From Nitrospirota bacterium (GTDB taxonomy: Bacteria; Nitrospirota; Thermodesulfovibrionia; UBA6902; DSMQ01): DNA of 64,000 nt. Positions 1 through 64,000 of this stretch are shown here, piece by piece. The DNA is taken from assembly GCA_016212185.1 (NCBI GenBank), contig JACRGX010000056.1:31240-95239 (forward strand), in the 5' to 3' direction. Each line of letters begins with the position of its first letter. Positions within the stretch are counted from its first letter, which is position 1. The notes beneath the pieces were generated by a model. It was given only the letters and a program-made list of their open reading frames with translations, did no database searches and was not told the DNA's origin. The position numbers were made by a program, and so were the translations under genes.

Positions 1-686
1 AGGATAACATTTATACAGAAAGTACATTTGTAACTGCACCCGATGCCGGTTATAATAGGATACACAAGGCAGTTTTTATATGCATCGCCATAAAAATCCT
101 CAACAGCTATTACATTATTTCTTGAATAACGTAGATGGTCTATCAAAGAAAAGTCCAAGGCAGGGATATTGCTGAGGTCATCTTTAACGGGGTTGGGGGG
201 GGTCTGTACTATTGAATGCTTCGCAGTCTTATAATATACTCCCGGAACTCCAGAGAGGTCCCCGCCTTCGGACAATGTCAAGCTTAGCGGGATAATCGTA
301 GCCGCCGCATCATTTACCACTACAATATCTACTGCCTTATCTTCAACGGTCTGCTCCGGGAAAAGTGTTGGGTGAACCCCTCCCCATACTATCACTGCAT
401 TGCTGTGTCTTTGCTTTATTGCCTGCGACACATGATATGCCCACGGCAGTTGCACAGTCATTACCGAAAAACCGACGAATATAACTCTTTCGTCAATTTC
501 TTTAAGAATAGAGTTTACAGCCTCATCAATCCTCTGATACCTGCCGTCAACCACAATGACTTGAAAACCTGCGTTATGGAGTATTGTTGCAAGAACCATT
601 ATTGCAGTATTCGGATAGGCGCCATATGACATAATCTCCTGAAAATGTGTGCCGGGGTTTACCAGAATTATCTTATTCTTCTTCAT
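1..686 (-). CDS. B12-binding radical SAM protein (N-terminal part; C-terminus lies beyond window start)
   Basis: Manual translation of minus strand from ATG at 684-686: MKKNKIILVNPG... Rossmann-like cobalamin-binding N-domain followed by GIGCSYKCTFC (CxxxCxxC). Open to position 1; not in ORF track because it runs off the window. Confidence 0.65.
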   Translation of the reverse strand, partial: MKKNKIILVNPGTHFQEIMSYGAYPNTAIMVLATILHNAGFQVIVVDGRYQRIDEAVNSILKEIDERVIFVGFSVMTVQLPWAYHVSQAIKQRHSNAVIVWGGVHPTLFPEQTVEDKAVDIVVVNDAAATIIPLSLTLSEGGDLSGVPGVYYKTAKHSIVQTPPNPVKDDLSNIPALDFSLIDHLRYSRNNVIAVEDFYGDAYKNCLVYPIITGIGCSYKCTFCINVI

Positions 687-2304
687 AGTATTTTCTGTGA
701 GTAAAAATTTTCATCTTAGATAAAAAAGTCTTTATAGTTAACTGCAACGCATAACCAATGCGTCCATGCCAGTAATACATTACAGCATAATCCTGTCTGT
801 TATGATTGCCTATATTCTGCTTGCAGCGTTCAATATCTTTTATGAAACTATACTCGCTGTAAAGTGATTCAATCAAATTCCTGCCCTCAGTTGTCATATT
901 GGATCTTATATAGCACCAGTAAAGCAACGGCACATAAGGCAGAAAAATCTCTCTGTTCATGCGCGGAGGATAATCGGCAAGCCATTCTCTTTCCATAGCC
1001 TGCAATTTCTCACCTCTTAAATATATCTTCCTGATCCAGAGGCTTTGCAGTATCCACTCCATATAACTGCCACGAAGCCATTTCTGCAGCAACAGGATAT
1101 CTTTAAGGTCAACCCTGCAGAGAAACAATTTTTCTATTTCATTTGAAAAAGGTATGCATGAAAATTTTTTATGTGCAAGTGACAATGCTTTTAAAGCCTG
1201 CGGCATACAGCCGGTAAACGCCCAAAAAATTGAGAGCAGTGACATTCTTTCCTCGGGTTTGTATAATTCTCCTTTATTCGCTATTTTCTTTATTCTGTCA
1301 AGGGTCTTCTCCAGCGCCAGTTCAGGGGAAACAGCAAGATGAGTTTTAAATATCGGGGCATAAACATCCATTTTTCTTTCTTCCACAATATGTAATATAT
1401 TTTTTATGTCCCCCCCGCTGTTTACTATCATATTGTCTAAAAGATTATGGAAAAATGTTTTCCTTCCCGCCGGCACTGCCACTACCGGCACATTTCTTTG
1501 CAGGGCATCTATAATCACCTGAGAGTTCCCACGGTTAAAAAGCACATCGGCAATGTCCAGAATATGATCTATGGGTGTATATTGATTTGCAATTTTTGCA
1601 TCAGGGGCATGCCTTTTTATAAATTCATAGATGTTTTTGTCCTGTTCGGCAGGATGGGGTTTAACAATAAGCTCATATCTCGCAGGCAGTCCTTTTGATA
1701 TGCACGCAAGCAGCTCTTTCCTGACTGCAGGAGTTTCTCCGCTTGGCGTCAGATATGCAAGACTCAGCACCGCTACGAGTTTGTTGTCGGATATCTTTAG
1801 TTCTTTTCTTAACGCTTCTTTCTTGTTTGAATCGGATGAATATAATTTTTTATACCTGAATACGCACCCAGTGGTTTCAACCACATCGCCGGGAACCCCT
1901 GTTTCAATAAACTTCTGCTGCTCATATTCCGACGCAACAAGCAAATGGTCAACAGGCAAAAAATATTCGTTTACAAAACCCTGCTCCAGCATCATCTGAA
2001 GTACCTCCTCAATTGCAATTACAGGAACTCCGAGCAGTGCAGCTTTCTGAATCAGATTGAGATGAGGCATTCTCGGTTGCGCTGAAAAGAGTATTAAAGC
2101 CTTTACATTGTCAAACAGCCCTTCCGGGGGATACCCGTCATTTAAAAAAAAGTTCCCGTTAATATGCCTTTTTTTATCAGAAAACCATTTAAGCTTAGGG
2201 TTATAAACACACTTTATATCCCATCCGGGCAGGAACTGCCTGAAGATTTCTATACTTCTATCGTGAACAATACTGACAGGATTAAAAAGAAGGGTATTCT
2301 TCAT
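673..2304 (-). CDS. TagF/Capsule_synth-like Rossmann-fold glycosyl- or phosphotransferase (putative)
   Basis: 543 aa ORF; motif LIVKPHPAEQ (KxHP-type motif of CDP-glycerol glycerophosphotransferase/capsule-synthesis families) followed by conserved C-terminal block; paralogous to 3 other ORFs in the locus. Confidence 0.4.
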   Translation of the reverse strand: MKNTLLFNPVSIVHDRSIEIFRQFLPGWDIKCVYNPKLKWFSDKKRHINGNFFLNDGYPPEGLFDNVKALILFSAQPRMPHLNLIQKAALLGVPVIAIEEVLQMMLEQGFVNEYFLPVDHLLVASEYEQQKFIETGVPGDVVETTGCVFRYKKLYSSDSNKKEALRKELKISDNKLVAVLSLAYLTPSGETPAVRKELLACISKGLPARYELIVKPHPAEQDKNIYEFIKRHAPDAKIANQYTPIDHILDIADVLFNRGNSQVIIDALQRNVPVVAVPAGRKTFFHNLLDNMIVNSGGDIKNILHIVEERKMDVYAPIFKTHLAVSPELALEKTLDRIKKIANKGELYKPEERMSLLSIFWAFTGCMPQALKALSLAHKKFSCIPFSNEIEKLFLCRVDLKDILLLQKWLRGSYMEWILQSLWIRKIYLRGEKLQAMEREWLADYPPRMNREIFLPYVPLLYWCYIRSNMTTEGRNLIESLYSEYSFIKDIERCKQNIGNHNRQDYAVMYYWHGRIGYALQLTIKTFLSKMKIFTHRKYYEEE

Positions 2305-3218
2305 TTAGCATTTTTCTTTAGATTATAATAAGCTGTATTTGTAGCGCCGACTTTAGAATTTTTTATCGTGGTGTATACCAGGACATCATCTCTTTTATGC
2401 AGCTGGTCGCATACATTACAAAAGGGAAACTTGTAAAAATTCCCTTCCTGGTGCGCCTGCCTGAACGCATTATACTCTTTGCTATGCAATACCTCGTGCA
2501 GAGTCTGTTTTTTAAAATCGCCTAAAACAATCTTGCTGTCATAATCAAAGCAGCAGGGAACCGCCAATCCGTCCCACTGCACCTGAACAGGCCCTGTAAA
2601 CGGACGGCCGCAGCTGGTTTTTTTCTCATCAAAGGGTCTGTATGTTCTTCCGTCTCCCCAGTTATGGGGCTTCCATACAGAAATGCCATCAGCTATTTCT
2701 TCATAACGCCTGAGAAAATCCTTCATCTCATGCTCATTTTCCGGCATTAATAAAAAATACATTTCTATCCTTAATTTACTGTTTTCCCTCCGGCGGGTCT
2801 CAAATAAATTCGCGACATTTTTACTGACATCTTCAAAAGACAGCCCTTTATGTATTCCTTCATAGGTTAACTTTGTTGTCCCGTACATGCTGATGCGTAT
2901 TTTATCAAACAGGTCTGCAACCTTTTCCGCCTTCTTTTCATCAAGAATGGAGCCGTTTGTTATGGTGTAAACCTCAAGTCCCTTTGATTTTGCATATTCA
3001 GCGCGCTCAAAGATATATGGATCCAGAAAGCTTTCCCCGTAATTTTCAAGCGAAACCAGCTTAGCCCCGCCGCCTACGGCTTCATCCAGAACTTTTTTAT
3101 AAAGGTTAAGGTCGAGGACGCCCTGGCGCCGTGTCATCCTCTCGCGCGGGCACATTATACATTTTGCATTACATTTGTTTGTTACTTCAAAACGTATTTC
3201 CGGGTTAATTAATTTCAT
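2301..3218 (-). CDS. radical SAM protein with C-terminal Cys-rich (SPASM/twitch-like) region
   Basis: N-terminal CNAKCIMCPRE (CxxxCxxC) radical SAM motif; C-terminal PCCFDYDS...CNVCDQ cysteine cluster. Confidence 0.7.
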   Translation of the reverse strand: MKLINPEIRFEVTNKCNAKCIMCPRERMTRRQGVLDLNLYKKVLDEAVGGGAKLVSLENYGESFLDPYIFERAEYAKSKGLEVYTITNGSILDEKKAEKVADLFDKIRISMYGTTKLTYEGIHKGLSFEDVSKNVANLFETRRRENSKLRIEMYFLLMPENEHEMKDFLRRYEEIADGISVWKPHNWGDGRTYRPFDEKKTSCGRPFTGPVQVQWDGLAVPCCFDYDSKIVLGDFKKQTLHEVLHSKEYNAFRQAHQEGNFYKFPFCNVCDQLHKRDDVLVYTTIKNSKVGATNTAYYNLKKNAK

Positions 3219-3278
3219 TTCAAATCCGCCTTTTCTTAGATTTATTTAAAAATACTATACAGCATTTTCATATTCCGG

Positions 3279-5189
3279 TTATTTTCTTATGAGCAGATCT
3301 TTGAAATAAGCGCTCAATTTTACTATTTCCTTATCATCAAAAACATGCTTTGCCCATACAGCTTCAGGCACTGTCCCATGAAAATGGTTTTTAATCAGCC
3401 AATTCAGCGCCCACGGGAAATTATCTGCCGAGTTCACATAATAGCATGAATCCGGCTCAGGCTTTGTCTCAGGAGCAAGTATCTGACATGGTATGTGGCA
3501 GTATTTACCTGTGGGATCATACTGCAAAACCGGAATTCTGTTTTGCAGGGCTTCTTCAATCGTTGTTGATGAGTAACTGACAAGCATGTCAGAGAGGGAC
3601 AGATACTCTTCAAACGACCCTTCGGTATGGATGTCGTAACAATCGGATTCAACCAATAAAGACTCTAAATCATTTTTTGATAAATAATCTTTCGGCCTGA
3701 ACCGGATAATTAAATGTAAATCACTAACTTTTTCCACAGCACTGATAAGTGAGTTCAGATTGCCGATATATTCATCCACTGTCTGATAAACATAAAATCT
3801 TAAATCATTATGCAGTCTGGGAGTATCGGCATGCAGTAGTATGATTTTATTTTCATACCCTCGAAGAAGTTTTTTTCTTAAAAGCACCCTCGTGTTTTCA
3901 TTTTTGTTAACCTTTGCAAAAAGTAGCGGACCTGTAATAATATGTGTGCTCCGTGTTGAAATCTCCTGAAGATATGCCCTTGCCCATGGAGATTGAACGG
4001 CAATATATTGATAGCGGGTATTCACTAAACCAAGACCGTGTTCCTTCCATTCCATCATCTCATACTGGTTTTTGGGAGGGACATGCGAACCATGTGAAAC
4101 CAGCAATGACGGTATATTATATAAAGAAGCGAGTTCACCGAGGTTATAATTCATAAACCTTGCCATCTGCGAAATAATAATTGCCGGTCTTAATTTCTTT
4201 AAAAACCCGTTTAGATGTAAGGTTTGATTATGTATATTAGAAATAGTGGAAACAATGTCGTCCCTGATTTTTTTAAATACTATCTCTTTAACGCTAATCC
4301 CTCTGTAGCTGAAAATTTCATCGCTGCCCGCTGATTCCCAAAGTCTTTGTACCGATTGATTTATTGTTTTTTTAAATCTTTTTTGTTTTTTGCCGCCAAT
4401 AACCGGCAAAGGGAAAAAAATATCTCCATCAGCCCTGAATAAAAAACTTAGTATTGAACTGGGATTTTTATCTGCCAAATAAAGCACACGGGCATCTGGC
4501 AATACCGGCATTAATTCATTGATGACCCTCTGAAAGTTATAACTCATTGACGGTGCAATAATAATTTGCCGGGCTTTAAGCAGACTGCTCATCGACAGTA
4601 TTAATTTATAGATAAGAAACTTACATAAATCAGAAGCATTTTTTTTAACCGCTCCGGCTGCCGGATTCCTGCTTATATGGACGCCCTGCATTAATTCATG
4701 TGCTATGCAGAGCTTTTCAGATATCCTCTTGCTGATAGTTCCTGCATATCCTTCGCTATCGGACAAATATGGATTAAGCGAATAGCTGCCGTCTCTTGAA
4801 AATGCGATTATTTGCTCAATATTCCAAAGTAAGCAGGCCCTGTAAATAATTTCAATAAGCCATAAAAAATAATGAATAAATGTTCTCAGGTAAAAGAGAA
4901 CGGTTATGTTATATCCCTGTGTTATTCTAAGTTCATCCTCTATCGTTAATAGAGATTCGCAGAATTTGTATATCTCATCCGATTTCAGTAATGCCTGTTC
5001 ATGCCCTTCTCTTCCAAAAAGTTCATAAGTGGTAAAAAAACGGATTCCATTGCGTTTTAACTGCAGTTGTGCCTCAGGGAGAATTGCAAGAACATAAGTG
5101 TCTTCCTTCCTTAGTTCCTCAATAGACCTCCGGGCGATGAAGGAATCTACTTCGTCTTTGAATTCAAATATGATAAGGGTTCTGCTCAA
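3279..5189 (-). CDS. hypothetical protein, TagF/Capsule_synth-like C-terminal domain
   Basis: 636 aa; C-terminal IIRFRPKDY...SYSSTTIEEAL pattern parallels KxHP paralogs 673-2304, 12548-14632, 14632-15678. Confidence 0.3.
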   Translation of the reverse strand: MSRTLIIFEFKDEVDSFIARRSIEELRKEDTYVLAILPEAQLQLKRNGIRFFTTYELFGREGHEQALLKSDEIYKFCESLLTIEDELRITQGYNITVLFYLRTFIHYFLWLIEIIYRACLLWNIEQIIAFSRDGSYSLNPYLSDSEGYAGTISKRISEKLCIAHELMQGVHISRNPAAGAVKKNASDLCKFLIYKLILSMSSLLKARQIIIAPSMSYNFQRVINELMPVLPDARVLYLADKNPSSILSFLFRADGDIFFPLPVIGGKKQKRFKKTINQSVQRLWESAGSDEIFSYRGISVKEIVFKKIRDDIVSTISNIHNQTLHLNGFLKKLRPAIIISQMARFMNYNLGELASLYNIPSLLVSHGSHVPPKNQYEMMEWKEHGLGLVNTRYQYIAVQSPWARAYLQEISTRSTHIITGPLLFAKVNKNENTRVLLRKKLLRGYENKIILLHADTPRLHNDLRFYVYQTVDEYIGNLNSLISAVEKVSDLHLIIRFRPKDYLSKNDLESLLVESDCYDIHTEGSFEEYLSLSDMLVSYSSTTIEEALQNRIPVLQYDPTGKYCHIPCQILAPETKPEPDSCYYVNSADNFPWALNWLIKNHFHGTVPEAVWAKHVFDDKEIVKLSAYFKDLLIRK

Positions 5190-5200
5190 GGTTAATGCAG

Positions 5201-6574
5201 CTAAACTGACTTCCCTGCCTGCCGGTCAGGCGGGTGAATCCAGAAATCAATAAGCCTTTCCGCCATTCTAAAGTCTTCTTCCTCTCTCACTTCAAGCGGC
5301 GAGTAAGGGTTGTTCACCGCGTAAATGCCTATTTTTTCGCCGAGCAGGGAGCCTTCGCGAATAAATTCAGGATGCGTGACTGAACACAGCCCTTTGATTC
5401 CGATAAATGAAGGTTCTTTGTATTTTCGCGGGATATCGCCTTTGTCTATTCTCTCAATTTTATTATCTTCCTGCTTCCATATAGACCTGTATTCGGTTCT
5501 GGCGGCAATAACGCTGTCCAGTCCTTCTTTAATTAATTGCTCTATTATGCTGTCTATGAGCTTTTTGGTCCTGAAAGGGAATGTCTCCTCAAGATAGACG
5601 ATAATATCAGGAAATATTTTTTGCTCTTCAAGCTTATTCAAAGAATACTGAAGCACCTTCTCAATATCAACAAAATCTCTTGAGAGCGCTTCATCTCTTA
5701 CAAACGGGGCGCTTGCTCCAAGAGTTTTTACAAGCTTTGCAAGCTCATGGTTATCCGTAGACACTATTACCTCTTTGATGTATTTTGATGCAAGCGCCTG
5801 TTCAATGGTATACCCTATAAGAGGCTTGCCTTTAAGATAATTAATCTTCCCCTTTACAGGTATAACAGCCATAATCCTGAGGTTTTTAATATCTACATGT
5901 ATATTGTTTTTTGTCTCCGGATTCAGCGATTCAAGTATATTCACCACACTTGCACACCTTTTCTTGTCTCCGCCCTGGTGAATGCCATGGTAGTGGTAAA
6001 CACTCGCATGAGGTTCATACACAATTACATATCCCTTTTGAAGCATTTTTTCCGCCCATATCCTGTCCTCAATATTCGCAGCCGTCTCGTCAAAAGGCAT
6101 CTCATTCCATGCTGATTTCCTTAGAATGCTGTTTGCATTGTGGAAAAAACTGTCTTTTTTCTGAACTCTCCGGTCCATGCCGAATATTATTGAGAGGTCT
6201 CTCTTATCTATATCCGGCGTATAGGCAAGCGGTTCCTGCCGTCCGTACACTCCAACCACTTTCGGGTCGTCAAAATTATTTAATAAACTTGACAGCCATT
6301 TTTCGTCAATAGGAATACAGTGGCCTGAAAGGCAGACAATATAATCTCCTCTGGATTCCCGTATCCCCATATTAAGGGCAAGCCCGGGTCTGTAGTCCTT
6401 GCACGTTATGACCTTTGCAATATTAAACTGCTGTGCCTTCTCAATTGTCTTGTCCGTGCTCTCATTATCAACTACAATAACTTCAAAATCAGTGAAATCC
6501 TGTTTGAATACCCCCATCAGACACGAGGTTATCCATCTTTCCTCATTTTTAGTCCTGATAATAATAGATACCAT
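5201..6574 (-). CDS. bifunctional GT2 glycosyltransferase / acylneuraminate-cytidylyltransferase-like protein
   Basis: N-term MVSIIIRTKNEERW...VVDNESTD (GT2 DxD region); C-term MAVIPVKGKINYLKGKPLIGYTIEQA... resembles CMP-NeuAc synthetase fold. Confidence 0.55.
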   Translation of the reverse strand: MVSIIIRTKNEERWITSCLMGVFKQDFTDFEVIVVDNESTDKTIEKAQQFNIAKVITCKDYRPGLALNMGIRESRGDYIVCLSGHCIPIDEKWLSSLLNNFDDPKVVGVYGRQEPLAYTPDIDKRDLSIIFGMDRRVQKKDSFFHNANSILRKSAWNEMPFDETAANIEDRIWAEKMLQKGYVIVYEPHASVYHYHGIHQGGDKKRCASVVNILESLNPETKNNIHVDIKNLRIMAVIPVKGKINYLKGKPLIGYTIEQALASKYIKEVIVSTDNHELAKLVKTLGASAPFVRDEALSRDFVDIEKVLQYSLNKLEEQKIFPDIIVYLEETFPFRTKKLIDSIIEQLIKEGLDSVIAARTEYRSIWKQEDNKIERIDKGDIPRKYKEPSFIGIKGLCSVTHPEFIREGSLLGEKIGIYAVNNPYSPLEVREEEDFRMAERLIDFWIHPPDRQAGKSV

Positions 6575-6714
6575 TCTTATCTAAATTCCTCTCGAATAAA
6601 AGAATTCATTGTAAATTTAACAATGCAAATTTAGCATTTAAAATTTGAAATGTTAATTGATAATTTTGCAATTTAAAATGTTCAGCATTATTTCTCTGCG
6701 TTCTCTGTAGTAAA

Positions 6715-7434
6715 TTACTTTTTTGAGGTTTTGACTATTTCATCATACTGAATCACATAACCGCCGGATGATGCCTTTGCCCTCATTACATAGTCTGCAA
6801 GCATGATGTCTTCCTTTGTTTTGATAATAATAGCCGTTTCTTTGCTCACCGGATGATATCCGATTTTGCCACAGAACAATGCGTGTCCATTTTTTTCAAA
6901 TGCGTCAATAAAGGTCTTGTTCTTCCACATCATAATTGAATACACAAAAGGCTGGACAGGCATCAAGTCCTGTGTCTGGGCGAAAATTTCATCAGTTTTA
7001 AAATTTACAGGGCTGCCTTTAAAAATACAGTGAACTTGTTCATTCTTAACAGTTATGAGGGTATCAAGATTTTCTTTAATGAAATAGTCTATAACTTCCT
7101 TTATCTCTTCGCCTGTCTGCAAGGGAGATGTCGGGTTAACCCATGCAACAATATCCGAAGGGTGCTTTAGCATAAAATCATATACAACATTATCTGATTT
7201 TGTAGCAGATGAACCGAGGTCTTTCGGCCTTAGATAAAATTCAACGCTGTATCTTCTGGCAATATCGGAAAATATTTCATCATCAGAATTAACAACTACC
7301 CTGCTGAAAACACCTGAAGCCTTTGCCGCCTCAATAGCATAGGAAATAAGGGGCTTCCCGTTTATAAGGGCAAGGTTCTTCATCTTAAGACGCGTACTGC
7401 CTATCCTTGCCGGAATCATAGCTATAATATTCAT
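6715..7434 (-). CDS. CMP-nonulosonic acid synthetase (acylneuraminate cytidylyltransferase family, NeuA/PseF/LegF-like)
   Basis: NIIAMIPARIGSTRLKMKNLALINGKPLISYAIEAA matches NeuA N-terminal IPARxGSKxxxxKN signature. Confidence 0.8.
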   Translation of the reverse strand: MNIIAMIPARIGSTRLKMKNLALINGKPLISYAIEAAKASGVFSRVVVNSDDEIFSDIARRYSVEFYLRPKDLGSSATKSDNVVYDFMLKHPSDIVAWVNPTSPLQTGEEIKEVIDYFIKENLDTLITVKNEQVHCIFKGSPVNFKTDEIFAQTQDLMPVQPFVYSIMMWKNKTFIDAFEKNGHALFCGKIGYHPVSKETAIIIKTKEDIMLADYVMRAKASSGGYVIQYDEIVKTSKK

Positions 7435-7484
7435 CGTTCTCCTTTCTACTATTGAGTAAGCACTGTGTAATAAATGTCCGAGGT

Positions 7485-7566
7485 CTTGCCATTCCCGCAG
7501 GTCTTAAGCGGGAATCCAGATGTTTTTAAAAGGCCCTGGATTCCGTGTCAAGCACAGAATGACACA
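7485..7566. repeat. MITE/REP-like element copy (two hairpin modules: ATTCCCGC-N9-GCGGGAATCCAG and inverted GGATTCCGTGTCAAGCACAGAATGACA)
   Basis: Shares GTCATTCC ... GGAATCCAG/GGAATGACA modules with 7 other copies in the window. Confidence 0.6.
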
Positions 7567-7589
7567 GAAAGAACATCTATGAAAAATGG

Positions 7590-8666
7590 TCATATCCCCA
7601 CAGAAAAGTCTGTAGAACCAAAAAATTTGATTTTATATTTTTCTGCCAATGCCTTGAACGCATTTAAATCAAGTTCTTTTACCGGAATGCCGTTTTTTGT
7701 CCGGTCCGCAAGGTTTTTCTTTTCCGGGTCGCCCGGCGACATTACAGGGGTATCCGCATCCCTTCCCGGCTCATTGCGAATATCATCCATAAGTTTTTTC
7801 ATCCTCTTTTTGAATAAACCGAGCGGCTGAAAAGCATCAATCTTTATTGCCATGTAGAACTGTCCGAGATGGCGTTTTTCAGAAAGCGGTGTCTTATACA
7901 TATCCGGAATATCCCTGCCAACCTTCATCCCGGTAAGCAGTCCGCATAGTATGTCAACAATCATTGCAAGTCCAAAACCCTTATAGCCGCCGATGGGAAG
8001 GAGCTGTGTCACCTTATGAGAATAACTTGTTGGACTGCCATTTTCATCCGCACCGCTAAGAACAGGCGCATCAAGATTTTCCTGGCGTAACTGCAGCAGT
8101 CTGTTCCATGTAATCACAGACGGCGCTGAATCATAGCAAAAAGGCTCTTCACCTTCGCAGGGCACAGCCATGGCTATAGGGTTCAGTCCAAAAAAGGGGC
8201 GTGTTGAGCCCGGCGTATTCAGCAGTGCATTTGCGTGTGTAAATGCCAATCCTATAAAATCTTTTTTTGCCGCTTCAACGGCAAAGAATGCAGATGTCCC
8301 GCAGTGGCTGGAATTATAAACCGAAACAAGTCCTGCGCCTGCTTCCCTTGCCATATCCACAGCCTTACGCATGGCTTCAATGCCTGCAGCATGTCCAAAG
8401 GTATGGTCCGCATCAAAAGTGCCTGCCGCAGAAGCCGTGCGTTCAAACTTGTACTGCGGATTGGGATTGAGCCGGCCCCCTTCAACTGAGGCAATATAAT
8501 GAGGCAGCAGTCTTATGCCGTGTGAATCAACGCCTCTCAGCGAGGCGTTCAGCAGCCCGTCCGCTACATGTACGGCAACATCATCTCTGACATTCACAGC
8601 CTTTAATACAGATTGTAAGAATTTGTATATTCTATCAGTGCTGAATTTCTTAATACTGTCAGACAA
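7590..8666 (-). CDS. Ldh_2 family (malate/L-lactate/sulfolactate dehydrogenase-type) oxidoreductase
   Basis: 358 aa; HVADGLLNASLRGVDSHGIRLLPHY and SSHCGTSAFF blocks typical of Ldh_2 family. Confidence 0.55.
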   Translation of the reverse strand: MSDSIKKFSTDRIYKFLQSVLKAVNVRDDVAVHVADGLLNASLRGVDSHGIRLLPHYIASVEGGRLNPNPQYKFERTASAAGTFDADHTFGHAAGIEAMRKAVDMAREAGAGLVSVYNSSHCGTSAFFAVEAAKKDFIGLAFTHANALLNTPGSTRPFFGLNPIAMAVPCEGEEPFCYDSAPSVITWNRLLQLRQENLDAPVLSGADENGSPTSYSHKVTQLLPIGGYKGFGLAMIVDILCGLLTGMKVGRDIPDMYKTPLSEKRHLGQFYMAIKIDAFQPLGLFKKRMKKLMDDIRNEPGRDADTPVMSPGDPEKKNLADRTKNGIPVKELDLNAFKALAEKYKIKFFGSTDFSVGI

Positions 8667-8668
8667 GT

Positions 8669-9889
8669 TTATTCTCCTCCCTGTTTATAATTAGATTTTA
8701 TATTTATCCATTTGCCGTTCCCGGCAAGACTCTTATTTACAGCTTCAATAATTGCAGTGGGGATAATGGAGTCCTTAAATGTCGGCCGTTTGCCTTCAAG
8801 TCCGGCAATTTTTACTGTCCCCGATTCAATAGCGCATACATCAGCGAGGAATTGAAGCACGCTCTCAATCCCATACCCGCGAAATGATACATCTCCGGCA
8901 GCAGTTCCGTACATAGAACAAAAATCAGGATTCGGCTCTTCTATTCCATTTCCATCTGTGATTATGCGTATCCCGCGATTTTTTTGGTCCGCTTCATAAC
9001 GCCCCTTTGTCCCAATCACTTTTATCTTCTGGTCAGACATCGCAGAGGTGTTTTCAGGGTCGATCCAGTTGGTAAAAAAGGAAGATGTGAAAACAGCGCC
9101 TGAGGGCATTTCCCATTCAATAACAGCCTGAATAGAATCATATGTATCAATGCCTTTTGAAATAAGGAATCTTTTCTGTCCTGTTGCCATTACCCTGAGA
9201 GGAATGGCTTTTGTCGCAAAATAAATTATATCAACATAGTGAACACCGAGATATTGGAATATGTTAGCCGTCTCAACCCAGCCCTTAAATCTTTCAGTCG
9301 GAATGCTTTTTCGCTGGCTGTATTCCACTATAAAATATAAAGGGGTACCGATTTTGCCGCTTGAAATGGCATCTTTTAATTTAAGGTTTGAACGGTCAAA
9401 CCGTTTATGAAATTCCACTGCTCCATAAACATTATGCCCTTGCTGAAGTTCAACGAGTTCCAATGTTTCCTTTAAGGCAGGCGCAAGAGGCTTTACTACA
9501 AGGGTATGCAAACCATTTTCAATAGTATCGCCTGCAATCTTTCGGTGAAGATTGTCAGGGACCGCCACAATGGCGCAGGCCGGTTTAGGAATATCCTTTA
9601 TTGCCTTCTTGTATGCGTTTACATCACTGTCTCCGGCACCGGGGTAATATCTTAAATTAACCTTAATACCTGTTAATTTGCTGAGTTCCACGGATTTTTT
9701 CTTTAAAATATTGATGCCCTTTGGATTTGTTCCGGCTATATAAACATCCCCGGCTTTCCCTTGTTTTTTCCATTCATAAATTGCAGGCAGTATCGTACCG
9801 TAACCATCTGTACCTCTCCCGCACACATACATGCCGGTGCCGATAACAAGGATGTTGAGGTTTTTGGGAGAAACAACAGTTTTTTTCAT
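8669..9889 (-). CDS. Gfo/Idh/MocA-like NAD(P)-dependent oxidoreductase (putative sugar dehydrogenase)
   Basis: N-terminal LNILVIGTGMYVCGRG Rossmann motif, about 400 aa two-domain layout. Confidence 0.45.
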   Translation of the reverse strand: MKKTVVSPKNLNILVIGTGMYVCGRGTDGYGTILPAIYEWKKQGKAGDVYIAGTNPKGINILKKKSVELSKLTGIKVNLRYYPGAGDSDVNAYKKAIKDIPKPACAIVAVPDNLHRKIAGDTIENGLHTLVVKPLAPALKETLELVELQQGHNVYGAVEFHKRFDRSNLKLKDAISSGKIGTPLYFIVEYSQRKSIPTERFKGWVETANIFQYLGVHYVDIIYFATKAIPLRVMATGQKRFLISKGIDTYDSIQAVIEWEMPSGAVFTSSFFTNWIDPENTSAMSDQKIKVIGTKGRYEADQKNRGIRIITDGNGIEEPNPDFCSMYGTAAGDVSFRGYGIESVLQFLADVCAIESGTVKIAGLEGKRPTFKDSIIPTAIIEAVNKSLAGNGKWINIKSNYKQGGE

Positions 9890-9893
9890 CGTT

Positions 9894-10349
9894 CTATACC
9901 CTGACCTTTACTACGATTTTTCTTACATGCCCGGGTTTATCAATAAAACAGCCTGGCATATGCGCATCCGCCGGATAAAATACGGCAAATATCCCCGGCG
10001 TCAAGATAAGTTGAGACCTACCTTCAGCGTCATGATAAAAAATCACATCTTTGTCCTCTGAGTACGGCGTCATTATTCCCAATTCATAGACAGGCAGCCA
10101 TCCAATTGCCTCTCTGCCTGAAACAATATATTGTATATCAATATATTGTCTGTGACTTTCAAATTTCTTAGTTTCCAGTGCATCTGTGCAGTAACTCTGC
10201 ACCATTGCATATATTTCATCACCTATAATATCATACCGCCCGTCAGGAGTATTCTCATTGAACACTTCAGTTATAAATTTGAAACCTTTATACATATCCG
10301 ATTCTTTATTAAAATAACCGCCCCAGTTTTCAATCCGGTCTAATATCAT
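9894..10349 (-). CDS. YhcH/YjgK/YiaL (DUF386) cupin-like protein
   Basis: 151 aa; family is associated with sialic-acid (nonulosonic acid) operons; FYPADAHMP cupin-like segment. Confidence 0.45.
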   Translation of the reverse strand: MILDRIENWGGYFNKESDMYKGFKFITEVFNENTPDGRYDIIGDEIYAMVQSYCTDALETKKFESHRQYIDIQYIVSGREAIGWLPVYELGIMTPYSEDKDVIFYHDAEGRSQLILTPGIFAVFYPADAHMPGCFIDKPGHVRKIVVKVRV

Positions 10350-10359
10350 CTCTATAAAT

Positions 10360-11145
10360 TTACTCCTTTCTCAAGATTGCATAGTAATAGCGCCATCCGG
10401 CACGGTGATAAAAAGTCGGTTTATCCTTGCACAAGTCACCTTTATGAAGGTAAAATTCAGCAGTAAACCCCTCTTCCTTAAAAATATCCTTCAGCTCTCT
10501 TATTGTCCTCCAGTGCTCTCCGTCAAAGGGGTTTGGCGACCTCAAATTTTTAAGATCAAACCCGAGTTTCTTTTTATTCCCTAAGTGTTTGAAATAGGAA
10601 ATAAAACGTTTTATCACCCAGACTGAATTCACATAATGCTCATTCGCTATCAGCACCCTGCCTTCCGGATTGAGCAGTTTTCTAATGTTCCTGAAAAGCT
10701 CCTGGATATATTTATCATAACAGTGATGAAATGAAGCGCATAAAACAAAAAGGTCAATTTTTTGAGTGATAGCAATTTCTTCAAAATTGCCGTTTAAAAT
10801 AGTAACTTTTCCTTCCGGCGCCCTTAAGTGTTTAAAGACACATTCAGCATGCCTGAGCCGTTCAGCGCTCGGTTCAACTGAATAGACATGCTTCACATAA
10901 GGCAGGTTTGCCAGTATCGCAGAAGTCCAGCAGATGCCTGAACCTATATCTGCCACTGTTATCCCTTTTTTGAGCCTTTCACTCCCAAAATGTCTCTGCA
11001 TCTCTTCAACAGCTTCTTCAAAATAGGGTTTAAAATTTGACTTTACTTCAAGCTGTTCCATCAGCCGGCTGAAGCTCTCTTTTGTTTCATCCACCTGCCA
11101 GTGCAGTGCCAGTGATTCATCTACAAATCTTTGCGCTATTTTCAC
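10360..11145 (-). CDS. class I SAM-dependent methyltransferase
   Basis: VADIGSGICWTSAILA glycine-rich SAM-binding motif. Confidence 0.7.
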   Translation of the reverse strand: MKIAQRFVDESLALHWQVDETKESFSRLMEQLEVKSNFKPYFEEAVEEMQRHFGSERLKKGITVADIGSGICWTSAILANLPYVKHVYSVEPSAERLRHAECVFKHLRAPEGKVTILNGNFEEIAITQKIDLFVLCASFHHCYDKYIQELFRNIRKLLNPEGRVLIANEHYVNSVWVIKRFISYFKHLGNKKKLGFDLKNLRSPNPFDGEHWRTIRELKDIFKEEGFTAEFYLHKGDLCKDKPTFYHRAGWRYYYAILRKE

Positions 11146-11171
11146 AGAATTATATTAACCTTTGACCTCTG

Positions 11172-12518
11172 CTATTTATCCGGCTTATCCGCCATAAAGT
11201 ATGATAAAGCCCCTTTCCATGCACTCAGTTCAAAAACGGCCATCCACGGCATGGGGTAAAGCCTGTTAACAAACATCCATGTAAGAATAAAAAAGGTAAG
11301 ATAAGCAAGGAAAGTTGCCTGCGCCGCACCAATGGCTCCATTAATCCTAATTAGTGCAAAGTTGGCGGCAACTGCCACCAGCCCCGACAGGAGTGTTATC
11401 CATGCAAGCAGATATGTCTTCCTTGAGAATGTGATGAATATCGCGAGAAGCCGGTACATTGCAAAGGCAACCTGCGACATTGCTATCCAGAAAATAAATA
11501 CCCCTGCACCGTAAAACCTCTCCCCCACAAGAAGCCTGAGGATGTAAGGGCCCGCCATTGATATAACAAATGCCGCCAGAATAAAAACGGCCAGATATAT
11601 GATAAAAAAGCAGACGAATTTTTTCTTCCCATTATCTTCATCCTTTCCAAGCATTCTATATATATGCGGGGAAACAGCATTGTCAAACGGAGCGGCAAGC
11701 ATAATGATAACTGTGCCAAATGTATATCCGACATTATAAACACCCAGTGTTTCCATCCCAAACATGGCATTTAAAAAAAACTTATCAATAGTCCCTATCA
11801 TCATAAGCCCGAGAGAATGAGGGAACAGCGGGAAGCCGAAAATTGCCACCTCTCTGAAATATTGCTTATTCAGCCGGAAATGCAGCCCGTCCTCTTTCAG
11901 AAGAAAGTAGAAACTAATCCCGAAGAAAATGATTTCAGCCATAATTATTCCGGCTATTCTTCCGCGCCAGTCAAACCAGAAAAAGGATATCATCAGGAAG
12001 GATAACCCTATATTCAGAAACGATTTGGCAACCAGAGTCGTCCCGTAGTGCAAAGGCTTTTCCTGATATATCCATAATTTAGCTTTGAAATTTCCAAATG
12101 ACGAAAAAAGCGCAAGCAGTGGAACAAACCATACCCACAGAACAGGAAAGTGCAGTTTATCTGAAATGACGCCCTGCAAAAAACACAGCAGTATTGCAAC
12201 AATAAAAAACAGCGCCAGATTGAATGCCATCGCATTAAATATGTAGCCCGGGAAGTCAAACCCTTTTTGATTCCTGTCAACCTGCGCCCTGCAGACAGCC
12301 CCGGCAGACGACATGGTTACCGCCGGCTCCATATTAGACCTGATGGCATTGAACGTTCCGATATAGCCATAATCGGCAGGCGTCAGCCAACGCGTCAGAA
12401 TTGGCAGAAAAACGAAAGGGACGGCCATATTGATTGTATTGCTGACCAGATAGATGCTGCTTGAAAGAAAAAATTTTTTTATATTTTCAGATAAATTCAT
12501 ATCTCTAAATCTGTCCAA
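11172..12518 (-). CDS. Wzx-like oligosaccharide/polysaccharide flippase (MOP superfamily)
   Basis: 448 aa, about 12-14 predicted TM helices, polysaccharide biosynthesis protein architecture. Confidence 0.65.
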   Translation of the reverse strand: MDRFRDMNLSENIKKFFLSSSIYLVSNTINMAVPFVFLPILTRWLTPADYGYIGTFNAIRSNMEPAVTMSSAGAVCRAQVDRNQKGFDFPGYIFNAMAFNLALFFIVAILLCFLQGVISDKLHFPVLWVWFVPLLALFSSFGNFKAKLWIYQEKPLHYGTTLVAKSFLNIGLSFLMISFFWFDWRGRIAGIIMAEIIFFGISFYFLLKEDGLHFRLNKQYFREVAIFGFPLFPHSLGLMMIGTIDKFFLNAMFGMETLGVYNVGYTFGTVIIMLAAPFDNAVSPHIYRMLGKDEDNGKKKFVCFFIIYLAVFILAAFVISMAGPYILRLLVGERFYGAGVFIFWIAMSQVAFAMYRLLAIFITFSRKTYLLAWITLLSGLVAVAANFALIRINGAIGAAQATFLAYLTFFILTWMFVNRLYPMPWMAVFELSAWKGALSYFMADKPDK

Positions 12519-12547
12519 TGTTTCTGCGCCGTGATTAAGACTGCCGG

Positions 12548-14632
12548 TTACACGACCTTGTCACTGCCCCATTTCTCGGAATATCTTCGCCTGCTTTCGG
12601 CTATAACATCCTCTCTGCTTAATCCAGCCTCAAAACCTTCAAGGCACCATCTTAGACACTCAGAGATACGTTCTGATGAAGCGCTGTCCATGAAAGGGTC
12701 CAGTATCTCATGAACCGCGCTGCAGTCGCCAAATCCGTCAAATCCGCCTTCTATATGCTTATGCAACGAGCCGAGCAATAACGGCATGCTGTCAAAGATG
12801 CAGATGTTTTTAAGGTTCTGCTGATAAAAAATACCCCTTATTGTCCTTAGAGGGTTAAACACAGCCGTGCGTTTTCCGCAGCATATGGATGTAAACATCG
12901 CGGTGGAAGGAAGACTGACTGCCATGTCAGCTACCTTTGACGAAAGCGTGACAGTGGTAAAAGGGTCCAGGATAAAACATCGCCGCTTTTCAACCAGAGA
13001 TTTAAAACCTTTCAATATATCCGCAGGCATGCGGCTGAAAAATTTCTCTTTCTTGGGTTTTATTACAACTGAGTATCCGCCCCTTTCCTCCATATCATTG
13101 AACAAGGTGCGGTAAAAATCAAAAATAACATCCCTGCCGTATATAAACCCGGGTTCATCAAAAACTGCTATCAGCGGACCGTTTTCAAAAGCGCCCATAT
13201 CTTTCAATTTGTCTTTAAGAAGATTAACCTGTTCACTAAGAGCTTCACTGTCCATCTGGTCATGATAGTAGCCGCTGATGACTTTATTAATGGCTTTATC
13301 CGGGTCAATAACCTGGCTAAGACTGTAACTGCCGGATAAAAAGGATACATTTGCCGGCCTGTCATCATAATATGAATGATTGCTGTATACCATGCTTCGT
13401 TCCACAAGGGCATTTATGCCGCCTGCCATCTCCATGGCAACCGCCCTCTGGTATATTTCAGCTCCGTAGGCGTCTTCAACATAAACTTTTATACTGTTTG
13501 ACATGAAATAGTCATACCACCATGCAACCCCTTTCAGTAAAAAAGCCGTCTGTACGTATGTCCAGAGGCGCTTGCGGCTGAACAGTATAATGTTTATCAG
13601 AAACAGACCCAAAAGCTTTAGAGACTTTGTAAGAATAATTTCATAATAAAGACCCGTCGGCTTCCATAGAGGGAATGAACCTTCTTCTGTGCCGGCATAA
13701 CCTCTTCTCCTTCCGTGGACTTTCATTTGAAGCCTGCCCGCCAACTCAAATTCCGCGTCGGTCGGCTGACGGTAGTCATTCTCCCAAAGACCTGCCAGAT
13801 GTGCGGGACTAAGCGCCCTTCCCCAAGCCCAATTAAGGTTGTTGCGCATATCAGGGGAAATTCCGTCAGAAATACTTGTAGCGATATAATAACCGAATAT
13901 TTTATGCGGCGCACCTGATGTTGAGATTTTTCCAAGAAAAGGGGCAATAAAAGGCAGCTGCGTTTCTGCCCGCTTATTCCTTACCAAATTGTTATCATGG
14001 GATTTATTAAGAAAAATTTTATTGAATATCTTTTCCGCATACCACGATGTAAAACCGGGATAACCGCCTCCGACAATCACTGCAAAAGGCATCTCCCTCA
14101 AATAAACTGCCAGTTCTTTCCCCCACCAGTTTGCCGGTACAAATAAAATGAACTCCTCTTTATCATCAGTTTTGCTCTTAGCCTGCCGCGATAAAATGTA
14201 AAATGCAAGATAGACAGCGGCTTCTATTTCCTGTGCAATCCTGAATTCTATGTATGCGGGTACAAATAAGCCGGCACTCAGTCCCGGCACAAGTGAACTG
14301 AAAGCATTTCTGTGTTCATTGGAAGAAACAATTTTTTTTGCTAATTGTATCACGGTATCATTTGCCCTTTCCCTGAGATTGTTACCGTTCTCATCGCAAA
14401 GCTCCTTTGCCGGAAGCGCATTAGGGCTGCAGGCAAGTCTCCTGGCGGTAATTTTTCTGGGAAATACTCTTGTCAGTAATGCAACCAGATGCTCAGCAAT
14501 AAAGTTTGCTTTCCAGTAGACAATCTCTAAAGAATTATATCTAAGGCAGACCTGCATTATGCGGATAAACAGCGATAATGAGATAAAAACAAAAACTATC
14601 GAACAGCGCCTGCCCCTGACCGACTTATGCAT
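12548..14632 (-). CDS. large hypothetical protein with TagF/Capsule_synth-like C-terminal domain
   Basis: 694 aa; C-terminal VVIKPKKEKF...STAMFTSICCGKR parallels KxHP paralogs. Confidence 0.3.
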   Translation of the reverse strand: MHKSVRGRRCSIVFVFISLSLFIRIMQVCLRYNSLEIVYWKANFIAEHLVALLTRVFPRKITARRLACSPNALPAKELCDENGNNLRERANDTVIQLAKKIVSSNEHRNAFSSLVPGLSAGLFVPAYIEFRIAQEIEAAVYLAFYILSRQAKSKTDDKEEFILFVPANWWGKELAVYLREMPFAVIVGGGYPGFTSWYAEKIFNKIFLNKSHDNNLVRNKRAETQLPFIAPFLGKISTSGAPHKIFGYYIATSISDGISPDMRNNLNWAWGRALSPAHLAGLWENDYRQPTDAEFELAGRLQMKVHGRRRGYAGTEEGSFPLWKPTGLYYEIILTKSLKLLGLFLINIILFSRKRLWTYVQTAFLLKGVAWWYDYFMSNSIKVYVEDAYGAEIYQRAVAMEMAGGINALVERSMVYSNHSYYDDRPANVSFLSGSYSLSQVIDPDKAINKVISGYYHDQMDSEALSEQVNLLKDKLKDMGAFENGPLIAVFDEPGFIYGRDVIFDFYRTLFNDMEERGGYSVVIKPKKEKFFSRMPADILKGFKSLVEKRRCFILDPFTTVTLSSKVADMAVSLPSTAMFTSICCGKRTAVFNPLRTIRGIFYQQNLKNICIFDSMPLLLGSLHKHIEGGFDGFGDCSAVHEILDPFMDSASSERISECLRWCLEGFEAGLSREDVIAESRRRYSEKWGSDKVV

Positions 14633-15678
14633 TATTTCAACTTGGATAAAACAAGACCGGCAACAGCGTCAACGGCGCCCCTGTGGTCAGGGGCTGATGC
14701 CTTAACCTCTTTCCAATCCCCCAGGTAACCGTGCCCTGCAAGATAATTCCAAAGCCTAGGCAGGAGAAATGAATTCTCCGGACTCCATCCTGAAAGAAAC
14801 GGCTCAACATTATATGTGGGAACCCCATATGCAACGCTTAACTGCGTAAACATTGAGGTAAGCCCGTAAACCCTGTCTGATATGCCGAGTACCGTCATCT
14901 CATCAGCCTCTTCAAATCCTATCCGCCTGAGTCTGTTATCAACCTTGTTTTTTTCATTTGGATGCGGCCTGACCAGAATAAGCACGTCTTTTCCTTCTTT
15001 TTCAACTATTTTTGCTTTTAAAGCAACACCCCCTGCATCCATATCAAACAGGCTGCCGCATCCTGCATCGCACGGCTCATAAAATGAGTGGCTATGGATA
15101 ATCTCTGACGCCAGAAAACAGACTTCTTTATCTTCTGGAATGCTTAGCTTTTTTTTTGTTTCTGTTTTCACTTTCTCAGACATTTTGGTCAAACTGCATT
15201 TTTCAAGATAGGGATGACCGGTAACCACAAGCTTGTCTTCAGGCATTCCCATATCAGCCAGCGCTGTTTTTGCGGCACTGTCCATCACCGCAAGTATATC
15301 CGGCATGTCATGCGTCAGCCCTCCGTCAGGTTCCAAAAATCTCTCAAGACCTTTGTAGTTGTCCAGAAAAGCAATACTAAACAGCCCCCTCTTTCCGGCT
15401 TCTCTAAAGATTTCCCGGTTAATCGTGTGTTTTGGATGACCATAGCCTGTCAATAAGAGGCTGAACTCTTTTGCAGGGAAATCCACCCAGCTCATGATTT
15501 TACTGTAATGTTTTTTATATACGATGTCTGACGGCGGTAGGGCATAAATATCTAACATAAGACCGGCTGACATCAATTTTCCAATAACCGGGATCAGTGC
15601 AGCAGCTGAACCTGCCTGCTGTGAAAAAATAAGTATGGATTTATCCGCTGCCTGTCTCAAGTTTTCTGAGTTCATCAA
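14632..15678 (-). CDS. TagF/Capsule_synth-like Rossmann transferase (putative)
   Basis: LILVRPHPNEKNK (RPHP) motif; 348 aa. Confidence 0.35.
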   Translation of the reverse strand: MMNSENLRQAADKSILIFSQQAGSAAALIPVIGKLMSAGLMLDIYALPPSDIVYKKHYSKIMSWVDFPAKEFSLLLTGYGHPKHTINREIFREAGKRGLFSIAFLDNYKGLERFLEPDGGLTHDMPDILAVMDSAAKTALADMGMPEDKLVVTGHPYLEKCSLTKMSEKVKTETKKKLSIPEDKEVCFLASEIIHSHSFYEPCDAGCGSLFDMDAGGVALKAKIVEKEGKDVLILVRPHPNEKNKVDNRLRRIGFEEADEMTVLGISDRVYGLTSMFTQLSVAYGVPTYNVEPFLSGWSPENSFLLPRLWNYLAGHGYLGDWKEVKASAPDHRGAVDAVAGLVLSKLK

Positions 15679-16936
15679 TATTTGCCTGTATCTTCCTGAG
15701 CGCTTTTACAAACTCTTCTACTTCTTTTTCAGTATGAGGATACCTGCATATATTAGTCACAACCATTTTCGTATCATGGATCAATTCCGCTTCAGGACAT
15801 ATTCCGGGAGAGTAGTCGGGCTTGCAATTATATTCAGGGAAAAGCCTTTTAAAGTTACCGGCTGCAGGGTCCTGATGTTCCTGATATATAGGGCACCTGT
15901 AGATAGGCGCAGCATAGTTAGATGCATGCACGCCTTCGGCAATTAACGACTTCAGCAAAAGATCGCGGGTTATTCCAAGTTTTTCACTTTTATAAAGCAT
16001 GGGGTAAAGATAAAAGACATGTGTGCATTCCTTACGAATTGCCGGCGGCATAATGAAATCTATCTCACCTAATGCAGCAGTAAGTTTCCCTGCAAGCGAA
16101 ATGCGTCCGGAATTCAGGGTTCCAAGCTTATTAAGCTGAGGGATGGCGACTGCTGCATGGAGTTCTGAAAGCCTGTAATTGAAGCCCACAACATCTGCAT
16201 TCCTGTTCGTCTCCCAGTCAAGAAGCACAACCTCTCCATGGTTCCGGCAAAGCTGCAGGCGCTCTGCAAACCGGCTGTCATCAGTCAGGACAACGCCTCC
16301 TTCTCCGCACTGGATAGTCTTGTGGCGGTTAAGGCTGAACACGCCCATATGGCCTGTCCTTCCGGTAAACCTTCCCTTGTATTTTGCTCCGGGCGCCTGG
16401 GCATTATCTTCAACAACTATAAGACCATGCCTTGCGGCTGTATCCATAACAGGATCCATGTCGGATGAAAGTCCGAAAAGATTTACCGCTATTACAGCTT
16501 TTGTGCGTTCAGTAACCGCAGCCTCCAGTTTTGACGGATCCAGGCAAAACATCTCAGGCTCTATGTCAATAAAGACAGGCACTGCATGGCACATAAGCAC
16601 TGCGGCTGCCGTTGCGCTCATGGAATAAGGCGGCACAATCACCTCATCGCCCGGGCCTATGCCTGCTGCAATCATGGTCCCGTGCAAAGCAGACGTGGCG
16701 GAGTTAAAGGAAATTGCATATCTGCTTCCGTACTTGGTGCAGAAAAGCGCTTCAAGCTCTCTGACCTTTGCGCCTCCGTAGAACTGTTCGTTTCCCCTCC
16801 CCACAAAGCCGGACAAAACTCCGGTATCAAGAACAGACATTGCCATTTTCTTTTCTTCATCGCCTATTGTGTTATAAGGGGGATAAGGCTCTCTGCGAAC
16901 AGGCTCGCCGCCAAACATCGCAAGTTTTTCAGGCAT
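15641..16936 (-). CDS. DegT/DnrJ/EryC1/StrS-family PLP-dependent sugar aminotransferase
   Basis: FNSATSALHGTMIAAGIGPGDEVIVPPYSMSATA and NRHKTIQCGEGG blocks characteristic of the family. Confidence 0.85.
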   Translation of the reverse strand: MPEKLAMFGGEPVRREPYPPYNTIGDEEKKMAMSVLDTGVLSGFVGRGNEQFYGGAKVRELEALFCTKYGSRYAISFNSATSALHGTMIAAGIGPGDEVIVPPYSMSATAAAVLMCHAVPVFIDIEPEMFCLDPSKLEAAVTERTKAVIAVNLFGLSSDMDPVMDTAARHGLIVVEDNAQAPGAKYKGRFTGRTGHMGVFSLNRHKTIQCGEGGVVLTDDSRFAERLQLCRNHGEVVLLDWETNRNADVVGFNYRLSELHAAVAIPQLNKLGTLNSGRISLAGKLTAALGEIDFIMPPAIRKECTHVFYLYPMLYKSEKLGITRDLLLKSLIAEGVHASNYAAPIYRCPIYQEHQDPAAGNFKRLFPEYNCKPDYSPGICPEAELIHDTKMVVTNICRYPHTEKEVEEFVKALRKIQANIDELRKLETGSG

Positions 16937-17939
16937 GATTATTTCTCCCTGAACTATACTGCTTATTAATCACCTCTGTGACATCTCCTATAAGCTTTGC
17001 CGTTTTTACGGAATCTTCAGGCGGTGAAAAAGTTGAATCACCGTTACCTTCAACCGCTTCAATCAGATTTGCAAGAGCCCTTGTAAACGAATCTTTCCAT
17101 CTGCAGATTACGGTTTCAGGTTCAGGGTTAAGAATATTCAAATGAGGGAACTCCTTATCGCTCATTACATGATAAATTTCAATCCGCCTTCCGTTTTCAC
17201 AGATGCGTATCCTAGCGTTTTCACAAAATATATCAAGTTCAAAAATATTGTAGCCGCCGCTTAAAGGCTGCAATATGCTGTATATTCCTCCGCGTGTTTT
17301 GCAGACCATATATACCGGACCGTCTCCGCCTCCTAAAAAACCGGCGGCAGGTTGAGCATGCATAAGAGAAAATTCCTCCTCAAAGAAATTCATCAGGTCA
17401 ATCATATGCGAACCATTCCGCACATAGCCCCCTGTGTACAGTCCGCTCATCATCTTTATTTTCCCGTAGAGCCCTCTGATGATATCGCTCCGTATCTCTG
17501 CTATTTCAGGTATGAACCGCCTGAAATAATTTATCTGCACCAGGATCCCCGATTCTCTGCTTCTGCCGCTTATTTCTTCTGCAGACCTGCCGTCAAGCGC
17601 CATGGGTTTTTCACACCATATGCCTTTCACTCTGCGGTTAATAGCTTTCACTAATAATTCATAATGTGAATCATCCGGAGTGCATATGCTCAATATATCA
17701 ACCTGCTCGTTATTGACAAGACTATCAAAATCCTCGTACGCCCTCAGTTGAGGAAACGCTTTCTTAACAGCAGTCCGCTGCGCCTTGTCGGTTTCTGCAA
17801 AAGCAATCAGCTCTACATGCCCGCTCAACTCCATATAGCTCCTGACATGTGTCATAGGATATTTTTTTTCTCCTATGCCTGTTGCAATAGTTCCGGCTCC
17901 GACTATGGCGGAATACAGCTTCTTTTCTGTGTAATTCAA
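16929..17939 (-). CDS. Gfo/Idh/MocA family oxidoreductase
   Basis: LYSAIVGAGTIATGIG N-terminal Rossmann; EKP motif region CEKPMALD. Confidence 0.75.
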   Translation of the reverse strand: MNYTEKKLYSAIVGAGTIATGIGEKKYPMTHVRSYMELSGHVELIAFAETDKAQRTAVKKAFPQLRAYEDFDSLVNNEQVDILSICTPDDSHYELLVKAINRRVKGIWCEKPMALDGRSAEEISGRSRESGILVQINYFRRFIPEIAEIRSDIIRGLYGKIKMMSGLYTGGYVRNGSHMIDLMNFFEEEFSLMHAQPAAGFLGGGDGPVYMVCKTRGGIYSILQPLSGGYNIFELDIFCENARIRICENGRRIEIYHVMSDKEFPHLNILNPEPETVICRWKDSFTRALANLIEAVEGNGDSTFSPPEDSVKTAKLIGDVTEVINKQYSSGRNNHA

Positions 17940-17984
17940 TTCTGCCCTGCCTCCGGAGGATAAATAAACATGCGGGTTTTTCTT

Positions 17985-18788
17985 TCACTTAACAGCAAAT
18001 ATAATTATATTCCAGCAGTATCTTTTTAAAAAAGGGAGTTGGTGTAAAAAATAATTATCAATCCTTTCCAGCCTCATATAGGTCTTTTCAAGTTTTCTGT
18101 GTTCCTTGAGAATTTTTTTCCAGTATCTTTCTTTGTTGGGGTCCACCCTGTCAATAAGATAATATTTAATGAATATCCAGAGAAGAAAGAACCATGTCGC
18201 ATAAGTTTCCAGGCGTGAAAAATATTTATTAAATATTTTCAGATCCCTCATGCTGAGCGGATGCTCATCTTCTGTTCTGACCTCATTGGCTATCCGCCTG
18301 TATATATTCAGTAGGATATTATGCGCAAGCGGGTCCCATGATACGAATATTCCGCCTTTTCTCAAAACCCTGTGAGCTTCTCTGACTGTACTTTCAATAT
18401 CAACATGATGAAGCAGGTTTGCGGCATAAACGATATCAAATGTCTCGTCTTCAAAAATAGTCTTATGTGAGTCTAACTGCTCGGTCAGTATGCTGACGCC
18501 GTGTTTTGAAGCAACTTTCTTTACGACTTCAAGCATCCCGGCTGAAATATCCGTCGCAATGACATCAGCGCCCTTTTTTGCAAAATATACAGAAGCCTCT
18601 CCAGCGCCGCAGCCGAGTTCCAGTATCTTTTTACCTTTCAGGTCTCCCAGTTTCCTGATAATCAGCCTGTTTTCAGGGGAAGTGCATGCCTCAAAAGATT
18701 CGTCAACCATGACCTCGTTAATATTTATTGAATCCGCCCACCTGTCATGGAATATCTCTTCTTTCCGGAATGCCTTATTCTCTGTCAC
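17985..18788 (-). CDS. class I SAM-dependent methyltransferase
   Basis: ILELGCGAGEASVYFAKKGADVIATD motif I. Confidence 0.75.
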   Translation of the reverse strand: MTENKAFRKEEIFHDRWADSININEVMVDESFEACTSPENRLIIRKLGDLKGKKILELGCGAGEASVYFAKKGADVIATDISAGMLEVVKKVASKHGVSILTEQLDSHKTIFEDETFDIVYAANLLHHVDIESTVREAHRVLRKGGIFVSWDPLAHNILLNIYRRIANEVRTEDEHPLSMRDLKIFNKYFSRLETYATWFFLLWIFIKYYLIDRVDPNKERYWKKILKEHRKLEKTYMRLERIDNYFLHQLPFLKRYCWNIIIFAVK

Positions 18789-18813
18789 AAAACCCTTTTA
18801 ACAAAAATGAGGC

Positions 18814-19758
18814 TTATTCAATATTTTTTCTGCCCTCTATTAAATATAACGGCCTGTTTTTTGCCTCTTCAAATATTCTGCCGATATATTCACCTACAAT
18901 GCCAAGCATAATAATCTGAAAGCCCCCTATTATTACAATTGTAATGATTACGGTAGATATACCCGGAGCAGACAGATGGGTAAATAATCTAAGATATGCT
19001 ATAAAAAGTCCTCCTAAAACGCCTACCCCCACTATCGCAATCCCAAAATATGTCGCAATCCTCAGGGGCACATTAGAAAAAGAAAAGACTGCGTCCAGCG
19101 CAAAGTTGACCATTTTGCTTACCGGATACTTAGTCTTGCCGGCATATCTTTCATCCCTTTGATAAACCAGGGGAGCGCTCTTAAAACCGCACCATGGAAC
19201 CATCCCCCTTATGAAACGGTGTTTTTCCCTCATCTGATTAAGCGACTTTAAAACCCGGCGCGTTATAAGACGGAAATCTCCGGTATCAGCCGGGATACTG
19301 ATATTGCACATTTTGTTCAGAAGCTTATAAAATATTTTGGCTGTAAATTTTTTAAAAAAAGAATCCCCCTTACGCTGATCTCTTTGCCCATAAATAATGT
19401 CAAATCCTTCTTTCGCCTTTTTGTACATATCCTCTATAAGCTCAGGCGGGTCCTGCAGGTCCCCGTCAATTATGGCGACATAATCAGCGTCTGCGTGGTC
19501 AAGCCCTGCTGTGACAGCGATCTGATGACCAAAATTCCTGCTAAGATTAATGACCTTGATGCAGTCGTGCTTATCAGCATATTTGTGCATCAGTTCTAGG
19601 CTCCGGTCTTTTGAGCCGTCATTTATCAATATAAAACTAATATCCAACTCACTGAGCTTTTCCTTAAATGCCAACAGCCTTTTCAGCAGCTCGGTAATGC
19701 AGAGCTCCTCATTATATACAGGAATTATAACCTCTAATTTTTCTTTTTCCTGTAGCAT
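18814..19758 (-). CDS. GT2 polyprenyl-phosphate glycosyltransferase (ArnC/GtrB/DPM1-like)
   Basis: VIIPVYNEE...LINDGSKDRS, DGDLQDPPE, C-terminal TM helices. Confidence 0.75.
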   Translation of the reverse strand: MLQEKEKLEVIIPVYNEELCITELLKRLLAFKEKLSELDISFILINDGSKDRSLELMHKYADKHDCIKVINLSRNFGHQIAVTAGLDHADADYVAIIDGDLQDPPELIEDMYKKAKEGFDIIYGQRDQRKGDSFFKKFTAKIFYKLLNKMCNISIPADTGDFRLITRRVLKSLNQMREKHRFIRGMVPWCGFKSAPLVYQRDERYAGKTKYPVSKMVNFALDAVFSFSNVPLRIATYFGIAIVGVGVLGGLFIAYLRLFTHLSAPGISTVIITIVIIGGFQIIMLGIVGEYIGRIFEEAKNRPLYLIEGRKNIE

Positions 19759-20651
19759 GCTGTTATTACACCTCCATTCCCCGGGAATAGTGAATCATAC
19801 AGTGAAAGCAATATTGCCGGCATAAGAAATAGAACTGCCAATGCATAGTTATAAATATCCAGAAACAGCAGTCTCTTTTTGCTTTTGTCAAAAACCTGCA
19901 TCCGTTTTTTTCTGTAATAGAAATAGTTGTGCGTAGAGTTGCATTTATTCATAAATCCCTGCAGATATCCAAAAATATTATATACCGACGACCTGAAGAT
20001 TTGGACCTTATCAAAACCGGAATTCTCCATAAGTCTGTTTAATGAGTCGGCAGAAAACTGATGAATATGGTTCTGCAGGTCATAAAATGCATAACCCTCA
20101 CCGAAGAGTCTGTACTGCAGGGAAAAGTTATTTGGGACAGAAATAACGATTCTTGTATTATCAAACGAGAGGCTCCTGACATGGCACAATATCTTTTTTA
20201 TATCATCTGCAGGCATGTGCTCCAGTGAATGCCAAAATGTAGCTACTGATATAGGACTTGTAATGGCGGCTACATCTGTCATAATATTCAACCTCAGCAC
20301 ATCTCTTGAAAACCTGATACATTCAGGCGTTATTTCAATACCGGCATGATTATGGAACATCTTCTTGTTATTAAAGAGAAACTTGCCGGAAGAGGCTCCT
20401 ACATCAAGAAGAAAATCATGCGCCTTAGAGCAATTTGCAATTACGCTCCGCTTAAATTTCTCAAGTAAATCAATTTTTTTGACCTTTTCCTCTGATAAAA
20501 TATCATTTATGATAAACTGCTGCTTATTTTTTTCTTTAAGCATCTCATGGCCGCAAACCGAACATTTCACATATGCATTTTCTCTTGCATTAGAAATTAT
20601 TTTGCCGCCGCATATAAAACATACCTGATCGAAGCTTCCATTAATGCCCAT
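19734..20651 (-). CDS. zinc-ribbon-containing class I methyltransferase (sugar C-/N-methyltransferase-like)
   Basis: N-terminal CFICGG...CSVCGHE zinc-binding domain followed by MTase fold (LLDVGASSGKF). Confidence 0.55.
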   Translation of the reverse strand: MGINGSFDQVCFICGGKIISNARENAYVKCSVCGHEMLKEKNKQQFIINDILSEEKVKKIDLLEKFKRSVIANCSKAHDFLLDVGASSGKFLFNNKKMFHNHAGIEITPECIRFSRDVLRLNIMTDVAAITSPISVATFWHSLEHMPADDIKKILCHVRSLSFDNTRIVISVPNNFSLQYRLFGEGYAFYDLQNHIHQFSADSLNRLMENSGFDKVQIFRSSVYNIFGYLQGFMNKCNSTHNYFYYRKKRMQVFDKSKKRLLFLDIYNYALAVLFLMPAILLSLYDSLFPGNGGVITACYRKKKN

Positions 20652-20679
20652 ATATTATCAGCTTGTGCATGAATTATTA

Positions 20680-22161
20680 TCAAAACCAGTCTACTGAAAA
20701 TGCCGCCTTAATCGTAGCGAATAAGGTTTTGTTCCTGACAGAGTGTATAAACCTTCTCAAGATGTACTGCGGGTTTAAATAAAAATTCCGGTAAAATTTT
20801 TTCTGAAATTTCTCAATTATCTCCCACTCAAGCGAAGGATGCCTGTAGACTTCTTTGGGAGAAGTATATACATTATATTCTCTATAATCTCCCGGCGGTT
20901 TCAACAGGCCGAGTTCTCTGTATTTATTATGAAGGGGGGATCCCGGAAACGGCATAATGAGACTGGCCTTGGCAAAATCAAGAGGGAGGCTTCTGGCAAA
21001 TCTGACTGTATCCTGCATAGTATCTTCTGTGTCGTCAAGGAACCCGAACATAAAATATCCAAAGACTTCCAGCCCGGCTTTCTTTGCCATCTTTACTGCT
21101 GATTCAATCTGGGATAAAGTGATCTTCTTGCCCAAATTATCCAGGACACTCTGGTTTCCGCTTTCCATACCAAATGAAAGTCTGTAACAACCCGCTTTAC
21201 GCATCTTGACTAATAGCCCCGGAGTTACCCTATCCACTCTTATCCCGTTTATACAAGCCCAGGTGACAGATAAATTCCTGCTGATTAACCCGTCACATAT
21301 TTCTTCTGCACGTTTCATATTGGATGTAAAACCATCATCGGCTATCAAAAATTCTCTGACACCCATCTTATAATAAAACTCAATTTCATTAAGGACTCTG
21401 ACGGATGATTTCGGTCTGAACGTCTGCCCATGAACCACTTTATTGCAGATCATGCAGTCAAACGGACATCCCCTGCTTGTCTCTATCCACAAAACAGGAT
21501 TTTGCCGTGCATGCATATTGGGCAGATAATAATTTGATAAATCATAAAGAGAGTACTCAGGAAAGGGGAATTTGTCCAGATCTTTTAAAAAACCTGTACT
21601 CGGCCTTATATGAAGGCTGCCGTCATTTTTTTTAAAAGCCAGACCTTCTATGTCTTCAGGATTAATGCCATTAAGAAACTGCCTGAAAGATATTTCCGCT
21701 TCTCCTATAAAAAGGTAATCAAAGCAGTTATTGTTCAGAGTATCTTCAACTGTAGAACTTGCATGCGGGCCTCCAATCAATATCCTGGCGCCAGGCTGCT
21801 TTTTCCTGATAAATCTTGCTATTTCCAACACATGAAAATAAATAGCAGTTGTGCCGGTTAAACAAACATATGCCGGATTAGGCGATAATTTTCCCTCCAG
21901 TATTTTTTCAAAATTATCATAGAGGGTCAGATCTAATACCTCCGGAATATATCCGGATTCTTTAGCCGCAGCGCCTAAAATCGCAAAGGCCAGTGAAGGC
22001 AGATGAAAGGAGCCTACTTTGACAGAAACATTTTCATAGACCTTTTTTTCATCCGGTATTATAAATAGTATTTTTTTGTCGTCCATGTCTAGTTTTATAC
22101 TTATCTCATCCTTGAAAAAAGCTTGCCCCATAGCTTTATATTTATCTCTCTCGGCAGGCAT
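20680..22161 (-). CDS. B12-binding radical SAM protein
   Basis: N-terminal cobalamin-binding-like domain then TSRGCPFDCMICNK (CxxxCxxC). Confidence 0.8.
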   Translation of the reverse strand: MPAERDKYKAMGQAFFKDEISIKLDMDDKKILFIIPDEKKVYENVSVKVGSFHLPSLAFAILGAAAKESGYIPEVLDLTLYDNFEKILEGKLSPNPAYVCLTGTTAIYFHVLEIARFIRKKQPGARILIGGPHASSTVEDTLNNNCFDYLFIGEAEISFRQFLNGINPEDIEGLAFKKNDGSLHIRPSTGFLKDLDKFPFPEYSLYDLSNYYLPNMHARQNPVLWIETSRGCPFDCMICNKVVHGQTFRPKSSVRVLNEIEFYYKMGVREFLIADDGFTSNMKRAEEICDGLISRNLSVTWACINGIRVDRVTPGLLVKMRKAGCYRLSFGMESGNQSVLDNLGKKITLSQIESAVKMAKKAGLEVFGYFMFGFLDDTEDTMQDTVRFARSLPLDFAKASLIMPFPGSPLHNKYRELGLLKPPGDYREYNVYTSPKEVYRHPSLEWEIIEKFQKKFYRNFYLNPQYILRRFIHSVRNKTLFATIKAAFSVDWF

Positions 22162-23798
22162 CCTGCAAAAAACAGCAGAAGTTTTGTTTTCACTCCCAGA
22201 ATTACGACACTTCTCTTTTTATCAATAGCTTTCAATAGTCTATGCGCTACATATTCGGGCGTCAGTAGTCCTTTACCTTCATTAACAACTTTTACACCGG
22301 CTCCTTTTTGAAAATTCGTGAATGTGCCTGATGGCGAAAAAGTGATTACCTTATTTGTCTTTCTCAGTTCATAGGAAAGCGCCTCTGACCAGTTTGCCAG
22401 AAACGCTTTTGAAGCAGAATACAATGACATTCCGGGCAGAGGATTATACGCAACACTGCTTGCGACGTTGACAATCACGCTCCTGTTTTCAATTAAAGCA
22501 TCAAGCATTAATTTCGTAAAAATAACCGGATAAAATATATTTACATCTACCGTCTTTCTGATTTTTTCAAGGTCAATTTCACGCAGCGAGCCCCGGAAAC
22601 CAACGCCGGCATTGTTTACCAGACAGAATATTTTGTACTGTTTTACGTTATCTGCCAGTCTTTCAATTTCACCGTATCTGCCCAGGTCAGCCCTGAGGAC
22701 AGTCTGGTTTTTAAAGCTGTCAAGGTTATTTGTGTCTTTATCAATCAGAATCAGTTTCTTGTTCAGAGCGTTCAGCTTCCTTGCAAGCTCAAGCCCTATC
22801 CCGCTGTTTGCCCCTGTGATTACCCAATAGCCGTTATGTATATTCGTTGAGATAATTTCATCCGCACCGTCAATTAACCTCCTGACGCCGTCAATCTGAA
22901 AATCCTTTCTGAAATCCGCGTCTTCGGCATATAGATAATCCAGAAAAAGGTTTGAGACGGTTACCGGCAGTCTGTGATGAATTCTTTTAAACAAAAAATG
23001 AAGCGCCGGCATACTGATCTGTCCGGGCTTTCTGTTCCGGATCCTGCTGTAAATGATATTGAAAATATTTCCGATGGACAATGCCTCAGTCTCGGCAAAA
23101 TAAATCTTGTTTATGACTCTATCGTTATTGATGCACCTGACAAATGCCCGGCAGAGATCATCCGTATGTATCAAAGATACCTTGCCGGGAAAGCCCACCC
23201 GGGAAACAGGGCTGTTCTCGTACACCATAGATACGAATTTGTTGATATGCGAGTCTGCTCTCATATTTTTTCCATAAACCCAGGTTGGCCTGATTATTGT
23301 ATGCGGGATACCGCTTTTTTTAATATATTTTTCGGATTTTAATTTAGACTCCCCGTACAAAGACCTGGGGTTGGGAGAGCTCTTAACCGTCATAGGGTTA
23401 CTGCAATCATCGCCTTTGCTCCTGTCAACCGCCCCTATGGTGCTGACAAAGATAAAGTTCCTGAGGCTGCTACTCTTTTTAAGCAGGTCTACTATCTGAA
23501 CAGTGGGATCATAGTTAACCTTGTCATAATTAATGTCACTGCCAAAAACAGGATTTGCCGCAATATGGAAAAAGTATTCACACTGCAGTATTTCGTCTTT
23601 AAATTTTGTTATCTCTTCAAGGCTCCCGTTCAACTGTGTTATCCTGCTGTCGTCAAATAACGCCTTTTTCCGCACCAGCACAAAGCACCTGTCATCAGCT
23701 CCCATGGCAGGATACAGCTGCTCCATGAAGTTCTTTCCGATAAAACCAGTTGCACCTGTTATAAAAATATTCATTCTCTCCCGTCTCTGTCGTTCCAC
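22101..23798 (-). CDS. fusion of NAD-dependent epimerase/dehydratase domain and short-chain dehydrogenase (SDR) domain
   Basis: N-term IFITGATGFIGKNF and YGESK; C-term VITGANSGIGLELARKL and YSASK. Confidence 0.65.
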   Translation of the reverse strand: MERQRRERMNIFITGATGFIGKNFMEQLYPAMGADDRCFVLVRKKALFDDSRITQLNGSLEEITKFKDEILQCEYFFHIAANPVFGSDINYDKVNYDPTVQIVDLLKKSSSLRNFIFVSTIGAVDRSKGDDCSNPMTVKSSPNPRSLYGESKLKSEKYIKKSGIPHTIIRPTWVYGKNMRADSHINKFVSMVYENSPVSRVGFPGKVSLIHTDDLCRAFVRCINNDRVINKIYFAETEALSIGNIFNIIYSRIRNRKPGQISMPALHFLFKRIHHRLPVTVSNLFLDYLYAEDADFRKDFQIDGVRRLIDGADEIISTNIHNGYWVITGANSGIGLELARKLNALNKKLILIDKDTNNLDSFKNQTVLRADLGRYGEIERLADNVKQYKIFCLVNNAGVGFRGSLREIDLEKIRKTVDVNIFYPVIFTKLMLDALIENRSVIVNVASSVAYNPLPGMSLYSASKAFLANWSEALSYELRKTNKVITFSPSGTFTNFQKGAGVKVVNEGKGLLTPEYVAHRLLKAIDKKRSVVILGVKTKLLLFFAGCLPREINIKLWGKLFSRMR

Positions 23799-25015
23799 AA
23801 CCGCTGCGGAATATTTGAAGCCTTAGGCCATTTTTTCCCGTCTCTGTACCGGAATTCCCTTTCCTTTCCGTAAACATTATACTTGCGCTTAATCATATTT
23901 ATTGTCTCAAACAGCTCATCTTCTTCAACCGGCTTCAGCCCCGAAGCTCTGGCTTTAAACTGTAAGCGCACCCGTTCTCTGATAGTAGAAAATGATCTTG
24001 CGGAAAGGGTGATCTCCGGGAAACTTCCAAAATTACAGCCTGAACACTTATGTGTTATGCTTCTTACCTTCTCACGAAACTCCCGCGACTTAAAAATCTT
24101 CGGGAACTCAGGGTCAGACACGTATATGTCCTCCTTTAGTTTATAGTCACAGCATGGAGCAAACCGCCCGTCAGGCAGGATGACAAAATACAGATACGGG
24201 GAATCGCAGATCCCTTTATGCCGCCAGTCAGGACTGCCGGTGGTAATAAAATGATGCACTGAATCAAGGTAGTCGTCAGAATCAAACAGTTTAGCGCCCT
24301 CCCGTTTTTTCTTTTTCAGTCTTTCAATAAGCGCCCTGATTTTGGGAAAGTCTTTTTCATTAAAACTGAACAATTCATCATAACCCCTGAAATTCAGCGG
24401 AGCGTCAGGATTTGTGATATGTACCGGAACGAGGGACAGCCACCAGCCTATCTGTGTTGCAAAATCAAGCACTGCCTCTATTTCGTCAATATTATAACTT
24501 GACATAACACACCCCAGCGCACAGATGGAATCACTGCGGGGGAAGGTCCTTGATATAAATGATATTGTCCTGATTGCATTCCTCCATGACCCTTCTGCGC
24601 CGTTGATGTAGTCCGAGAGCCGCTCGTCCAGGGAATCCAGGCTCACATTAATATCCCTTGCGCCGTACTGGACGCATTTGCGGATTTTCTCCCTTTTTGA
24701 GTACAGCCCGGCAGTTTGAAGCCTTATGTCCAGCCCTCTTGATTTAAATATGCGAACTATTTCATCAATGTCGTCCCTTAAAAAAGGCTCCCCTCCGGTC
24801 AGCAAAACAACGCCTGCCCCTACCTTGACGAGATTATCGGCAATCATCCCAATATTTTCGGTTTTAAAAGGGTGGATATCGGCATTTGCCTCAACTATAT
24901 TGCACATCTTGCATTTCAGATAGCAGACGTTTGAAACATAGAACTGCACATAAAAAGGAGACCTTTTTGTCAGTAGCGCTTTTGCCATTGATAATTTAGT
25001 GCGGAAAGTAAACAT
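23771..25015 (-). CDS. radical SAM protein with SPASM-like C-terminal domain
   Basis: SNVCYLKCKMCNI CxxxCxxC; C-terminal APCCDYK...CSGCNFG cysteine clusters. Confidence 0.75.
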   Translation of the reverse strand: MFTFRTKLSMAKALLTKRSPFYVQFYVSNVCYLKCKMCNIVEANADIHPFKTENIGMIADNLVKVGAGVVLLTGGEPFLRDDIDEIVRIFKSRGLDIRLQTAGLYSKREKIRKCVQYGARDINVSLDSLDERLSDYINGAEGSWRNAIRTISFISRTFPRSDSICALGCVMSSYNIDEIEAVLDFATQIGWWLSLVPVHITNPDAPLNFRGYDELFSFNEKDFPKIRALIERLKKKKREGAKLFDSDDYLDSVHHFITTGSPDWRHKGICDSPYLYFVILPDGRFAPCCDYKLKEDIYVSDPEFPKIFKSREFREKVRSITHKCSGCNFGSFPEITLSARSFSTIRERVRLQFKARASGLKPVEEDELFETINMIKRKYNVYGKEREFRYRDGKKWPKASNIPQRLWNDRDGRE

Positions 25016-25017
25016 TT

Positions 25018-26427
25018 TTATGAACTCAATACGGATTTAAGCTTGACAAACAACGCCCTGCCGCCGCGCTTTTTAAGAACAAACTCCCTGAAAAGCCTCT
25101 TGAGCGGTTTTAGTCTTAAATAAAATTTCATATACGCATATCTCTGCAGCTGTTTCAGCTTCTCAGGGGAAACAAGACTGTTCCTAAAAATCACCTTGTC
25201 AGGCTTCATATCGTCCCAGTTGATTCTGTCTATCTCAAGCGCCCCGCCTGCAACAAGTTCATCAAATATCTCAGAACCGGGCAGGGGCATGAAAATTGAA
25301 AAATTCGTTTTATCAATATCAAGCTCAATCGCAAAATCAATGGTCTTCCTTATATCCTCTTCTGTCTCATCCGGAAAGCCGACCATAAAAAGCCCCTGAG
25401 GAACAACCTTTGAGCGTTTTACCATAGCGACTTTTTCCCGTATCACTTCAGTTGAAATATTCTTCTTCATGCTCTTCAGTATCCTGTTGTTTCCGCTTTC
25501 TATGCCGACAGAGATATACCGGCAGCCGGCCTTGTACATAATATCAAGAACTTCATCGTCCAGCGTATCAAGTCTTACGCCGTTGGAACATTCCCATTTC
25601 AGATTTAGTCCGCTTTTTATTAAACCTTTGCAAAGATCAATAAAATAATTACGGTTCAGTGTCAGCTCATCATCACTGAAATTAAAACCCTCAATTTTAT
25701 GAGTTTCCTTAAGAAACCGCAGTTCATCAATAACATTTTCTACTGAACGATATCTCATTTTGCGCCCCACAATAGAATGGGCTGCGCAATATTTACACTG
25801 GAAAGGGCATCCTCTCGTTGCCATAACCGGAATAAAAGGCAGTGATGTGAGAAAGTCAGGATAGTCTTCAATACTGACGTCTTCCCACTGGATGCGCGGC
25901 AGTCTGTCAAGCTCATCAACTGCCACACATTTGTTTTGTACAACACCTTTTTCCCTTCTGTAGGCAATGTTCGGAGCTTCCAGCAGCGGCTTCCCTGCAA
26001 GAACCTTTTCACAAAAAACGGGAAACCCCGCCTCCCCCTCTCCTCTGAAGACATAATCTATCCCCGGCATATCTTCAAGAATATATTCCGGCAGGCATGT
26101 AGGATGAGGTCCGCCTGCAACAGTTACACATTCAGGAAGAACCTGTTTTGCAATCAATGACATCCTTTTTACTGAATTATGGTCCACAGAGAACATTTTA
26201 AACCCGATAGTCTTTATATGAAGGTTTGCCTGAAGTATCTCCCTGAATTTTTCTTCGGTTATACCGTCTTTAGGGCAGTGCATTATTGTTGAAACAATAC
26301 CCTTAGCCTTTAGTGCGCTGTAAATATGAAGAAGTCCGAGGTCTATCGTGATACCGGAATAACCCTTCCTGACCGGCACAACCAGCAAAATGTCTGATGT
26401 AATTTTATTATTCCCCTGCTGAAACAT
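25018..26427 (-). CDS. B12-binding radical SAM protein
   Basis: N-terminal B12-binding-like domain; ATRGCPFQCKYCAAH CxxxCxxC. Confidence 0.8.
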   Translation of the reverse strand: MFQQGNNKITSDILLVVPVRKGYSGITIDLGLLHIYSALKAKGIVSTIMHCPKDGITEEKFREILQANLHIKTIGFKMFSVDHNSVKRMSLIAKQVLPECVTVAGGPHPTCLPEYILEDMPGIDYVFRGEGEAGFPVFCEKVLAGKPLLEAPNIAYRREKGVVQNKCVAVDELDRLPRIQWEDVSIEDYPDFLTSLPFIPVMATRGCPFQCKYCAAHSIVGRKMRYRSVENVIDELRFLKETHKIEGFNFSDDELTLNRNYFIDLCKGLIKSGLNLKWECSNGVRLDTLDDEVLDIMYKAGCRYISVGIESGNNRILKSMKKNISTEVIREKVAMVKRSKVVPQGLFMVGFPDETEEDIRKTIDFAIELDIDKTNFSIFMPLPGSEIFDELVAGGALEIDRINWDDMKPDKVIFRNSLVSPEKLKQLQRYAYMKFYLRLKPLKRLFREFVLKKRGGRALFVKLKSVLSS

Positions 26428-26432
26428 GATTT

Positions 26433-28898
26433 TTAATAAACGTTTTCTGTTTTTCTTTTCTCAAAAATCATAATAACGATAAAAATAATAAATCCGCAGG
26501 CTGAGATAACAGTCCATCCCCAATAATGCCTGAGGCTGTACTGAATCACAGCCTTTTCTGTCATATCAATGTCAACTATCCTGAACGGTCCGTTAGATAA
26601 TGGAAAATCAACACGCGATTTATTCTCCTTAACAACTTCCCATCTCCCTTCCGCGGGAATATTGGTCAGGGGAAAACTGATATTTCTGTGATATTCCAGA
26701 GGGTGGTTCATAAAAAGGGCGCCTCCCGTGCCTCTCAAATCAGGCGGCGCAGAGACCTCCCACCTGATATTGGAACTGCGTGAAAAATTCAATTTGCGTT
26801 TAAGCCTGTCTAAAACCAAAAAATCATAAACTGCTTTTTGGGAGCCTCTTGCTAATCCCTGAATAGTCTCTTTCAAAAACCTGCTGTCCGCCCCAGGGAA
26901 ATAAGTTATGTCAGGCCATGGTTCACCAAGCTCATACAGGCGCAGTCCACTGGTCTGTTTTATTTTCTTTGCCCCGATGTCATTTATTTCACGGTCTGTA
27001 AAAAGATATTTTACCCCAAGCGCCCTGAAGAGGCTTTTTGCAGAAATAACCATACTTGAATCTTTTTCAGATATCACTTTTTCAGAGCATATCCAGTTTA
27101 CCTCCATGAGATTTACGCCTTTTTTATTCAGTTCTTCAATATCATTAAGCGGCGCCCAGAAGCACCTCATCTCGGTAAAAATGCCTGTATCCGTAGGGCC
27201 GTCAAATGTGCTGAAACCCGCTAATGTAGCCTCATTGCGATACCACTGGTGTCCGGCAGAGCCGCAGTCTTCCAGGGTCAGCGCCTTATCCCTGTTTTTT
27301 ATTTCAATGCCGGAAAAAATCGGATGTCTTAAAACATCATATTTAGAAAGAAGGTCCGGCCTCTGAAACTGGTAAATTAAGAGGTAGCCGATTCCAATAA
27401 GAAGCACCAGCAGGAGCTGTGCCCTGGAAGTGTTCTTTGAAGAACTGCTGTAAACATTGAGGCGCCAGAAAGAAAAAAAAAAGATTGATATCAGTAATCC
27501 AAGTCCGGTAGTAAAAAACCGCTCCTCATGATTATGGATTAGCCCTGCGAATTCAGGCAGTTTGCCGGGCAATGCCCTCACTAACTCAGGTGAAAGCATC
27601 TGCAAAACAGAAACTGACCAGTAGACAGCATTTGCCAGGAGTACAACAGCAAGGACCAGCAATATAATTTTCATAAAATTCTTACCTGCTTTCTCCTTGT
27701 TGTTTTTAAAATATTCCGACAGCCATGCGATAAGAATAAAGCCAAACAGATTGGCAAAAAAAAGCATACGGAATAATGCATTATTAGAATATTTCATTCC
27801 CGGCATTACGCTGCGGAATATCGCCTGAAGACCCTCAAAACTCGTAATCAAAAAGGCGGCTACCCAGAAATATATCATCGCAATTATCCCTACAGGGAAA
27901 TTTTTCAATAAAGACAGATACAGCAGGATAGGGAGTATAAACAAAAAAGGGACATAAGCGTTATTGCCCAATCCAAAAACACTCAGCGAACTTATCACGG
28001 CATTCAAGTTGTTCCACGGCGCATAGCTTGAATAACTTGGGGCTACAGGCTCCCTGACAAGATAGCTCTCCAGAAGTATGGGCCCGAGGAAAAAAGAGCA
28101 AAAAAGAACTGCGGAGGAATAGCATGCAACGCCTCTTGCGATACGGCTGACCCTCTCCTTCCTTGGTATCGTGGAGTGCAAAACAAAGGCAACAGAAATC
28201 ACAACAAGGAATAAAGATATAAAAAGAAGTACTGAAAGAAAATTAGTGATAATTGAAAGGCTTAAAAAAATAAAAAGCAGGGACAAATAAAATGGGTTTC
28301 TGTGCTGCAGATATAAATAATATGCCAGAGTTATATATAACCCTGAATATAGGATTCCCGGTTGATGCGTATGAGCGTAAAAATGAAGTGACAGCGGAGT
28401 AAATAACCCGAATATCATAACCATAAACGTCCAGACAGGTGAAATTTGCAAAGTTCTGCACCAGAACAAAAACCCCAGCATCCCGTAATTCAGCAATAGA
28501 AATATCTGCACCCCCTTTGCAATATGGTCATCTGAAATGACAAGCCAGGGCAAATGGAAGGGAGAGAGGTAGCTGTATATCATTGAATCTTCCTGTGATA
28601 CCCCTCCAAAAGTCCTTTCGTTCCAGAATGGCAAATCACCTTTAAGAATGCTCTCTCTGTAAAACCTGAGAAATATGCGCTCCTGGTCAAAGAAGTCTCT
28701 CTGACCATACTGGTTGCGGAGCGTCATAGCCTCATGCACCTGCCCCGAAGATGCAAATGTGCCTGTGTACAAAACCTCTTTTGGGGCATAGGCGTACCTG
28801 CCTGAAAGATACGGCAATGCTGTCAGGATAATTATGATTTCAATCAATATGACAATTTTTACGAGTTCGCTGTTTTTATTGAACATTCTTAAGCTCAC
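26433..28898 (-). CDS. large polytopic membrane protein, YfhO/GT-C-like glycosyltransferase (putative)
   Basis: 821 aa; N-terminal about 450 aa multi-TM region plus soluble C-terminal domain, typical of GT-C enzymes. Confidence 0.4.
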   Translation of the reverse strand: MSLRMFNKNSELVKIVILIEIIIILTALPYLSGRYAYAPKEVLYTGTFASSGQVHEAMTLRNQYGQRDFFDQERIFLRFYRESILKGDLPFWNERTFGGVSQEDSMIYSYLSPFHLPWLVISDDHIAKGVQIFLLLNYGMLGFLFWCRTLQISPVWTFMVMIFGLFTPLSLHFYAHTHQPGILYSGLYITLAYYLYLQHRNPFYLSLLFIFLSLSIITNFLSVLLFISLFLVVISVAFVLHSTIPRKERVSRIARGVACYSSAVLFCSFFLGPILLESYLVREPVAPSYSSYAPWNNLNAVISSLSVFGLGNNAYVPFLFILPILLYLSLLKNFPVGIIAMIYFWVAAFLITSFEGLQAIFRSVMPGMKYSNNALFRMLFFANLFGFILIAWLSEYFKNNKEKAGKNFMKIILLVLAVVLLANAVYWSVSVLQMLSPELVRALPGKLPEFAGLIHNHEERFFTTGLGLLISIFFFSFWRLNVYSSSSKNTSRAQLLLVLLIGIGYLLIYQFQRPDLLSKYDVLRHPIFSGIEIKNRDKALTLEDCGSAGHQWYRNEATLAGFSTFDGPTDTGIFTEMRCFWAPLNDIEELNKKGVNLMEVNWICSEKVISEKDSSMVISAKSLFRALGVKYLFTDREINDIGAKKIKQTSGLRLYELGEPWPDITYFPGADSRFLKETIQGLARGSQKAVYDFLVLDRLKRKLNFSRSSNIRWEVSAPPDLRGTGGALFMNHPLEYHRNISFPLTNIPAEGRWEVVKENKSRVDFPLSNGPFRIVDIDMTEKAVIQYSLRHYWGWTVISACGFIIFIVIMIFEKRKTENVY

Positions 28899-28919
28899 TG
28901 CAGATAAATTCTGGAAACC

Positions 28920-29738
28920 CTATTTGCCGGCTTTAGCTCTGAGCCGCTCGTGTGCAATCCTCTGCTGAACACCGGCATTTATCGCCTTCAGTTCCGGATT
29001 TTCTGAAACCAGCTTTATGGCTTCAAGGGATGAAAACGCAGGATTACGATGATAAAGCATATTGTATATTCGGGACATCAACTCATAGTCTTCAGGCGTA
29101 TCAACTGTAAAGCGCAGTTCAGGATGTCTCCATTCAATGTATTTCCCTTCCGCCTGAAAATCACCGAGTTTATATTTGCCGTCTGTACGGTTATATATTC
29201 CGTAGGTTCCGTGCTCCCGGATTTTAATGTCTTTTATTTCCTCAGAAACATCAAGAATTATTCCCGCCCTGATGACCTGGACCGAGATGCCCGCAGGGAA
29301 TGTACGTTCAGCCATCCACTTATCCGAATGGTGCATATGCGTGCTGGCTGCATAATCATACCCCTTGCTGAAGAAAAAACTGACCATGTCGTCAATAAGC
29401 ACGGGGTCTATCAGCGGATTATCGCCGGTAAGGCTGACGACTACATCAGGGGTATATTTTTTTATTGCGCCTGCAAGCCTGTCCAGCACATCTTCCTCGC
29501 TTCCCCTGTAATAGTCTGTGCCGAGTTCTTCTGCAAGATGAACAAGGACGTCATCCCTTTTCTCCGTAGTAGTAGCCAAGACCACCCGGTCAATACTTCC
29601 GGCTCCGGCAGCCCTCTCAAAAACACGCTGAAGCATAGGGGCGCCTGCAAGCGGTTTTAATACTTTTCCGGGAAGGCGCGTAGAGCCCATCCGGGCTTCA
29701 ATGGTTGCTATTATTTTTTTTTGGACTGCCATCGGCAT
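28920..29738 (-). CDS. cytidylyltransferase (SpsF/PseF/acylneuraminate cytidylyltransferase family)
   Basis: KIIATIEARMGSTRLPGKVLKPLAGAPML N-terminal signature. Confidence 0.75.
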   Translation of the reverse strand: MPMAVQKKIIATIEARMGSTRLPGKVLKPLAGAPMLQRVFERAAGAGSIDRVVLATTTEKRDDVLVHLAEELGTDYYRGSEEDVLDRLAGAIKKYTPDVVVSLTGDNPLIDPVLIDDMVSFFFSKGYDYAASTHMHHSDKWMAERTFPAGISVQVIRAGIILDVSEEIKDIKIREHGTYGIYNRTDGKYKLGDFQAEGKYIEWRHPELRFTVDTPEDYELMSRIYNMLYHRNPAFSSLEAIKLVSENPELKAINAGVQQRIAHERLRAKAGK

Positions 29739-29783
29739 CAGGAATTGTTCTCAATGCCTTCCTGACATTGCATATTGGTGAGG

Positions 29784-30323
29784 TTATTTCTGCTTTTTTA
29801 TCACTGCTAAACGAACTACATCGGTAAAAAGACCGTTTCTCAGAAAATGATCCCTGAATATCCCTTCCTCAACAAAGCCTGCTTTCTTATATGCCCTGAT
29901 TGCGGCCTCATTATGGGCATTAACACCGAGACCTATCCTGTGAAGGTTCAGCTTATTAAATGCATGTGCCGCCAATAAATTTATCGCCTCGGTTCCATAG
30001 CCCTTTAATTGAGCATCTTTTTCACCTATCAAAATTGCCAGCTCGGCGCGCCTGTGAATCCAGTTTATCTCATGCAGACCGATATTCCCTATATGACGGT
30101 CGGTTGATTTTTCATGTATACAGAAAACCACGTCGTTTTTGTGTCCGCTGACGCGTTTATAAAAAACCCTCATCTTCTCCTTTGTATTCGGCCACATGGC
30201 GTGACTTGTATAGAGGTCATTGTCATGGTCGTTGAGCCACTGGAAGTATCTGTCATTATTCAGGTCAGACTCTTCAATCCCCCGGAGATAGACCTTATTG
30301 CCGATTAAAAAAGGATCCTTCAT
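29784..30323 (-). CDS. GNAT family N-acetyltransferase (RimL/PseH-like)
   Basis: 179 aa; NIGLHEINWIHRRAELAILIGEKDAQLKGYGTEA acetyl-CoA binding motif region. Confidence 0.75.
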   Translation of the reverse strand: MKDPFLIGNKVYLRGIEESDLNNDRYFQWLNDHDNDLYTSHAMWPNTKEKMRVFYKRVSGHKNDVVFCIHEKSTDRHIGNIGLHEINWIHRRAELAILIGEKDAQLKGYGTEAINLLAAHAFNKLNLHRIGLGVNAHNEAAIRAYKKAGFVEEGIFRDHFLRNGLFTDVVRLAVIKKQK

Positions 30324-30329
30324 AATTTT

Positions 30330-31703
30330 TTATACAGTCTCAATCCCTGTTCCGCCTTCAGCTACTTTTACGGGCGGCACTAATTCCAGGTCATCAAGAT
30401 AGTCAAGAAAATTTATAAGAAGCAGGTCATTATATCTTTTTGCTACAACCTGAAGGCCAAACGGGAGTCCTTTCGGTCCTGTAAATACCGGCACATTTAC
30501 AGCCGGGACATGGCATAAGGTCCAGATAGGACAATAATCTTTATCCCTCGCCTCTTCTACAGGCGCCTCTCCAAATGAGGACAGGCTTAGCAAAATGTCG
30601 TACTCTTCAAATACGCTGTCAAGCCTGTGAATCAGTGTCCTCTGCTCTTTCAATGCACTTGAATAATTATCAGGCGGATATGAAAACCCGAGTTTAATAT
30701 GATGCTTTAAAACATCACTCATTAACTCAGGCTGTCTGTAATATTCTTCTTTGAAATAATAGGCAAGGTCTGAATTATAGATATGAGAATGAATCGCATG
30801 GACATTTTCAAATCCTTCGGGAAGTCCGGCTTCTTCTATTAATATATTTTCATTTGCCAGTCGGCTGATAAAATCAATGAAGTCCTTCTTAGCATATTCA
30901 GAAACACCATTCCATATACTGCCTTTAACAATACCCACTTTCCAGAATTTTCTTCCTATATCCTTTAACAGTTTTTCTTCTTTGAGGGGATGGTCCCTGC
31001 CTCCTATTCTTGCGGAATCGAACAGCAGCTTAATGTCACGGACTGAACGCGTAAAAAACCCTACCTGGTCCAGAGTTTCCATTGTCTTAAGCACCCCTGT
31101 CCTCGGAATCATGCCAAAAGTGGGTTTCATGGCATATATACCGCAGTAGCTCGCCGGTCGTATCAAGGAGCCTGCTGTCTGTGTACCCAGAGCAACAGGA
31201 ACCATCAAGGATGCAACCGCTGCGGCAGAACCGCTTGAAGAAGTTCCGGGCGTGTGTTTGATATTGTGAGGGTTTCTTGTCGCCCCGGGAAAATGAACGG
31301 CAAATTCGGCAGTAACAGTTTTGCCCATGATTATCCCGTCATCCCACATCATCTGTTCTACAACCCTCGCGTCATTGCCGGCCTTATGCCCCTTCCATAT
31401 CGGACTCCCCATTTCAACAGGGAACCCCCTTGTATTAAATATGTCCTTAACGCCGATTGGAACCCCGCACAGTCTGCCGCAAACCTTACCGCGTGACAAA
31501 TTATTGTCCACTGCGGCGGTCTGTTCAAAGACATGCTCCTCATTAAGAAATTCCCATGCGCTGATTTTCCCCTCCAAACTTCTGATTCTTTCAAGATATG
31601 TCATGGCAACATCAGCGGCGGAAAGATTCCCGGACCGTATTTCTTTGACAATATCAGATGCCGTTTTAATTAATTTGATATTGACTACGCCTGAACTATT
31701 CAT
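30330..31703 (-). CDS. amidase signature family protein
   Basis: GTSSSGSAAAVASLMVPVALGTQTAGSLIRPAS amidase signature (GGSSGG-type). Confidence 0.8.
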   Translation of the reverse strand: MNSSGVVNIKLIKTASDIVKEIRSGNLSAADVAMTYLERIRSLEGKISAWEFLNEEHVFEQTAAVDNNLSRGKVCGRLCGVPIGVKDIFNTRGFPVEMGSPIWKGHKAGNDARVVEQMMWDDGIIMGKTVTAEFAVHFPGATRNPHNIKHTPGTSSSGSAAAVASLMVPVALGTQTAGSLIRPASYCGIYAMKPTFGMIPRTGVLKTMETLDQVGFFTRSVRDIKLLFDSARIGGRDHPLKEEKLLKDIGRKFWKVGIVKGSIWNGVSEYAKKDFIDFISRLANENILIEEAGLPEGFENVHAIHSHIYNSDLAYYFKEEYYRQPELMSDVLKHHIKLGFSYPPDNYSSALKEQRTLIHRLDSVFEEYDILLSLSSFGEAPVEEARDKDYCPIWTLCHVPAVNVPVFTGPKGLPFGLQVVAKRYNDLLLINFLDYLDDLELVPPVKVAEGGTGIETV

Positions 31704-31728
31704 CTAAAAACCGCCGTCTCTGGAGCTA

Positions 31729-32874
31729 TCAGGGCAAACGCCCTGCCGCTCCTTTTCTCTGTCCCTTTATTTCCTTTATTATCTCTGCTTCGCTGAGGCC
31801 TGTAATTTCCATATAATATTTCAGCGCTTCAGGTTTAAGTGAATCATATTTTTTTATCATTTCAAAGCCCTCTTCCTGCGTCAATATGCCGGCCCTGACG
31901 TCTCTGGTGGCATGGTCAGTGGTGCGTCCGAAGCCGCGTTTCAGATATTTTAAATAATCATGCACTCCTGCCATGTTACATTCTACGCTTTTATAACCTT
32001 TGTATGTACCTTCAACATCTCCCTCTCTCCAGCCATATTCCTTCTTTATAAAATCCACCTGCCGTTCATCATCCCAGAATATATAATCTCCAAGATGTAT
32101 TCCTTCAACCCCTGCCTTCCTCATCTCTTCAGCTGTGGGAAACATGAAAGGCCTCAATTCACTTCTTTTAATCTCATCACTTACCATTTGGTCAATGCCG
32201 ACTTTTGAAGATATCTTTTGAAAATATTCCGCGTCATATCTGACAGGGTTAAAGTATGTAGCCTTAGTGCCGTTTTCAGCCGCTGATTCACCCCAAATAA
32301 TAAGTTTTATGCCGAATTTTATGGCTACCTGCAGGGGAAATGCGCCAACCCCTGCGTGGCAGTGCCAGCAGGAGTCGCCTATTTTATAAAGCGACTGTTT
32401 TGCAAGGCGGTCTACAAGGCTTTTCTTGGGTGTGAACATTATATGGTCAATATCAAATTTTTCAAGACAGTTCTGCAAATTATATTTCCCTGTTTCAGAA
32501 AACCATGTATGGCTGAAAGTCACGGCAAGAGGACGCATTCCCAAAACTTTTGTAACAACATGAAGCTGGTATGTGCTGTCTTTACCGCCGCTGATAGGCA
32601 CAATACAGTGATAATTATCCCCTGCAATTTTTTTATTATGCTCCACTTTCTTAAGCAATTCGTTCCATCTGTCTTCCCAGTTTATCTTCATCTTCTGTTC
32701 CGAACTGTTACAACCCGAGCATATTCCTCTCTCATCAAAGGTTATACCCTCAACAGTCTCAGGCAGACAGCAGCGGACACAGTATTTCAACTGGGGGAAA
32801 GGGACTTCAAGCTCTCCTTTTTTTACGGCTTTTTCTGTTTTGATTTTATCAATTAATTTCATAATTGCCTCCAC
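31729..32874 (-). CDS. N-acetyl sugar amidotransferase (PP-loop ATPase; PseA/WbuX-like)
   Basis: N-terminal CxxC zinc ribbon plus IVPISGGKDSTYQ PP-loop (SGGKDS). Confidence 0.75.
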   Translation of the reverse strand: MEAIMKLIDKIKTEKAVKKGELEVPFPQLKYCVRCCLPETVEGITFDERGICSGCNSSEQKMKINWEDRWNELLKKVEHNKKIAGDNYHCIVPISGGKDSTYQLHVVTKVLGMRPLAVTFSHTWFSETGKYNLQNCLEKFDIDHIMFTPKKSLVDRLAKQSLYKIGDSCWHCHAGVGAFPLQVAIKFGIKLIIWGESAAENGTKATYFNPVRYDAEYFQKISSKVGIDQMVSDEIKRSELRPFMFPTAEEMRKAGVEGIHLGDYIFWDDERQVDFIKKEYGWREGDVEGTYKGYKSVECNMAGVHDYLKYLKRGFGRTTDHATRDVRAGILTQEEGFEMIKKYDSLKPEALKYYMEITGLSEAEIIKEIKGQRKGAAGRLP

Positions 32875-32900
32875 GTATCTTTATTTAACCTTAACCCCGG

Positions 32901-33935
32901 TTAGCTGCCTGCTTTATCAATATTATTGTACGTCAATGGCTCTTCGCTATCTATATCCTTTTGGGCGATAAATGAGCTGACAGTATCAAAATCTTCAAAA
33001 GAGACACTGTTTGCAGGTACCGGTCTTAACCAGATGACGTCTGCGGCAGTTATTTTTTGTCCTTTACGGATATTGTATTTAGCATATGCACTGCGGCGCA
33101 GGTTTGTCCTTCCGTATTCCTCAGAGGGCTGGATTTTTCTCGGATAATCTCCCATCATTTTCTCCAGCCGCCTGATGTCCCTGATAAAGTCTGACATCTC
33201 CTTAGGCTCAAGTGAAAGCGCACGGTCCCCCCCGGGAATAGACCGGTCAAGAATAAAATGCTTCTCAATTACAACCGCCCCAGTTGCCACTGCAGCAAGC
33301 GGGGCAAGGGTGTCAGCAGTATGGTCGGAATATCCCACCGGCAACCCGTATCTTTGATTATAAAAAGGTATCAGAGACAGACCTGTTTCATTATCAGGGA
33401 CAGGATACGCGCCGATACAGTGAAGCAGAATTGACCCTTTTTTCGGGAGCATTTCAGCAAGCCTGTCTACCTCCTCCTGCTTGCAAAATCCGGTTGATAC
33501 GAGAACCGGCTTGCCTTTTGAAATAACGTGCCTAAGCAAAGGCAGATTATTTGCATCTCCTGATGCAACTTTGAACGCCGGTACAATATCATCAAGAAAA
33601 TCAGCGCTCTTTTCGTCAAAAGGGGTGCATAAAAATACCATGCCAATAGATTCCGCCTTCTGCGCCAATTCCCGGAAGACTCCTCCGGGAAGAACCATAC
33701 TTTTAAATCTCTCCCTTTGTGTGCCGTGTGATTTATCAGGCACATGTTTAAGCACCGGCGCATCTTTGCTTACAAGGAGCTCCGGGTCAAAAAGCTGGAA
33801 TTTAACGGCATCCGCCCCGCTTGCAGCCGCAGCTTCAAGGGTTTTCATGGCAAGCTCGGCATCGCCCAAATGATTGTTTCCGATTTCGGCAATTATAAAT
33901 GTCTTTCTGCCAATTTCAAAATTACCTATTTTCAT
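32901..33935 (-). CDS. nonulosonic acid synthase (N-acetylneuraminate synthase family, NeuB/PseI/LegI-like)
   Basis: FIIAEIGNNHLGDAELAMKTLEAAAASGADAVKFQ hallmark; C-terminal SAF-like domain. Confidence 0.9.
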   Translation of the reverse strand: MKIGNFEIGRKTFIIAEIGNNHLGDAELAMKTLEAAAASGADAVKFQLFDPELLVSKDAPVLKHVPDKSHGTQRERFKSMVLPGGVFRELAQKAESIGMVFLCTPFDEKSADFLDDIVPAFKVASGDANNLPLLRHVISKGKPVLVSTGFCKQEEVDRLAEMLPKKGSILLHCIGAYPVPDNETGLSLIPFYNQRYGLPVGYSDHTADTLAPLAAVATGAVVIEKHFILDRSIPGGDRALSLEPKEMSDFIRDIRRLEKMMGDYPRKIQPSEEYGRTNLRRSAYAKYNIRKGQKITAADVIWLRPVPANSVSFEDFDTVSSFIAQKDIDSEEPLTYNNIDKAGS

Positions 33936-33965
33936 TTATCAATAAAAAGACGCCCGCAGGCGGTA

Positions 33966-35384
33966 TTACTTTTCATAAAGGTACTTATCTTTCGGTACCC
34001 TGTCCAAATATCCCTCTTTCATGATTTGAGAAGCCAGCCATATTGAAAATTCATTATTTACTACTTCAATGCTTTCATTCTGCGACAGCTCAATAAAACC
34101 GATGGAATTCCCGAGCCAGTCTTTTCCAAGCAGATTTTTTGTCTTAACAATTCGTATGCCGCCGGTCTCCAAATATAGGGTATCGCTGTCTTCCTTCATT
34201 ATCTTTCTGTCATACCCGAATGGCACCAGTCCGCTTGGTCCTGGTCTCCAGTAAAAGTCATAATGCTCCATAACTGAGATCACTGAGTCATAATCATGTA
34301 TCAACATTGTATCAATAGCCTCGGTCAGATGATAAGATTTTATAAAAGGACAGTTTATTGAAATCGTTGCCATTATGTCAGGCATGCTATGCCCCCTTTT
34401 ATCCATCTCTCTGACAAAGTAGCTCACAACTTCACCCCTTGTTACAGTCGGGCTTGCTAATCCCTTTGGGTGCAGTCCCAGCGACTTTGCTCCGTATTTT
34501 ACGGCAATCTCCTCTACTTCCTCATCATCGGTCAATATATAAACATCCTGCATATATTCACATTCCATTAATGCATTAAGGGAATAATTTATGAGCGGCA
34601 TGCCATTTATATCTGCAAGTGCAATCTTAGGAATGCCCGATTTCTTAAGAAAAACTGATTCGCGAATCAATCCAATAACCTTCCTGTCTGCCCCAACTTT
34701 TTCTCTGACAAATTCGTGCTTGACATGCCTGCGCGCCATTGACCGTTTCTCTGAGTTTGTTGACATAGTTCCTTCATGTCTGCGGTAATACATAAGCGGC
34801 AGCCTTACATTATAGACATTGAACCTGTTGATAAAACGGAGCCAGAAGTCATAATCCTCCTGATATTTTAGTTCCTCATTATAACCGCCGATTTCGTCAT
34901 AGCACTGTTTCCTGTACATAGCCCCTGCGCCTAATGGAGCCCTGTCCAGGAGTTTGATCTCATCATTGCTCTTCATCAGCCTGTAATGCTCTATAATATT
35001 GCCGGAGTAGTCAACTTTAAAATAGTCCGAATAGACAAGGTGGACCTCTGGCTTAGAGTCCAGTATCCGGCTTTCAACCAATAAGGCATTTTCATCAAAG
35101 TAGTCATCGGCGTCCAGCCTTATGATGTATTGCCCCCTTGACTCCCTGATTGCAGCGTTGCATGCAGCAGCCAGCCCCACGCCTTTAAGTCTGACGACCC
35201 TGACTTTAGGATGTTTAGTATATTTTTCAAGAACTTCATCCGTATGGTCGGTGCTGCCGTCTTCAGCTATGATAAGTTCAAACTCCTGGCATGTCTGGTT
35301 TAGTACGCTATCTATTGCCTGCCCCAGAAACTTTGCATAATTATGCGCTGTCAGTATTACGCTTATTTTTGGTTTGTCACTCAT
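33966..35384 (-). CDS. bifunctional GT2 glycosyltransferase / cytidylyltransferase-like protein
   Basis: ISVILTAHNYAKFL...IIAEDGSTDHT (GT2) then C-terminal CMP-sugar synthetase-like domain. Confidence 0.55.
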   Translation of the reverse strand: MSDKPKISVILTAHNYAKFLGQAIDSVLNQTCQEFELIIAEDGSTDHTDEVLEKYTKHPKVRVVRLKGVGLAAACNAAIRESRGQYIIRLDADDYFDENALLVESRILDSKPEVHLVYSDYFKVDYSGNIIEHYRLMKSNDEIKLLDRAPLGAGAMYRKQCYDEIGGYNEELKYQEDYDFWLRFINRFNVYNVRLPLMYYRRHEGTMSTNSEKRSMARRHVKHEFVREKVGADRKVIGLIRESVFLKKSGIPKIALADINGMPLINYSLNALMECEYMQDVYILTDDEEVEEIAVKYGAKSLGLHPKGLASPTVTRGEVVSYFVREMDKRGHSMPDIMATISINCPFIKSYHLTEAIDTMLIHDYDSVISVMEHYDFYWRPGPSGLVPFGYDRKIMKEDSDTLYLETGGIRIVKTKNLLGKDWLGNSIGFIELSQNESIEVVNNEFSIWLASQIMKEGYLDRVPKDKYLYEK

Positions 35385-35394
35385 TATTAATTCT

Positions 35395-36393
35395 CTATTT
35401 ACTGTTCTTGAAATATTTAAATGTTTTTTTCAGCCCGGATTTCAGGTCATGTTCCGGTTCAAACCCAAGGATATTTTTTGCCTTTGAAATATCTGCAAAG
35501 TTTCTCTTTACATCACCGGGTCTCTGTTCTGAATAAATAATATTCACATCCCTGCCGGTTTCTTTCTTCACAATTTCCTTTATTGCCTCCGCAATCTCAT
35601 TTACCGTGGTCTCCTTATGCGTAGCGATCTGGAAGACCTCGCCTCCTATGTCAGCCTTCACAGAAAGCATAATAGCATTAATTAGGTCCTCAATAAATAT
35701 AAAATCCCTTGTCTGTTCCCCATTGCCGTAAATCTCAATGCGCTCCCCGGCAAGCGCATTTTTAAAGAATTTTGCCACCACACTGTTTTTATTTTTTGAC
35801 AGATGGCCGTAAACGTTGCTGAATCTGAGGGCTATTGTTTTCACGCCGAAGGTCCTGAAATAGGCTGAACAGTATGCCTCACCTGCAAGTTTGCTTGCAC
35901 CGTATGGTGATACCGGTCTTGGCGCCTTATCCTCATGAACAGGCGGAACAACATCACCCAGCGGGGCCCCGGAAGAGGCAAAAATAAACTTTTTTATGCC
36001 CTGCCGCCTTGATGCTTCCAGCATATTTAATGTTCCAATGACATTTGCCTCCATATCTGCCCTTGGATTTTCAACAGACTGCGGGACGCCCGTGCTTGCC
36101 GCAAGATGGACAACAACATCTACCGAACTGCAGCAACGAATGCAGGCCTCAGGGTTTCTGATGTCGCCGATGACGAGTTCAAGCCCTTCAGGGCGGCCTT
36201 TAAGTGACAATACATCTTTCTCTATAAAAGGTCCGGCTCCTGACAGTGCATCCCTGCTTCCTGAAGAAAGATTATCAAGTATTCTTATATTAACACCCGG
36301 GACTTCTTTCAGCAGTCTGTATATTAATGTGCTTCCTATAAATCCGCAGCCGCCGGTTATAAGCCATGACCGGGCATCTAAAAGTTCAGTCAA
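35395..36393 (-). CDS. NAD-dependent epimerase/dehydratase (UDP-sugar 4-epimerase/decarboxylase-like)
   Basis: ITGGCGFIGSTL, YGASK catalytic YxxxK. Confidence 0.8.
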   Translation of the reverse strand: MTELLDARSWLITGGCGFIGSTLIYRLLKEVPGVNIRILDNLSSGSRDALSGAGPFIEKDVLSLKGRPEGLELVIGDIRNPEACIRCCSSVDVVVHLAASTGVPQSVENPRADMEANVIGTLNMLEASRRQGIKKFIFASSGAPLGDVVPPVHEDKAPRPVSPYGASKLAGEAYCSAYFRTFGVKTIALRFSNVYGHLSKNKNSVVAKFFKNALAGERIEIYGNGEQTRDFIFIEDLINAIMLSVKADIGGEVFQIATHKETTVNEIAEAIKEIVKKETGRDVNIIYSEQRPGDVKRNFADISKAKNILGFEPEHDLKSGLKKTFKYFKNSK

Positions 36394-36405
36394 AATATCA
36401 ATCCC

Positions 36406-37596
36406 CTATTTACCATTAATGAAGTCGCACCTTACCCTCTTCCCGTCCCAGCGGATGTCAGGTATGAGAGCCTCTTTGCGCGCCTCTATTCTGTTTTTGT
36501 ACTTTATAAGGTCCTTTAACATAATGCCGATTTCATGCTCAATATCATGGGTTGGTTTATATCCAAGGTCAAGAAGGCGCTGATGGTCCGGTTTAAAATA
36601 ATGCTCTTCAAGCTCCTTCCTCGGATTAATCAGATTTCTGATCTGAACATCCAGCCCAAAACTATCGCCGACTTTTTTTACCTTCCCGGCGAGTTCAGTA
36701 ATGTCATAAACCTCCTCAAACTGGTTAAACACTCTGTACTCACCGGCTCCAGGAGGATTCTCAACAGTAATCGCCAAACATTGCATTGAGTCCCTCAAAG
36801 GGAGAAAACCCCTTTTCTGATGTCCCTTGCCATAAGGAGACAGAGGATGCCCTATTACCGCCTCACAGCAAAAACGGTTAATAGCCGTACCAAAGCTCTG
36901 GTCAAAATCCAGTCTGGTCAGCAAACGTTCGTCATCGCCCATCTCGTCAATACGCGTTCCGAATACCACACCCTGCATAATATCCGTTGAGCGCAGGTTC
37001 CATATTCTGCACGCCATCATAACATTGTTGCTGTCATGGACCTTGCTCTGATGATACCAGCTACCGGCCTGTTTTGGAAAAGGCAGGTAATCCTTCCTAC
37101 CCCTGAACTCTACTTCAAAGAATCCCTCGGGAATATCAATTTTAGGCGTCCCATATTCTCCCATGGTCCCCAGTTTAACCAGATGGGACTCAGGACATAT
37201 GTCACGCATGGCATAAAGTATATTAAGGGTCCCAACAATATTATTTACCTGTGTCCATGTGGCGTGTTCAACGTCAATCATGCTGTATGGAGCAGACGGC
37301 ATCTCCCCAAGATGTACTATTGCCTCCGGTTTAAAATGCCTGAAAATATTCTCAATAAAATTATATTCCGTAAGGTTCCCCTTGAAAAACCTTAGGTTCT
37401 TTCCGAAGTTCTCGCGAAAAGCCTCAAGCCTCTCCGTCATTTTACATATAGGGGTTGCAGACTGAGACCCCATCTCTTGTACCCAGTCCCTTCTTAAATA
37501 ATTATCCGCTCCAGAAACCTCATGCCCCCTTTTAGTCAAATACATTGCAAGCGCCCAGCCCAGATAACCGTCAATTCCAGCGATAAAGACTCTCAA
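36406..37596 (-). CDS. UDP-sulfoquinovose synthase homologue (SQD1/SqdB/Agl3-like)
   Basis: Long colinear similarity to plant SQD1 recalled from memory: IAGIDGYLGWA, SAPYSMID, VKLGTMGEYGTP, PKQAGSWYHQSKVHD, DQSFGTAINRFC, GHPLSPYGKGHQKRGFL, FRVFNQFEE. Confidence 0.75.
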   Translation of the reverse strand: MRVFIAGIDGYLGWALAMYLTKRGHEVSGADNYLRRDWVQEMGSQSATPICKMTERLEAFRENFGKNLRFFKGNLTEYNFIENIFRHFKPEAIVHLGEMPSAPYSMIDVEHATWTQVNNIVGTLNILYAMRDICPESHLVKLGTMGEYGTPKIDIPEGFFEVEFRGRKDYLPFPKQAGSWYHQSKVHDSNNVMMACRIWNLRSTDIMQGVVFGTRIDEMGDDERLLTRLDFDQSFGTAINRFCCEAVIGHPLSPYGKGHQKRGFLPLRDSMQCLAITVENPPGAGEYRVFNQFEEVYDITELAGKVKKVGDSFGLDVQIRNLINPRKELEEHYFKPDHQRLLDLGYKPTHDIEHEIGIMLKDLIKYKNRIEARKEALIPDIRWDGKRVRCDFINGK

Positions 37597-37759
37597 ATCA
37601 TCTCCCCCTTTAATTATAATTTATACATATATATTTGCCTTTTTGAAGACTGCTCCGCCCTTTCAGTCACATCTAAGCAACCGGCAGAGTTAAGAGTTAA
37701 AAGTTAATTTTTTCTTTTTTGCACTATAACTCTTAACTTATAACTTTCAACTTTTAACT
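37597..37759 (-). promoter_or_regulatory. leader between NusG paralog and first biosynthetic gene with repeated AACT(T/C)TTAACT motifs, T-tract and inverted repeat
   Basis: gagttaagagttaaaagttaattttttctttttt ... aactcttaacttataactttcaacttttaacttta; position matches where NusG-paralog-dependent antitermination leaders occur. Confidence 0.35.
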
Positions 37760-38281
37760 TTATACTCTCTCAACATTAGCCGCTTCTATCTTTACCGCCA
37801 CTCCCTGACGGAGAATATCAACCGAAAGCACCAGCATATGCTGTCCCAGTTTTTCAACGAGTATTCCCTCAACACCGCTCAGGGAGCCGTATTTAATCCT
37901 TACCCTTTGCCCTTCTTGCAGATATGGATAAGGGTCCAGCGTTTCCTTGCTTTCAATAAGTTTTTTAAGCGATATTATTTGTTCGTCAGGGATAGGCTCA
38001 GGCTCTCCGCGTCCTGCGCCGAGGAGCCGCACCACTCCCTTAATCCGGACCACATTTAATATATCCTGCGACCTTTTTGTTGTATAAACAAATATGTACC
38101 CCGGGAACAGGGGAAATGTAACTGCTTTTTTCCTGTCCTTCCATTTTCTGAGCCGCTCCACTGCAGGCAGAAAAGCCTCAATGCCTTTCATTTTAAGCCT
38201 GTCATACACCTGAAATTCATGACGGGACCTTGTATGGACCGCATACCAGTTCTGTTCTGCATTTGCCGTTAGTTCCATCAT
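37760..38281 (-). CDS. NusG-paralog transcription antiterminator (UpxY/LoaP/RfaH-like)
   Basis: NGN domain WYAVHTRSRHEF..LPGYIFV plus C-terminal KOW (GQRVRIKYGSLSGVEGILVEK). Confidence 0.8.
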   Translation of the reverse strand: MMELTANAEQNWYAVHTRSRHEFQVYDRLKMKGIEAFLPAVERLRKWKDRKKAVTFPLFPGYIFVYTTKRSQDILNVVRIKGVVRLLGAGRGEPEPIPDEQIISLKKLIESKETLDPYPYLQEGQRVRIKYGSLSGVEGILVEKLGQHMLVLSVDILRQGVAVKIEAANVERV

Positions 38282-38886
38282 CCCTCTTTAGAAAGCAAAA
38301 ATAATTTTTTTGTATCTGCACCCATATCCATAGCCCTCTGCCTTTCGTTTTCCTTGTCTTTTAAGGATGTAATCAAAATGGCGTCATAATTTAAGCCGGC
38401 TAAATCCTGCGGGGCATAAATGTTATGCCCGAAAAAACCGTTGTCCGCCCTTTTATTGTCAATTATTCCAATCAGATTAAGCGGCAAGCCCCGCAGGGAA
38501 ACATAACATAATTCCGCAACTTCCCCGTCGCCCCATAACAGGAGGTTTTTTGCCCCTGATGAAATCATCTGTTTATAGACATTGTCTATTCTCTGGCGGA
38601 TGTCCTTGAAATAACTCAGGGAGAAATGCATATATTCATAGGTCAATCTTACCTTCTCTGTAAAACCTTTGGGGGTAAGGATATATTTGACCCTGTTTTG
38701 CGGGATAGTGGTAACCTTTATATACCCTTTTTTAGCCAGCCGCTTCATGTAGGCATTCACAAGCCCAAGGGCAACATCAAGCTTGCCCGATAGAGAGCGC
38801 TGTGTGACATGAGGCTCTTTGCTTAATTCGTCAAGGATTCTTAGTGTAATATCATCATCATGCCTGTCAGTCTTAAGCTTGTTCAT
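38278..38886 (-). CDS. Rex-like winged-helix transcriptional regulator with C-terminal Rossmann/CoA-binding-type domain
   Basis: N-term wHTH RLAKKGYIKV resembles Rex ALGKKGYGY; C-term LLLWGDGEVA...LIGIIDNKRADNGFFGHNIYAP...DAILITS parallels Rex NADH-binding domain layout. Overlaps nusG-paralog start by 4 nt. Confidence 0.45.
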   Translation of the reverse strand: MNKLKTDRHDDDITLRILDELSKEPHVTQRSLSGKLDVALGLVNAYMKRLAKKGYIKVTTIPQNRVKYILTPKGFTEKVRLTYEYMHFSLSYFKDIRQRIDNVYKQMISSGAKNLLLWGDGEVAELCYVSLRGLPLNLIGIIDNKRADNGFFGHNIYAPQDLAGLNYDAILITSLKDKENERQRAMDMGADTKKLFLLSKEG

Positions 38887-38948
38887 ATTATGAACATGAT
38901 AAGGGGTTTGAGACGGTTTGTCAAGTAAAATGATAAATTAAGAAGCCT

Positions 38949-39215
38949 CTATTCGCTTCCTATGCCCTTTCTCAGTTTCCTGTCCGCCTTAATAATCTCC
39001 TCTGCATTGTCACCGCTTATTTCCCATGAGTAGTCATTCTTTGCGTCGCGTTTGAGTTTTATCTTCGGGGGTTTTTCAGGTTTTATTTCCCTAATCTCCG
39101 GAATCTGTTTAAATACAGGCTGAACCTGCTGTTTATCTTCCTTGGGCGCGCATGAAAAAATAAATATTACAAAAAAAACCAGCAGCAAACGCTTAACAAA
39201 CATTTTAACCTCCAA
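38949..39215 (-). CDS. small secreted/lipoprotein, hypothetical
   Basis: Signal peptide with lipobox-like FIFSC; 88 aa. Confidence 0.4.
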   Translation of the reverse strand: MEVKMFVKRLLLVFFVIFIFSCAPKEDKQQVQPVFKQIPEIREIKPEKPPKIKLKRDAKNDYSWEISGDNAEEIIKADRKLRKGIGSE

Positions 39216-39239
39216 TTTTTATTTTAAATCATGCTGCAG

Positions 39240-40985
39240 TCAGTAGCTTCTGTATCTATTTGTAATCGGAAACCGCCTGTCCTTCCCGAATGCCCTCGGC
39301 GTTATCTTTATCCCGGGCGGCGCCTGACGCCTTTTATATTCAGAGCAGTCAATCATTTTAATGACCTTTTGAGCGCACTCAAGGTCGCAGCCCATTTTCA
39401 ATATCTCATCAAAACCCTTATCCTCTTCCACATATGCCTTTAAAATAGGATCCAGCACAGGGTAGGGCGGCAGAGTGTCAGTGTCTCTCTGTTCCGGCTT
39501 GAGCTCTGCCGTAGGTTCTTTCCAAAAAACCCTTTCGGGTATAAGATTTTTTCTTTCCTTTTCATTCCTCCACTTACAAAGGTCATATACCATTGTCTTT
39601 GGCACATCTTTAATGACAGCAAACCCTCCTGCCATATCACCGTAAAGTGTTGCATATCCCACGCTCATCTCGGATTTATTCCCGGTTGTGAGCACAAGCC
39701 ATCCGAATTTATTGGAAAACGCCATTAATATATTACCCCTGATTCTTGCCTGAAGATTTTCTTCGGTGATGTCTTTTTTTGCGCCCTTGAATTTCACCGC
39801 AAGCGTATTAAGATATGTCTTAAATATCTTATCAATCGGAACCCTGATAATTTTTATGCCGAGATTTTTTGCAAGGCGGTAGGCATCTTCACGGCTTTCT
39901 TTTGATGTATAAGGCGACGGCATAAACAGCCCCTGCACATTTTCCCTGCCGATTGCATCAACGGCTATTGCCGCAACAAGCGCGGAATCAATGCCTCCGC
40001 TTAATCCGATTATCACGCCGTTGAATCCGTTTTTCCGCACATAATCTTTTGTGCCAAACAAAAGCGCATTATAGACCTCTTCTTCGGGAGAAAGCGTAAT
40101 AAATTTTTTGGGCTTAATAGCAGGCTTGCCGGTTTTGATTAAATAGTCTATTTTTATTTTCTCAATATTGTCTTCCGAAGAAACGTAGGACTGAGTTTTT
40201 TCTGCAACCTTATCAGATGTTTTTAATGCTTCCATGCCAATATCAAAAACAATCAACTCTTCCTTAAATTGACCCGTCCTTAAAATGATTTTCCCTGATT
40301 TATCAGCAGCAAAACTGCCCCCGTCAAAGACAAGTTCATCCTGCCCCCCGACCATATTCACATAAGCTATTGCAACTTTATTCTTCAATGCCTGAGCGGC
40401 GATTAACTGCTCCCTGAAAGAAATTTTCCCCGTATGATAAGGCGATGCATTGATATTGATAATTATATCCGCTCCGGCGACTGCCTGAATATTTACAGGT
40501 CCATGCTCATGCCATATATCCTCGCAGATATTAACGCTGAATTTTACTGCGCCAATATCATAAACAGGGTATCTTATGCCCGGCTTAAAATAGCGGTACT
40601 CGTCAAAGACGCTGTAATTTGGCAGATGCATTTTGTGATAAACGTCTGCTAATTTGCAGTCTGAAATTACGGCAGCGGCATTGTGCAGGCCCCGCGAGTC
40701 AAGATAGCTCATGCGTATATTTTCATCAACAAAGCCCGCAATGGAAATTATGTCTTTTGAGGCGGCGATTATCTTATTCAGCGCATCAATATTGTCTTTT
40801 ATAAACTGGGGCTTTAAGAGCAGGTCTTCGGGCGGGTATCCTGTGACAGCAAGCTCGGGGAATGCAACAATATCAGTCCTTAAATCCCTTGCCTTTTTCA
40901 TAAAGGCAATTATTTTTTTTACATTTCCGGACAGGTCGCCGACCGTAGGGTTCATCTGGGCAAGGGCAATCCTCAGCATTTTCAT
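39240..40985 (-). CDS. nadE: glutamine-dependent NAD+ synthetase
   Basis: N-terminal CN-hydrolase domain plus C-terminal NAD synthetase with GLSGGIDSALVAAIA PP-loop. Confidence 0.9.
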   Translation of the reverse strand: MKMLRIALAQMNPTVGDLSGNVKKIIAFMKKARDLRTDIVAFPELAVTGYPPEDLLLKPQFIKDNIDALNKIIAASKDIISIAGFVDENIRMSYLDSRGLHNAAAVISDCKLADVYHKMHLPNYSVFDEYRYFKPGIRYPVYDIGAVKFSVNICEDIWHEHGPVNIQAVAGADIIININASPYHTGKISFREQLIAAQALKNKVAIAYVNMVGGQDELVFDGGSFAADKSGKIILRTGQFKEELIVFDIGMEALKTSDKVAEKTQSYVSSEDNIEKIKIDYLIKTGKPAIKPKKFITLSPEEEVYNALLFGTKDYVRKNGFNGVIIGLSGGIDSALVAAIAVDAIGRENVQGLFMPSPYTSKESREDAYRLAKNLGIKIIRVPIDKIFKTYLNTLAVKFKGAKKDITEENLQARIRGNILMAFSNKFGWLVLTTGNKSEMSVGYATLYGDMAGGFAVIKDVPKTMVYDLCKWRNEKERKNLIPERVFWKEPTAELKPEQRDTDTLPPYPVLDPILKAYVEEDKGFDEILKMGCDLECAQKVIKMIDCSEYKRRQAPPGIKITPRAFGKDRRFPITNRYRSY

Positions 40986-41291
40986 TATCTAAATGATAAT
41001 TAAACAAACCGTGTTTGTCTACCCCATTGGAATTTAACGGGGTGAATCATTGAGGATGTGAGGGCAGTATGGAACTGGGTGCTGGGCAATTATCCTGAGT
41101 TAATGCACTTGGCATTATATGCGGTAAATGAAAGATTCGGAGATTTTAAATTAACATGGGCGTCCTGCCTTGACATGGAAGAAGGCTCCAGGGTAATAGC
41201 CCCTGCATGGAGGCCCGGAGGGGTGCGGAGCGTAAGGGTGACGTAATTAGCATAGCATCTTATGTTATAATTGAAACATAGGAGGTTATAA

Positions 41292-41513
41292 ATGGGCATA
41301 TCTGTGAACCTTCCCGAATTAAATATATCAGAGAAAGAATTAAAATTATTGCTTGCTATCAAGCTTTTTGACGACGGCTTAGTGTCTCTTGGTAAGGCAT
41401 CTGAGATAGCCGGCTATTCTGAAAAGGCATTTGTAGAAATATTGTTGCAAAAAGGAATGTCTCCGCTAAAATACCAGAAGTTAAATCTTGATAAAGAACT
41501 GTCCAATGCCTGA
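41292..41513 (+). CDS. UPF0175-family antitoxin-like protein
   Basis: 73 aa; RBS ggagg 7 nt upstream; family normally paired with DUF3368 PIN toxins. Confidence 0.45.
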   Translation: MGISVNLPELNISEKELKLLLAIKLFDDGLVSLGKASEIAGYSEKAFVEILLQKGMSPLKYQKLNLDKELSNA

Positions 41514-41739
41514 AACAGTTATTGTTGACGCCTCTGTTTTAATAGCCTTTGAAAAAATAAATCTTTGCTTGCTAAGATGGCAAAAAATAAATAATCTTTA
41601 TTGCTTTTAGATGAGAATTAAAACATCTAACAACAAACTGCCTATACCGCTTTATCATGGAACATCAAGTTTTTTCTGTGGGTCTATCCTTAAAAATGGG
41701 CTTGGTGCTATTAATATAGTAGAAGAATATGTGATATGA
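41506..41739 (+). pseudogene. degraded toxin gene remnant (PIN/DUF3368-like N-terminus MPETVIVDASVLIAFEKI then stops)
   Basis: ATG overlaps antitoxin stop; 34-codon fragment then second 42-codon fragment. Confidence 0.35.
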
Positions 41740-41802
41740 TTATGTTCTTGAGTTGCTAAAAAACTATTTTATACTTTTTGCCGTCATTGACCTGAAAATA
41801 GA

Positions 41803-41922
41803 CTGTCATTGTCCGGCTTGACCGGACAATCCAGTACTTTCATATTCTGGTTCCCCGCTTTCGCGGGAACGGCACCTGCCGGCAGGCAGGTCTGGATACC
41901 CCGATTAAATCGGGGTATGACA
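41803..41922. repeat. MITE/REP-like composite element (3 hairpins plus CCTGCCGGCAGG palindrome)
   Basis: tgtcattgtccggcttgaccggacaatccag...ggttccccgctttcgcgggaac...cctgccggcagg...tggataccccgattaaatcggggtatgacaat. Confidence 0.6.
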
Positions 41923-41941
41923 ATTGAAAAGGAGGGGTGTT

Positions 41942-42424
41942 ATGCAAGTCTTGATTCTTTACTATTCCAAAGGGGGCAATACAAAAAAGCTTGCGGAGAT
42001 CATTGCAAAAGGCGTGGAGTCCGCCGGCGTAAAGGCTGTAATGAAAACCACGCAGGAGGTTACAAAGGATGACTTTCTTAATTCCGCAGGAATAATTGCC
42101 GGCTCTCCTGTTTATTTCGGGGTAATGGCTGCTGACCTTAAGCGGATATTTGACGAGTTTATCGGCACCAGGAGAAAAATTGGCGATTTTAAAGTCGGCG
42201 CTGCCTTTGCCACTGGAGGTCATCACACAGGAGGCAAGGAAACTACCATTATTTCCATCCTTCAGTGCATGCTCATATACGGAATGATTATAGTAGGGGA
42301 CCCTATGAGCGCATCTGGACATTACGGCGTAGGCTGTGTAGGCGCGCCGGATAAAACAGCTGATGATGAGGGCTTTAAGCTCGGCGCGCGTGTGGCAGAA
42401 CTTTGCAAGAGATTAAAAGGATAA
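41942..42424 (+). CDS. flavodoxin-like fold protein (WrbA/NAD(P)H:quinone oxidoreductase-type or flavodoxin)
   Basis: MQVLILYYSKGGNTKKLAEIIAKG flavodoxin signature; RBS aaaggagggg upstream; track ORF begins at an upstream TTG (41924) inside the repeat. Confidence 0.7.
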   Translation: MQVLILYYSKGGNTKKLAEIIAKGVESAGVKAVMKTTQEVTKDDFLNSAGIIAGSPVYFGVMAADLKRIFDEFIGTRRKIGDFKVGAAFATGGHHTGGKETTIISILQCMLIYGMIIVGDPMSASGHYGVGCVGAPDKTADDEGFKLGARVAELCKRLKG

Positions 42425-42428
42425 CTTT

Positions 42429-43184
42429 ATGGACTGGATAACTGACCCGCAGGCATGGATAGCGCTGGCAACACTTACAGCGCTTGAAATTGTGCTGGGC
42501 ATTGACAATATTATTTTCATCTCCATACTGACAGGCAAACTGCCTGTGCATCAGCGGAGAAAATCGCAGACCATCGGCCTCGCGCTGGCAATGCTTACGC
42601 GCATTATGCTTTTGTTTTCCCTTACATGGCTTATGCGACTTACCGCACCGCTTTTTTCCGTGCTGGAAAACAACATCTCAGGCAGGGACCTTATCCTGAT
42701 TACCGGCGGGTTGTTCCTTATTGGCAAAAGTACATTTGAAATTCACGACAAGCTTGAGGGCGAGGCTGGGCATTCTTCCGGCCGGACTGCGGCTTCCTTT
42801 GCAAGCGTTATCATACAGATAATGTTCCTTGACATTATTTTTTCGCTTGACTCCGTCATCACTGCCATAGGCATGGCAAATCAACTGATAATTATGGTTT
42901 TGGCAGTTGTCATTGCAGTAGTGTTTATGATGATGTCGGCAGGCAGGGTAAGCGGTTTTATTGAAAGGCATCCGACAATAAAAGTGCTTGCGTTAAGCTT
43001 CCTTCTTCTAATAGGCGTGGCCCTGATAGCTGATGGACTTGATTCCCACATTCCCAAAGGCTACATTTATTTTGCAATGGCATTCTCTGTATTTGTGGAG
43101 ATGCTGAACATCAGGGTGCGGCGCCGAGCCGTCCCCGTTAAACTTCACCAGTCGTATGTTGAAGAAGACGGCAATAATCCCTGA
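42429..43184 (+). CDS. TerC family integral membrane protein
   Basis: ALEIVLGIDNIIFISIL and second DSVITAIG repeat typical of TerC. Confidence 0.8.
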   Translation: MDWITDPQAWIALATLTALEIVLGIDNIIFISILTGKLPVHQRRKSQTIGLALAMLTRIMLLFSLTWLMRLTAPLFSVLENNISGRDLILITGGLFLIGKSTFEIHDKLEGEAGHSSGRTAASFASVIIQIMFLDIIFSLDSVITAIGMANQLIIMVLAVVIAVVFMMMSAGRVSGFIERHPTIKVLALSFLLLIGVALIADGLDSHIPKGYIYFAMAFSVFVEMLNIRVRRRAVPVKLHQSYVEEDGNNP

Positions 43185-43195
43185 AAATGGTTTTG

Positions 43196-43225
43196 TTGAC
43201 AGTAATCACGTCTGCTATTTATAAT
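43196..43225 (+). promoter_or_regulatory. candidate sigma70 promoter TTGACA-N18-TATAAT upstream of htrA
   Basis: ttgaca gtaatcacgtctgctatt tataat; second TAGTATAAT at about 43273-43281. Confidence 0.35.
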
Positions 43226-43285
43226 TCTAATAATAAGGATACCTAAACTACTCTGCGACAAAACCTCAGGGTAGTATAATCATAA

Positions 43286-43372
43286 CGTCATTCCGTGCTT
43301 GACACGGAATCCAGAATTTGTACTACAAAAACTGCAAACTACTGGATTCCCCGATTAAATCGGAGAATGACA
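43286..43372. repeat. MITE/REP-like element in htrA 5' region
   Basis: cgtcattccgtgcttgacacggaatccag ... ctggattccccgattaaatcggagaatgacag. Confidence 0.6.
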
Positions 43373-43388
43373 GCCAAAGGAGTTTACT

Positions 43389-44849
43389 ATGTCTTTAAGA
43401 AAAAATTTCAAGATTCTTTTAACTATTGCCCTTGCATCAGGCATAATCTTTTCTGTTACTGCGGGATTCACTCCCAATGCTTATTCTGAGACGCCGAAGA
43501 TTTCAAAAGAATCTGTAGATGTTCTCACAAAAACAGGCCAGGCAATGGCAGATGTGGCAGCCGCTGTTAAACCTGCTGTTGTAAATGTGTCAACTTCGCG
43601 CACCGTTAAAACCCCCCAGAGTGATTTCGGCCCGTTTTTTAACGACCCGTTTTTTAGAAGGTTTTTTGGCGATGAATTCAGCCAGAGGCGGATGCCCAGG
43701 GAACACAAGACAGAAAGCCTCGGCTCAGGAGTGATTGTATCGCCTGACGGGTATATCCTTACAAACAACCATGTCATTAAAGATGCCGATGAAATAAAAG
43801 TTATGCTTTCAGACAAAAGGGAATTCAACGGCACGGTCAAAGGTGTTGACCCAAAAACAGACATCGCCGTCATTAAGATAGACGCCGTAAACCTCCCGAC
43901 AGTTCCGTGGGGAGATTCTGACAGGCTACGGGTAGGCGAAATAGTGCTTGCGGTTGGAAGCCCTTACGGGCTTAACCAGACTATAACAATGGGCATAGTC
44001 AGTGCAGTAGGAAGGGCAAATGTCGGCATTGCTGATTATGAAGATTTTATCCAGACAGACGCCGCAATAAATCCCGGCAACTCAGGCGGGGCAATGGTCA
44101 ATGCAAAAGGCGAGCTTATCGGCATCAACACTGCTATCTTCAGCACAAGCGGCGGGTATCAGGGCATTGGTTTTGCAATACCGAGCAACATGGCAAAGAC
44201 TGTCATGGACAGCCTTATCAAAAAAGGCAAGGTCATACGCGGCTGGCTCGGCGTATCAATACAGCCGGTTACCCCTGAGCTTGCAAAACAATTTAACCTA
44301 AAGGAAGAATATGGCGCGCTTGTCAGTGATATCGTTGAAAAAAGCCCGGCTGAAAATGCCGGCATTATGCGCGGTGACGTTATCATTGAAATTGAAGGCA
44401 AAAAAGTTGACGAACCTGATCATTTAAGAAATATGGTGGCAGGCACTCCTCCGGGCACTGAGATTAACCTTAAGGTGATAAGAGAAGGCAAATCAAAATC
44501 CTTTAAGATTACAGTAGGCGAACTTCCTGCTGAGATGCAGAAGACGACAGGAGGCGAATATGACAATGTCCTGAAGGGCGTAAGCGTACAGGATTTAACC
44601 TCTGAGATATCAAAGCAGTTAAACATCCCTTCAAGGATAAAGGGAGTCGTCATTACCGATATTGCAGAGGGAGCTCCTTCAGAAGGAACCCTCAGGCAAG
44701 ATGACGTTATTGTGGAGATAAACAGGAAGAAAATTACTGACATCAAGAGTTATGAGAATATCGTCTCAAAGATAAAATCAAAAGAAGATATCCTGCTGAC
44801 GGTTTTTAGAAACGGGGCTGCAATTTATATACCGCTTTCTTGGAAGTAA
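43389..44849 (+). CDS. htrA: HtrA/DegP/DegQ-family periplasmic serine protease with two PDZ domains
   Basis: Signal peptide; catalytic triad context (HVI, D, GNSGGAMVN); two PDZ domains. Confidence 0.9.
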   Translation: MSLRKNFKILLTIALASGIIFSVTAGFTPNAYSETPKISKESVDVLTKTGQAMADVAAAVKPAVVNVSTSRTVKTPQSDFGPFFNDPFFRRFFGDEFSQRRMPREHKTESLGSGVIVSPDGYILTNNHVIKDADEIKVMLSDKREFNGTVKGVDPKTDIAVIKIDAVNLPTVPWGDSDRLRVGEIVLAVGSPYGLNQTITMGIVSAVGRANVGIADYEDFIQTDAAINPGNSGGAMVNAKGELIGINTAIFSTSGGYQGIGFAIPSNMAKTVMDSLIKKGKVIRGWLGVSIQPVTPELAKQFNLKEEYGALVSDIVEKSPAENAGIMRGDVIIEIEGKKVDEPDHLRNMVAGTPPGTEINLKVIREGKSKSFKITVGELPAEMQKTTGGEYDNVLKGVSVQDLTSEISKQLNIPSRIKGVVITDIAEGAPSEGTLRQDDVIVEINRKKITDIKSYENIVSKIKSKEDILLTVFRNGAAIYIPLSWK

Positions 44850-44858
44850 GCGAAGTAA

Positions 44859-45146
44859 TCACAGCGTCCCGAAGCTTCGGGACGCTGCAAAGTCCAATGC
44901 CGCATTCAAGCCTTCCTTTGTCAATGTCGGATAACCGCGCAGGATATCCTCTTTAGTCATGCCGGATGCAATATTTTGCAGTATTAAGGCAATAGATATT
45001 TTTGTGCCTTTTTTCTCTCTTGCAGTGCCAATTTTTTCCAAGTAGATATTTAGTCTTAGTTTGGTGAAGGGTTGTGATTTACCAAGTCTATACAGGGATT
45101 TCTTCTGGCTTGAGCCAAACAATTTTGCCATTACGCCATACAACAA
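44859..45146 (-). CDS. DUF433 domain protein (antitoxin-like HTH)
   Basis: C-terminal GTKISIALILQNIASGMTKEDILRGYPTLTKEGLNAALDFAA matches DUF433 pattern. Confidence 0.45.
   Translation of the reverse strand: MLYGVMAKLFGSSQKKSLYRLGKSQPFTKLRLNIYLEKIGTAREKKGTKISIALILQNIASGMTKEDILRGYPTLTKEGLNAALDFAASRSFGTL
44863..44887. terminator. perfect 12-bp palindromic hairpin between convergent htrA and DUF433 gene ends
   Basis: agcgtcccgaag/cttcgggacgct; no U-tract. Confidence 0.3.
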
Positions 45147-45273
45147 CCGGGTTGCCAGCCTGTTTGTGTTTCAACAGAGCATCCCTTACACCCCGAGTAA
45201 GCGCCTTAGTTATCTTGTCAGGGTCAGCAAAGGCTTCTGCTATTCTGTCTTTATGTTTTTCTTTTACCGCCAT
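45088..45273 (-). CDS. small hypothetical protein, possible partner/antitoxin of downstream P-loop kinase
   Basis: 61 aa; start overlaps kinase gene stop by 23 nt. Confidence 0.3.
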   Translation of the reverse strand: MAVKEKHKDRIAEAFADPDKITKALTRGVRDALLKHKQAGNPVVVWRNGKIVWLKPEEIPV

Positions 45274-45850
45274 ATGTTACCTCAATATTATGCCAGATAT
45301 CTGAATCATTTACCACTAATCCTTGTTTATGATCGCAATAGGCTATCAATGCAGGTTCTTCACCTGAGTTGTCATAAAAAAACCATGTATCCGATAGGGG
45401 GCAATAGAGCTTAAAAAAATTCCTAATACCAGCATGATAACGACGTCTGATGGTTTCTTCAGGAACATTGTGTCCGCCCATACGTACCCTTTCTGCCACA
45501 CGGTCAATAGCAAATTCTTCATTTGGCAGCCATAAAAAAATCAGATGAAGTGCGTAACCTGTCTTACGAAGTTCAGTAATCCATGGAGCAAAAGTACGGC
45601 TTGCTAATGTTGTTTCAAAGGCAAAATCAACACGTTTTTTTGCAAGATAATGTATGCGCTCAAGCATAACACGTCCTGCATGAAAAACTGCGCCTTCAGG
45701 CTGAAATCCGGAGAGACCTTGTGCTATTAGGTCTGCATTAACAAACTCGGTAACCTTAAGCGTACCTTTCAGTAAGGAAGGCGCGGTTGTTGATTTCCCT
45801 GCACCGTTAGGGCCTGCAATAACTATAAGATTTTGCCGCTGAATTTTCAT
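45251..45850 (-). CDS. P-loop kinase of zeta-toxin/AAA_33 type
   Basis: LIVIAGPNGAGKST Walker A; about 200 aa. Confidence 0.5.
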   Translation of the reverse strand: MKIQRQNLIVIAGPNGAGKSTTAPSLLKGTLKVTEFVNADLIAQGLSGFQPEGAVFHAGRVMLERIHYLAKKRVDFAFETTLASRTFAPWITELRKTGYALHLIFLWLPNEEFAIDRVAERVRMGGHNVPEETIRRRYHAGIRNFFKLYCPLSDTWFFYDNSGEEPALIAYCDHKQGLVVNDSDIWHNIEVTYGGKRKT

Positions 45851-45872
45851 GTTAAGTATAATTTTGTTGCGA

Positions 45873-47051
45873 CTAAACGATTAAGGCTCTATCTGATTTT
45901 TTCATAACCTCAATCAGGGGCTTATTCAGCTTCTCCGCAATTTTTTTGCAGTCTTCATATTCAGGCGCGGATTTCAGAATCTCATTCCCCAGCTTTGAAA
46001 TTTTCACGCGTACATTTCCAAACTCAGTTTTTACTGTCTTAATCTCACGCTGTAATGTAATTCTGTCTGCCTCATAAAATCTTACTCCAATGCTTGTTGT
46101 CTCTTTTAAAATTATTTTGATTAAGCCCTCTTTTTTATCCGCACTGCACAGCACGGTAAGCACTATGCCGGGCCTGTCCTTTTTCATAATTACCTGTGTT
46201 AAAAATACGTCAAGCGCGCCTGCCTTAAAAAGCCTCTCCATAACGTATTCATAAACCTGCGGGTTCATATCGTCAATATTGGTTTCTATAATAGTAACCC
46301 CCTGACCCCTGACCCCTGACCCCTGACCCTCTCCCACAAACACTCTCAAAACATTCGGGTGCGTTTTAAAATCCCTGCCTCCTGCGCCTATGCCGATTTT
46401 AGAAACGCTCATCACGGGCATCTGCCCGAAACCGTCAGCAAGCGAGGATATGAGCACTGCGCCTGTCGGTGTAGTAAGTTCAAATTTTGTATCCGATGAA
46501 TAAACAGGTATGTACTTCAGTAATTCCAAGGTTGCAGGCGCGGGCACGGGCAGTATGCCGTGCTCTGTCTTTATCATGCCGCTTCCTAAATTCAACGGGG
46601 AAGCATAGATTTTTTTTACCCCTAAGATATCCAGTCCGATTAACGCGCCGAAAATATCCACAATGCAGTCAACAGCGCCGAGTTCATGCAGATGGACTTT
46701 ATCAACCCTCTCCCCATGCACCTTTGCCTCTGCCTCAAAAAGCCGTCTAAAGATTGATAAACCTTTCTGCTTTACAATATTGGGAAGGGAAGATTTTTTA
46801 ATTATTCTCTCTATATCCTTCCATCTTCTGACTTCTGACTTCTGACTCCTGACTCCTGTTTTTAAGATGACCTCAATCTTCGTCGCCAAAAATCCCGCGC
46901 GTTTCACTTTCCGTGATTCTAATTCATACCCGCGCATAGGAAGTTTGGAGAGTTCCTTTTTTAATTTTTCAAGGGGAACGCCGGCATCAACCAGCGCGCC
47001 CAGAATCATATCACCGCTTATGCCTGATGAAGTGTCAAAGTATATGATCAT
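45873..47051 (-). CDS. larC: nickel-pincer cofactor biosynthesis protein LarC (DUF111)
   Basis: MIIYFDTSSGISGDMILGALVDAGVP N-terminal hallmark; contains two in-frame heptamer repeat tracts. Confidence 0.8.
   Translation of the reverse strand: MIIYFDTSSGISGDMILGALVDAGVPLEKLKKELSKLPMRGYELESRKVKRAGFLATKIEVILKTGVRSQKSEVRRWKDIERIIKKSSLPNIVKQKGLSIFRRLFEAEAKVHGERVDKVHLHELGAVDCIVDIFGALIGLDILGVKKIYASPLNLGSGMIKTEHGILPVPAPATLELLKYIPVYSSDTKFELTTPTGAVLISSLADGFGQMPVMSVSKIGIGAGGRDFKTHPNVLRVFVGEGQGSGVRGQGVTIIETNIDDMNPQVYEYVMERLFKAGALDVFLTQVIMKKDRPGIVLTVLCSADKKEGLIKIILKETTSIGVRFYEADRITLQREIKTVKTEFGNVRVKISKLGNEILKSAPEYEDCKKIAEKLNKPLIEVMKKSDRALIV
46298..46333. repeat. tandem heptamer (CCCCTGA)x4 inside larC CDS
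   Basis: Encodes GQGSGVRGQGV on minus strand. Confidence 0.8.
46825..46858. repeat. tandem heptamer (CTTCTGA)x3 plus (CTCCTGA)x2 inside larC CDS
   Basis: Encodes GVRSQKSEVRR on minus strand. Confidence 0.8.
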
Positions 47052-47068
47052 AATAGTTCTTCGTTAGT

Positions 47069-47142
47069 GTGTCATTCCCGTGAAAACGGGAATCCAGAAT
47101 ACAAAAAATCTGGATGCCCGATTAAGAATCTCGGGCATAACA
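47069..47142. repeat. MITE/REP-like element between larC and larB
   Basis: tgtcattcccgtgaaaacgggaatccag ... ctggatgcccgattaagaatctcgggcataaca. Confidence 0.6.
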
Positions 47143-47147
47143 GATCC

Positions 47148-47882
47148 TTATAACGTATTTATTTTATGCGCTAAAACCCCGGCGCCGAAGCCATTGTCAA
47201 TGTTCATAACCGCAATGCCCGGAACGCATGAATTAAGCATTGCAAAGAGCGCTGTTAATCCCGCAAAGCTTGTGCCGTAACCGACAGATGTAGGAACAGC
47301 AATCACAGGTTTGTCCGTCATCCCGCCCACAACAGAGGGAAGGGCACCTTCCATGCCTGCAACAACAATTATCACATGCGCTTTTTTCAAATATTCAGCA
47401 TTCCCCATCAGCCTGTGGAGCCCTGCCACCCCTACATCATAAACAGTGGTTACACTGCTTCCAAGAAATTCCGCAGTCACCGCCGCCTCTTCCGCAACAG
47501 CAATATCAGAGGTCCCCGCGGTCAAAACAAGCACATGGCCCTTTTTCTTTATTTCCCCGCCGATTGAGATCATGCCTGATGCAGAATGGAATACGGCATT
47601 TTTTATTTTCAGGGAATTATAAATCCTCTCCGTTGCCTTTGAAATAAGAAGCCTCCGACTCTTTTTATACATTGCCTCTGCAATCTTTATCACCTGCTCC
47701 TCAGTCTTGCCCGCGGCAAAAATAACCTCCGGAACTCCGAGCCTGAGATGCCTGTGGTGGTCCACCTTTGCAAATGAAATGTCCTCATACGGCAGGTGCT
47801 TGAATTTTTTTACTGCCTCATCCACGGAGATACTGCCTGATTTTACAGAATTTAGAATTCGTTGTAATTTTTTATTGTCCAT
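47148..47882 (-). CDS. larB: nickel-pincer cofactor biosynthesis protein LarB (PurE-like)
   Basis: N-terminal extension plus PurE-like fold (VLVLTAGTSDIAVAEEA...VVAGMEGALPSVVGG). Confidence 0.8.
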   Translation of the reverse strand: MDNKKLQRILNSVKSGSISVDEAVKKFKHLPYEDISFAKVDHHRHLRLGVPEVIFAAGKTEEQVIKIAEAMYKKSRRLLISKATERIYNSLKIKNAVFHSASGMISIGGEIKKKGHVLVLTAGTSDIAVAEEAAVTAEFLGSSVTTVYDVGVAGLHRLMGNAEYLKKAHVIIVVAGMEGALPSVVGGMTDKPVIAVPTSVGYGTSFAGLTALFAMLNSCVPGIAVMNIDNGFGAGVLAHKINTL

Positions 47883-47892
47883 AATTTTAACC

Positions 47893-47985
47893 TGTCATTC
47901 CGCACTTGATGCGGAATCCAGGGTTCCCCGTGAAAACAGGGCTCTAAATCCTAATGTCTGGATTCCCGCCTTCGCGGGAATGACA
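47893..47985. repeat. MITE/REP-like element with clear terminal inverted repeats (TGTCATTCCGC ... GCGGGAATGACA)
   Basis: tgtcattccgcacttgatgcggaatccag ggttccccgtgaaaacaggg ... ctggattcccgccttcgcgggaatgaca. Confidence 0.65.
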
Positions 47986-47994
47986 AAAACCATG

Positions 47995-48984
47995 TTAGAA
48001 CTCCGCCTTAAGCGCCCTTGTCATAAGCAATCTTACCGCATCCCCGGGATTTTTACCCTGATAAATAACCTCATAAACCTGCTCAACTATCGGCATTTCT
48101 ACATTATGCTTTTTTGAAAGCTCATAGGCAGACTGTGCAGTCGCCACCCCCTCTGCAACGCTTTTTTTGGCTGAAAGAATGTCTTTGAGCTTTATTCCTT
48201 TGCCGAGATTTATGCCTACGGTATAATTCCTTGAAAGCGGTCCTGTGCAGGTAAGCACAAGGTCGCCAAGCCCGCTTAAGCCTGAAAAGGTCCTCGGGTC
48301 AGCACCCATCGTCTTCCCCAATCTCACAATCTCTGCAAGCCCTCTTGTTATAAGCGCTGCCCTTGCATCATGCCCAAGCCCAAGCCCGTCTGATATGCCT
48401 GACGCTATTGCGATGACGTTCTTGAGCGCGCCGCCAAGCTCAGCCCCAAGCACGTCAGTGTGAGTATAAACCCTGAAATAGTTCGTATTGAAAATTTCCT
48501 GAAGCCTTTGTCCTGTTTCAGGATTGTCTGTTGCAAGCGTAACAGCCGTAGGCAATTTTTTAATCACCTCTTTTGCAAAGCTCGGGCCGGAGAGCGCCGC
48601 CGCCTGCCTGCCTGTGATTTCCCTAATGATTGCCGATACCGTAAGCAGGGTCTTTTGTTCAATGCCCTTTGAGGCGCTGATGATTACGGCGCTTGGCGGA
48701 ATAAGATTTGCCGCTTTTTTAAATATGGCGCGCGTAAACTGCGCCGGCACAACGCTTAATATGCAGTCAGCATTTTTTACCGCATGTTCAATGTCGTCTG
48801 TTGCCTTTAAATTTGCCGGCAGGTACGCCTCAGGAATATATATGCTGTTTGTGTGTGCATTATTAATCTCAACAGCAGTCTCTTTCTCAAACGCCCAGAG
48901 CAGGACCTCATACCCTTTTCCGGCAAGCAGGCTTGCAAGGACCGTTCCCCAGCTTCCGGCGCCTATGACAGTAATGCGTTTCAT
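47995..48984 (-). CDS. gpsA: NAD(P)H-dependent glycerol-3-phosphate dehydrogenase
   Basis: [21 protein letters not shown]; start placed at MKRITV because it abuts the glnS stop (longest ORF extends to 49014). Confidence 0.9.
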
Positions 48985-50660
48985 TTCTTTTGTCCCTTTT
49001 CTATCTTCGCCCATTCATCTTTTAACGTAACCGTGCGGTTAAATACAAGCTTCCCTGCAGATGAATCAGGGTCCACGCAAAAATAACCCAATCGCTCAAA
49101 TTGAAACCTCTCGCATGCTTTTGCGCCAGCAAGCCCCGGCTCTGTCTTGCACAATGTCAATTTTTCAAGAGAGGCTGGATTTAAAGCAGCCTCCTCCGTG
49201 TCAGTCTTTAAAAAAAGCTGGTCGTACAACCTTACCTCCGCAGTGACCGCATGCGGGGCAGAGACCCAGTGCAGGGTTGCTTTGACCTTGCGCTTGTCAG
49301 GCGCATCTCCGCCGCGCGTCTCAGGGTCATATGTGCAGTGAATCTCAATCAGCTCTCCTGTTTGGGGGTCTTTGACAACACTATTGCATTTGATAAAATA
49401 CGCATACCTAAGCCTCACCTCGCGCCCGGGCGCAAGACGGAAAAACTGTTTGGGCGGATCCTCGCGGAAATCCTCCTGTTCAATGTACAGTGTTTTTGAA
49501 AAAGGAACCTTGCGCATTCCCTTTCCCGGGGCTTCGGGATTATTCACTGCGTCAAGCTCTTCACTCTGATTTTCCGGATAGTTTGTTATGATGACCTTAA
49601 GGGGACGGAGCACTGCCATGACGCGCGGCGTTTTCTTGTTTAAATCCTCGCGCACGCAGTATTCAAGCAATGCCGAGTCAACCACGCTGTCCCTTTTGGC
49701 AACACCAATGCGCTCGCAGAAATTTCTTACTGCCTCAGGCGTATAGCCGCGCCTTCTTATGCCTGCTATTGTAGGCATCCTCGGGTCGTCCCATCCCGCA
49801 ACCTGCTTCTCATTCACAAGCCCGATAAGCTTCCTCTTGCTGAGCACCGTGCGGCTCAAATTAAGACGCGCAAACTCTATCTGCTGAGGATGATAAATGT
49901 TCAGCTCATTTAAAAACCAGTCATAAAGCAGGCGGTGGTCTTCAAATTCAAGCGTGCAGATTGAATGTGTGATGCCTTCAATGGAATCCGATATGCAGTG
50001 CGCATAATCATACATCGGATAAATGCACCACTTGTTTCCTGTCCTGTGATGTTCAGCGCGAAGAATGCGGTACATGACCGGGTCGCGCATATTGATATTG
50101 CCCGATGTCATATCAATCATTGCCCTGAGCGTGCGTGAGCCGTCCGGGAATTCTCCCGCGCGCATGCGCTTAAATAAATCTAAGTTTTCCTCAACAGGGC
50201 GGCTGCGATACGGGCTTTCTTTGCCCGGCTCAGTCAACGTTCCGCGGTATTTTCTGATTTCATCAGCGCTCAAATCGCAGACATACGCCTTTCCTTTTTG
50301 AATCAACTGCACGGCATATTCATACATCCGCTCAAAATAATCTGATGCATAATAAAGCCTGTCCTGCCAGTCAAAGCCAAGCCACCTCACATCTTCTTTT
50401 ATTGATTCCACATACTCAACTTCTTCTTTTGACGGGTTTGTGTCATCAAAGCGCAGGTTGCAAAGCCCTTTAAATTCAGCGGCAGCGCCGAAATTAAGGC
50501 AGATGGATTTTGCGTGTCCTATGTGCAGATAGCCGTTTGGCTCCGGCGGAAAGCGGGTATGGACCCGGCTGTCGTTTTTGCCTGTCCGAAGGTCTTCCTT
50601 GATAATCTCCCGGATAAAATCAGCGCGGGAGGCATCGGTTGTGGATATATCTTTTTCCAT
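48981..50660 (-). CDS. glnS: glutaminyl-tRNA synthetase
   Basis: [21 protein letters not shown] motif, about 560 aa. Confidence 0.9.
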
Positions 50661-50730
50661 AAATTATATCTCTTATGCGGGTTTGATGGGATATTTTAAC
50701 ACATTAAGTAGTTTTATCAGAGGGCGTTTT

Positions 50731-52164
50731 CTATCCTATCGTCTTTATCGCCTTGTCCAGTCTCTTCAGCGCTTTTTCCTTGCCCAGCACTTCAAGCACT
50801 TCAAATATCCCCGGGCTTTCCGTGCCGCCGGTCATGGCAACGCGCACAGGCTGTGCAAGGTCTTTAAGCTTGACCCCGTGCTTTTCTGTAACCGCCTTAA
50901 ATGCCCCTTCAAGCTCCTGATGGGAGAATCCTGTAAGGGATATCAGGCTGCTTTTCAGCTCTGATAATAATTCCCTGCTTTTTTCATTTAGAAATTTCTC
51001 TTTTGCTTTTTCGTTGTATTCAACCTCTTCGGCAATATAGTATCTGAGTGAGTTTGCAAGCTCCACCAGCGTCTTTGAACGTTCTTTAAGGGTATTATTT
51101 GCCTTTGACAGCCATTCTTTATTTAATTCCTGCCCCTCGCTGATTATTTTGTCTTTAATAAGAAACAGCAGGACCAGTTCTGCAAGTTTTTCAGCCGGCG
51201 TATTGATAATGTACTGGCCGTTAAGCCAGAGGAGTTTTTCAGGATTAAACACTGCCGCCGCCTTGCCGACATGTTCAAAAGAAAATTTTTCTATCAACTC
51301 TTTGCGGGAAAATATTTCCTGGTCCCCGAAAGACCATCCGAGCCTTACGAGATAGTTAACAAGTGCGTCCGGCAGAAAGCCCATTTCCTGATATGCCATG
51401 ACAGCGGTTGCACCGTGTCTTTTTGAAAGCCGCGTCTTGTCAGCGCCTAAAATCATGGGCAGATGCGCAAATTTAGGAATTTCATAACCGAGCGCCTTGT
51501 AAATGTGTATTTGTTTGGGGGTATTGTTAAGGTGGTCGTCCCCGCGGATGACGTGGGTGATATTCATATCTACATCATCAACAACAACCGTAAAATTGTA
51601 TGTAGGCGTTCCGTCAGAGCGGAGGATAATCAGGTCGTCAAGCTGTGAATTATCAAATATAACCGCCCCTCTTATCAGGTCGTCAACAATAGTCTGCCCG
51701 TCTGCCGGCATTTTAAACCTCACTGCAGCGCCTTGTTCTTGACCCCTTGAATCCTTGACCCCTTGAACCCTTTCTGTCGCTCTGCACCTTCCGTCATATT
51801 TTTGAGGCAGACCTTTTGCCGCCGCCTCTTTGCGCCTTGCCTCAAGCTCTTCAGGGGTGCAGAAGCAATAATACGCCTTGCCCTCTTTCAACAGCTTATC
51901 AACATATCCCCTGTAAACATCAAACCGGTCCGTCTGCCTGAACGGTCCCTCGTCCCATTCAAGCCCAAGCCATTTCATCCCTTCAATTATTGCCTCAATG
52001 TATTCGTCTGTTGAGCGGCTCCTGTCCGTGTCCTCAATTCTTAAAATGAACGCGCCGCCCTGGTGTCTTGCAAGGAGATAGTTGAAAAGCGCTGTTCTTG
52101 CGCCTCCTATGTGAAGGTGCCCGGTCGGGCTTGGTGCAAATCTTACGCGTATTTTATCAGGCAA
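50731..52164 (-). CDS. gltX: glutamyl-tRNA synthetase
   Basis: RFAPSPTGHLHIGGARTALFN; proposed TTG start at 52162-52164 preceded by AAAGGAG RBS (track ORF extends to GTG at 52209). Carries an in-frame repeat-derived insertion. Confidence 0.9.
   Translation of the reverse strand: MPDKIRVRFAPSPTGHLHIGGARTALFNYLLARHQGGAFILRIEDTDRSRSTDEYIEAIIEGMKWLGLEWDEGPFRQTDRFDVYRGYVDKLLKEGKAYYCFCTPEELEARRKEAAAKGLPQKYDGRCRATERVQGVKDSRGQEQGAAVRFKMPADGQTIVDDLIRGAVIFDNSQLDDLIILRSDGTPTYNFTVVVDDVDMNITHVIRGDDHLNNTPKQIHIYKALGYEIPKFAHLPMILGADKTRLSKRHGATAVMAYQEMGFLPDALVNYLVRLGWSFGDQEIFSRKELIEKFSFEHVGKAAAVFNPEKLLWLNGQYIINTPAEKLAELVLLFLIKDKIISEGQELNKEWLSKANNTLKERSKTLVELANSLRYYIAEEVEYNEKAKEKFLNEKSRELLSELKSSLISLTGFSHQELEGAFKAVTEKHGVKLKDLAQPVRVAMTGGTESPGIFEVLEVLGKEKALKRLDKAIKTIG
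51738..51770. repeat. CTTGACCCCTTGAATCCTTGACCCCTTGAACCC repeat inside gltX CDS
   Basis: 27-nt stretch identical (reverse complement) to 56770-56796; encodes VQGVKDSRGQEQG loop. Confidence 0.8.
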
Positions 52165-52195
52165 AATAAAACTCCTTTGAATCCAATTGGCTGGT

Positions 52196-52363
52196 TTACA
52201 GTCTGTCACAGCGGTGGTTTGTTAATTTATCCCATGTGTGTTCGTCTATTTCAGAGATATAGTCCTGTATAGAAAATTCTTTACCGCACCCCGTGCAGTA
52301 TAAGCGGACATGGCTTCAACTGAAAATTACTCTTAGCTCCCCTTCACATTTTTTGCATTTCAT
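52196..52363 (-). CDS. C4 zinc-ribbon small protein with in-frame TGA (selenoprotein candidate, recoded gene or pseudogene)
   Basis: MKCKKCEGELRVIFS-[TGA]-SHVRLYCTGCGKEFSIQDYISEIDEHTWDKLTNHRCDRL*; CxxC-N20-CxxC needs read-through of the TGA at 52316-52318; stem-loop (ACUGCAC-GGG-GUGCGGU) begins about 17 nt after UGA. Confidence 0.35.
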
Positions 52364-52423
52364 TATTGCCCTTTCTCTGTAGTGGAATCAATTTAATTCT
52401 TTATAATATCATATTTTAATTTC

Positions 52424-53524
52424 TTAAGCCTCTTTTATCCTCCCCTTGTTTATCAACATCCTTTTTTTGCCGTTTTTATAAATCATCCATACGGTCGGTT
52501 TGAAAAATATATAGTCCTGATGAAACGGCGTGCTTACCTTGCCTCCGAAGGAGCTGTTGTCGCCAAAGGCGATGTGGATTGTGCCGAGGATTTTTTCGGT
52601 CTCAAGGATGCTGTCAGGTCTTGATGCCTTATCATTAGTTCCAATGCCGAGCTCTGCAATATTTGCATTCTCCGGTCTTTCTGAAAACTTTTTTCTTAAA
52701 AAACCCGCGTATTCTTCTTTCCCTTTTACATCAACGGCTATTCCGTTTTTAACGGTAATTGTTATCGCTGATTTTAATTTTTGTGTCGGCGCCCACTCTA
52801 AAATTAATTTTCCGTTAGCCGTGCCTTCAACTGGCGCAAAATAGACCTCTCCTGCAGGCAGGTTGCTGTAAGCGCCTTTTTGTGTGATAATCCCTGTATC
52901 TGCTTTTGCCTTACGCCCCCTTTTTGAAAATGAAATGTGCGTGCCGTTTGGCGTTCTTATCTTCACCCTGTCTGCTTTATTTATGGTTTGCGCTATTTTT
53001 TCAGTCCTTTCTGCCATTTTCCCCCAGTCAACGTTCATTGCGCCTTTGAGCATTCTCTTTTCAAAAAGCGGCATGCTTGCATAGCGTGCCTTGCATATTT
53101 CCGTAAGAAATCTGCGGAAATTTGTGTGCGTTGTTGAATAGTGTGACAATGCAACTACAATATTGACTGAATCTTTTTTAAATTTTTTTATTATCTTTTC
53201 TGCCTCTTTAAGACTGGCTTTATTTATTTTTTTATCACGCAGGGGCTTAAAAATCTTTTTAGCCTTTAATTCTTTTACTACATTCCTACTAAATGCCTTT
53301 AGCCATAAAGCCTCTGGAGGCTCTGCCCCGTGACTGCCTGTAACCTGATATTTCAGAAAAGCAACTCTCTTTGTAAAATTTTTTCCCTCTTTTGTAATTA
53401 ATTTTGCCGTTTTGGTCAACTCATTACTGTATCTATCCGTAAATACAATAACGCTTTCGCTCTTTTTAATCTTGAAATTTACCTTGTAGATATTTGTTAT
53501 TGTATTTTGAATAACATTTTTCAC
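52424..53524 (-). CDS. aminopeptidase (M29/AmpS-like) family protein
   Basis: C-terminal IAELGIGTNDKA...ILETEKILGTIHIAFGDN resembles M29 family blocks (from memory). Confidence 0.45.
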   Translation of the reverse strand: MKNVIQNTITNIYKVNFKIKKSESVIVFTDRYSNELTKTAKLITKEGKNFTKRVAFLKYQVTGSHGAEPPEALWLKAFSRNVVKELKAKKIFKPLRDKKINKASLKEAEKIIKKFKKDSVNIVVALSHYSTTHTNFRRFLTEICKARYASMPLFEKRMLKGAMNVDWGKMAERTEKIAQTINKADRVKIRTPNGTHISFSKRGRKAKADTGIITQKGAYSNLPAGEVYFAPVEGTANGKLILEWAPTQKLKSAITITVKNGIAVDVKGKEEYAGFLRKKFSERPENANIAELGIGTNDKASRPDSILETEKILGTIHIAFGDNSSFGGKVSTPFHQDYIFFKPTVWMIYKNGKKRMLINKGRIKEA

Positions 53525-53544
53525 ATTAAGCTCCGTATTTTACT

Positions 53545-53604
53545 TGTCATTCCCGCAAGCCCCGAACAAGTTCTAACAAACCGGAATAACTGCGGGGTAT
53601 TTCA
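53545..53604. repeat. truncated MITE/REP-like element (first 29 nt identical to copy at 59721)
   Basis: cttgtcattcccgcaagccccgaacaagt shared exactly. Confidence 0.55.
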
Positions 53605-53922
53605 TTATAATTTATTGTCAAGTCTTTATTCTTTTTTATCTTTATTCTTTAATAATCCTTTTAGAAGTAGTAGTAATAATGTAGGTAGATTTGTGAATTA
53701 AACAGAAACAGCATGATAATTAATTAAAATTAATGTTAAAAACTTCACCGAAAACCATAGAATGTTTTCTTGACAAACAGCAGTTGAAATGATACGCTTT
53801 TAAGTCGGTTATATTTATTTTTAATTAATGAGTAGGTTATAATTCTTTATCCACCAAAAATCCACAGGTATTAACAAATTGCTAAGGAAATAGATAGAAA
53901 AAAGGAAAGTAAAGGTATTAGA

Positions 53923-55005
53923 ATGTCACGCAGATATAATTTTAGCGCAGGACCGGCAATGCTTCCCAAGGAAGTGCTTGAGAAAGCTGCTTCAGAAATG
54001 ATTGACTGGCGCGGCAGCGGTATGTCAATTATGGAAATGAGCCACCGCGACAAGGAATTTATTGCAGTTGCAGAAAAAGCCGAAGCAGACCTGAAAGAGC
54101 TTTTGGCAATACCGCAGAATTATAAGGTTTTGTTTCTTCAGGGCGGGGCTTCGTCTCAGTTTGCCATGGTGCCGATGAACCTTTTAAGAGGCCGGAAGAC
54201 CGCTGATTATATTAATACGGGGCAGTGGTCAAAAAAGGCAATATCAGAGGCAAAGCGTTACTGTAGTGTAAATATTGCCGCGACAAGCGAGCCGACGAAA
54301 TTTACAACAATACCTGAGCCCGCAGAATGGTCCCTGAATCCTGAGGCAGCTTATGTGCACTACACGCCTAATGAAACAATAGGTGGGGTTGAATTTCCGT
54401 ATATTCCTGAAACAGGCAGCGTACCGCTAATTGCCGATATGTCTTCAACAATACTTTCACGGCCGCTAAATGTTTCAAAATTCGGAGTTATTTATGCCGG
54501 TGCGCAGAAAAACATAGGACCTGCAGGGCTGACAATTGTAATTATACGCGAAGATCTAATAGGCGGAGAACTGCCTAGCACCCCGACAATGTTCAGCTAT
54601 AAAATTCATGCCGAAAACAACTCTATGTACAACACCCCGCCCACGTACGGCTGGTATATTGCAGGGCTTGTATTTGAATGGATTAAGCAAAAAGGCGGAC
54701 TAAAGGCAATGGCAGAGATTAACAGGCGCAAGGCGGGGAAGCTCTATAATTTTATAGACAATTCCGCTTTTTATAAAAACCCGGTAAGCATTTCCTGCCG
54801 CTCTTGGATGAATGTGCCGTTTACGCTTGTCAAACAGGAGCTTGACAAGAAATTTCTTGAAGAGGCAGGCAAAGCCGGGCTTGTTGCGCTTAAGGGACAC
54901 CGCTCTGTCGGAGGCCTGAGGGCGAGTATTTACAATGCCATGCCGGAGCAAGGCATTGATGCGCTTATTGAATTTATGGCGGACTTTAAAAAGAGCAATG
55001 CTTAA
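53923..55005 (+). CDS. serC: phosphoserine aminotransferase
   Basis: NFSAGPAMLP N-terminus, 360 aa class-V aminotransferase. Confidence 0.9.
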   Translation: MSRRYNFSAGPAMLPKEVLEKAASEMIDWRGSGMSIMEMSHRDKEFIAVAEKAEADLKELLAIPQNYKVLFLQGGASSQFAMVPMNLLRGRKTADYINTGQWSKKAISEAKRYCSVNIAATSEPTKFTTIPEPAEWSLNPEAAYVHYTPNETIGGVEFPYIPETGSVPLIADMSSTILSRPLNVSKFGVIYAGAQKNIGPAGLTIVIIREDLIGGELPSTPTMFSYKIHAENNSMYNTPPTYGWYIAGLVFEWIKQKGGLKAMAEINRRKAGKLYNFIDNSAFYKNPVSISCRSWMNVPFTLVKQELDKKFLEEAGKAGLVALKGHRSVGGLRASIYNAMPEQGIDALIEFMADFKKSNA

Positions 55006-55041
55006 AATAAAAAAAGGGAGAAGCTTATATGGAGTATTTTT

Positions 55042-55130
55042 TGTCATTCCCGTGCAAACCTGCCTACCGGCAGGCAGATGGGAAGCCAGAGGATTGTTTT
55101 TACTGGATTCCTGCTTTCGCAGGAATTACA
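55042..55130. repeat. MITE/REP-like element between serC and serA
   Basis: tgtcattcccgtgcaaacctgcctaccggcaggcag ... ctggattcctgctttcgcaggaattaca. Confidence 0.55.
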
Positions 55131-55176
55131 GCTTGTTTCCGAAACGTTATATAATATTTGAACAGAAAGAGAAACT

Positions 55177-56766
55177 ATGAAAGTTCTTGTAAGCGACAGC
55201 ATATCTGAGAAAGGCGTTAATATTCTAAAAAAAGCCGGGTTTGATGTAACCGTAAAGACAGGGCTTAAGCCCGAGGAGCTTAAGGCGGAGATCGGCACAT
55301 ACGACGCCCTTATCGTAAGAAGCGCCACAAAGGTGACGGCAGACATCATAAGCGCCGCCAAAAACCTGAAGGTTATAGGACGCGCAGGCTCGGGGCTTGA
55401 CAATGTTGATAAAAACGCCGCCACCAAGCAGGGCATTGTGGTGATGAACACGCCCGGCGGCAATACAATTACCACAGCCGAGCACACAATGGCGCTGCTT
55501 TTTTCCATGGCGAGGCTCATACCGCAGGCAACGGCCTCCATGAAAAGCGGCAAGTGGGAAAAGAAAAAATTTATGGGTATTGAGCTTTACAATAAGACGC
55601 TTGGAATAATAGGTTTTGGCAATATCGGCGCCCATGTGGCGCGTATGGCTCACGGCATAGGGATGAATGTAATTACCTTTGACCCGTTTTTGAATGAGGA
55701 AAAGGCAAAAACGCTGGGCGTTAAGGTCGTGGAGCTTGACGAATTAATACAAAAATCGGATTTTATAACCATACACACACCGCTTACAAACGAAACAAAA
55801 TATCTTATCAATGCGGAAAAAATTGCCATGATGAAAGATGGCGTGAGGATTATTAATGCCGCAAGAGGCGGAATTGTTGATGAAAAGGCGCTTTACAATG
55901 CGCTGAAGTCAGGCAAGGTAGGCGGCGCTGCGCTGGATGTCTTTGAAAAGGAGCCGTCTGACACCGTGTCCTGTCCGCTGCTTGAGAGTGATAACATTAT
56001 CTGCACCCCGCATCTCGGCGCAGCCACAGAAGAGGCGCAGGAAAATGTTGCAATTGCCATTGCAGAGCAGATAGTAGAATACCTTGTCTCAGGGACCATC
56101 AGAAATGCGGTCAACTTCCCCTCGGTGCCTTCAGATGCCCTGCCGAGACTTCAGCCTTACATAAATCTTGCGGAAAGGCTCGGCAGTTTCCTCTCACAGG
56201 GTATAAACGGCGGCATTAATGAGGTCACAATAGAGTTTATGGGCGAGGTGACGAAGCTTACGCTTGCGCCAATAACAATTGCCGTGTTAAAGGGGATTCT
56301 GACGCCCATACTTGAGGAAACGGTCAATTTTGTAAATGCGCCCTTAATTGCAAAGGAACGCGGCATTGCCGTCAGAGAAATTACTACAACCGAGGCCGGT
56401 GATTATCACAGCATGCTTAAGGTCAGGGTAAAGGTTGATTCAAAGGAACACATTGTCGCAGGCGTGCTTTACGGCAAGAAAGAACCGCGCATCATAACAA
56501 TAAATGATTTTGCCATAGAAGTAGTCCCCGAGGGGGCGATGCTGGTGCTGTCAAATGTTGACAAGCCCGGCGTAATTGGGAACGTAGGCACACTGCTTGG
56601 CAAAAACAATATCAATATCGCACGGATGCAGTTTGGGAGGGAGCAGTTAGGCGGCAGGGCCATATCTGTTGTCAGCATAGATACGCCTGCGTCAAAAGAA
56701 ATACTTGCAGAGATAAAAAAACTTCCCAATGTCCTTTCCGTAAAACAGATTTATCTGCCGGTATAA
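55177..56766 (+). CDS. serA: D-3-phosphoglycerate dehydrogenase (with ASB and ACT domains)
   Basis: 529 aa; GIIGFGNIGAHVARMA NAD-binding; C-terminal ACT. Confidence 0.9.
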   Translation: MKVLVSDSISEKGVNILKKAGFDVTVKTGLKPEELKAEIGTYDALIVRSATKVTADIISAAKNLKVIGRAGSGLDNVDKNAATKQGIVVMNTPGGNTITTAEHTMALLFSMARLIPQATASMKSGKWEKKKFMGIELYNKTLGIIGFGNIGAHVARMAHGIGMNVITFDPFLNEEKAKTLGVKVVELDELIQKSDFITIHTPLTNETKYLINAEKIAMMKDGVRIINAARGGIVDEKALYNALKSGKVGGAALDVFEKEPSDTVSCPLLESDNIICTPHLGAATEEAQENVAIAIAEQIVEYLVSGTIRNAVNFPSVPSDALPRLQPYINLAERLGSFLSQGINGGINEVTIEFMGEVTKLTLAPITIAVLKGILTPILEETVNFVNAPLIAKERGIAVREITTTEAGDYHSMLKVRVKVDSKEHIVAGVLYGKKEPRIITINDFAIEVVPEGAMLVLSNVDKPGVIGNVGTLLGKNNINIARMQFGREQLGGRAISVVSIDTPASKEILAEIKKLPNVLSVKQIYLPV

Positions 56767-56769
56767 AAT

Positions 56770-56844
56770 AAGGGGTCAAGGATTCAAGGGGTCAAGTTTA
56801 CGACAATTCACTTGAACCCTTGACCGCAGGAATCCTTGAACCCT
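56770..56844. repeat. inverted-repeat hairpin built from GGGTCAAGG-type units in serA-purA spacer
   Basis: aaggggtcaaggattcaaggggtcaag [loop] cttgaacccttgaccgcaggaatccttgaaccc; left arm identical to gltX internal repeat. Confidence 0.75.
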
Positions 56845-56864
56845 GTCTTTAAGGAGTTAACTAA

Positions 56865-58208
<1,344 letters not shown>

Positions 58209-58215
58209 TTTAAGT

Positions 58216-58977
58216 ATGAAAACGATACAGAAGCACAAAAGGCTTTTATTTCTATTTCTTGCAGTTTCTATCCTCCTTTCTGCCTGCGGCGGCAAAAAAG
58301 AAGTAGCGCCTGTCTTTAATCCGGATGCGTCTTTTAAGCAGGCGGCGGAAAAGGCAAAGGAAGGCTATTATGAAGAAGCCAGAAAAATACTTGAAGAGGT
58401 AAAGGCACAGGATGCGTCAGGCAAATATTCTCCGCTGGCACAGATACGCATCGGAGATATGTATTTTGAGGAAGGCTCTTATGAGGAGGCGGCCGCCGAA
58501 TACGAGCGATTTCTTGACATCCATTCTTATCACAGATATGCCTATTACGCTCAGTATCAGCTGGCCATGTGTTATTACAGGAGAATTGATACTATTGACG
58601 TAAGTTATGGATGGGCGCGGCAAGCCTTAACGGAATTTGAAAAACTTCAGACGACATATCCGCGCAATCCTTATATGAATGTTACTGAAAGCAGGATAAA
58701 GGAGTGCAGGAATATCCTTGCAGGGTTTGAATTTTATGTCGGAGAGTTTTATTTTAAGAAGGAGTCCTTTAATGCGGCTGTACTGCGGTTTAATCAGGTG
58801 CTTCAGAAATATCCCGATTCAAAAAAAGAAAGCGATGCGCTTTATTATCTGGCGCTGTCTTACAAAAACCTTGGGGATAAAGACAAAGCCATAGAGGCGC
58901 TTAACATGCTTCTTGATAAGCATCCGACAACAAGGCAGGCTGATGCAGCGAAAAAACTGATGACAACTTTAAAATGA
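58216..58977 (+). CDS. bamD: outer membrane assembly lipoprotein BamD-like (TPR lipoprotein)
   Basis: Lipobox LSACGG; TPR repeats; C-terminal YPDSKKESDALYYLALSYKNL parallels E. coli BamD. Confidence 0.65.
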   Translation: MKTIQKHKRLLFLFLAVSILLSACGGKKEVAPVFNPDASFKQAAEKAKEGYYEEARKILEEVKAQDASGKYSPLAQIRIGDMYFEEGSYEEAAAEYERFLDIHSYHRYAYYAQYQLAMCYYRRIDTIDVSYGWARQALTEFEKLQTTYPRNPYMNVTESRIKECRNILAGFEFYVGEFYFKKESFNAAVLRFNQVLQKYPDSKKESDALYYLALSYKNLGDKDKAIEALNMLLDKHPTTRQADAAKKLMTTLK

Positions 58978-59034
58978 GGATGAAGGCAGTTTTATTTTCT
59001 CTTCATCCTTCAGAATTCAACCTTCAACCTTTCA

Positions 59035-59658
59035 ATGAACTACTATCCGGTATATTTAAATCTTAGAGGTAAAAAAGCGGTTGTTGCCGGCGGCGGCAAT
59101 GTTGCGGAAAGAAAAGCGCTGGCCCTGCTGAAGGCAGGCGCCGCTGTTGCGGTTGTCAGCCCAGAGCTTACGGAACGGCTGGGATATCTGAAAAAAAAGG
59201 GCAAAATAACTCATATCAGAAGACAGTATAAAAAAGGCGACCTCAGGAATGCATTTATCGTTGTCGCCTGCACTTCTTCGGAAAAGACCAATACAGAAAT
59301 TGCCCGCAATGCAAAGTGCCTTGTAAATGTCGTTGGTACGCCTTCAGAGGGGAACTTTATTGTCCCCTCTACGGTAAAAAGAGGACATTTGACTATTGCC
59401 GTTTCAACGGGAGGCGTAAGCCCGGCGGTTTCAAAGGCCATCAGGAAAGAGCTTGAAAAGCTTTACGGCAGGGAGTTTGCGCATTATCTCAGGGCGCTTG
59501 TACAGATGCGCAGGAAGGCAATTAAGAAAATAAAAGACATCAAAAAAAGAAGAAAGAAATTTAAAGACCTTGCCTCAGAGGAAATGTTTAATATTCTCAG
59601 GAGCAAGGGCTTTAAAGCCGCCAGTGAGAAAGTAAGACAGTTATTTGATAGGGGATAA
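59035..59658 (+). CDS. precorrin-2 dehydrogenase / sirohydrochlorin ferrochelatase (CysG N-terminal / SirC-Met8 type)
   Basis: YPVYLNLRGKKAVVAGGGNVAERK signature. Confidence 0.8.
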   Translation: MNYYPVYLNLRGKKAVVAGGGNVAERKALALLKAGAAVAVVSPELTERLGYLKKKGKITHIRRQYKKGDLRNAFIVVACTSSEKTNTEIARNAKCLVNVVGTPSEGNFIVPSTVKRGHLTIAVSTGGVSPAVSKAIRKELEKLYGREFAHYLRALVQMRRKAIKKIKDIKKRRKKFKDLASEEMFNILRSKGFKAASEKVRQLFDRG

Positions 59659-59722
59659 GTTATGCATCAAACACAAAGTCATTGACCAGAAAACACCCTA
59701 TGGGTTTAATCAAAAAATTGCT

Positions 59723-59820
59723 TGTCATTCCCGCAAGCCCCGAACAAGTCGGGACAGGCTCCACACGTCGGGAATCTTTCTTGAATCCCGATACATCGGG
59801 ACGGACAAGCCGGAATGACA
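59723..59820. repeat. MITE/REP-like element with terminal inverted repeats TGTCATTCCCGC ... GCCGGAATGACA
   Basis: Three internal hairpins (cccgaacaagtcggg, cccgatacatcggg). Confidence 0.65.
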
Positions 59821-59827
59821 GATAAAT

Positions 59828-60238
59828 TTATTTTATCCCTGCCACGGTCGCTATTTCTTCATGTATGCGCTGGGCATCCTGTTTATCTCCGAAATTTCCA
59901 ACGCGCACACTAATAGTGGAAACTCCCTGTCCCCTGTCCGTAATATATATAGCTACCTTTGTGCCGTCTTTCCGAACAGCCGTTATGTTGCCCTTAACTC
60001 CTTCATTAGAACTGTTTGATACTGTTATAGAGAGATTGGCAAGTGCAGTGTTCGTTGTCTCCCAGGCCTTGGTATAGGCAAGGGGATAGTCCCGAGTCAT
60101 ACTGCCTTCAAGATACTTATAAGTACCTGCTCCCACACCTGCACCAATCCCTGCTCCGATTAAAAACACCTCTGCACCACAGCCCCACAAACAAGTTAAT
60201 GACAACAGTAGCACGGTTAACCTAAAAAATTTCTTCAT
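59828..60238 (-). CDS. hypothetical lipoprotein
   Basis: Signal peptide with LWGCGA lipobox; Gly-rich GAGIGAGVGAG segment. Confidence 0.5.
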   Translation of the reverse strand: MKKFFRLTVLLLSLTCLWGCGAEVFLIGAGIGAGVGAGTYKYLEGSMTRDYPLAYTKAWETTNTALANLSITVSNSSNEGVKGNITAVRKDGTKVAIYITDRGQGVSTISVRVGNFGDKQDAQRIHEEIATVAGIK

Positions 60239-60348
60239 TCCTTACCTCCTCTAAGAGTCATTGACCGATTTAGTTTCTGTATAAAGGAATAACAAAAAAA
60301 ATTAAAAATTACAAGTAAAAATTTAATGGCTGTATGTTAGAATGAAAA

Positions 60349-60987
60349 ATGTTACGGCTTTTACTGAGGGAGCATCCGTTAGAAACGGTTTTAAAAAACG
60401 CACTGCAAGCGCTAAAAGATGGCGGTATTATAGCTTATCCTACTGAGAGTTTTTACGCACTTGGGGTTAACGCGCATAATGAAGATGCCATTAGGCGGCT
60501 TTATGAAGTTAAAAAAAGACCTGCTGATAAACCGGCGCCGTTAATTGCCGGCAGTAGGGAAATTCTTAGGACCCTCGTTAAATCCATTCCTCCGCAGGCA
60601 GAAGGGTTAATGAAAAATTTCTGGCCCGGCGCATTGACAATGGTCTTTGACGCCGCAGAAGGTTTGCCGGATGTCTTAACGGCCGGCATAGGAAAGGTGG
60701 CAGTAAGGATTCCCGGAGAAAGTTTTGCTTTGAGTTTAGCAAAGTCGGCGGATTTTCCAATCACGGCAACAAGCGCAAATCACTCAGGAAGTCCCCCGGC
60801 TGAAACTGCGGATGAGGTAATAAAGTATTTTGGAGAAGAGATTGATTTAATCATTGACGCCGGAAAAACCTCAGGCGGGGAACCCTCAACGATTATAAAC
60901 GTTACGGTTATGCCGTTTAAGGTGTTGAGGGAAGGAAGGGTGAAGGTACAAAATTGCCGCGGGCGAATACAGTTATTGGGCCTTTGA
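60349..60987 (+). CDS. tsaC: L-threonylcarbamoyladenylate synthase (YrdC/Sua5 domain)
   Basis: IIAYPTESFYALGVNAHNEDAIRRLYEVKKRP. Confidence 0.85.
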   Translation: MLRLLLREHPLETVLKNALQALKDGGIIAYPTESFYALGVNAHNEDAIRRLYEVKKRPADKPAPLIAGSREILRTLVKSIPPQAEGLMKNFWPGALTMVFDAAEGLPDVLTAGIGKVAVRIPGESFALSLAKSADFPITATSANHSGSPPAETADEVIKYFGEEIDLIIDAGKTSGGEPSTIINVTVMPFKVLREGRVKVQNCRGRIQLLGL

Positions 60988-61172
60988 TAGAAGTGCCTAT
61001 AATGCTGGCGCTCATGTGGTTTGCAAAAAAGACAGAGCACAGGTTTTTTAAGGAGATTAAGGAAAAGGGATAAATTGTGAAAATCAGAATTAGCGCAGGT
61101 TGTGAGATTGCAGAAAGGATTGCAAATCAGGATTTATAAGGGATATAATAAAGTACAAATAAGGAGGTCGTT

Positions 61173-61400
61173 ATGGCTGAGGCAGCAATAAAATTAACAA
61201 AAGAAAAATTAATTGAAGGACTTACAGCACTCAGTTTTAAAGAGATTAAAGATATTATGGATTCTCTGATACAGAAGAAACTTTTCAGTCCCTCTTCTGC
61301 AAAAAATATTTATAAAGAAGCCGCTGAAATTGTAAGAAAGGGGAAAATTAATCCGGTAGTTGCAGAAGAGGCGGTTAAGTGGGCAAGGGCGAAAAAGTAG
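61173..61400 (+). CDS. small protein, probable antitoxin of downstream PIN toxin
   Basis: 75 aa; stop overlaps PIN gene start by 22 nt; RBS aaggagg upstream. Confidence 0.4.
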   Translation: MAEAAIKLTKEKLIEGLTALSFKEIKDIMDSLIQKKLFSPSSAKNIYKEAAEIVRKGKINPVVAEEAVKWARAKK

Positions 61401-61795
61401 TAATTGATACTAATATTTTCATTTCTGCCTTTGGATGGGGCGGCAACCCGCTGCATATAATTGAATTATTAGAGCAAAAGAAATTAATAAACTGCACCTC
61501 GGAAGAAATACTCAACGAACTCAACTGCGCACTTTCTTATCCAAAGCTTGATTTTCCCCAGAAACTTCAGACATATATCTTAGAATTTGTTCTTGCGCAT
61601 TCCAACATCTATAAAACAGAGAAACATTTGAAGATTGCGACTGACCCCGGAGATAACAAGTTTTTAGAATGTGCTGTCTCTGCTAATGCTAAATTTATAA
61701 TCACTGGTGATAAAAAACTTTTGTCTATAAAACAATTTAAAAATGTGAAAATAACCAATGCAGACGATTTTCTTAAAGAAAGAAACTATAAATGA
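61379..61795 (+). CDS. PIN-domain toxin (putative toxin-antitoxin system toxin)
   Basis: VVIDTNIFISAF...ECAVSANAKFIITGDKKLL. Confidence 0.7.
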   Translation: MGKGEKVVIDTNIFISAFGWGGNPLHIIELLEQKKLINCTSEEILNELNCALSYPKLDFPQKLQTYILEFVLAHSNIYKTEKHLKIATDPGDNKFLECAVSANAKFIITGDKKLLSIKQFKNVKITNADDFLKERNYK

Positions 61796-61908
61796 TTAAG
61801 CGTGGAAGTTATACGTTATAATACACAGCGGATATAATAGCTTATGTTGAATAACATCTTAGACAACCTCAAAGAAACTGTACCTGATGCCGTAGAAAAT
61901 CAGCGATA

Positions 61909-62142
61909 ATGTCAGTTAGTGATGCAAAAAAATACAAGGAGTCTTTAAGTGTTCTATTAATCTGTAAGCCATATATAGAAGATGATGCACTAACGTTTAC
62001 AAGTAGTTGCCATAATAAACCTACATTTGATAGCCCAATAGAAATTAACGATAGTGTATTAAGTATAAATGTAGAATTGATTGAAGTTTGGATATATGAT
62101 TTTAAGACTGGCAAGATACTTTATAAGCAAAACTATCTGTAA
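61909..62142 (+). CDS. hypothetical small protein in AT-rich segment
   Basis: 77 aa ORF; an alternative 81 aa minus-strand ORF overlaps, so the coding strand is uncertain. Confidence 0.2.
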   Translation: MSVSDAKKYKESLSVLLICKPYIEDDALTFTSSCHNKPTFDSPIEINDSVLSINVELIEVWIYDFKTGKILYKQNYL

Positions 62143-62203
62143 AAAAATTGTTTTACCGTTTAAAGATAGAAGCGTCCCCTACAAAGCATAGACCAAAAAA
62201 CAT

Positions 62204-63136
62204 TTGATGACTAAGACCACTTATAACATCCCTTCCGGCGCAAAGCCTGAGCGCCTTGATATTTATCTCTCTTTAAAAACCGGATTATCGCGCGGGCGCA
62301 TTCAGAATCACATAAAGCAGGGGCTTGTGCAGGTTAATTCAAAAACGCAAAAGGCAAGTTATAAAATACGGCAGGGCGACAGGATAGAGGTTGCTGTGTC
62401 GGACGAGCCTGAAAATACGCTTGTTCCCGAAGATATTCCAGTAGACATTATTTATGAAGATGAACACATAATAGTTGTCAACAAACCTCCGGGCCTGGTG
62501 GTCTATCCTGCGGCAGGCCATGAGAGCGGCACCCTTATGAATGCCCTGATTTTCAGGTGTAAAAAACTCGCCCCAACAGGCGCGCCGTTAAGGCCCGGGG
62601 TGGTGCATAGGCTTGATAAAGATACATCAGGCGTTATGGTCCTTGCAAAAAATGACAGCGCATATTTAAATCTCTGCAGGCAATTCAGGGAAAGGACCGT
62701 TGAAAAACAGTACATTGCGCTTTTGTACGGCAACCTTAAAAATAATACCGGAGAGATAAACGCGCCAATAGGCAGGGCGGCTTCAGACAGGAAAAAAATG
62801 TCTGTCAGGACAAAAAAAGGCAAAGAGGCAATTACCCGCTATGATGTAATCAAAAGATTCAAATCAGCAATGCTTGCGAAGGTCAGCATTCTTACCGGAA
62901 GGACGCATCAGATAAGGGTGCATTTAGCATCAGCAGGGCATCCGGTGCTTGGGGATAAAACATACGGAAAAAAGGTTGAAGTTAATGCTGAGGCGAAGAA
63001 AAAATTTTTATTTTCAAGGCAAATGCTTCATGCGCACAGTTTAAAAATTAAACACCCGGTAAGCCTTGAACCGCTGGAATTTACCGCCCCTATGCCTGAG
63101 GATATTAAAAAGGCAGTTGCAGAATTAAGCGGCTGA
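62204..63136 (+). CDS. rluD: RluA-family 23S rRNA pseudouridine synthase (RluD-like) with S4 domain
   Basis: HRLDKDTSGVMVLAKN catalytic motif. Confidence 0.85.
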   Translation: MMTKTTYNIPSGAKPERLDIYLSLKTGLSRGRIQNHIKQGLVQVNSKTQKASYKIRQGDRIEVAVSDEPENTLVPEDIPVDIIYEDEHIIVVNKPPGLVVYPAAGHESGTLMNALIFRCKKLAPTGAPLRPGVVHRLDKDTSGVMVLAKNDSAYLNLCRQFRERTVEKQYIALLYGNLKNNTGEINAPIGRAASDRKKMSVRTKKGKEAITRYDVIKRFKSAMLAKVSILTGRTHQIRVHLASAGHPVLGDKTYGKKVEVNAEAKKKFLFSRQMLHAHSLKIKHPVSLEPLEFTAPMPEDIKKAVAELSG

Positions 63137-63262
63137 CAGGTTCAGGTTGACTAAGATGCAATTTTAATGTTATAAATCATAGGGTATAACCTGCCGACTA
63201 CAAGCGAGCATTTAAGCCCTGCCTGAGAATATATTTAGCAGCGCTTACATGGAGGATTTAAG

Positions 63263-64000
63263 TTGGAAGACAAAGAAAAAACCAAACCAGAGAGCAGTCC
63301 TGTATCTGATATTTCTGATAAAATCTGGGATTTTTTTACATCGGTCAAGCTTACAATAGTCATTCTTATCATTATTGCTCTTACCTCAATCATCGGGACC
63401 ATCATAGAGCAGGACGCAGAACCCGAAAAAAATATCCAACTGCTTGCAAAATTTTTTGGCGACAGCATGGCGCCTACGTTTTACAACATTTTTTTAAAGC
63501 TTGATTTTATGAATATGTACCATTCGTGGTGGTTTATTGCCCTCCTTCTGCTTTTTTGCGTTAACCTCATCGTATGCACTCTTGACAGGCTGCCCAAGAC
63601 GCTGAAGATTATCAATGCGCCGATGAAACCCATGGGAGAAACGGTTATAAAAACACTTCCGGTTAAAAAAGAACTGCGGGTCAACGCCGGTCTTGCAGCG
63701 GCAAAGGATGCGTTTTTAAACAGCCTCAGCGCCGCAGGATTCCGGGTATTTGAAGCAACAGAAGGAGATTCGGTTGAGCTTTATACGCAAAAAGGCAGAT
63801 ATAGCCGGCTTGGGCTTTATATTGTCCACTTAAGTATTTTCCTTATATTTATCGGCGCAATTATCGGCGCAAGATTCGGGTTTAATGCAATGTTGAATAT
63901 CCCGGAAGGTGGCACATCGGATATAGCGTATCAACGAGGCGGAAAGCAGATACCATTAGGGTTTACCGTGAAATGCAATTGGTACAGGACAGATTATTAC
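63263..64000 (+). CDS. resB: cytochrome c biogenesis protein ResB/Ccs1 (N-terminal part; continues beyond window)
   Basis: TTG start with GGAGGA RBS 6 nt upstream; DKIWDFFTSVKLTIVILIIIALTSIIGTIIEQ ... YNIFLKLDFMNMYHSWWFIALLLLFCVNLIVCTLDRLP typical ResB N-terminus; open to window end. Confidence 0.7.
   Translation, partial: MEDKEKTKPESSPVSDISDKIWDFFTSVKLTIVILIIIALTSIIGTIIEQDAEPEKNIQLLAKFFGDSMAPTFYNIFLKLDFMNMYHSWWFIALLLLFCVNLIVCTLDRLPKTLKIINAPMKPMGETVIKTLPVKKELRVNAGLAAAKDAFLNSLSAAGFRVFEATEGDSVELYTQKGRYSRLGLYIVHLSIFLIFIGAIIGARFGFNAMLNIPEGGTSDIAYQRGGKQIPLGFTVKCNWYRTDYY

Follow-up and report, generated by a model that had tools for sequence, protein, structure and literature searches.

Results

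The 64-kb stretch of DNA analysed in the present study (the window) originates from a Thermodesulfovibrionia (Nitrospirota) MAG, and its top matches were Nitrospirae/Thermodesulfovibrionia MAGs. LarC was 100% identical to a protein of an NCBI 'Nitrospirae bacterium' MAG, and the top solved relative of GluRS was E. coli GluRS 8I9I (E=7e-145). Domain matches upheld the names larC, gltX, serA, and purA given in the initial annotation. Tandem Repeats Finder (TRF) and direct reading of the sequence located six arrays (Table 1), three of which were in frame within conserved enzymes, and placed two tracts in larC and one in gltX, where they had been noticed before. Period 7 was the leading period among periods 5–12 in the window and its close relatives, and was almost missing from outgroup loci.

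Table 1. Positions of genes and repeat arrays in the window
Feature	Position	Strand	Details
Second intergenic inverted heptamer array	37686..37761	.	TRF: (AGAGTTA) x3, 19-nt gap, (TAACTYT) x5
larC (nickel-pincer cofactor biosynthesis protein)	45873..47051	-	PF01969, E=1e-147; two in-frame heptamer arrays
larC site-2 array	46299..46329	-	sense (GGGGTCA) x4.4 / (CCCCTGA) x4.4; TRF, 100% matches
larC site-1 array	46825..46858	-	sense (GAAGTCA/GGAGTCA) x4.9; plus-strand CTTCTGA/CTCCTGA; TRF, 96% matches
gltX (glutamyl-tRNA synthetase, GluRS)	50731..52209	-	PF00749 + PF19269; in-frame octamer array
gltX array	51738..51772	-	sense (GGNNTCAA) x4.4; TRF period 8 (4.4 copies) or period 16, 94% matches
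SerA ORF	55177-56766	+	
Gene-less inverted-array hairpin, 98-nt serA-purA spacer	56770..56844	+	left arm 56770-56796 (TRF period 8), loop 56797-56810, right arm 56811-56844
PurA ORF	56865-58208	+	
Degenerate intergenic heptamer array	59001..59031	+	(CTTCAAC) x4.4; TRF 75% matches; weakest member of the set

Arrays in larC

The site-1 array encodes GVRSQKSEVRR (LarC residues ~66–76) in the loop joining strand 54–63 to helix 77–86, and the site-2 array encodes GQGSGVRGQGV (residues ~242–252) in a beta-hairpin turn. Translation reproduced both peptides as originally quoted. In the AlphaFold model of LarC, pLDDT fell below 50 only at residues 68–70 and 244–249, namely, in both tract loops, which supports the proposal that the inserts occupy loops. 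An RNA G-quadruplex was predicted for the site-2 array (G4 fold -30.6 kcal/mol vs canonical -3.2).

Among 120 LarC orthologues, 7-aa periodicity was detected at site 1 in 62 (lag-7 match rate of 0.33 vs ~0.08 at other lags) and at site 2 in 22; both loops are hypervariable. Outgroup LarC loops were 9–11 aa long, aperiodic, and free of arrays. The insertions are lineage-specific, as the initial annotation had anticipated. The sharing of arrays between sites 1 and 2 of one protein was not significant (16 vs 13.2 expected, p=0.22), and the similarity of units within a locus (p=0.001) was confounded by base composition.

The site-1 loop was ~14 aa in most close orthologues and its peptides were hydrophilic. 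These features would be expected if the repeat peptides were themselves selected, for example, as flexible hydrophilic linkers in place of the His-rich loop seen elsewhere among LarC proteins, with the periodicity of the DNA being incidental. However, the peptides varied freely (EVRSQKS, GVRGQGS, SAVSGQR, EHRTQNT, SSQFTVH, and QDARYKM) over DNA that remained a near-perfect heptamer array, model confidence in the loops was very low, and the same units were found in non-coding spacers. We consider this explanation to be highly improbable.

The gltX array and the shared 27-mer

The gltX tract reads in frame as VQGVKDSRGQEQG, the peptide quoted previously. When E. coli GluRS and 120 orthologues were aligned, the array was seen to encode VQGVKDSRGQE immediately after the third Zn-ligand Cys (YDGRCR); it forms a 6-residue insertion relative to 8I9I. 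Many of the ~120 GluRS orthologues lacked an insert and others carried repeat-encoded inserts; this loop, too, is hypervariable.

The 27-mer AAGGGGTCAAGGATTCAAGGGGTCAAG occurred exactly twice in the window, at 51738-51764(-) and 56770-56796(+), and in none of 100 shuffles; the reported identity between the gltX tract and the left arm of the serA-purA hairpin is exact. Scans with degenerate motifs gave 6 matches vs 0.04 expected and 7 vs 0.19 expected. Since the unit shared by gltX and the spacer is 8 nt long (GGNNTCAA) rather than 7, two unit families must be distinguished, the GTCAGNN heptamers in larC and the gltX/spacer octamers. GTCAGNN heptamers and TCAAGGNN octamers seldom co-occurred elsewhere. 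The earlier view that a single sequence had colonised loops and spacers holds for the octamer family, which is present in a coding loop and a spacer, but not for the separate larC heptamers.

Intergenic arrays

The serA-purA spacer (56771-56844) folds into a long imperfect hairpin (-35.8 kcal/mol, z=-5.2), and the purA RBS comes after its right arm. No promoter, terminator, or Rfam match was found in this spacer. Its arm type and the CACTTGAACCCTTGA junction recurred in PF05635 cassettes of Nitrospirae MAGs and in short-loop hairpins of metagenomic and viral contigs. The second inverted array is located between ORFs 36406-37596(-) and 37760-38281(-) (fold z of -1.9 to -3.0), and the degenerate array is in the spacer ahead of ORF 59035-59658, adjoining a short hairpin.

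Turnover in relatives

In the syntenic relative L002, the repeat units differed at all three coding sites, with flanks that were 86–92% identical. The gltX tract of L002 is (AAGATRC) x4.9 in place of the octamers, and this unit resembles the larC site-2 array of L002 itself. L085, a more distant relative than L002 (79% aa identity), retained the octamer array with 2 nt differences. Thus, close relatives retained site, frame, and approximate length, and the repeat unit was altered. The initial annotation implied recent colonisation. However, an EVRSQKSEVRR-type site-1 peptide was common to several LarC orthologues at 63–71% identity, and the gltX tract was shared with the relative at 79%; within the clade, the arrays are therefore of old standing.

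Many of the ~120 LarC and ~120 GluRS orthologues carried other 7–8-nt arrays, which were read as 7-aa-periodic peptides. Short palindromes were also inserted in the orthologue loops, where they encode PLxKGG, SRISRD, and CHSRENGNP...FRRNDE. Contig L197 had at least four in-frame heptamer arrays in cbiD/cbiE-like genes.

It had been suggested that the tracts are contingency loci, in which slippage by one unit would frameshift larC (and gltX) and render expression phase-variable. Neither 7 nor 8 nt is divisible by 3, and the larC site-2 array is perfect, both of which favour this hypothesis. However, the reading frame was intact across the tract loops in all ~240 orthologues, and tract lengths were equal in L002, L003, and L004 (a close relative assembled three times independently) and between L001 and L002. 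Each tract has a mere 4–5 copies, and the host genes have housekeeping functions rather than roles at the cell surface or in restriction-modification. Given that gltX is an essential gene and that no frameshifted or length-variant copy was found among the orthologues and close relatives examined, phase variation is unsupported, and we regard it as very unlikely.

The octamer family and PF05635 cassettes

The octamer family was present in at least 120 metagenome stretches with a GC range of 0.30–0.70. Among the octamer tracts listed, 47 of 158 had an inverted partner, at 13–45 nt, 83–264 nt, or up to ~600 nt. The octamer unit was only 2–6x commoner in viral contigs than scrambled controls. Genes or remnants of PF05635, the "four-helix-bundle / 23S-rRNA-IVS protein" family, were located within 150 nt of a tract in 15 of 120 loci vs 2 of 86 control loci, and all eight plasmid genes checked showed the association. 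Full-length members are ~0.5-kb cassettes consisting of an outer inverted repeat, an array, a PF05635 gene, and an inverted array. Nitrospirae MAGs contain cassettes whose arms are of the same type as those of the window hairpin. The larC site-1 unit fits a Nostoc punctiforme array 5' of a PF05635 gene. No PF05635 gene or remnant was found within the 64-kb window, and the outer inverted repeat of full cassettes was absent from the serA-purA hairpin. The octamer hairpin of the window is a gene-less member of this cross-phylum cassette family, and it may have arisen through gene loss. PF05635 is listed as an uncharacterised family in bioRxiv 10.1101/2024.02.27.582315, and the systematic association of its genes with such arrays is the by-product of the present analysis with the greatest novelty.

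Discussion

We consider it probable that the arrays are STRR-type repeats shaped by insertion and expansion under a filter of selection, that those in the coding loops date back to an ancestor of the clade with later turnover of the unit, that the hairpin belongs to the cassette family, and that none of them acts as a switch. Arrays of this type, in which a 7- or 8-nt unit is repeated 4–5 times in tandem, are abundant in this Thermodesulfovibrionia lineage. Spacer arrays form inverted pairs that yield long hairpins, and genic arrays persist only as single, stop-free, in-frame arrays within disordered surface loops. We infer that insertion or expansion is a general process whose products are filtered by selection. 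Both LarC loops and the GluRS loop probably acquired arrays in an ancestor of the clade, followed by turnover that changes the unit even between genomes ~89% identical in DNA and leaves site, frame, and approximate length in place. Turnover may proceed through slippage and subsequent re-homogenisation or through replacement copied from other arrays.

A purely local origin, in which each array slips at its own site with neither copying between loci nor an element, is unlikely. Heptamers would be the most slippage-prone unit under the hypothesis of Mrazek 2007, as relayed in a passage of PMC4692102. Heptamers are over-represented among long SSRs across bacteria generally, and the drift of the unit at a conserved site and length, together with the non-significant sharing between LarC sites, is as expected for local slippage. 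However, gltX shares the exact 27-mer with a spacer at a distance of 5 kb, and this 27-mer or a 25-mer was also found in unrelated metagenomic and viral contigs. Moreover, the L002 gltX tract was exchanged for another period and unit, arrays at orthologous loops have small palindromes within them, and the association with PF05635 genes is strong.

We assign a somewhat lower probability to the possibility that the arrays are candidate sites for a multimeric nucleic-acid-binding protein, with regulatory spacer arrays and in-frame copies as tolerated by-products. This protein could be the IHF/HU-type 'global regulator' that was put forward for Geobacter, a cold-shock protein, or a pentameric Avd-like PF05635 protein (~five units for five subunits). 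The copy number is typically 4–5, also in the Geobacter classes, and arrays occur in operon spacers immediately upstream of ribosome-binding sites. Arrays flanking PF05635 genes vary in sequence under a constant architecture, as expected if a protein co-evolves with its site. However, a PF05635 gene is missing from the window despite its arrays, and a regulatory role is unlikely for in-frame arrays within genes.

Intervening sequences of 23S rRNA with a PF05635 ORF are present in Leptospira and Coxiella. Similar to the cassettes, they are small, bound the PF05635 gene with long-stem inverted sequences, and occupy tolerant insertion sites; in the metagenomic and Nitrospirae cassettes, the arms consist of the same octamer arrays as in the window hairpin. 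Because 23S rRNA intervening sequences are cleaved by RNase III, the spacer hairpin may, by analogy, most plausibly serve as a processing or stabilising stem at the RNA level. In contrast to these sequences, it is gene-less and outside rRNA, and RNase III cleavage is hypothetical for this copy.

Palindromic elements of Rickettsia were reportedly found in frame within protein-coding genes by Ogata et al. in 2000. They resemble the window arrays in being selfish repeat DNA that conserved proteins tolerate, in frame, at their surface; however, they are palindromes of ~100–150 bp, whereas the coding inserts of the window are non-palindromic tandem arrays of 31–35 nt (for these elements, see PMC1779305).

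STRR arrays in Nostocales plasmids flank PF05635 genes, similar to the metagenomic cassettes. The heptanucleotide STRR repeats of cyanobacteria were reportedly described by Mazel et al. in 1990, and the STRR1 unit is CCCCAGT. They share with the window heptamer tandem arrays, several unit families per genome, and frequent intergenic inverted pairs. However, the units differ, the present host is not a cyanobacterium, and three of the six window arrays are in frame inside conserved enzymes. STRR repeats are summarised in sections of PMC4692102 and PMC4679880. Xanthomonas and Nostoc have G-rich heptamer repeats with the units GGGAATC / GGGGAYT (Rehm et al. 2015, PMC4692102), which are also dispersed arrays with some inverted pairs; related species carry them at identical loci, and their length and sequence are highly variable. 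They can form G-quadruplexes, as predicted for RNA of the larC site-2 array, but have other units and are chiefly intergenic near ORF ends.

Geobacter metallireducens has solo and paired 7–8-nt arrays within and between genes, including 49 'H4' elements, each built of four GGACCGG heptamers, as well as sites that come in pairs and fall into class 1 (GTTGCTYN x4), class 2 (TCTCCGTS[Y] x3), and class 3 (MTYCTGA x5) (Aklujkar et al. 2009, PMC2700814). Common features are 3–5 tandem units of 7–8 nt and variably spaced opposite-strand pairs within the spacers of biosynthetic operons, such as proB-proA; the class-3 consensus fits the larC site-1 units CTTCTGA and CTCCTGA. G. metallireducens belongs to Desulfobacterota, not Nitrospirota, and its elements were interpreted as sites of an IHF/HU-type regulator. 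Loop conservation across orthologues, unit turnover, and the PF05635 link were observed here and are not reported for G. metallireducens in PMC2700814. The resemblance to STRR repeats noted in the initial annotation is real and the host is a member of Nitrospirota, but a non-cyanobacterial context is not novel. With precedents in G. metallireducens, Nostocales (STRR), Xanthomonas, and Beggiatoaceae, the arrays belong to a known kind and are a new example of mechanistically unexplained bacterial repeat DNA.

Arrays in the window

Six short tandem arrays were detected within the 64-kb window, with period 7 enriched over periods 5-12. The main arrays and the genes around them are listed in the table. 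Tandem Repeats Finder, ORF prediction, and translation confirmed the tract positions, host genes, and in-frame peptides of the initial annotation. The three solo arrays inside genes (two in larC and one in gltX) are all in frame, and these coding inserts are direct tandem arrays of 31-35 nt without an internal palindrome. Inverted pairs are present in two spacers, at 56770-56844 (loop of 14 nt) and 37686-37761. The former lies between serA and purA and folds into an imperfect hairpin of 75 nt (-35.8 kcal/mol, z=-5.2). Promoter/terminator and Rfam scans of the serA-purA spacer returned nothing beyond a single chance match (E=1), and a search for serA-purA spacers of relatives yielded no orthologue of it. 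By analogy, this hairpin may act as an RNA processing or stability element.

The identity noted between gltX and the left arm of the spacer hairpin is exact. The 27-mer AAGGGGTCAAGGATTCAAGGGGTCAAG occurs exactly twice in the window, at these two places, and matched 0 of 100 shuffles even with 3 mismatches allowed. Recent local gene conversion was considered on the basis of this identity. However, the 27-mer was also exact in 3 of 120 unrelated metagenome contigs among the matches listed, and a 25-mer was found in one viral contig, which weakened this explanation. Since these sequences recur in unrelated contigs, the identity may represent a canonical arm sequence rather than recent local conversion. 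The real unit formed 23 stretches in viral contigs, 10 of them multi-copy; since three scrambled units formed 10, 4, and 10 stretches, the viral enrichment is modest.

Degenerate forms of both motifs were over-represented (6 versus 0.04 expected, and 7 versus 0.19 expected). The larC and gltX/spacer repeats had been regarded as one motif family. However, two unit families were distinguished: larC carries true heptamers (NNGTCAG on the sense strand), whereas gltX and the spacer carry the 8-nt unit GGNNTCAA. Contigs with the octamer, 0.72 Mb in total, held no more than 3 GTCAGNN heptamer tracts; the lumping of both families is not supported.

Other features of this region were noted. For the mRNA of larC site 2 (46299-46329, minus strand), (GGGGUCA)4GGGGG, folding predicts a very stable four-layer RNA G-quadruplex within the coding region (-30.6 kcal/mol versus -3.2 for the canonical fold). 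The adjacent, co-oriented glnS and gltX (48981-52209) encode both GlnRS and GluRS, and this order is kept in L002, a syntenic groundwater contig. A Zeta-toxin/AAA-like ORF is located directly 3' of larC (45251-45850, minus strand), and the matching place in L002 (6998-7605) holds a PhdYeFM/ParE toxin-antitoxin pair; the slot immediately 3' of larC thus appears to be variable between the two. The lowest-GC segment (0.376) is at approximately 52000-54000 and includes the divergent intergenic region 53525-53922. Near 54 kb, the GC skew changes sign, being negative before and positive after this point, which may reflect only the switch in gene orientation.

Coordinates and repeat units of arrays, host genes, and compared loci (window arrays by Tandem Repeats Finder)
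Feature	Sequence and coordinates	Unit or other details	Same site in L002
larC site 2 array, inside larC	window, 46299-46329 (-)	(CCCCTGA) x4.4, sense (GGGGTCA) x4.4; period 7, 100% matches	degenerate CARGATR units
larC site 1 array, inside larC	window, 46825-46858 (-)	(CTTCTGA) x4.9, sense GAAGTCA/GGAGTCA; period 7, 96% matches	alternating GCGTCAG/GAGTCAG, equal length
gltX array, inside gltX	window, 51738-51772 (-)	(GGNNTCAA) x4.4; period 8, or period 16 with 94% matches	(AAGATRC) x4.9
serA-purA spacer array	window, 56770-56796	period 8, 3.4 copies	
LarC ORF	window, 45873-47051 (-)	PF01969, E=1e-147	
GluRS ORF	window, 50731-52209 (-)		
SerA ORF	window, 55177-56766 (+)		
PurA ORF	window, 56865-58208 (+)		
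PF05635 gene and arrays	Pseudanabaena galeata plasmid pPg_01, L268:45868-47024	flanked by (AAAAGCT) x14 and (AAAAGCC) x10	
PF05635 gene and arrays	Nostoc PCC 7120 plasmids alpha and gamma	CTTCTGC/CCTCTGC	
PF05635 gene and arrays	Calothrix NIES-22 plasmid	AGGGTGT upstream, ACACCCT downstream	
PF05635 gene and arrays	N. punctiforme plasmid	TCAGGAG/TCAGAAG, the larC site-1 unit	
PF05635 gene and array	Stanieria plasmid	gene abuts array	
PF05635 gene and array	Gemmatirosa plasmid	CTCCTGCC	
PF05635 gene and arrays	Riemerella plasmid	GGTTCAA and CCTTGAA	
Array-flanked PF05635 loci	plasmids L264-L271; L005:6900-7250 and 9480-9990; L143, L168, L174, L183; L273-L275		
Small in-frame palindromic inserts	L005:10184-10252; L006:4712-4786; L008:3892-3948		

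LarC and GluRS loops across orthologues

The window LarC and GluRS match proteins of an NCBI "Nitrospirae bacterium" MAG at 100% identity. Their nearest relatives are named Nitrospirae, Thermodesulfovibrionia, or Thermodesulfovibrionales; therefore, the host context is not cyanobacterial, as originally noted. A scan of the species-representative genome collection with LarC gave relatives of no more than 66% identity. In an alignment of the best 120 LarC relatives (61-86% identity), both larC tract sites proved to be loops of hypervariable sequence. Site 1 usually spans 14 aa and covers a 7-aa repeat one and a half times; this repeat differs genome by genome (EVRSQKS, GVRGQGS, SAVSGQR, EHRTQNT, SSQFTVH, QDARYKM, and LSALSSQ). 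Since three heptamers equal 21 nt, or 7 codons, the peptides listed betray heptamer arrays that are near-perfect. The fraction of identical residues at lag 7 was 0.33 at site 1 versus 0.06-0.10 at other lags, with at least 3 matches in 62 of the 120 proteins; at site 2, the lag-7 fraction was 0.13, with periodicity in 22 of the 120.

The inserts had been proposed to occupy lineage-specific surface loops. This held for LarC. In more distant LarC proteins, belonging to other phyla, the loops are short (9-11 aa) and aperiodic, and HRH is the typical end of site 1; the AlphaFold model of the window LarC (mean pLDDT 85) fell below 50 only at residues 68-70 and 244-249, the two tract loops. In the model, one of these joins a strand and a helix, whereas the second is a beta-hairpin turn. 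For GluRS, the proposal was supported by alignment, and the AlphaFold model (mean pLDDT 65.5) was too poor for loop placement. Many GluRS orthologues have the compact loop CRNLKEPVPGE, while inserts elsewhere are octamer-encoded (VQGVEGSRGQ and VQGFKGSRVQ) or heptamer-encoded (KIQDSRFKIQ and KMQDTRCKMQ). In the sequence alignment with E. coli GluRS, the insert directly follows the Cys at the third zinc ligand, Cys125, and overlies the position of the fourth, a ligand absent in this clade. The clade keeps the three Cys (CxC...C) of the E. coli zinc site (YDGRCRA at 51780-51800 in the window) and has Ala, Asn, or Asp in place of His127, the fourth ligand in E. coli; the array loop begins there.

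These results revealed that arrays occupy tolerant loops and spacers throughout the lineage. In two conserved enzymes, the same three loops are array-occupied across more than 100 relatives, and the larC/gltX comparison suggests that protein structure filters repeat DNA. Annotators need to regard 7-aa-periodic low-complexity loops in LarC and GluRS as footprints of repeat DNA, not as functional motifs.

Small palindromes, translated in frame, were also noted inside or beside the arrays of some LarC and GluRS orthologue loops (proteins P0003-P0119 and P0133-P0236). The palindrome TCCCGAATAAGTCGGGA encodes SRISRD and is found in LarC and GluRS loops alike, and CCTGCCTACCGGACAGGCAGG encodes PTGQAG and is nested within arrays. 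PLxKGG-type hairpins and a CHSRENGNPEKNKLDSCFRRNDE element of approximately 25 aa are further in-frame palindromic inserts. The nested inserts resemble in-frame colonists of the MITE/RPE type.

Turnover of the units

The contig L002 contains gltX-glnS-gpsA-larB-larC with 86-92% DNA identity to the window. Arrays are present at all three sites (gltX and both sites of larC); however, their units are unlike those of the window. In L085, the GluRS of which shares 79% amino acid identity, the octamer array of the window is kept with two nucleotide differences only. Since the array is kept in L085 and the units have changed in L002, we concluded that the arrays are old in this clade and can be replaced wholesale in one lineage. 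Units turn over fast, and the reading frame is strictly kept.

We speculate that turnover occurs through slippage and re-homogenisation, or through copying from other arrays. Heptamer units of separate elements differed by 2.30 mismatches within a contig versus 2.71 between contigs (p=0.001), which is weak evidence because GC content confounds the comparison. Tripeptide sharing between sites 1 and 2 of the same LarC protein gave no support (16 versus 13.2 expected, p=0.22). In another metagenome contig (L197:150-1330), heptamer arrays are in frame at four or more places in cbiD/cbiE-like genes (KEVRSQKS, LNSELRTPN, GKVRSQESGV, and IRSQESGVRGQ, with a CACGCAT array besides), which makes it a second genome where a gene holds several arrays. 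This suggests that the process is genome-wide and that in-gene arrays are the survivors. The arrays may arise or insert throughout the genome and be kept in genes only where they are harmless.

Phase variation of larC had been suggested, with changes in copy number shifting the frame. However, we found no frameshifted alleles among the 120 best LarC relatives and the GluRS orthologues, every one of which is in frame across the loops. Nor was copy-number polymorphism found among close relatives: tract lengths are identical in L002, L003, and L004 (three independent assemblies of one population) and in L001 and L002. The arrays lie in the genes of LarC and GluRS, the latter essential, not in surface, restriction-modification, or virulence genes or their promoters, and they hold only 4-5 copies. 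A phase-variable contingency locus was rejected on these grounds, and it is very improbable that the arrays act as phase-variation switches.

Octamer hairpins and PF05635 cassettes

A scan of JGI metagenome contigs for TCAAGGRKTCAAGGRKTCAAG yielded at least 120 stretches. The matches listed had GC contents of 0.30-0.70 and many contexts, and a downstream inverted partner was present for 47 of 158 tracts among them. Gaps between paired tracts clustered at 13-45 nt (hairpins like that of the window, with its 14-nt loop), at 83-264 nt, and at up to about 600 nt. The long-gap versions hold an ORF of approximately 120 aa that matches PF05635/TIGR02436, "four helix bundle protein" (E=6e-42; Pfam and NCBIfam); this family is the protein of intervening sequences in 23S rRNA and is distantly related to DGR Avd. 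The intermediate-gap versions hold remnants of PF05635 genes with internal deletions or stop codons (e.g., L142 and L148). Of 120 loci among the matches listed, 15 had similarity to PF05635 no farther than 150 nt from the tract, versus any match in 2 of 86 controls (1.3 Mb). There are thousands of close homologues, most of them on short contigs; they were found co-oriented in operon spacers, such as those separating a flagellin-domain gene from csrA and Alg14 from Alg13, and one upstream of purB.

The window hairpin has the arms of these cassettes, namely, GGNNTC(A/G)AG units that meet at the junction TCAAGT...CACTTGA(A/C)CC on the inner side. Its junctions read ...GGGGTCAAGT...TTCACTTGAACCCTTGACC, and those of cassettes L206, L211, and L273-L275 read CACTTGAACCCTTGAATCC. 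Two cassettes from NCBI Nitrospirae/Nitrospiraceae MAGs have the arms GGATTCAAGGGGTC... and CACTTGAACCCTTGAATCC..., and their right junction fits TTCACTTGAACCCTTGACC of the window. Both also carry an outer inverted repeat. The outer repeat TCTCCAAnnnAGTTGG ... CCAACTnnnTTGGAGAAGAACC is present in L273-L275 and many metagenome loci, and is absent from the flanks of 56770-56844. No PF05635 gene lies between the inverted arrays of the window hairpin, the loop of which is merely 14 nt, and a tblastn search with three PF05635 proteins found no match in the 64-kb window (E<=0.01). We concluded that the octamer hairpin is part of a family in which complete members contain a PF05635 gene. The window hairpin may be a gene-less derivative of such a cassette.

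PF05635 genes nearly always have short tandem arrays at their flanks, an association that the loci inspected strongly support. In loci not chosen by the octamer, 7 of 8 PF05635 genes were flanked by arrays of 7-9 nt, mostly inverted, with units including TAACGAT, GAAGATA, GTTCGGA, CGGTTAG, AGTGAAT, CTCAACC, and AAACGCAAT. A PF05635 homologue was present in 36 of 72,556 records of a plasmid collection; 30 of the 36 are from cyanobacteria, mostly Nostocales, the classical taxa of short tandemly repeated repetitive (STRR) arrays. All 8 plasmid genes inspected abut arrays. In a control of 50 kb of Nostoc plasmid alpha, there were two period-7 tracts only, one of which abuts the PF05635 gene. The unit varies from case to case, and the arrays are usually inverted. 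The PF05635 gene and arrays of P. galeata are part of a CRISPR-Cas locus, where they separate cas6 from cas4.

We found no description of this association in the literature searched, which is not proof of its novelty. We tentatively raise the possibility, which we hold to be rather doubtful, that PF05635 genes are the coding cores of widespread miniature cassettes ending in inverted 7-8-nt arrays, and that the STRR-type arrays of cyanobacteria, Geobacter, Nitrospirota, and others, including those of larC, gltX, and the spacer hairpins of the window, are solo arms, gene-less hairpins, or cognate binding sites. If the link to PF05635 holds, it provides a concrete and testable protein candidate for the STRR problem, and a genomic role for TIGR02436, a large family of "function unknown". 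The main value of the present results lies in this lead and in the comparison of conserved protein loops, which documents unit turnover cleanly.

Comparison with known repeat systems

Catalogues of heptamer (STRR-type) repeats date back to 1990, but to our knowledge neither an origin nor a function has gained acceptance, and we found no report of them in Nitrospirota in the literature searched. Rickettsia palindromic elements (RPE) are in-frame palindromes of approximately 100-150 bp, unlike the direct arrays in the coding regions of the window. The LarC inserts share one trait with them, in that they occupy predicted surface loops and the modeled fold appears to be preserved.

Among long SSRs, heptamers show the strongest over-representation in many bacteria, and polymerase slippage was proposed as the explanation, according to the account of Mrazek 2007 given in PMC4692102 and PMC4679880. 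Xanthomonas and Nostoc have dispersed G-rich heptamer arrays, some inverted, that differ between related species (PMC4692102), and TAACTGA arrays occur in Beggiatoaceae, cyanobacteria, and some Bacteroidetes (PMC4679880). In operon spacers of Geobacter metallireducens, paired sites lie on opposite strands with varying separation and fall into three classes, made of four octamers, of the 8-9-nt unit TCTCCGTS[Y] repeated three times, or of five MTYCTGA heptamers (PMC2700814). The authors of that study guessed that these sites bind a global regulator. G. metallireducens is the closest precedent, and its MTYCTGA consensus fits larC site 1. The copy number and unit length of the main arrays (3-6 tandem copies of 7-8 nt), the inverted pairs in spacers, and the solo copies in genes are of the STRR/Geobacter type. 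The features of the window are a Nitrospirota case of a known, unexplained class of repeat DNA.

What the first reader, a model, noticed from the sequence alone, without database searches (positions are those of the whole stretch)
52196..52363. Small C4 zinc-ribbon ORF with an in-frame TGA immediately upstream of gltX
On the minus strand, ATG at 52361-52363 (AAAGGG 6 nt upstream) opens MKCKKCEGELRVIFS, then TGA (52316-52318), then the same frame continues SHVRLYCTGCGKEFSIQDYISEIDEHTWDKLTNHRCDRL and stops at 52196-52198. The two CxxC knuckles, 20 residues apart, form a canonical zinc ribbon only if the TGA is decoded. No alternative start exists downstream of the TGA. A 7-bp stem with GGG loop begins about 17 nt after the UGA, in SECIS-like position. 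TGA is a normal stop elsewhere in the window (terC, bamD). Candidates are a selenocysteine-containing zinc-ribbon protein, programmed read-through or a recent nonsense pseudogene.
Basis: seen in the sequence. Interest (0 to 1): 0.6.

Follow-up and report, generated by a model that had tools for sequence, protein, structure and literature searches.

The report
Small zinc-ribbon selenoprotein gene (known family)

Summary
The ORF is exactly as described: minus strand, ATG 52363, TGA 52318-52316, TAA 52198-52196. With the TGA read through, the 55-aa peptide matches NCBIfam NF041197 "dual CXXC motif small (seleno)protein" end to end (68 bits, cutoff 40). This family was first reported as OS_HP3 by Zhang & Gladyshev in 2007.

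Related loci fall into two groups. Twenty-five members, mostly Nitrospirota, carry TGA at this codon. They include the window and a sister metagenome contig with 89% nucleotide identity and the same gene order. Fifteen loci, and 253 database proteins, carry Cys there instead.

The sequence after the TGA evolves like coding DNA. An 8-bp hairpin lies 15 nt after the UGA, has an invariant G at the start of its loop, and is built from the codons of the second CxxC knuckle. It forms 6-8 of 8 pairs in every TGA member and only 3-5 in every Cys member, with one compensatory G-C/A-U pair.

TGA is an ordinary stop elsewhere in the window. The window holds no sel genes, so the Sec machinery of this genome could not be tested. 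The protein's biochemical function is unknown. Verdict: a genuine selenoprotein gene, a new member of a known family, of low novelty.

The parts
52369..52374 (-). Shine-Dalgarno-like AAAGGG, 5 nt upstream of the ATG
   Evidence: Read directly from the sequence. A purine-rich AGAAAGG is also present at the same place in the sister contig L040, although the rest of the upstream spacer has diverged.
52196..52363 (-). Coding sequence of the 55-residue dual-CXXC small selenoprotein (NF041197 / OS_HP3 family), including the in-frame UGA and the TAA stop
   Evidence: Translation. The NF041197 model matches over positions 1-53 of 53, at 68.2 bits against a cutoff of 40. Homologues are, and the coding signature on both sides of the TGA is.
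52346..52357 (-). First CxxC zinc knuckle (Cys3 to Cys6)
   Evidence: C3 and C6 are invariant in the 33-member alignment A4.
52316..52318 (-). UGA codon 16, the predicted selenocysteine codon
   Evidence: The same column is TGA in 25 members and TGC/TGT in 15 loci. Cys is invariant at that column in 105 aligned Cys-form proteins.
52282..52300 (-). SECIS-like hairpin: 5' arm 52300-52293, GGG loop 52292-52290, 3' arm 52289-52282. It overlaps the codons of the second CxxC knuckle.
   Evidence: Folding. In the 24 aligned TGA members, 89.1% of cells pair and no shuffle out of 500 does as well. Pair 29-45 is G-C in 14 members and A-U in 9, and the first loop base is an invariant G. Cys members pair in only 56.3% of cells. 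The designated helix forms 6-8 of 8 pairs in TGA members against 3-5 in Cys members.
52286..52297 (-). Second CxxC zinc knuckle (Cys23 to Cys26), encoded inside the hairpin
   Evidence: C23 and C26 are invariant. Codon usage here is constrained in the TGA members: Thr24 is ACG in 17 of 17, and the third base of Gly27 matches the second base of codon 22.
50731..52164 (-). gltX (glutamyl-tRNA synthetase), the neighbouring gene. It is co-oriented, starts 31 nt after the small gene's stop, and is probably co-transcribed.
   Evidence: Pfam tRNA-synt_1c at E = 1e-111. No terminator-like site lies between the two genes. The sister contig L040 has the same arrangement.

Best explanation
This is a functional gene for a 55-residue selenoprotein of the 'dual CXXC motif small (seleno)protein' family (NCBIfam NF041197, OS_HP3).

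Inferred mechanism, by analogy with the bacterial SelB/SECIS pathway: the ribosome reaches UGA at codon 16. An 8-bp hairpin with a G-first apical loop starts 15 nt downstream and is made of the codons of the second CxxC knuckle. It acts as the bacterial SECIS element and recruits SelB carrying GTP and Sec-tRNA(Sec). Selenocysteine is inserted and translation runs on to the TAA.

Inferred product, from a model of a Cys homologue: a three-stranded C4 zinc ribbon followed by an acidic helical tail. The Sec (or Cys) lies in the turn between strands 1 and 2, between the two CxxC knuckles in sequence, so it is more likely a free reactive selenol than a zinc ligand.

Shown here: family membership, Sec/Cys alternation at the column, coding conservation after the UGA, and a hairpin specific to the TGA members. 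Inferred: actual Sec insertion, zinc binding, and any redox or metal-handling role. The biochemical function of the family is not known.
For: - The NF041197 model matches full length at 68.2 bits against a cutoff of 40, and still scores 60.1 bits with X at the TGA position.
- The family is listed as a selenoprotein in the literature. It was first described as OS_HP3 with a predicted SECIS (PMC1976440) and is tabulated under NF041197 in a 2026 review (PMC13188914).
- Column 16 is TGA in 25 members. These are the window, the sister contig L040, 20 Nitrospirota/Thermodesulfovibrionia MAGs, one Desulfobacterales MAG and 2 metagenome contigs. It is TGC or TGT in 15 loci.
- 253 full-length Cys-form proteins exist in the protein database. 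Several are named 'dual CXXC motif small (seleno)protein' by NCBI.
- The region after the TGA has zero in-frame stops across 24 sequences, against 37 and 69 in the other two frames. Divergence at the three codon positions is 0.33/0.21/0.52, the same pattern as before the TGA.
- The hairpin pairs in 89.1% of cells in TGA members and in 56.3% in Cys members. It has a compensatory pair (G-C in 14, A-U in 9) and an invariant loop G. Thr24 is always ACG in TGA members (17 of 17) but in only 3 of 6 Cys members. Pair counts per sequence do not overlap: 6-8 against 3-5, Mann-Whitney p = 1.6e-8, not corrected for phylogeny.
- The sister contig L040 shares 89% nucleotide identity over 4.6 kb and the same gene order. 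It keeps the TGA, an identical hairpin and the frame, with 5 synonymous and 4 conservative non-synonymous changes.
- TGA is otherwise a stop, ending 15 of 49 long ORFs.
- The AlphaFold2 model of a Cys homologue has a mean pLDDT of 82.7, with strands at 9-14, 19-23 and 29-31 followed by helices.
- The Thermodesulfovibrio genomes that carry a selC* gene were reported to have complete selA/B/C/D (PMC5389517).
Against: - No selA, selB, selD or tRNA-Sec lies in the 64-kb window. The Sec trait of this particular genome is therefore assumed from the lineage.
- The phylum of the window was not established directly. It is inferred only from the hosts of the nearest homologues of the small protein.
- On this single sequence the hairpin is not thermodynamically unusual, with z between -0.66 and -1.18.
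- The four central base pairs of the stem follow automatically from two TGC Cys codons and also pair in the Cys forms.
- The G-C/A-U covariation splits along two clades and may represent a single evolutionary event.
- No member of the family has been shown experimentally to contain selenium in the literature I could read.
- The 'RxU' motif given for the family in the review is not present here. The window has F-S-U.
Confidence: 0.88

Rival explanations
1. The UGA is recoded to something other than selenocysteine. One route is Cys insertion by a tRNA-Sec-like selC* tRNA(Cys) with a UCA anticodon, possibly delivered by a SelB paralogue. The other is low-level near-cognate read-through inserting Trp or Cys.
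For: selC* tRNA(Cys) genes have been reported in Thermodesulfovibrio, Nitrospirae and Deltaproteobacteria, and a UCA-anticodon form translated an opal codon as Cys in E. coli (PMC5389517). Cys is functionally acceptable at this column, since many homologues carry it.
Against: In that paper the selC*-carrying genomes also had the complete Sec apparatus. The alternation of TGA and Cys, together with a hairpin in SECIS position that is kept only in TGA members, is the standard signature of Sec. No selC* gene, and no tRNA of any kind, lies in the window.
Confidence: 0.05
2. The gene is a nonsense pseudogene: a former Cys-form gene inactivated by a TGC-to-TGA mutation and no longer made as a full-length protein.
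For: TGC to TGA is a single-base change. The gene is tiny and its function is unknown. Sec machinery was not found in the window.
Against: TGA occupies the same column in 25 members across two phyla. A sister genome with 89% nucleotide identity keeps the TGA, the frame and the hairpin, with no indel or second stop. The part after the TGA shows a coding-type substitution pattern and has no in-frame stops in 24 sequences. Synonymous codon choice maintains the hairpin only where TGA is present.
Confidence: 0.03
3. Translation really stops at the UGA and gives a 15-residue leader peptide. The downstream hairpin and sequence would then act as an RNA element regulating the adjacent gltX.
For: The gene lies 31 nt upstream of gltX with no terminator between them. 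The hairpin is conserved.
Against: Homologues in other lineages sit next to quite different genes, such as aspS, an ADP-ribosylglycohydrolase and a pyrE-like gene, yet keep the same two-part ORF. The region after the UGA varies mainly at third codon positions and has no in-frame stops. Cys-form homologues are translated straight through as 55-56-residue proteins.
Confidence: 0.02
4. The organism uses a genetic code in which TGA is a sense codon, such as code 4 (Trp) or code 25 (Gly).
For: One database homologue (P0035) is recorded with W at this column.
Against: TGA ends 15 of the 49 long ORFs in the window, and the genes are tightly packed under code 11. P0035 also ends in W where its relatives have a stop, which points to a mis-translation by the pipeline.
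Confidence: 0.01

Closest known systems
NCBIfam NF041197, 'dual CXXC motif small (seleno)protein' (CxxC_Se_CxxC), equal to 'hypothetical protein OS_HP3' of Zhang & Gladyshev 2007 (NAR 35:4952, PMC1976440)
   Same: Same length (55-56 aa). Same two CxxC knuckles with the Sec/Cys column between them. End-to-end HMM match above the curated cutoff. A hairpin downstream of the UGA, as described for OS_HP3. Occurs in anaerobic sulfate-reducer-type lineages.
   Different: The residues before Sec are F-S-U here, and mostly I/F-G/S-U in Nitrospirota, rather than the 'RxU' motif tabulated for the family. The C-terminus is the Nitrospirota type (..RPCDRV / HRCDRL), not the Desulfobulbia '..IIYD' type. The position directly upstream of gltX is seen only in the window and its sister contig.
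Bacterial SECIS elements (E. coli fdhF/fdnG type; bSECISearch consensus of Zhang & Gladyshev 2005, quoted from my own knowledge)
   Same: A stem-loop inside the coding sequence just 3' of the UGA. The apical loop begins 23 nt after the UGA, inside the 16-37 nt range I recall for the consensus. A G is conserved at the start of the loop.
   Different: The loop is very small (3 nt, or 5 nt in some relatives) and there is no evident bulged U as in fdhF. SelB binding was not tested, and Rfam has no matching model.
Generic C4 zinc ribbons (T. thermophilus ZifS, PDB 8yoz; topoisomerase I C-terminal ribbons; RNA polymerase subunits Rpo12/RPC10; HypA zinc site)
   Same: The predicted fold is a three-stranded zinc ribbon with two CxxC knuckles.
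   Different: All matches are weak: Foldseek E of 0.14 or worse, and the best profile match is HypA at E = 8e-4 over 29 residues. None of these proteins has a Sec/Cys in the hairpin turn or the acidic helical tail, so no function can be transferred.

Membership tests
NF041197 dual CXXC motif small (seleno)protein / OS_HP3 | Full-length match to the curated HMM above its cutoff | tested here: met
   68.2 bits with C at the Sec column and 60.1 bits with X, against a cutoff of 40, over profile positions 1-53 of 53.
NF041197 dual CXXC motif small (seleno)protein / OS_HP3 | Two CxxC motifs with the Sec/Cys column between them, in a protein of about 55 residues | tested here: met
   C3, C6, position 16, C23 and C26 are invariant across 33 members. 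The window has TGA at position 16.
NF041197 dual CXXC motif small (seleno)protein / OS_HP3 | 'RxU' local motif, as tabulated in the 2026 review | tested here: not met
   The window reads F-S-U and the Nitrospirota members mostly G-U or S-U without Arg at position -2. Desulfobacterales L039 (R-Q-U) and the Desulfobulbia Cys forms (R-x-C) do have it. This is a clade-level variation and is not part of the HMM definition.
Bacterial selenoprotein gene (general) | In-frame UGA aligned with Cys in homologues | tested here: met
   25 TGA members against 15 TGC/TGT loci, and 253 Cys-form proteins.
Bacterial selenoprotein gene (general) | Reading frame conserved as coding sequence on both sides of the UGA | tested here: met
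   Divergence at the three codon positions is 0.33/0.21/0.52 after the UGA and 0.35/0.24/0.56 before it. There are 0 in-frame stops after the UGA, against 37 and 69 in the other frames.
Bacterial selenoprotein gene (general) | SECIS stem-loop shortly downstream of the UGA with a conserved G in the loop | tested here: met
   An 8-bp stem lies 15 nt after the UGA. 89.1% of cells pair in TGA members against 56.3% in Cys members, there is one compensatory pair, and the first loop G is invariant. SelB binding itself is not testable here.
Bacterial selenoprotein gene (general) | selA, selB, selC (tRNA-Sec) and selD present in the same genome | not testable with these tools
   None of them lies in the 64-kb window, and the rest of the genome is not available. 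The only support is at lineage level: the Thermodesulfovibrio genomes that carry selC* were reported to have complete selABCD.
Bacterial selenoprotein gene (general) | Selenium actually incorporated at the UGA position | not testable with these tools
   This needs 75Se labelling or mass spectrometry.

The most novel reading that the evidence does not exclude
The family may work with the aminoacyl-tRNA machinery. It sits directly beside aaRS-related genes in three unrelated arrangements. Here and in the sister contig it lies upstream of gltX. In a large Nitrospirota clade it lies downstream of aspS. In a third clade it lies two genes upstream of a free-standing ThrRS-type editing domain. A Sec-bearing zinc ribbon could then be a redox- or selenium/zinc-sensing partner of tRNA charging or editing. 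That would give a first function to a selenoprotein family that has had none since 2007.
Probability: 0.08. Interest if true: 0.55.

Novelty: new member of a known kind. Interest (0 to 1): 0.22.

Why it matters
Ordinary gene callers stop at the TGA and miss this gene. In public protein sets its relatives appear only as 37-38-residue C-terminal fragments, or mis-translated with Trp. Recognising it corrects the annotation and indicates that the organism uses selenocysteine.

It also shows that the Nitrospirota branch of this family is almost entirely the Sec form, while the Desulfobulbia branch is the Cys form. The SECIS stem is made from the codons of the second zinc knuckle, so selection on the RNA and on the protein acts on the same 19 bases.

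It does not open a new question. The family is curated and its function remains unknown.

Tried and rejected
- A word-indexed protein search with the read-through peptide found nothing.
It returned mostly spurious eukaryotic C2H2 zinc-finger proteins, because 'YCTGCGKEFS' mimics the C2H2 consensus. It also gave the two truncated homologues that opened up the family.
- I guessed that the adjacent 457-aa and 636-aa ORFs (5201-6574 and 3279-5189) were selA and selB. They are not: one is a glycosyltransferase/cytidylyltransferase fusion and the other has no family match.
- A scan of the window for other TGA-split ORFs found no convincing second selenoprotein.
- An exact look-up of the window's GlnS, to find the source genome, found no record. 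No GTDB species representative carries a small protein closer than about 53% identity. The source organism therefore stayed unidentified.
- Rfam (gathering thresholds) and ARAGORN found nothing in the window.
- Structure and sequence searches against the PDB gave only generic zinc ribbons, so no function could be transferred. A literature search for ZifS found nothing usable.
- Folding the single sequence against shuffles did not make the hairpin significant. Only the comparison of TGA and Cys members did.

Full report
**Observation.** On the minus strand an ATG at 52363 opens MKCKKCEGELRVIFS. A TGA follows at 52318-52316. The same frame then continues SHVRLYCTGCGKEFSIQDYISEIDEHTWDKLTNHRCDRL to a TAA at 52198-52196. 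An AAAGGG run lies 5 nt before the ATG. No in-frame start codon follows the TGA, and the only ORF listed there is in another frame. TGA is an ordinary stop in this genome: it ends 15 of the 49 long ORFs, and the genes are tightly packed under the standard bacterial code. It has 8 pairs including one G-U and starts 15 nt after the UGA. Taken alone it is no more stable than shuffled sequence, with z between -0.66 and -1.18.

**Identity.** With the TGA read as C or X, the 55-residue peptide matches NCBIfam NF041197, 'dual CXXC motif small (seleno)protein', from end to end. It covers profile positions 1-53 of 53 and scores 68.2 and 60.1 bits against a curated cutoff of 40. Pfam gives only sub-threshold zinc-ribbon matches. 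[quoted passage not shown] OS_HP3 was first reported in 2007 from the symbionts of Olavius algarvensis, with two TGA-containing members and a predicted SECIS (PMC1976440). The kind of thing is therefore already known.

**Comparative test.** An exhaustive search with the half after the TGA returned mainly spurious C2H2 zinc-finger proteins. It also returned two proteins of 37-38 residues that are homologues truncated by gene callers. Their contigs carry the same arrangement: MKCKxCGK...IG, then TGA, then ...CTxCGKE.

A DNA-level scan of one genome per species found 31 further family loci. A metagenome scan added six more. The codon at column 16 divides them as follows:
- **TGA in 25 members:** the window, the sister contig L040, 20 Nitrospirota/Thermodesulfovibrionia MAGs, one Desulfobacterales MAG and two metagenome contigs.
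- **TGC or TGT in 15 loci:** one small Nitrospirota subgroup and the Desulfobulbia-type forms.

A profile search also found 253 full-length Cys-form proteins, several named 'dual CXXC motif small (seleno)protein' by NCBI. Cys is invariant at that column in 105 aligned Cys forms.

**Is the part after the UGA translated?** Across 24 TGA members, codons 17-54 contain no in-frame stop, while the other two frames contain 37 and 69. Mean pairwise divergence at codon positions 1, 2 and 3 is 0.33, 0.21 and 0.52. The values before the UGA are nearly the same, at 0.35, 0.24 and 0.56.

The metagenome contig L040 has 89% nucleotide identity to the window over 4.6 kb. It has the same gene order: M29-like peptidase, small gene, gltX, glnS, gpsA. 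Its small gene matches at 159 of 168 bases. It keeps the TGA, an identical hairpin and the frame, and differs by five synonymous and four conservative non-synonymous changes. A recent nonsense pseudogene is therefore excluded.

**The hairpin as a SECIS.** In the 24 aligned TGA members the same 8-pair helix sits at the same distance from the UGA.
- 89.1% of cells form a standard pair, and none of 500 shuffles does as well. Sliding the 3' arm by one to three columns drops this to 18-57%.
- Pair 29-45 is G-C in 14 members and A-U in 9, with one exception. This couples the second base of codon 22 (Arg CGC against Tyr/His/Asn xAC) to the synonymous third base of Gly27 (GGC against GGU).
- The first loop base is an invariant G. 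Thr24 is ACG in 17 of 17 TGA members but in only 3 of 6 Cys members that have Thr there.
- In the first ten Cys-form loci aligned, the same columns pair in only 56.3% of cells. The two outer pairs never form, and only the UGCA/UGCx core imposed by the two Cys codons survives.
- Per sequence, TGA members form 6-8 of the 8 pairs and Cys members 3-5, with no overlap. Mann-Whitney p is 1.6e-8, not corrected for phylogeny.

There are caveats. The covariation follows two clades and may be a single event. Part of the stem follows automatically from the two Cys codons. From my own knowledge of the bSECISearch consensus (loop 16-37 nt from the UGA, G near the start of the loop), the element fits. I could not run that program, and Rfam has no matching model.

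**Protein.** An AlphaFold2 model of a Cys-form relative (P0033, 49% identical to the window peptide) was built with 105 aligned homologues. Its mean pLDDT is 82.7, with strands at 9-14, 19-23 and 29-31 followed by short helices. This is a three-stranded zinc ribbon with an acidic helical tail. Residue 16 falls in the turn between strands 1 and 2, between the two knuckles in sequence. I infer that it is an exposed reactive residue rather than a zinc ligand, but I had no coordinates to measure this. PDB fold and sequence searches gave only generic zinc ribbons: ZifS 8yoz at E = 0.14, topoisomerase I, RNA polymerase subunits, and a HypA zinc site at E = 8e-4. No function can be transferred, and the literature I could read proposes none.

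**Context.** The small gene lies 60 nt after an M29-like peptidase gene and 31 nt before gltX, with no terminator-like site between it and gltX. Co-transcription with gltX is likely but not shown. Elsewhere the family has other neighbours:
- aspS directly upstream in a large Nitrospirota clade.
- A divergent radical-SAM gene upstream, with an ADP-ribosylglycohydrolase and then a free-standing tRNA-Thr_ED editing domain downstream, in the clade closest to the window.
- A pyrE-like gene, a PilZ gene and hflX in Desulfobulbia.

The recurrence of aaRS-related neighbours is worth noting, but I did not test it statistically.

**Sec machinery.** I annotated essentially all large ORFs of the window. 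They comprise a surface-glycan/nonulosonic-acid cluster of about 37 kb and housekeeping genes, with no selA, selB or selD and no tRNA. An early guess that two adjacent ORFs were selA and selB was wrong. The source genome could not be located. The only support is therefore at lineage level: the Thermodesulfovibrio genomes that carry a selC* gene were reported to have complete selABCD (PMC5389517). The same paper describes tRNA-Sec-like selC* tRNA(Cys) species in these lineages. That leaves a small possibility that the UGA is read as Cys.

**Verdict.** The gene is a new member of a curated selenoprotein family. It has a clade-specific local motif (F-S-U rather than RxU) and a position upstream of gltX that is seen only here and in the sister contig. 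Novelty and interest are low. The main residual uncertainties are the untested Sec machinery of this genome and the unknown biochemical role of the family.

Noticed in passing
window 52196-52363; L010, L012-L015, L017, L019, L024-L026 (about 4150-6165); L007 6001-7671: Family members sit next to aaRS-related genes in three different arrangements. Here and in L040 the gene is upstream of gltX. In at least 12 Nitrospirota loci it is directly downstream of aspS. In L007, L018, L031 and L035 it is two genes upstream of a free-standing archaeal-type ThrRS editing domain (PF08915), after an ADP-ribosylglycohydrolase. The Desulfobulbia Cys forms instead follow a pyrE-like gene.
   Followed up: partly
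window 673-37600, minus strand: One very long surface-glycan/nonulosonic-acid biosynthesis cluster. It holds NeuB, several cytidylyltransferases, a DegT aminotransferase, GT2 glycosyltransferases, methyltransferases and four radical-SAM enzymes, three of them with B12-binding domains. Five large ORFs in it have no Pfam or NCBIfam match: 3279-5189 (636 aa), 12548-14632 (694 aa), 14632-15678 (348 aa), 26433-28898 (821 aa) and 31729-32874 (381 aa).
   Followed up: partly
protein P0035 (public protein collection): A homologue is recorded with Trp at the Sec column and an extra terminal Trp where its relatives have a stop. A pipeline apparently translated both TGA codons with genetic code 4. Other Sec-form relatives appear in the databases only as 37-38-residue C-terminal fragments (P0010 and P0029).
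   Followed up: yes
window 52199-52315, minus strand (residues 17-55): The motif YCTGCGKEFS mimics the eukaryotic C2H2 zinc-finger consensus. As a result, 26 of the 29 significant hits in an exhaustive protein search were long proteins with several matched stretches each. I took these to be C2H2 zinc-finger proteins and false positives, but did not inspect them individually.
   Followed up: yes
window 52424-53524, minus strand: The gene upstream of the small ORF is only a weak, partial match to peptidase family M29 (35.8 bits, residues 165-325) and has no NCBIfam equivalog. It is conserved in the same position in the sister contig L040.
   Followed up: no
window 45873-47882, minus strand: A LarC-type nickel-insertion protein (PF01969, E = 1e-147) lies next to an AIR-carboxylase-like (LarB-like) gene. 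This suggests biosynthesis of the nickel-pincer cofactor. It sits just downstream of gpsA, glnS and gltX.
   Followed up: no
L009, L041-L043 (Nitrospirota Cys forms): A small Nitrospirota subgroup has TGT or TGC at column 16. It still keeps 5 of the 8 hairpin pairs and the Nitrospirota-type C-terminus. This looks like a recent Sec-to-Cys replacement with the SECIS in decay.
   Followed up: partly
review PMC13188914, selenoprotein table: NF041197 is listed twice, as OS_HP3 with motif 'RxU' and as 'hypothetical protein DW' with motif 'GxU'. Neither motif describes the Nitrospirota members, which read I/F-G/S-U. The published local motifs therefore do not cover this clade.
   Followed up: partly
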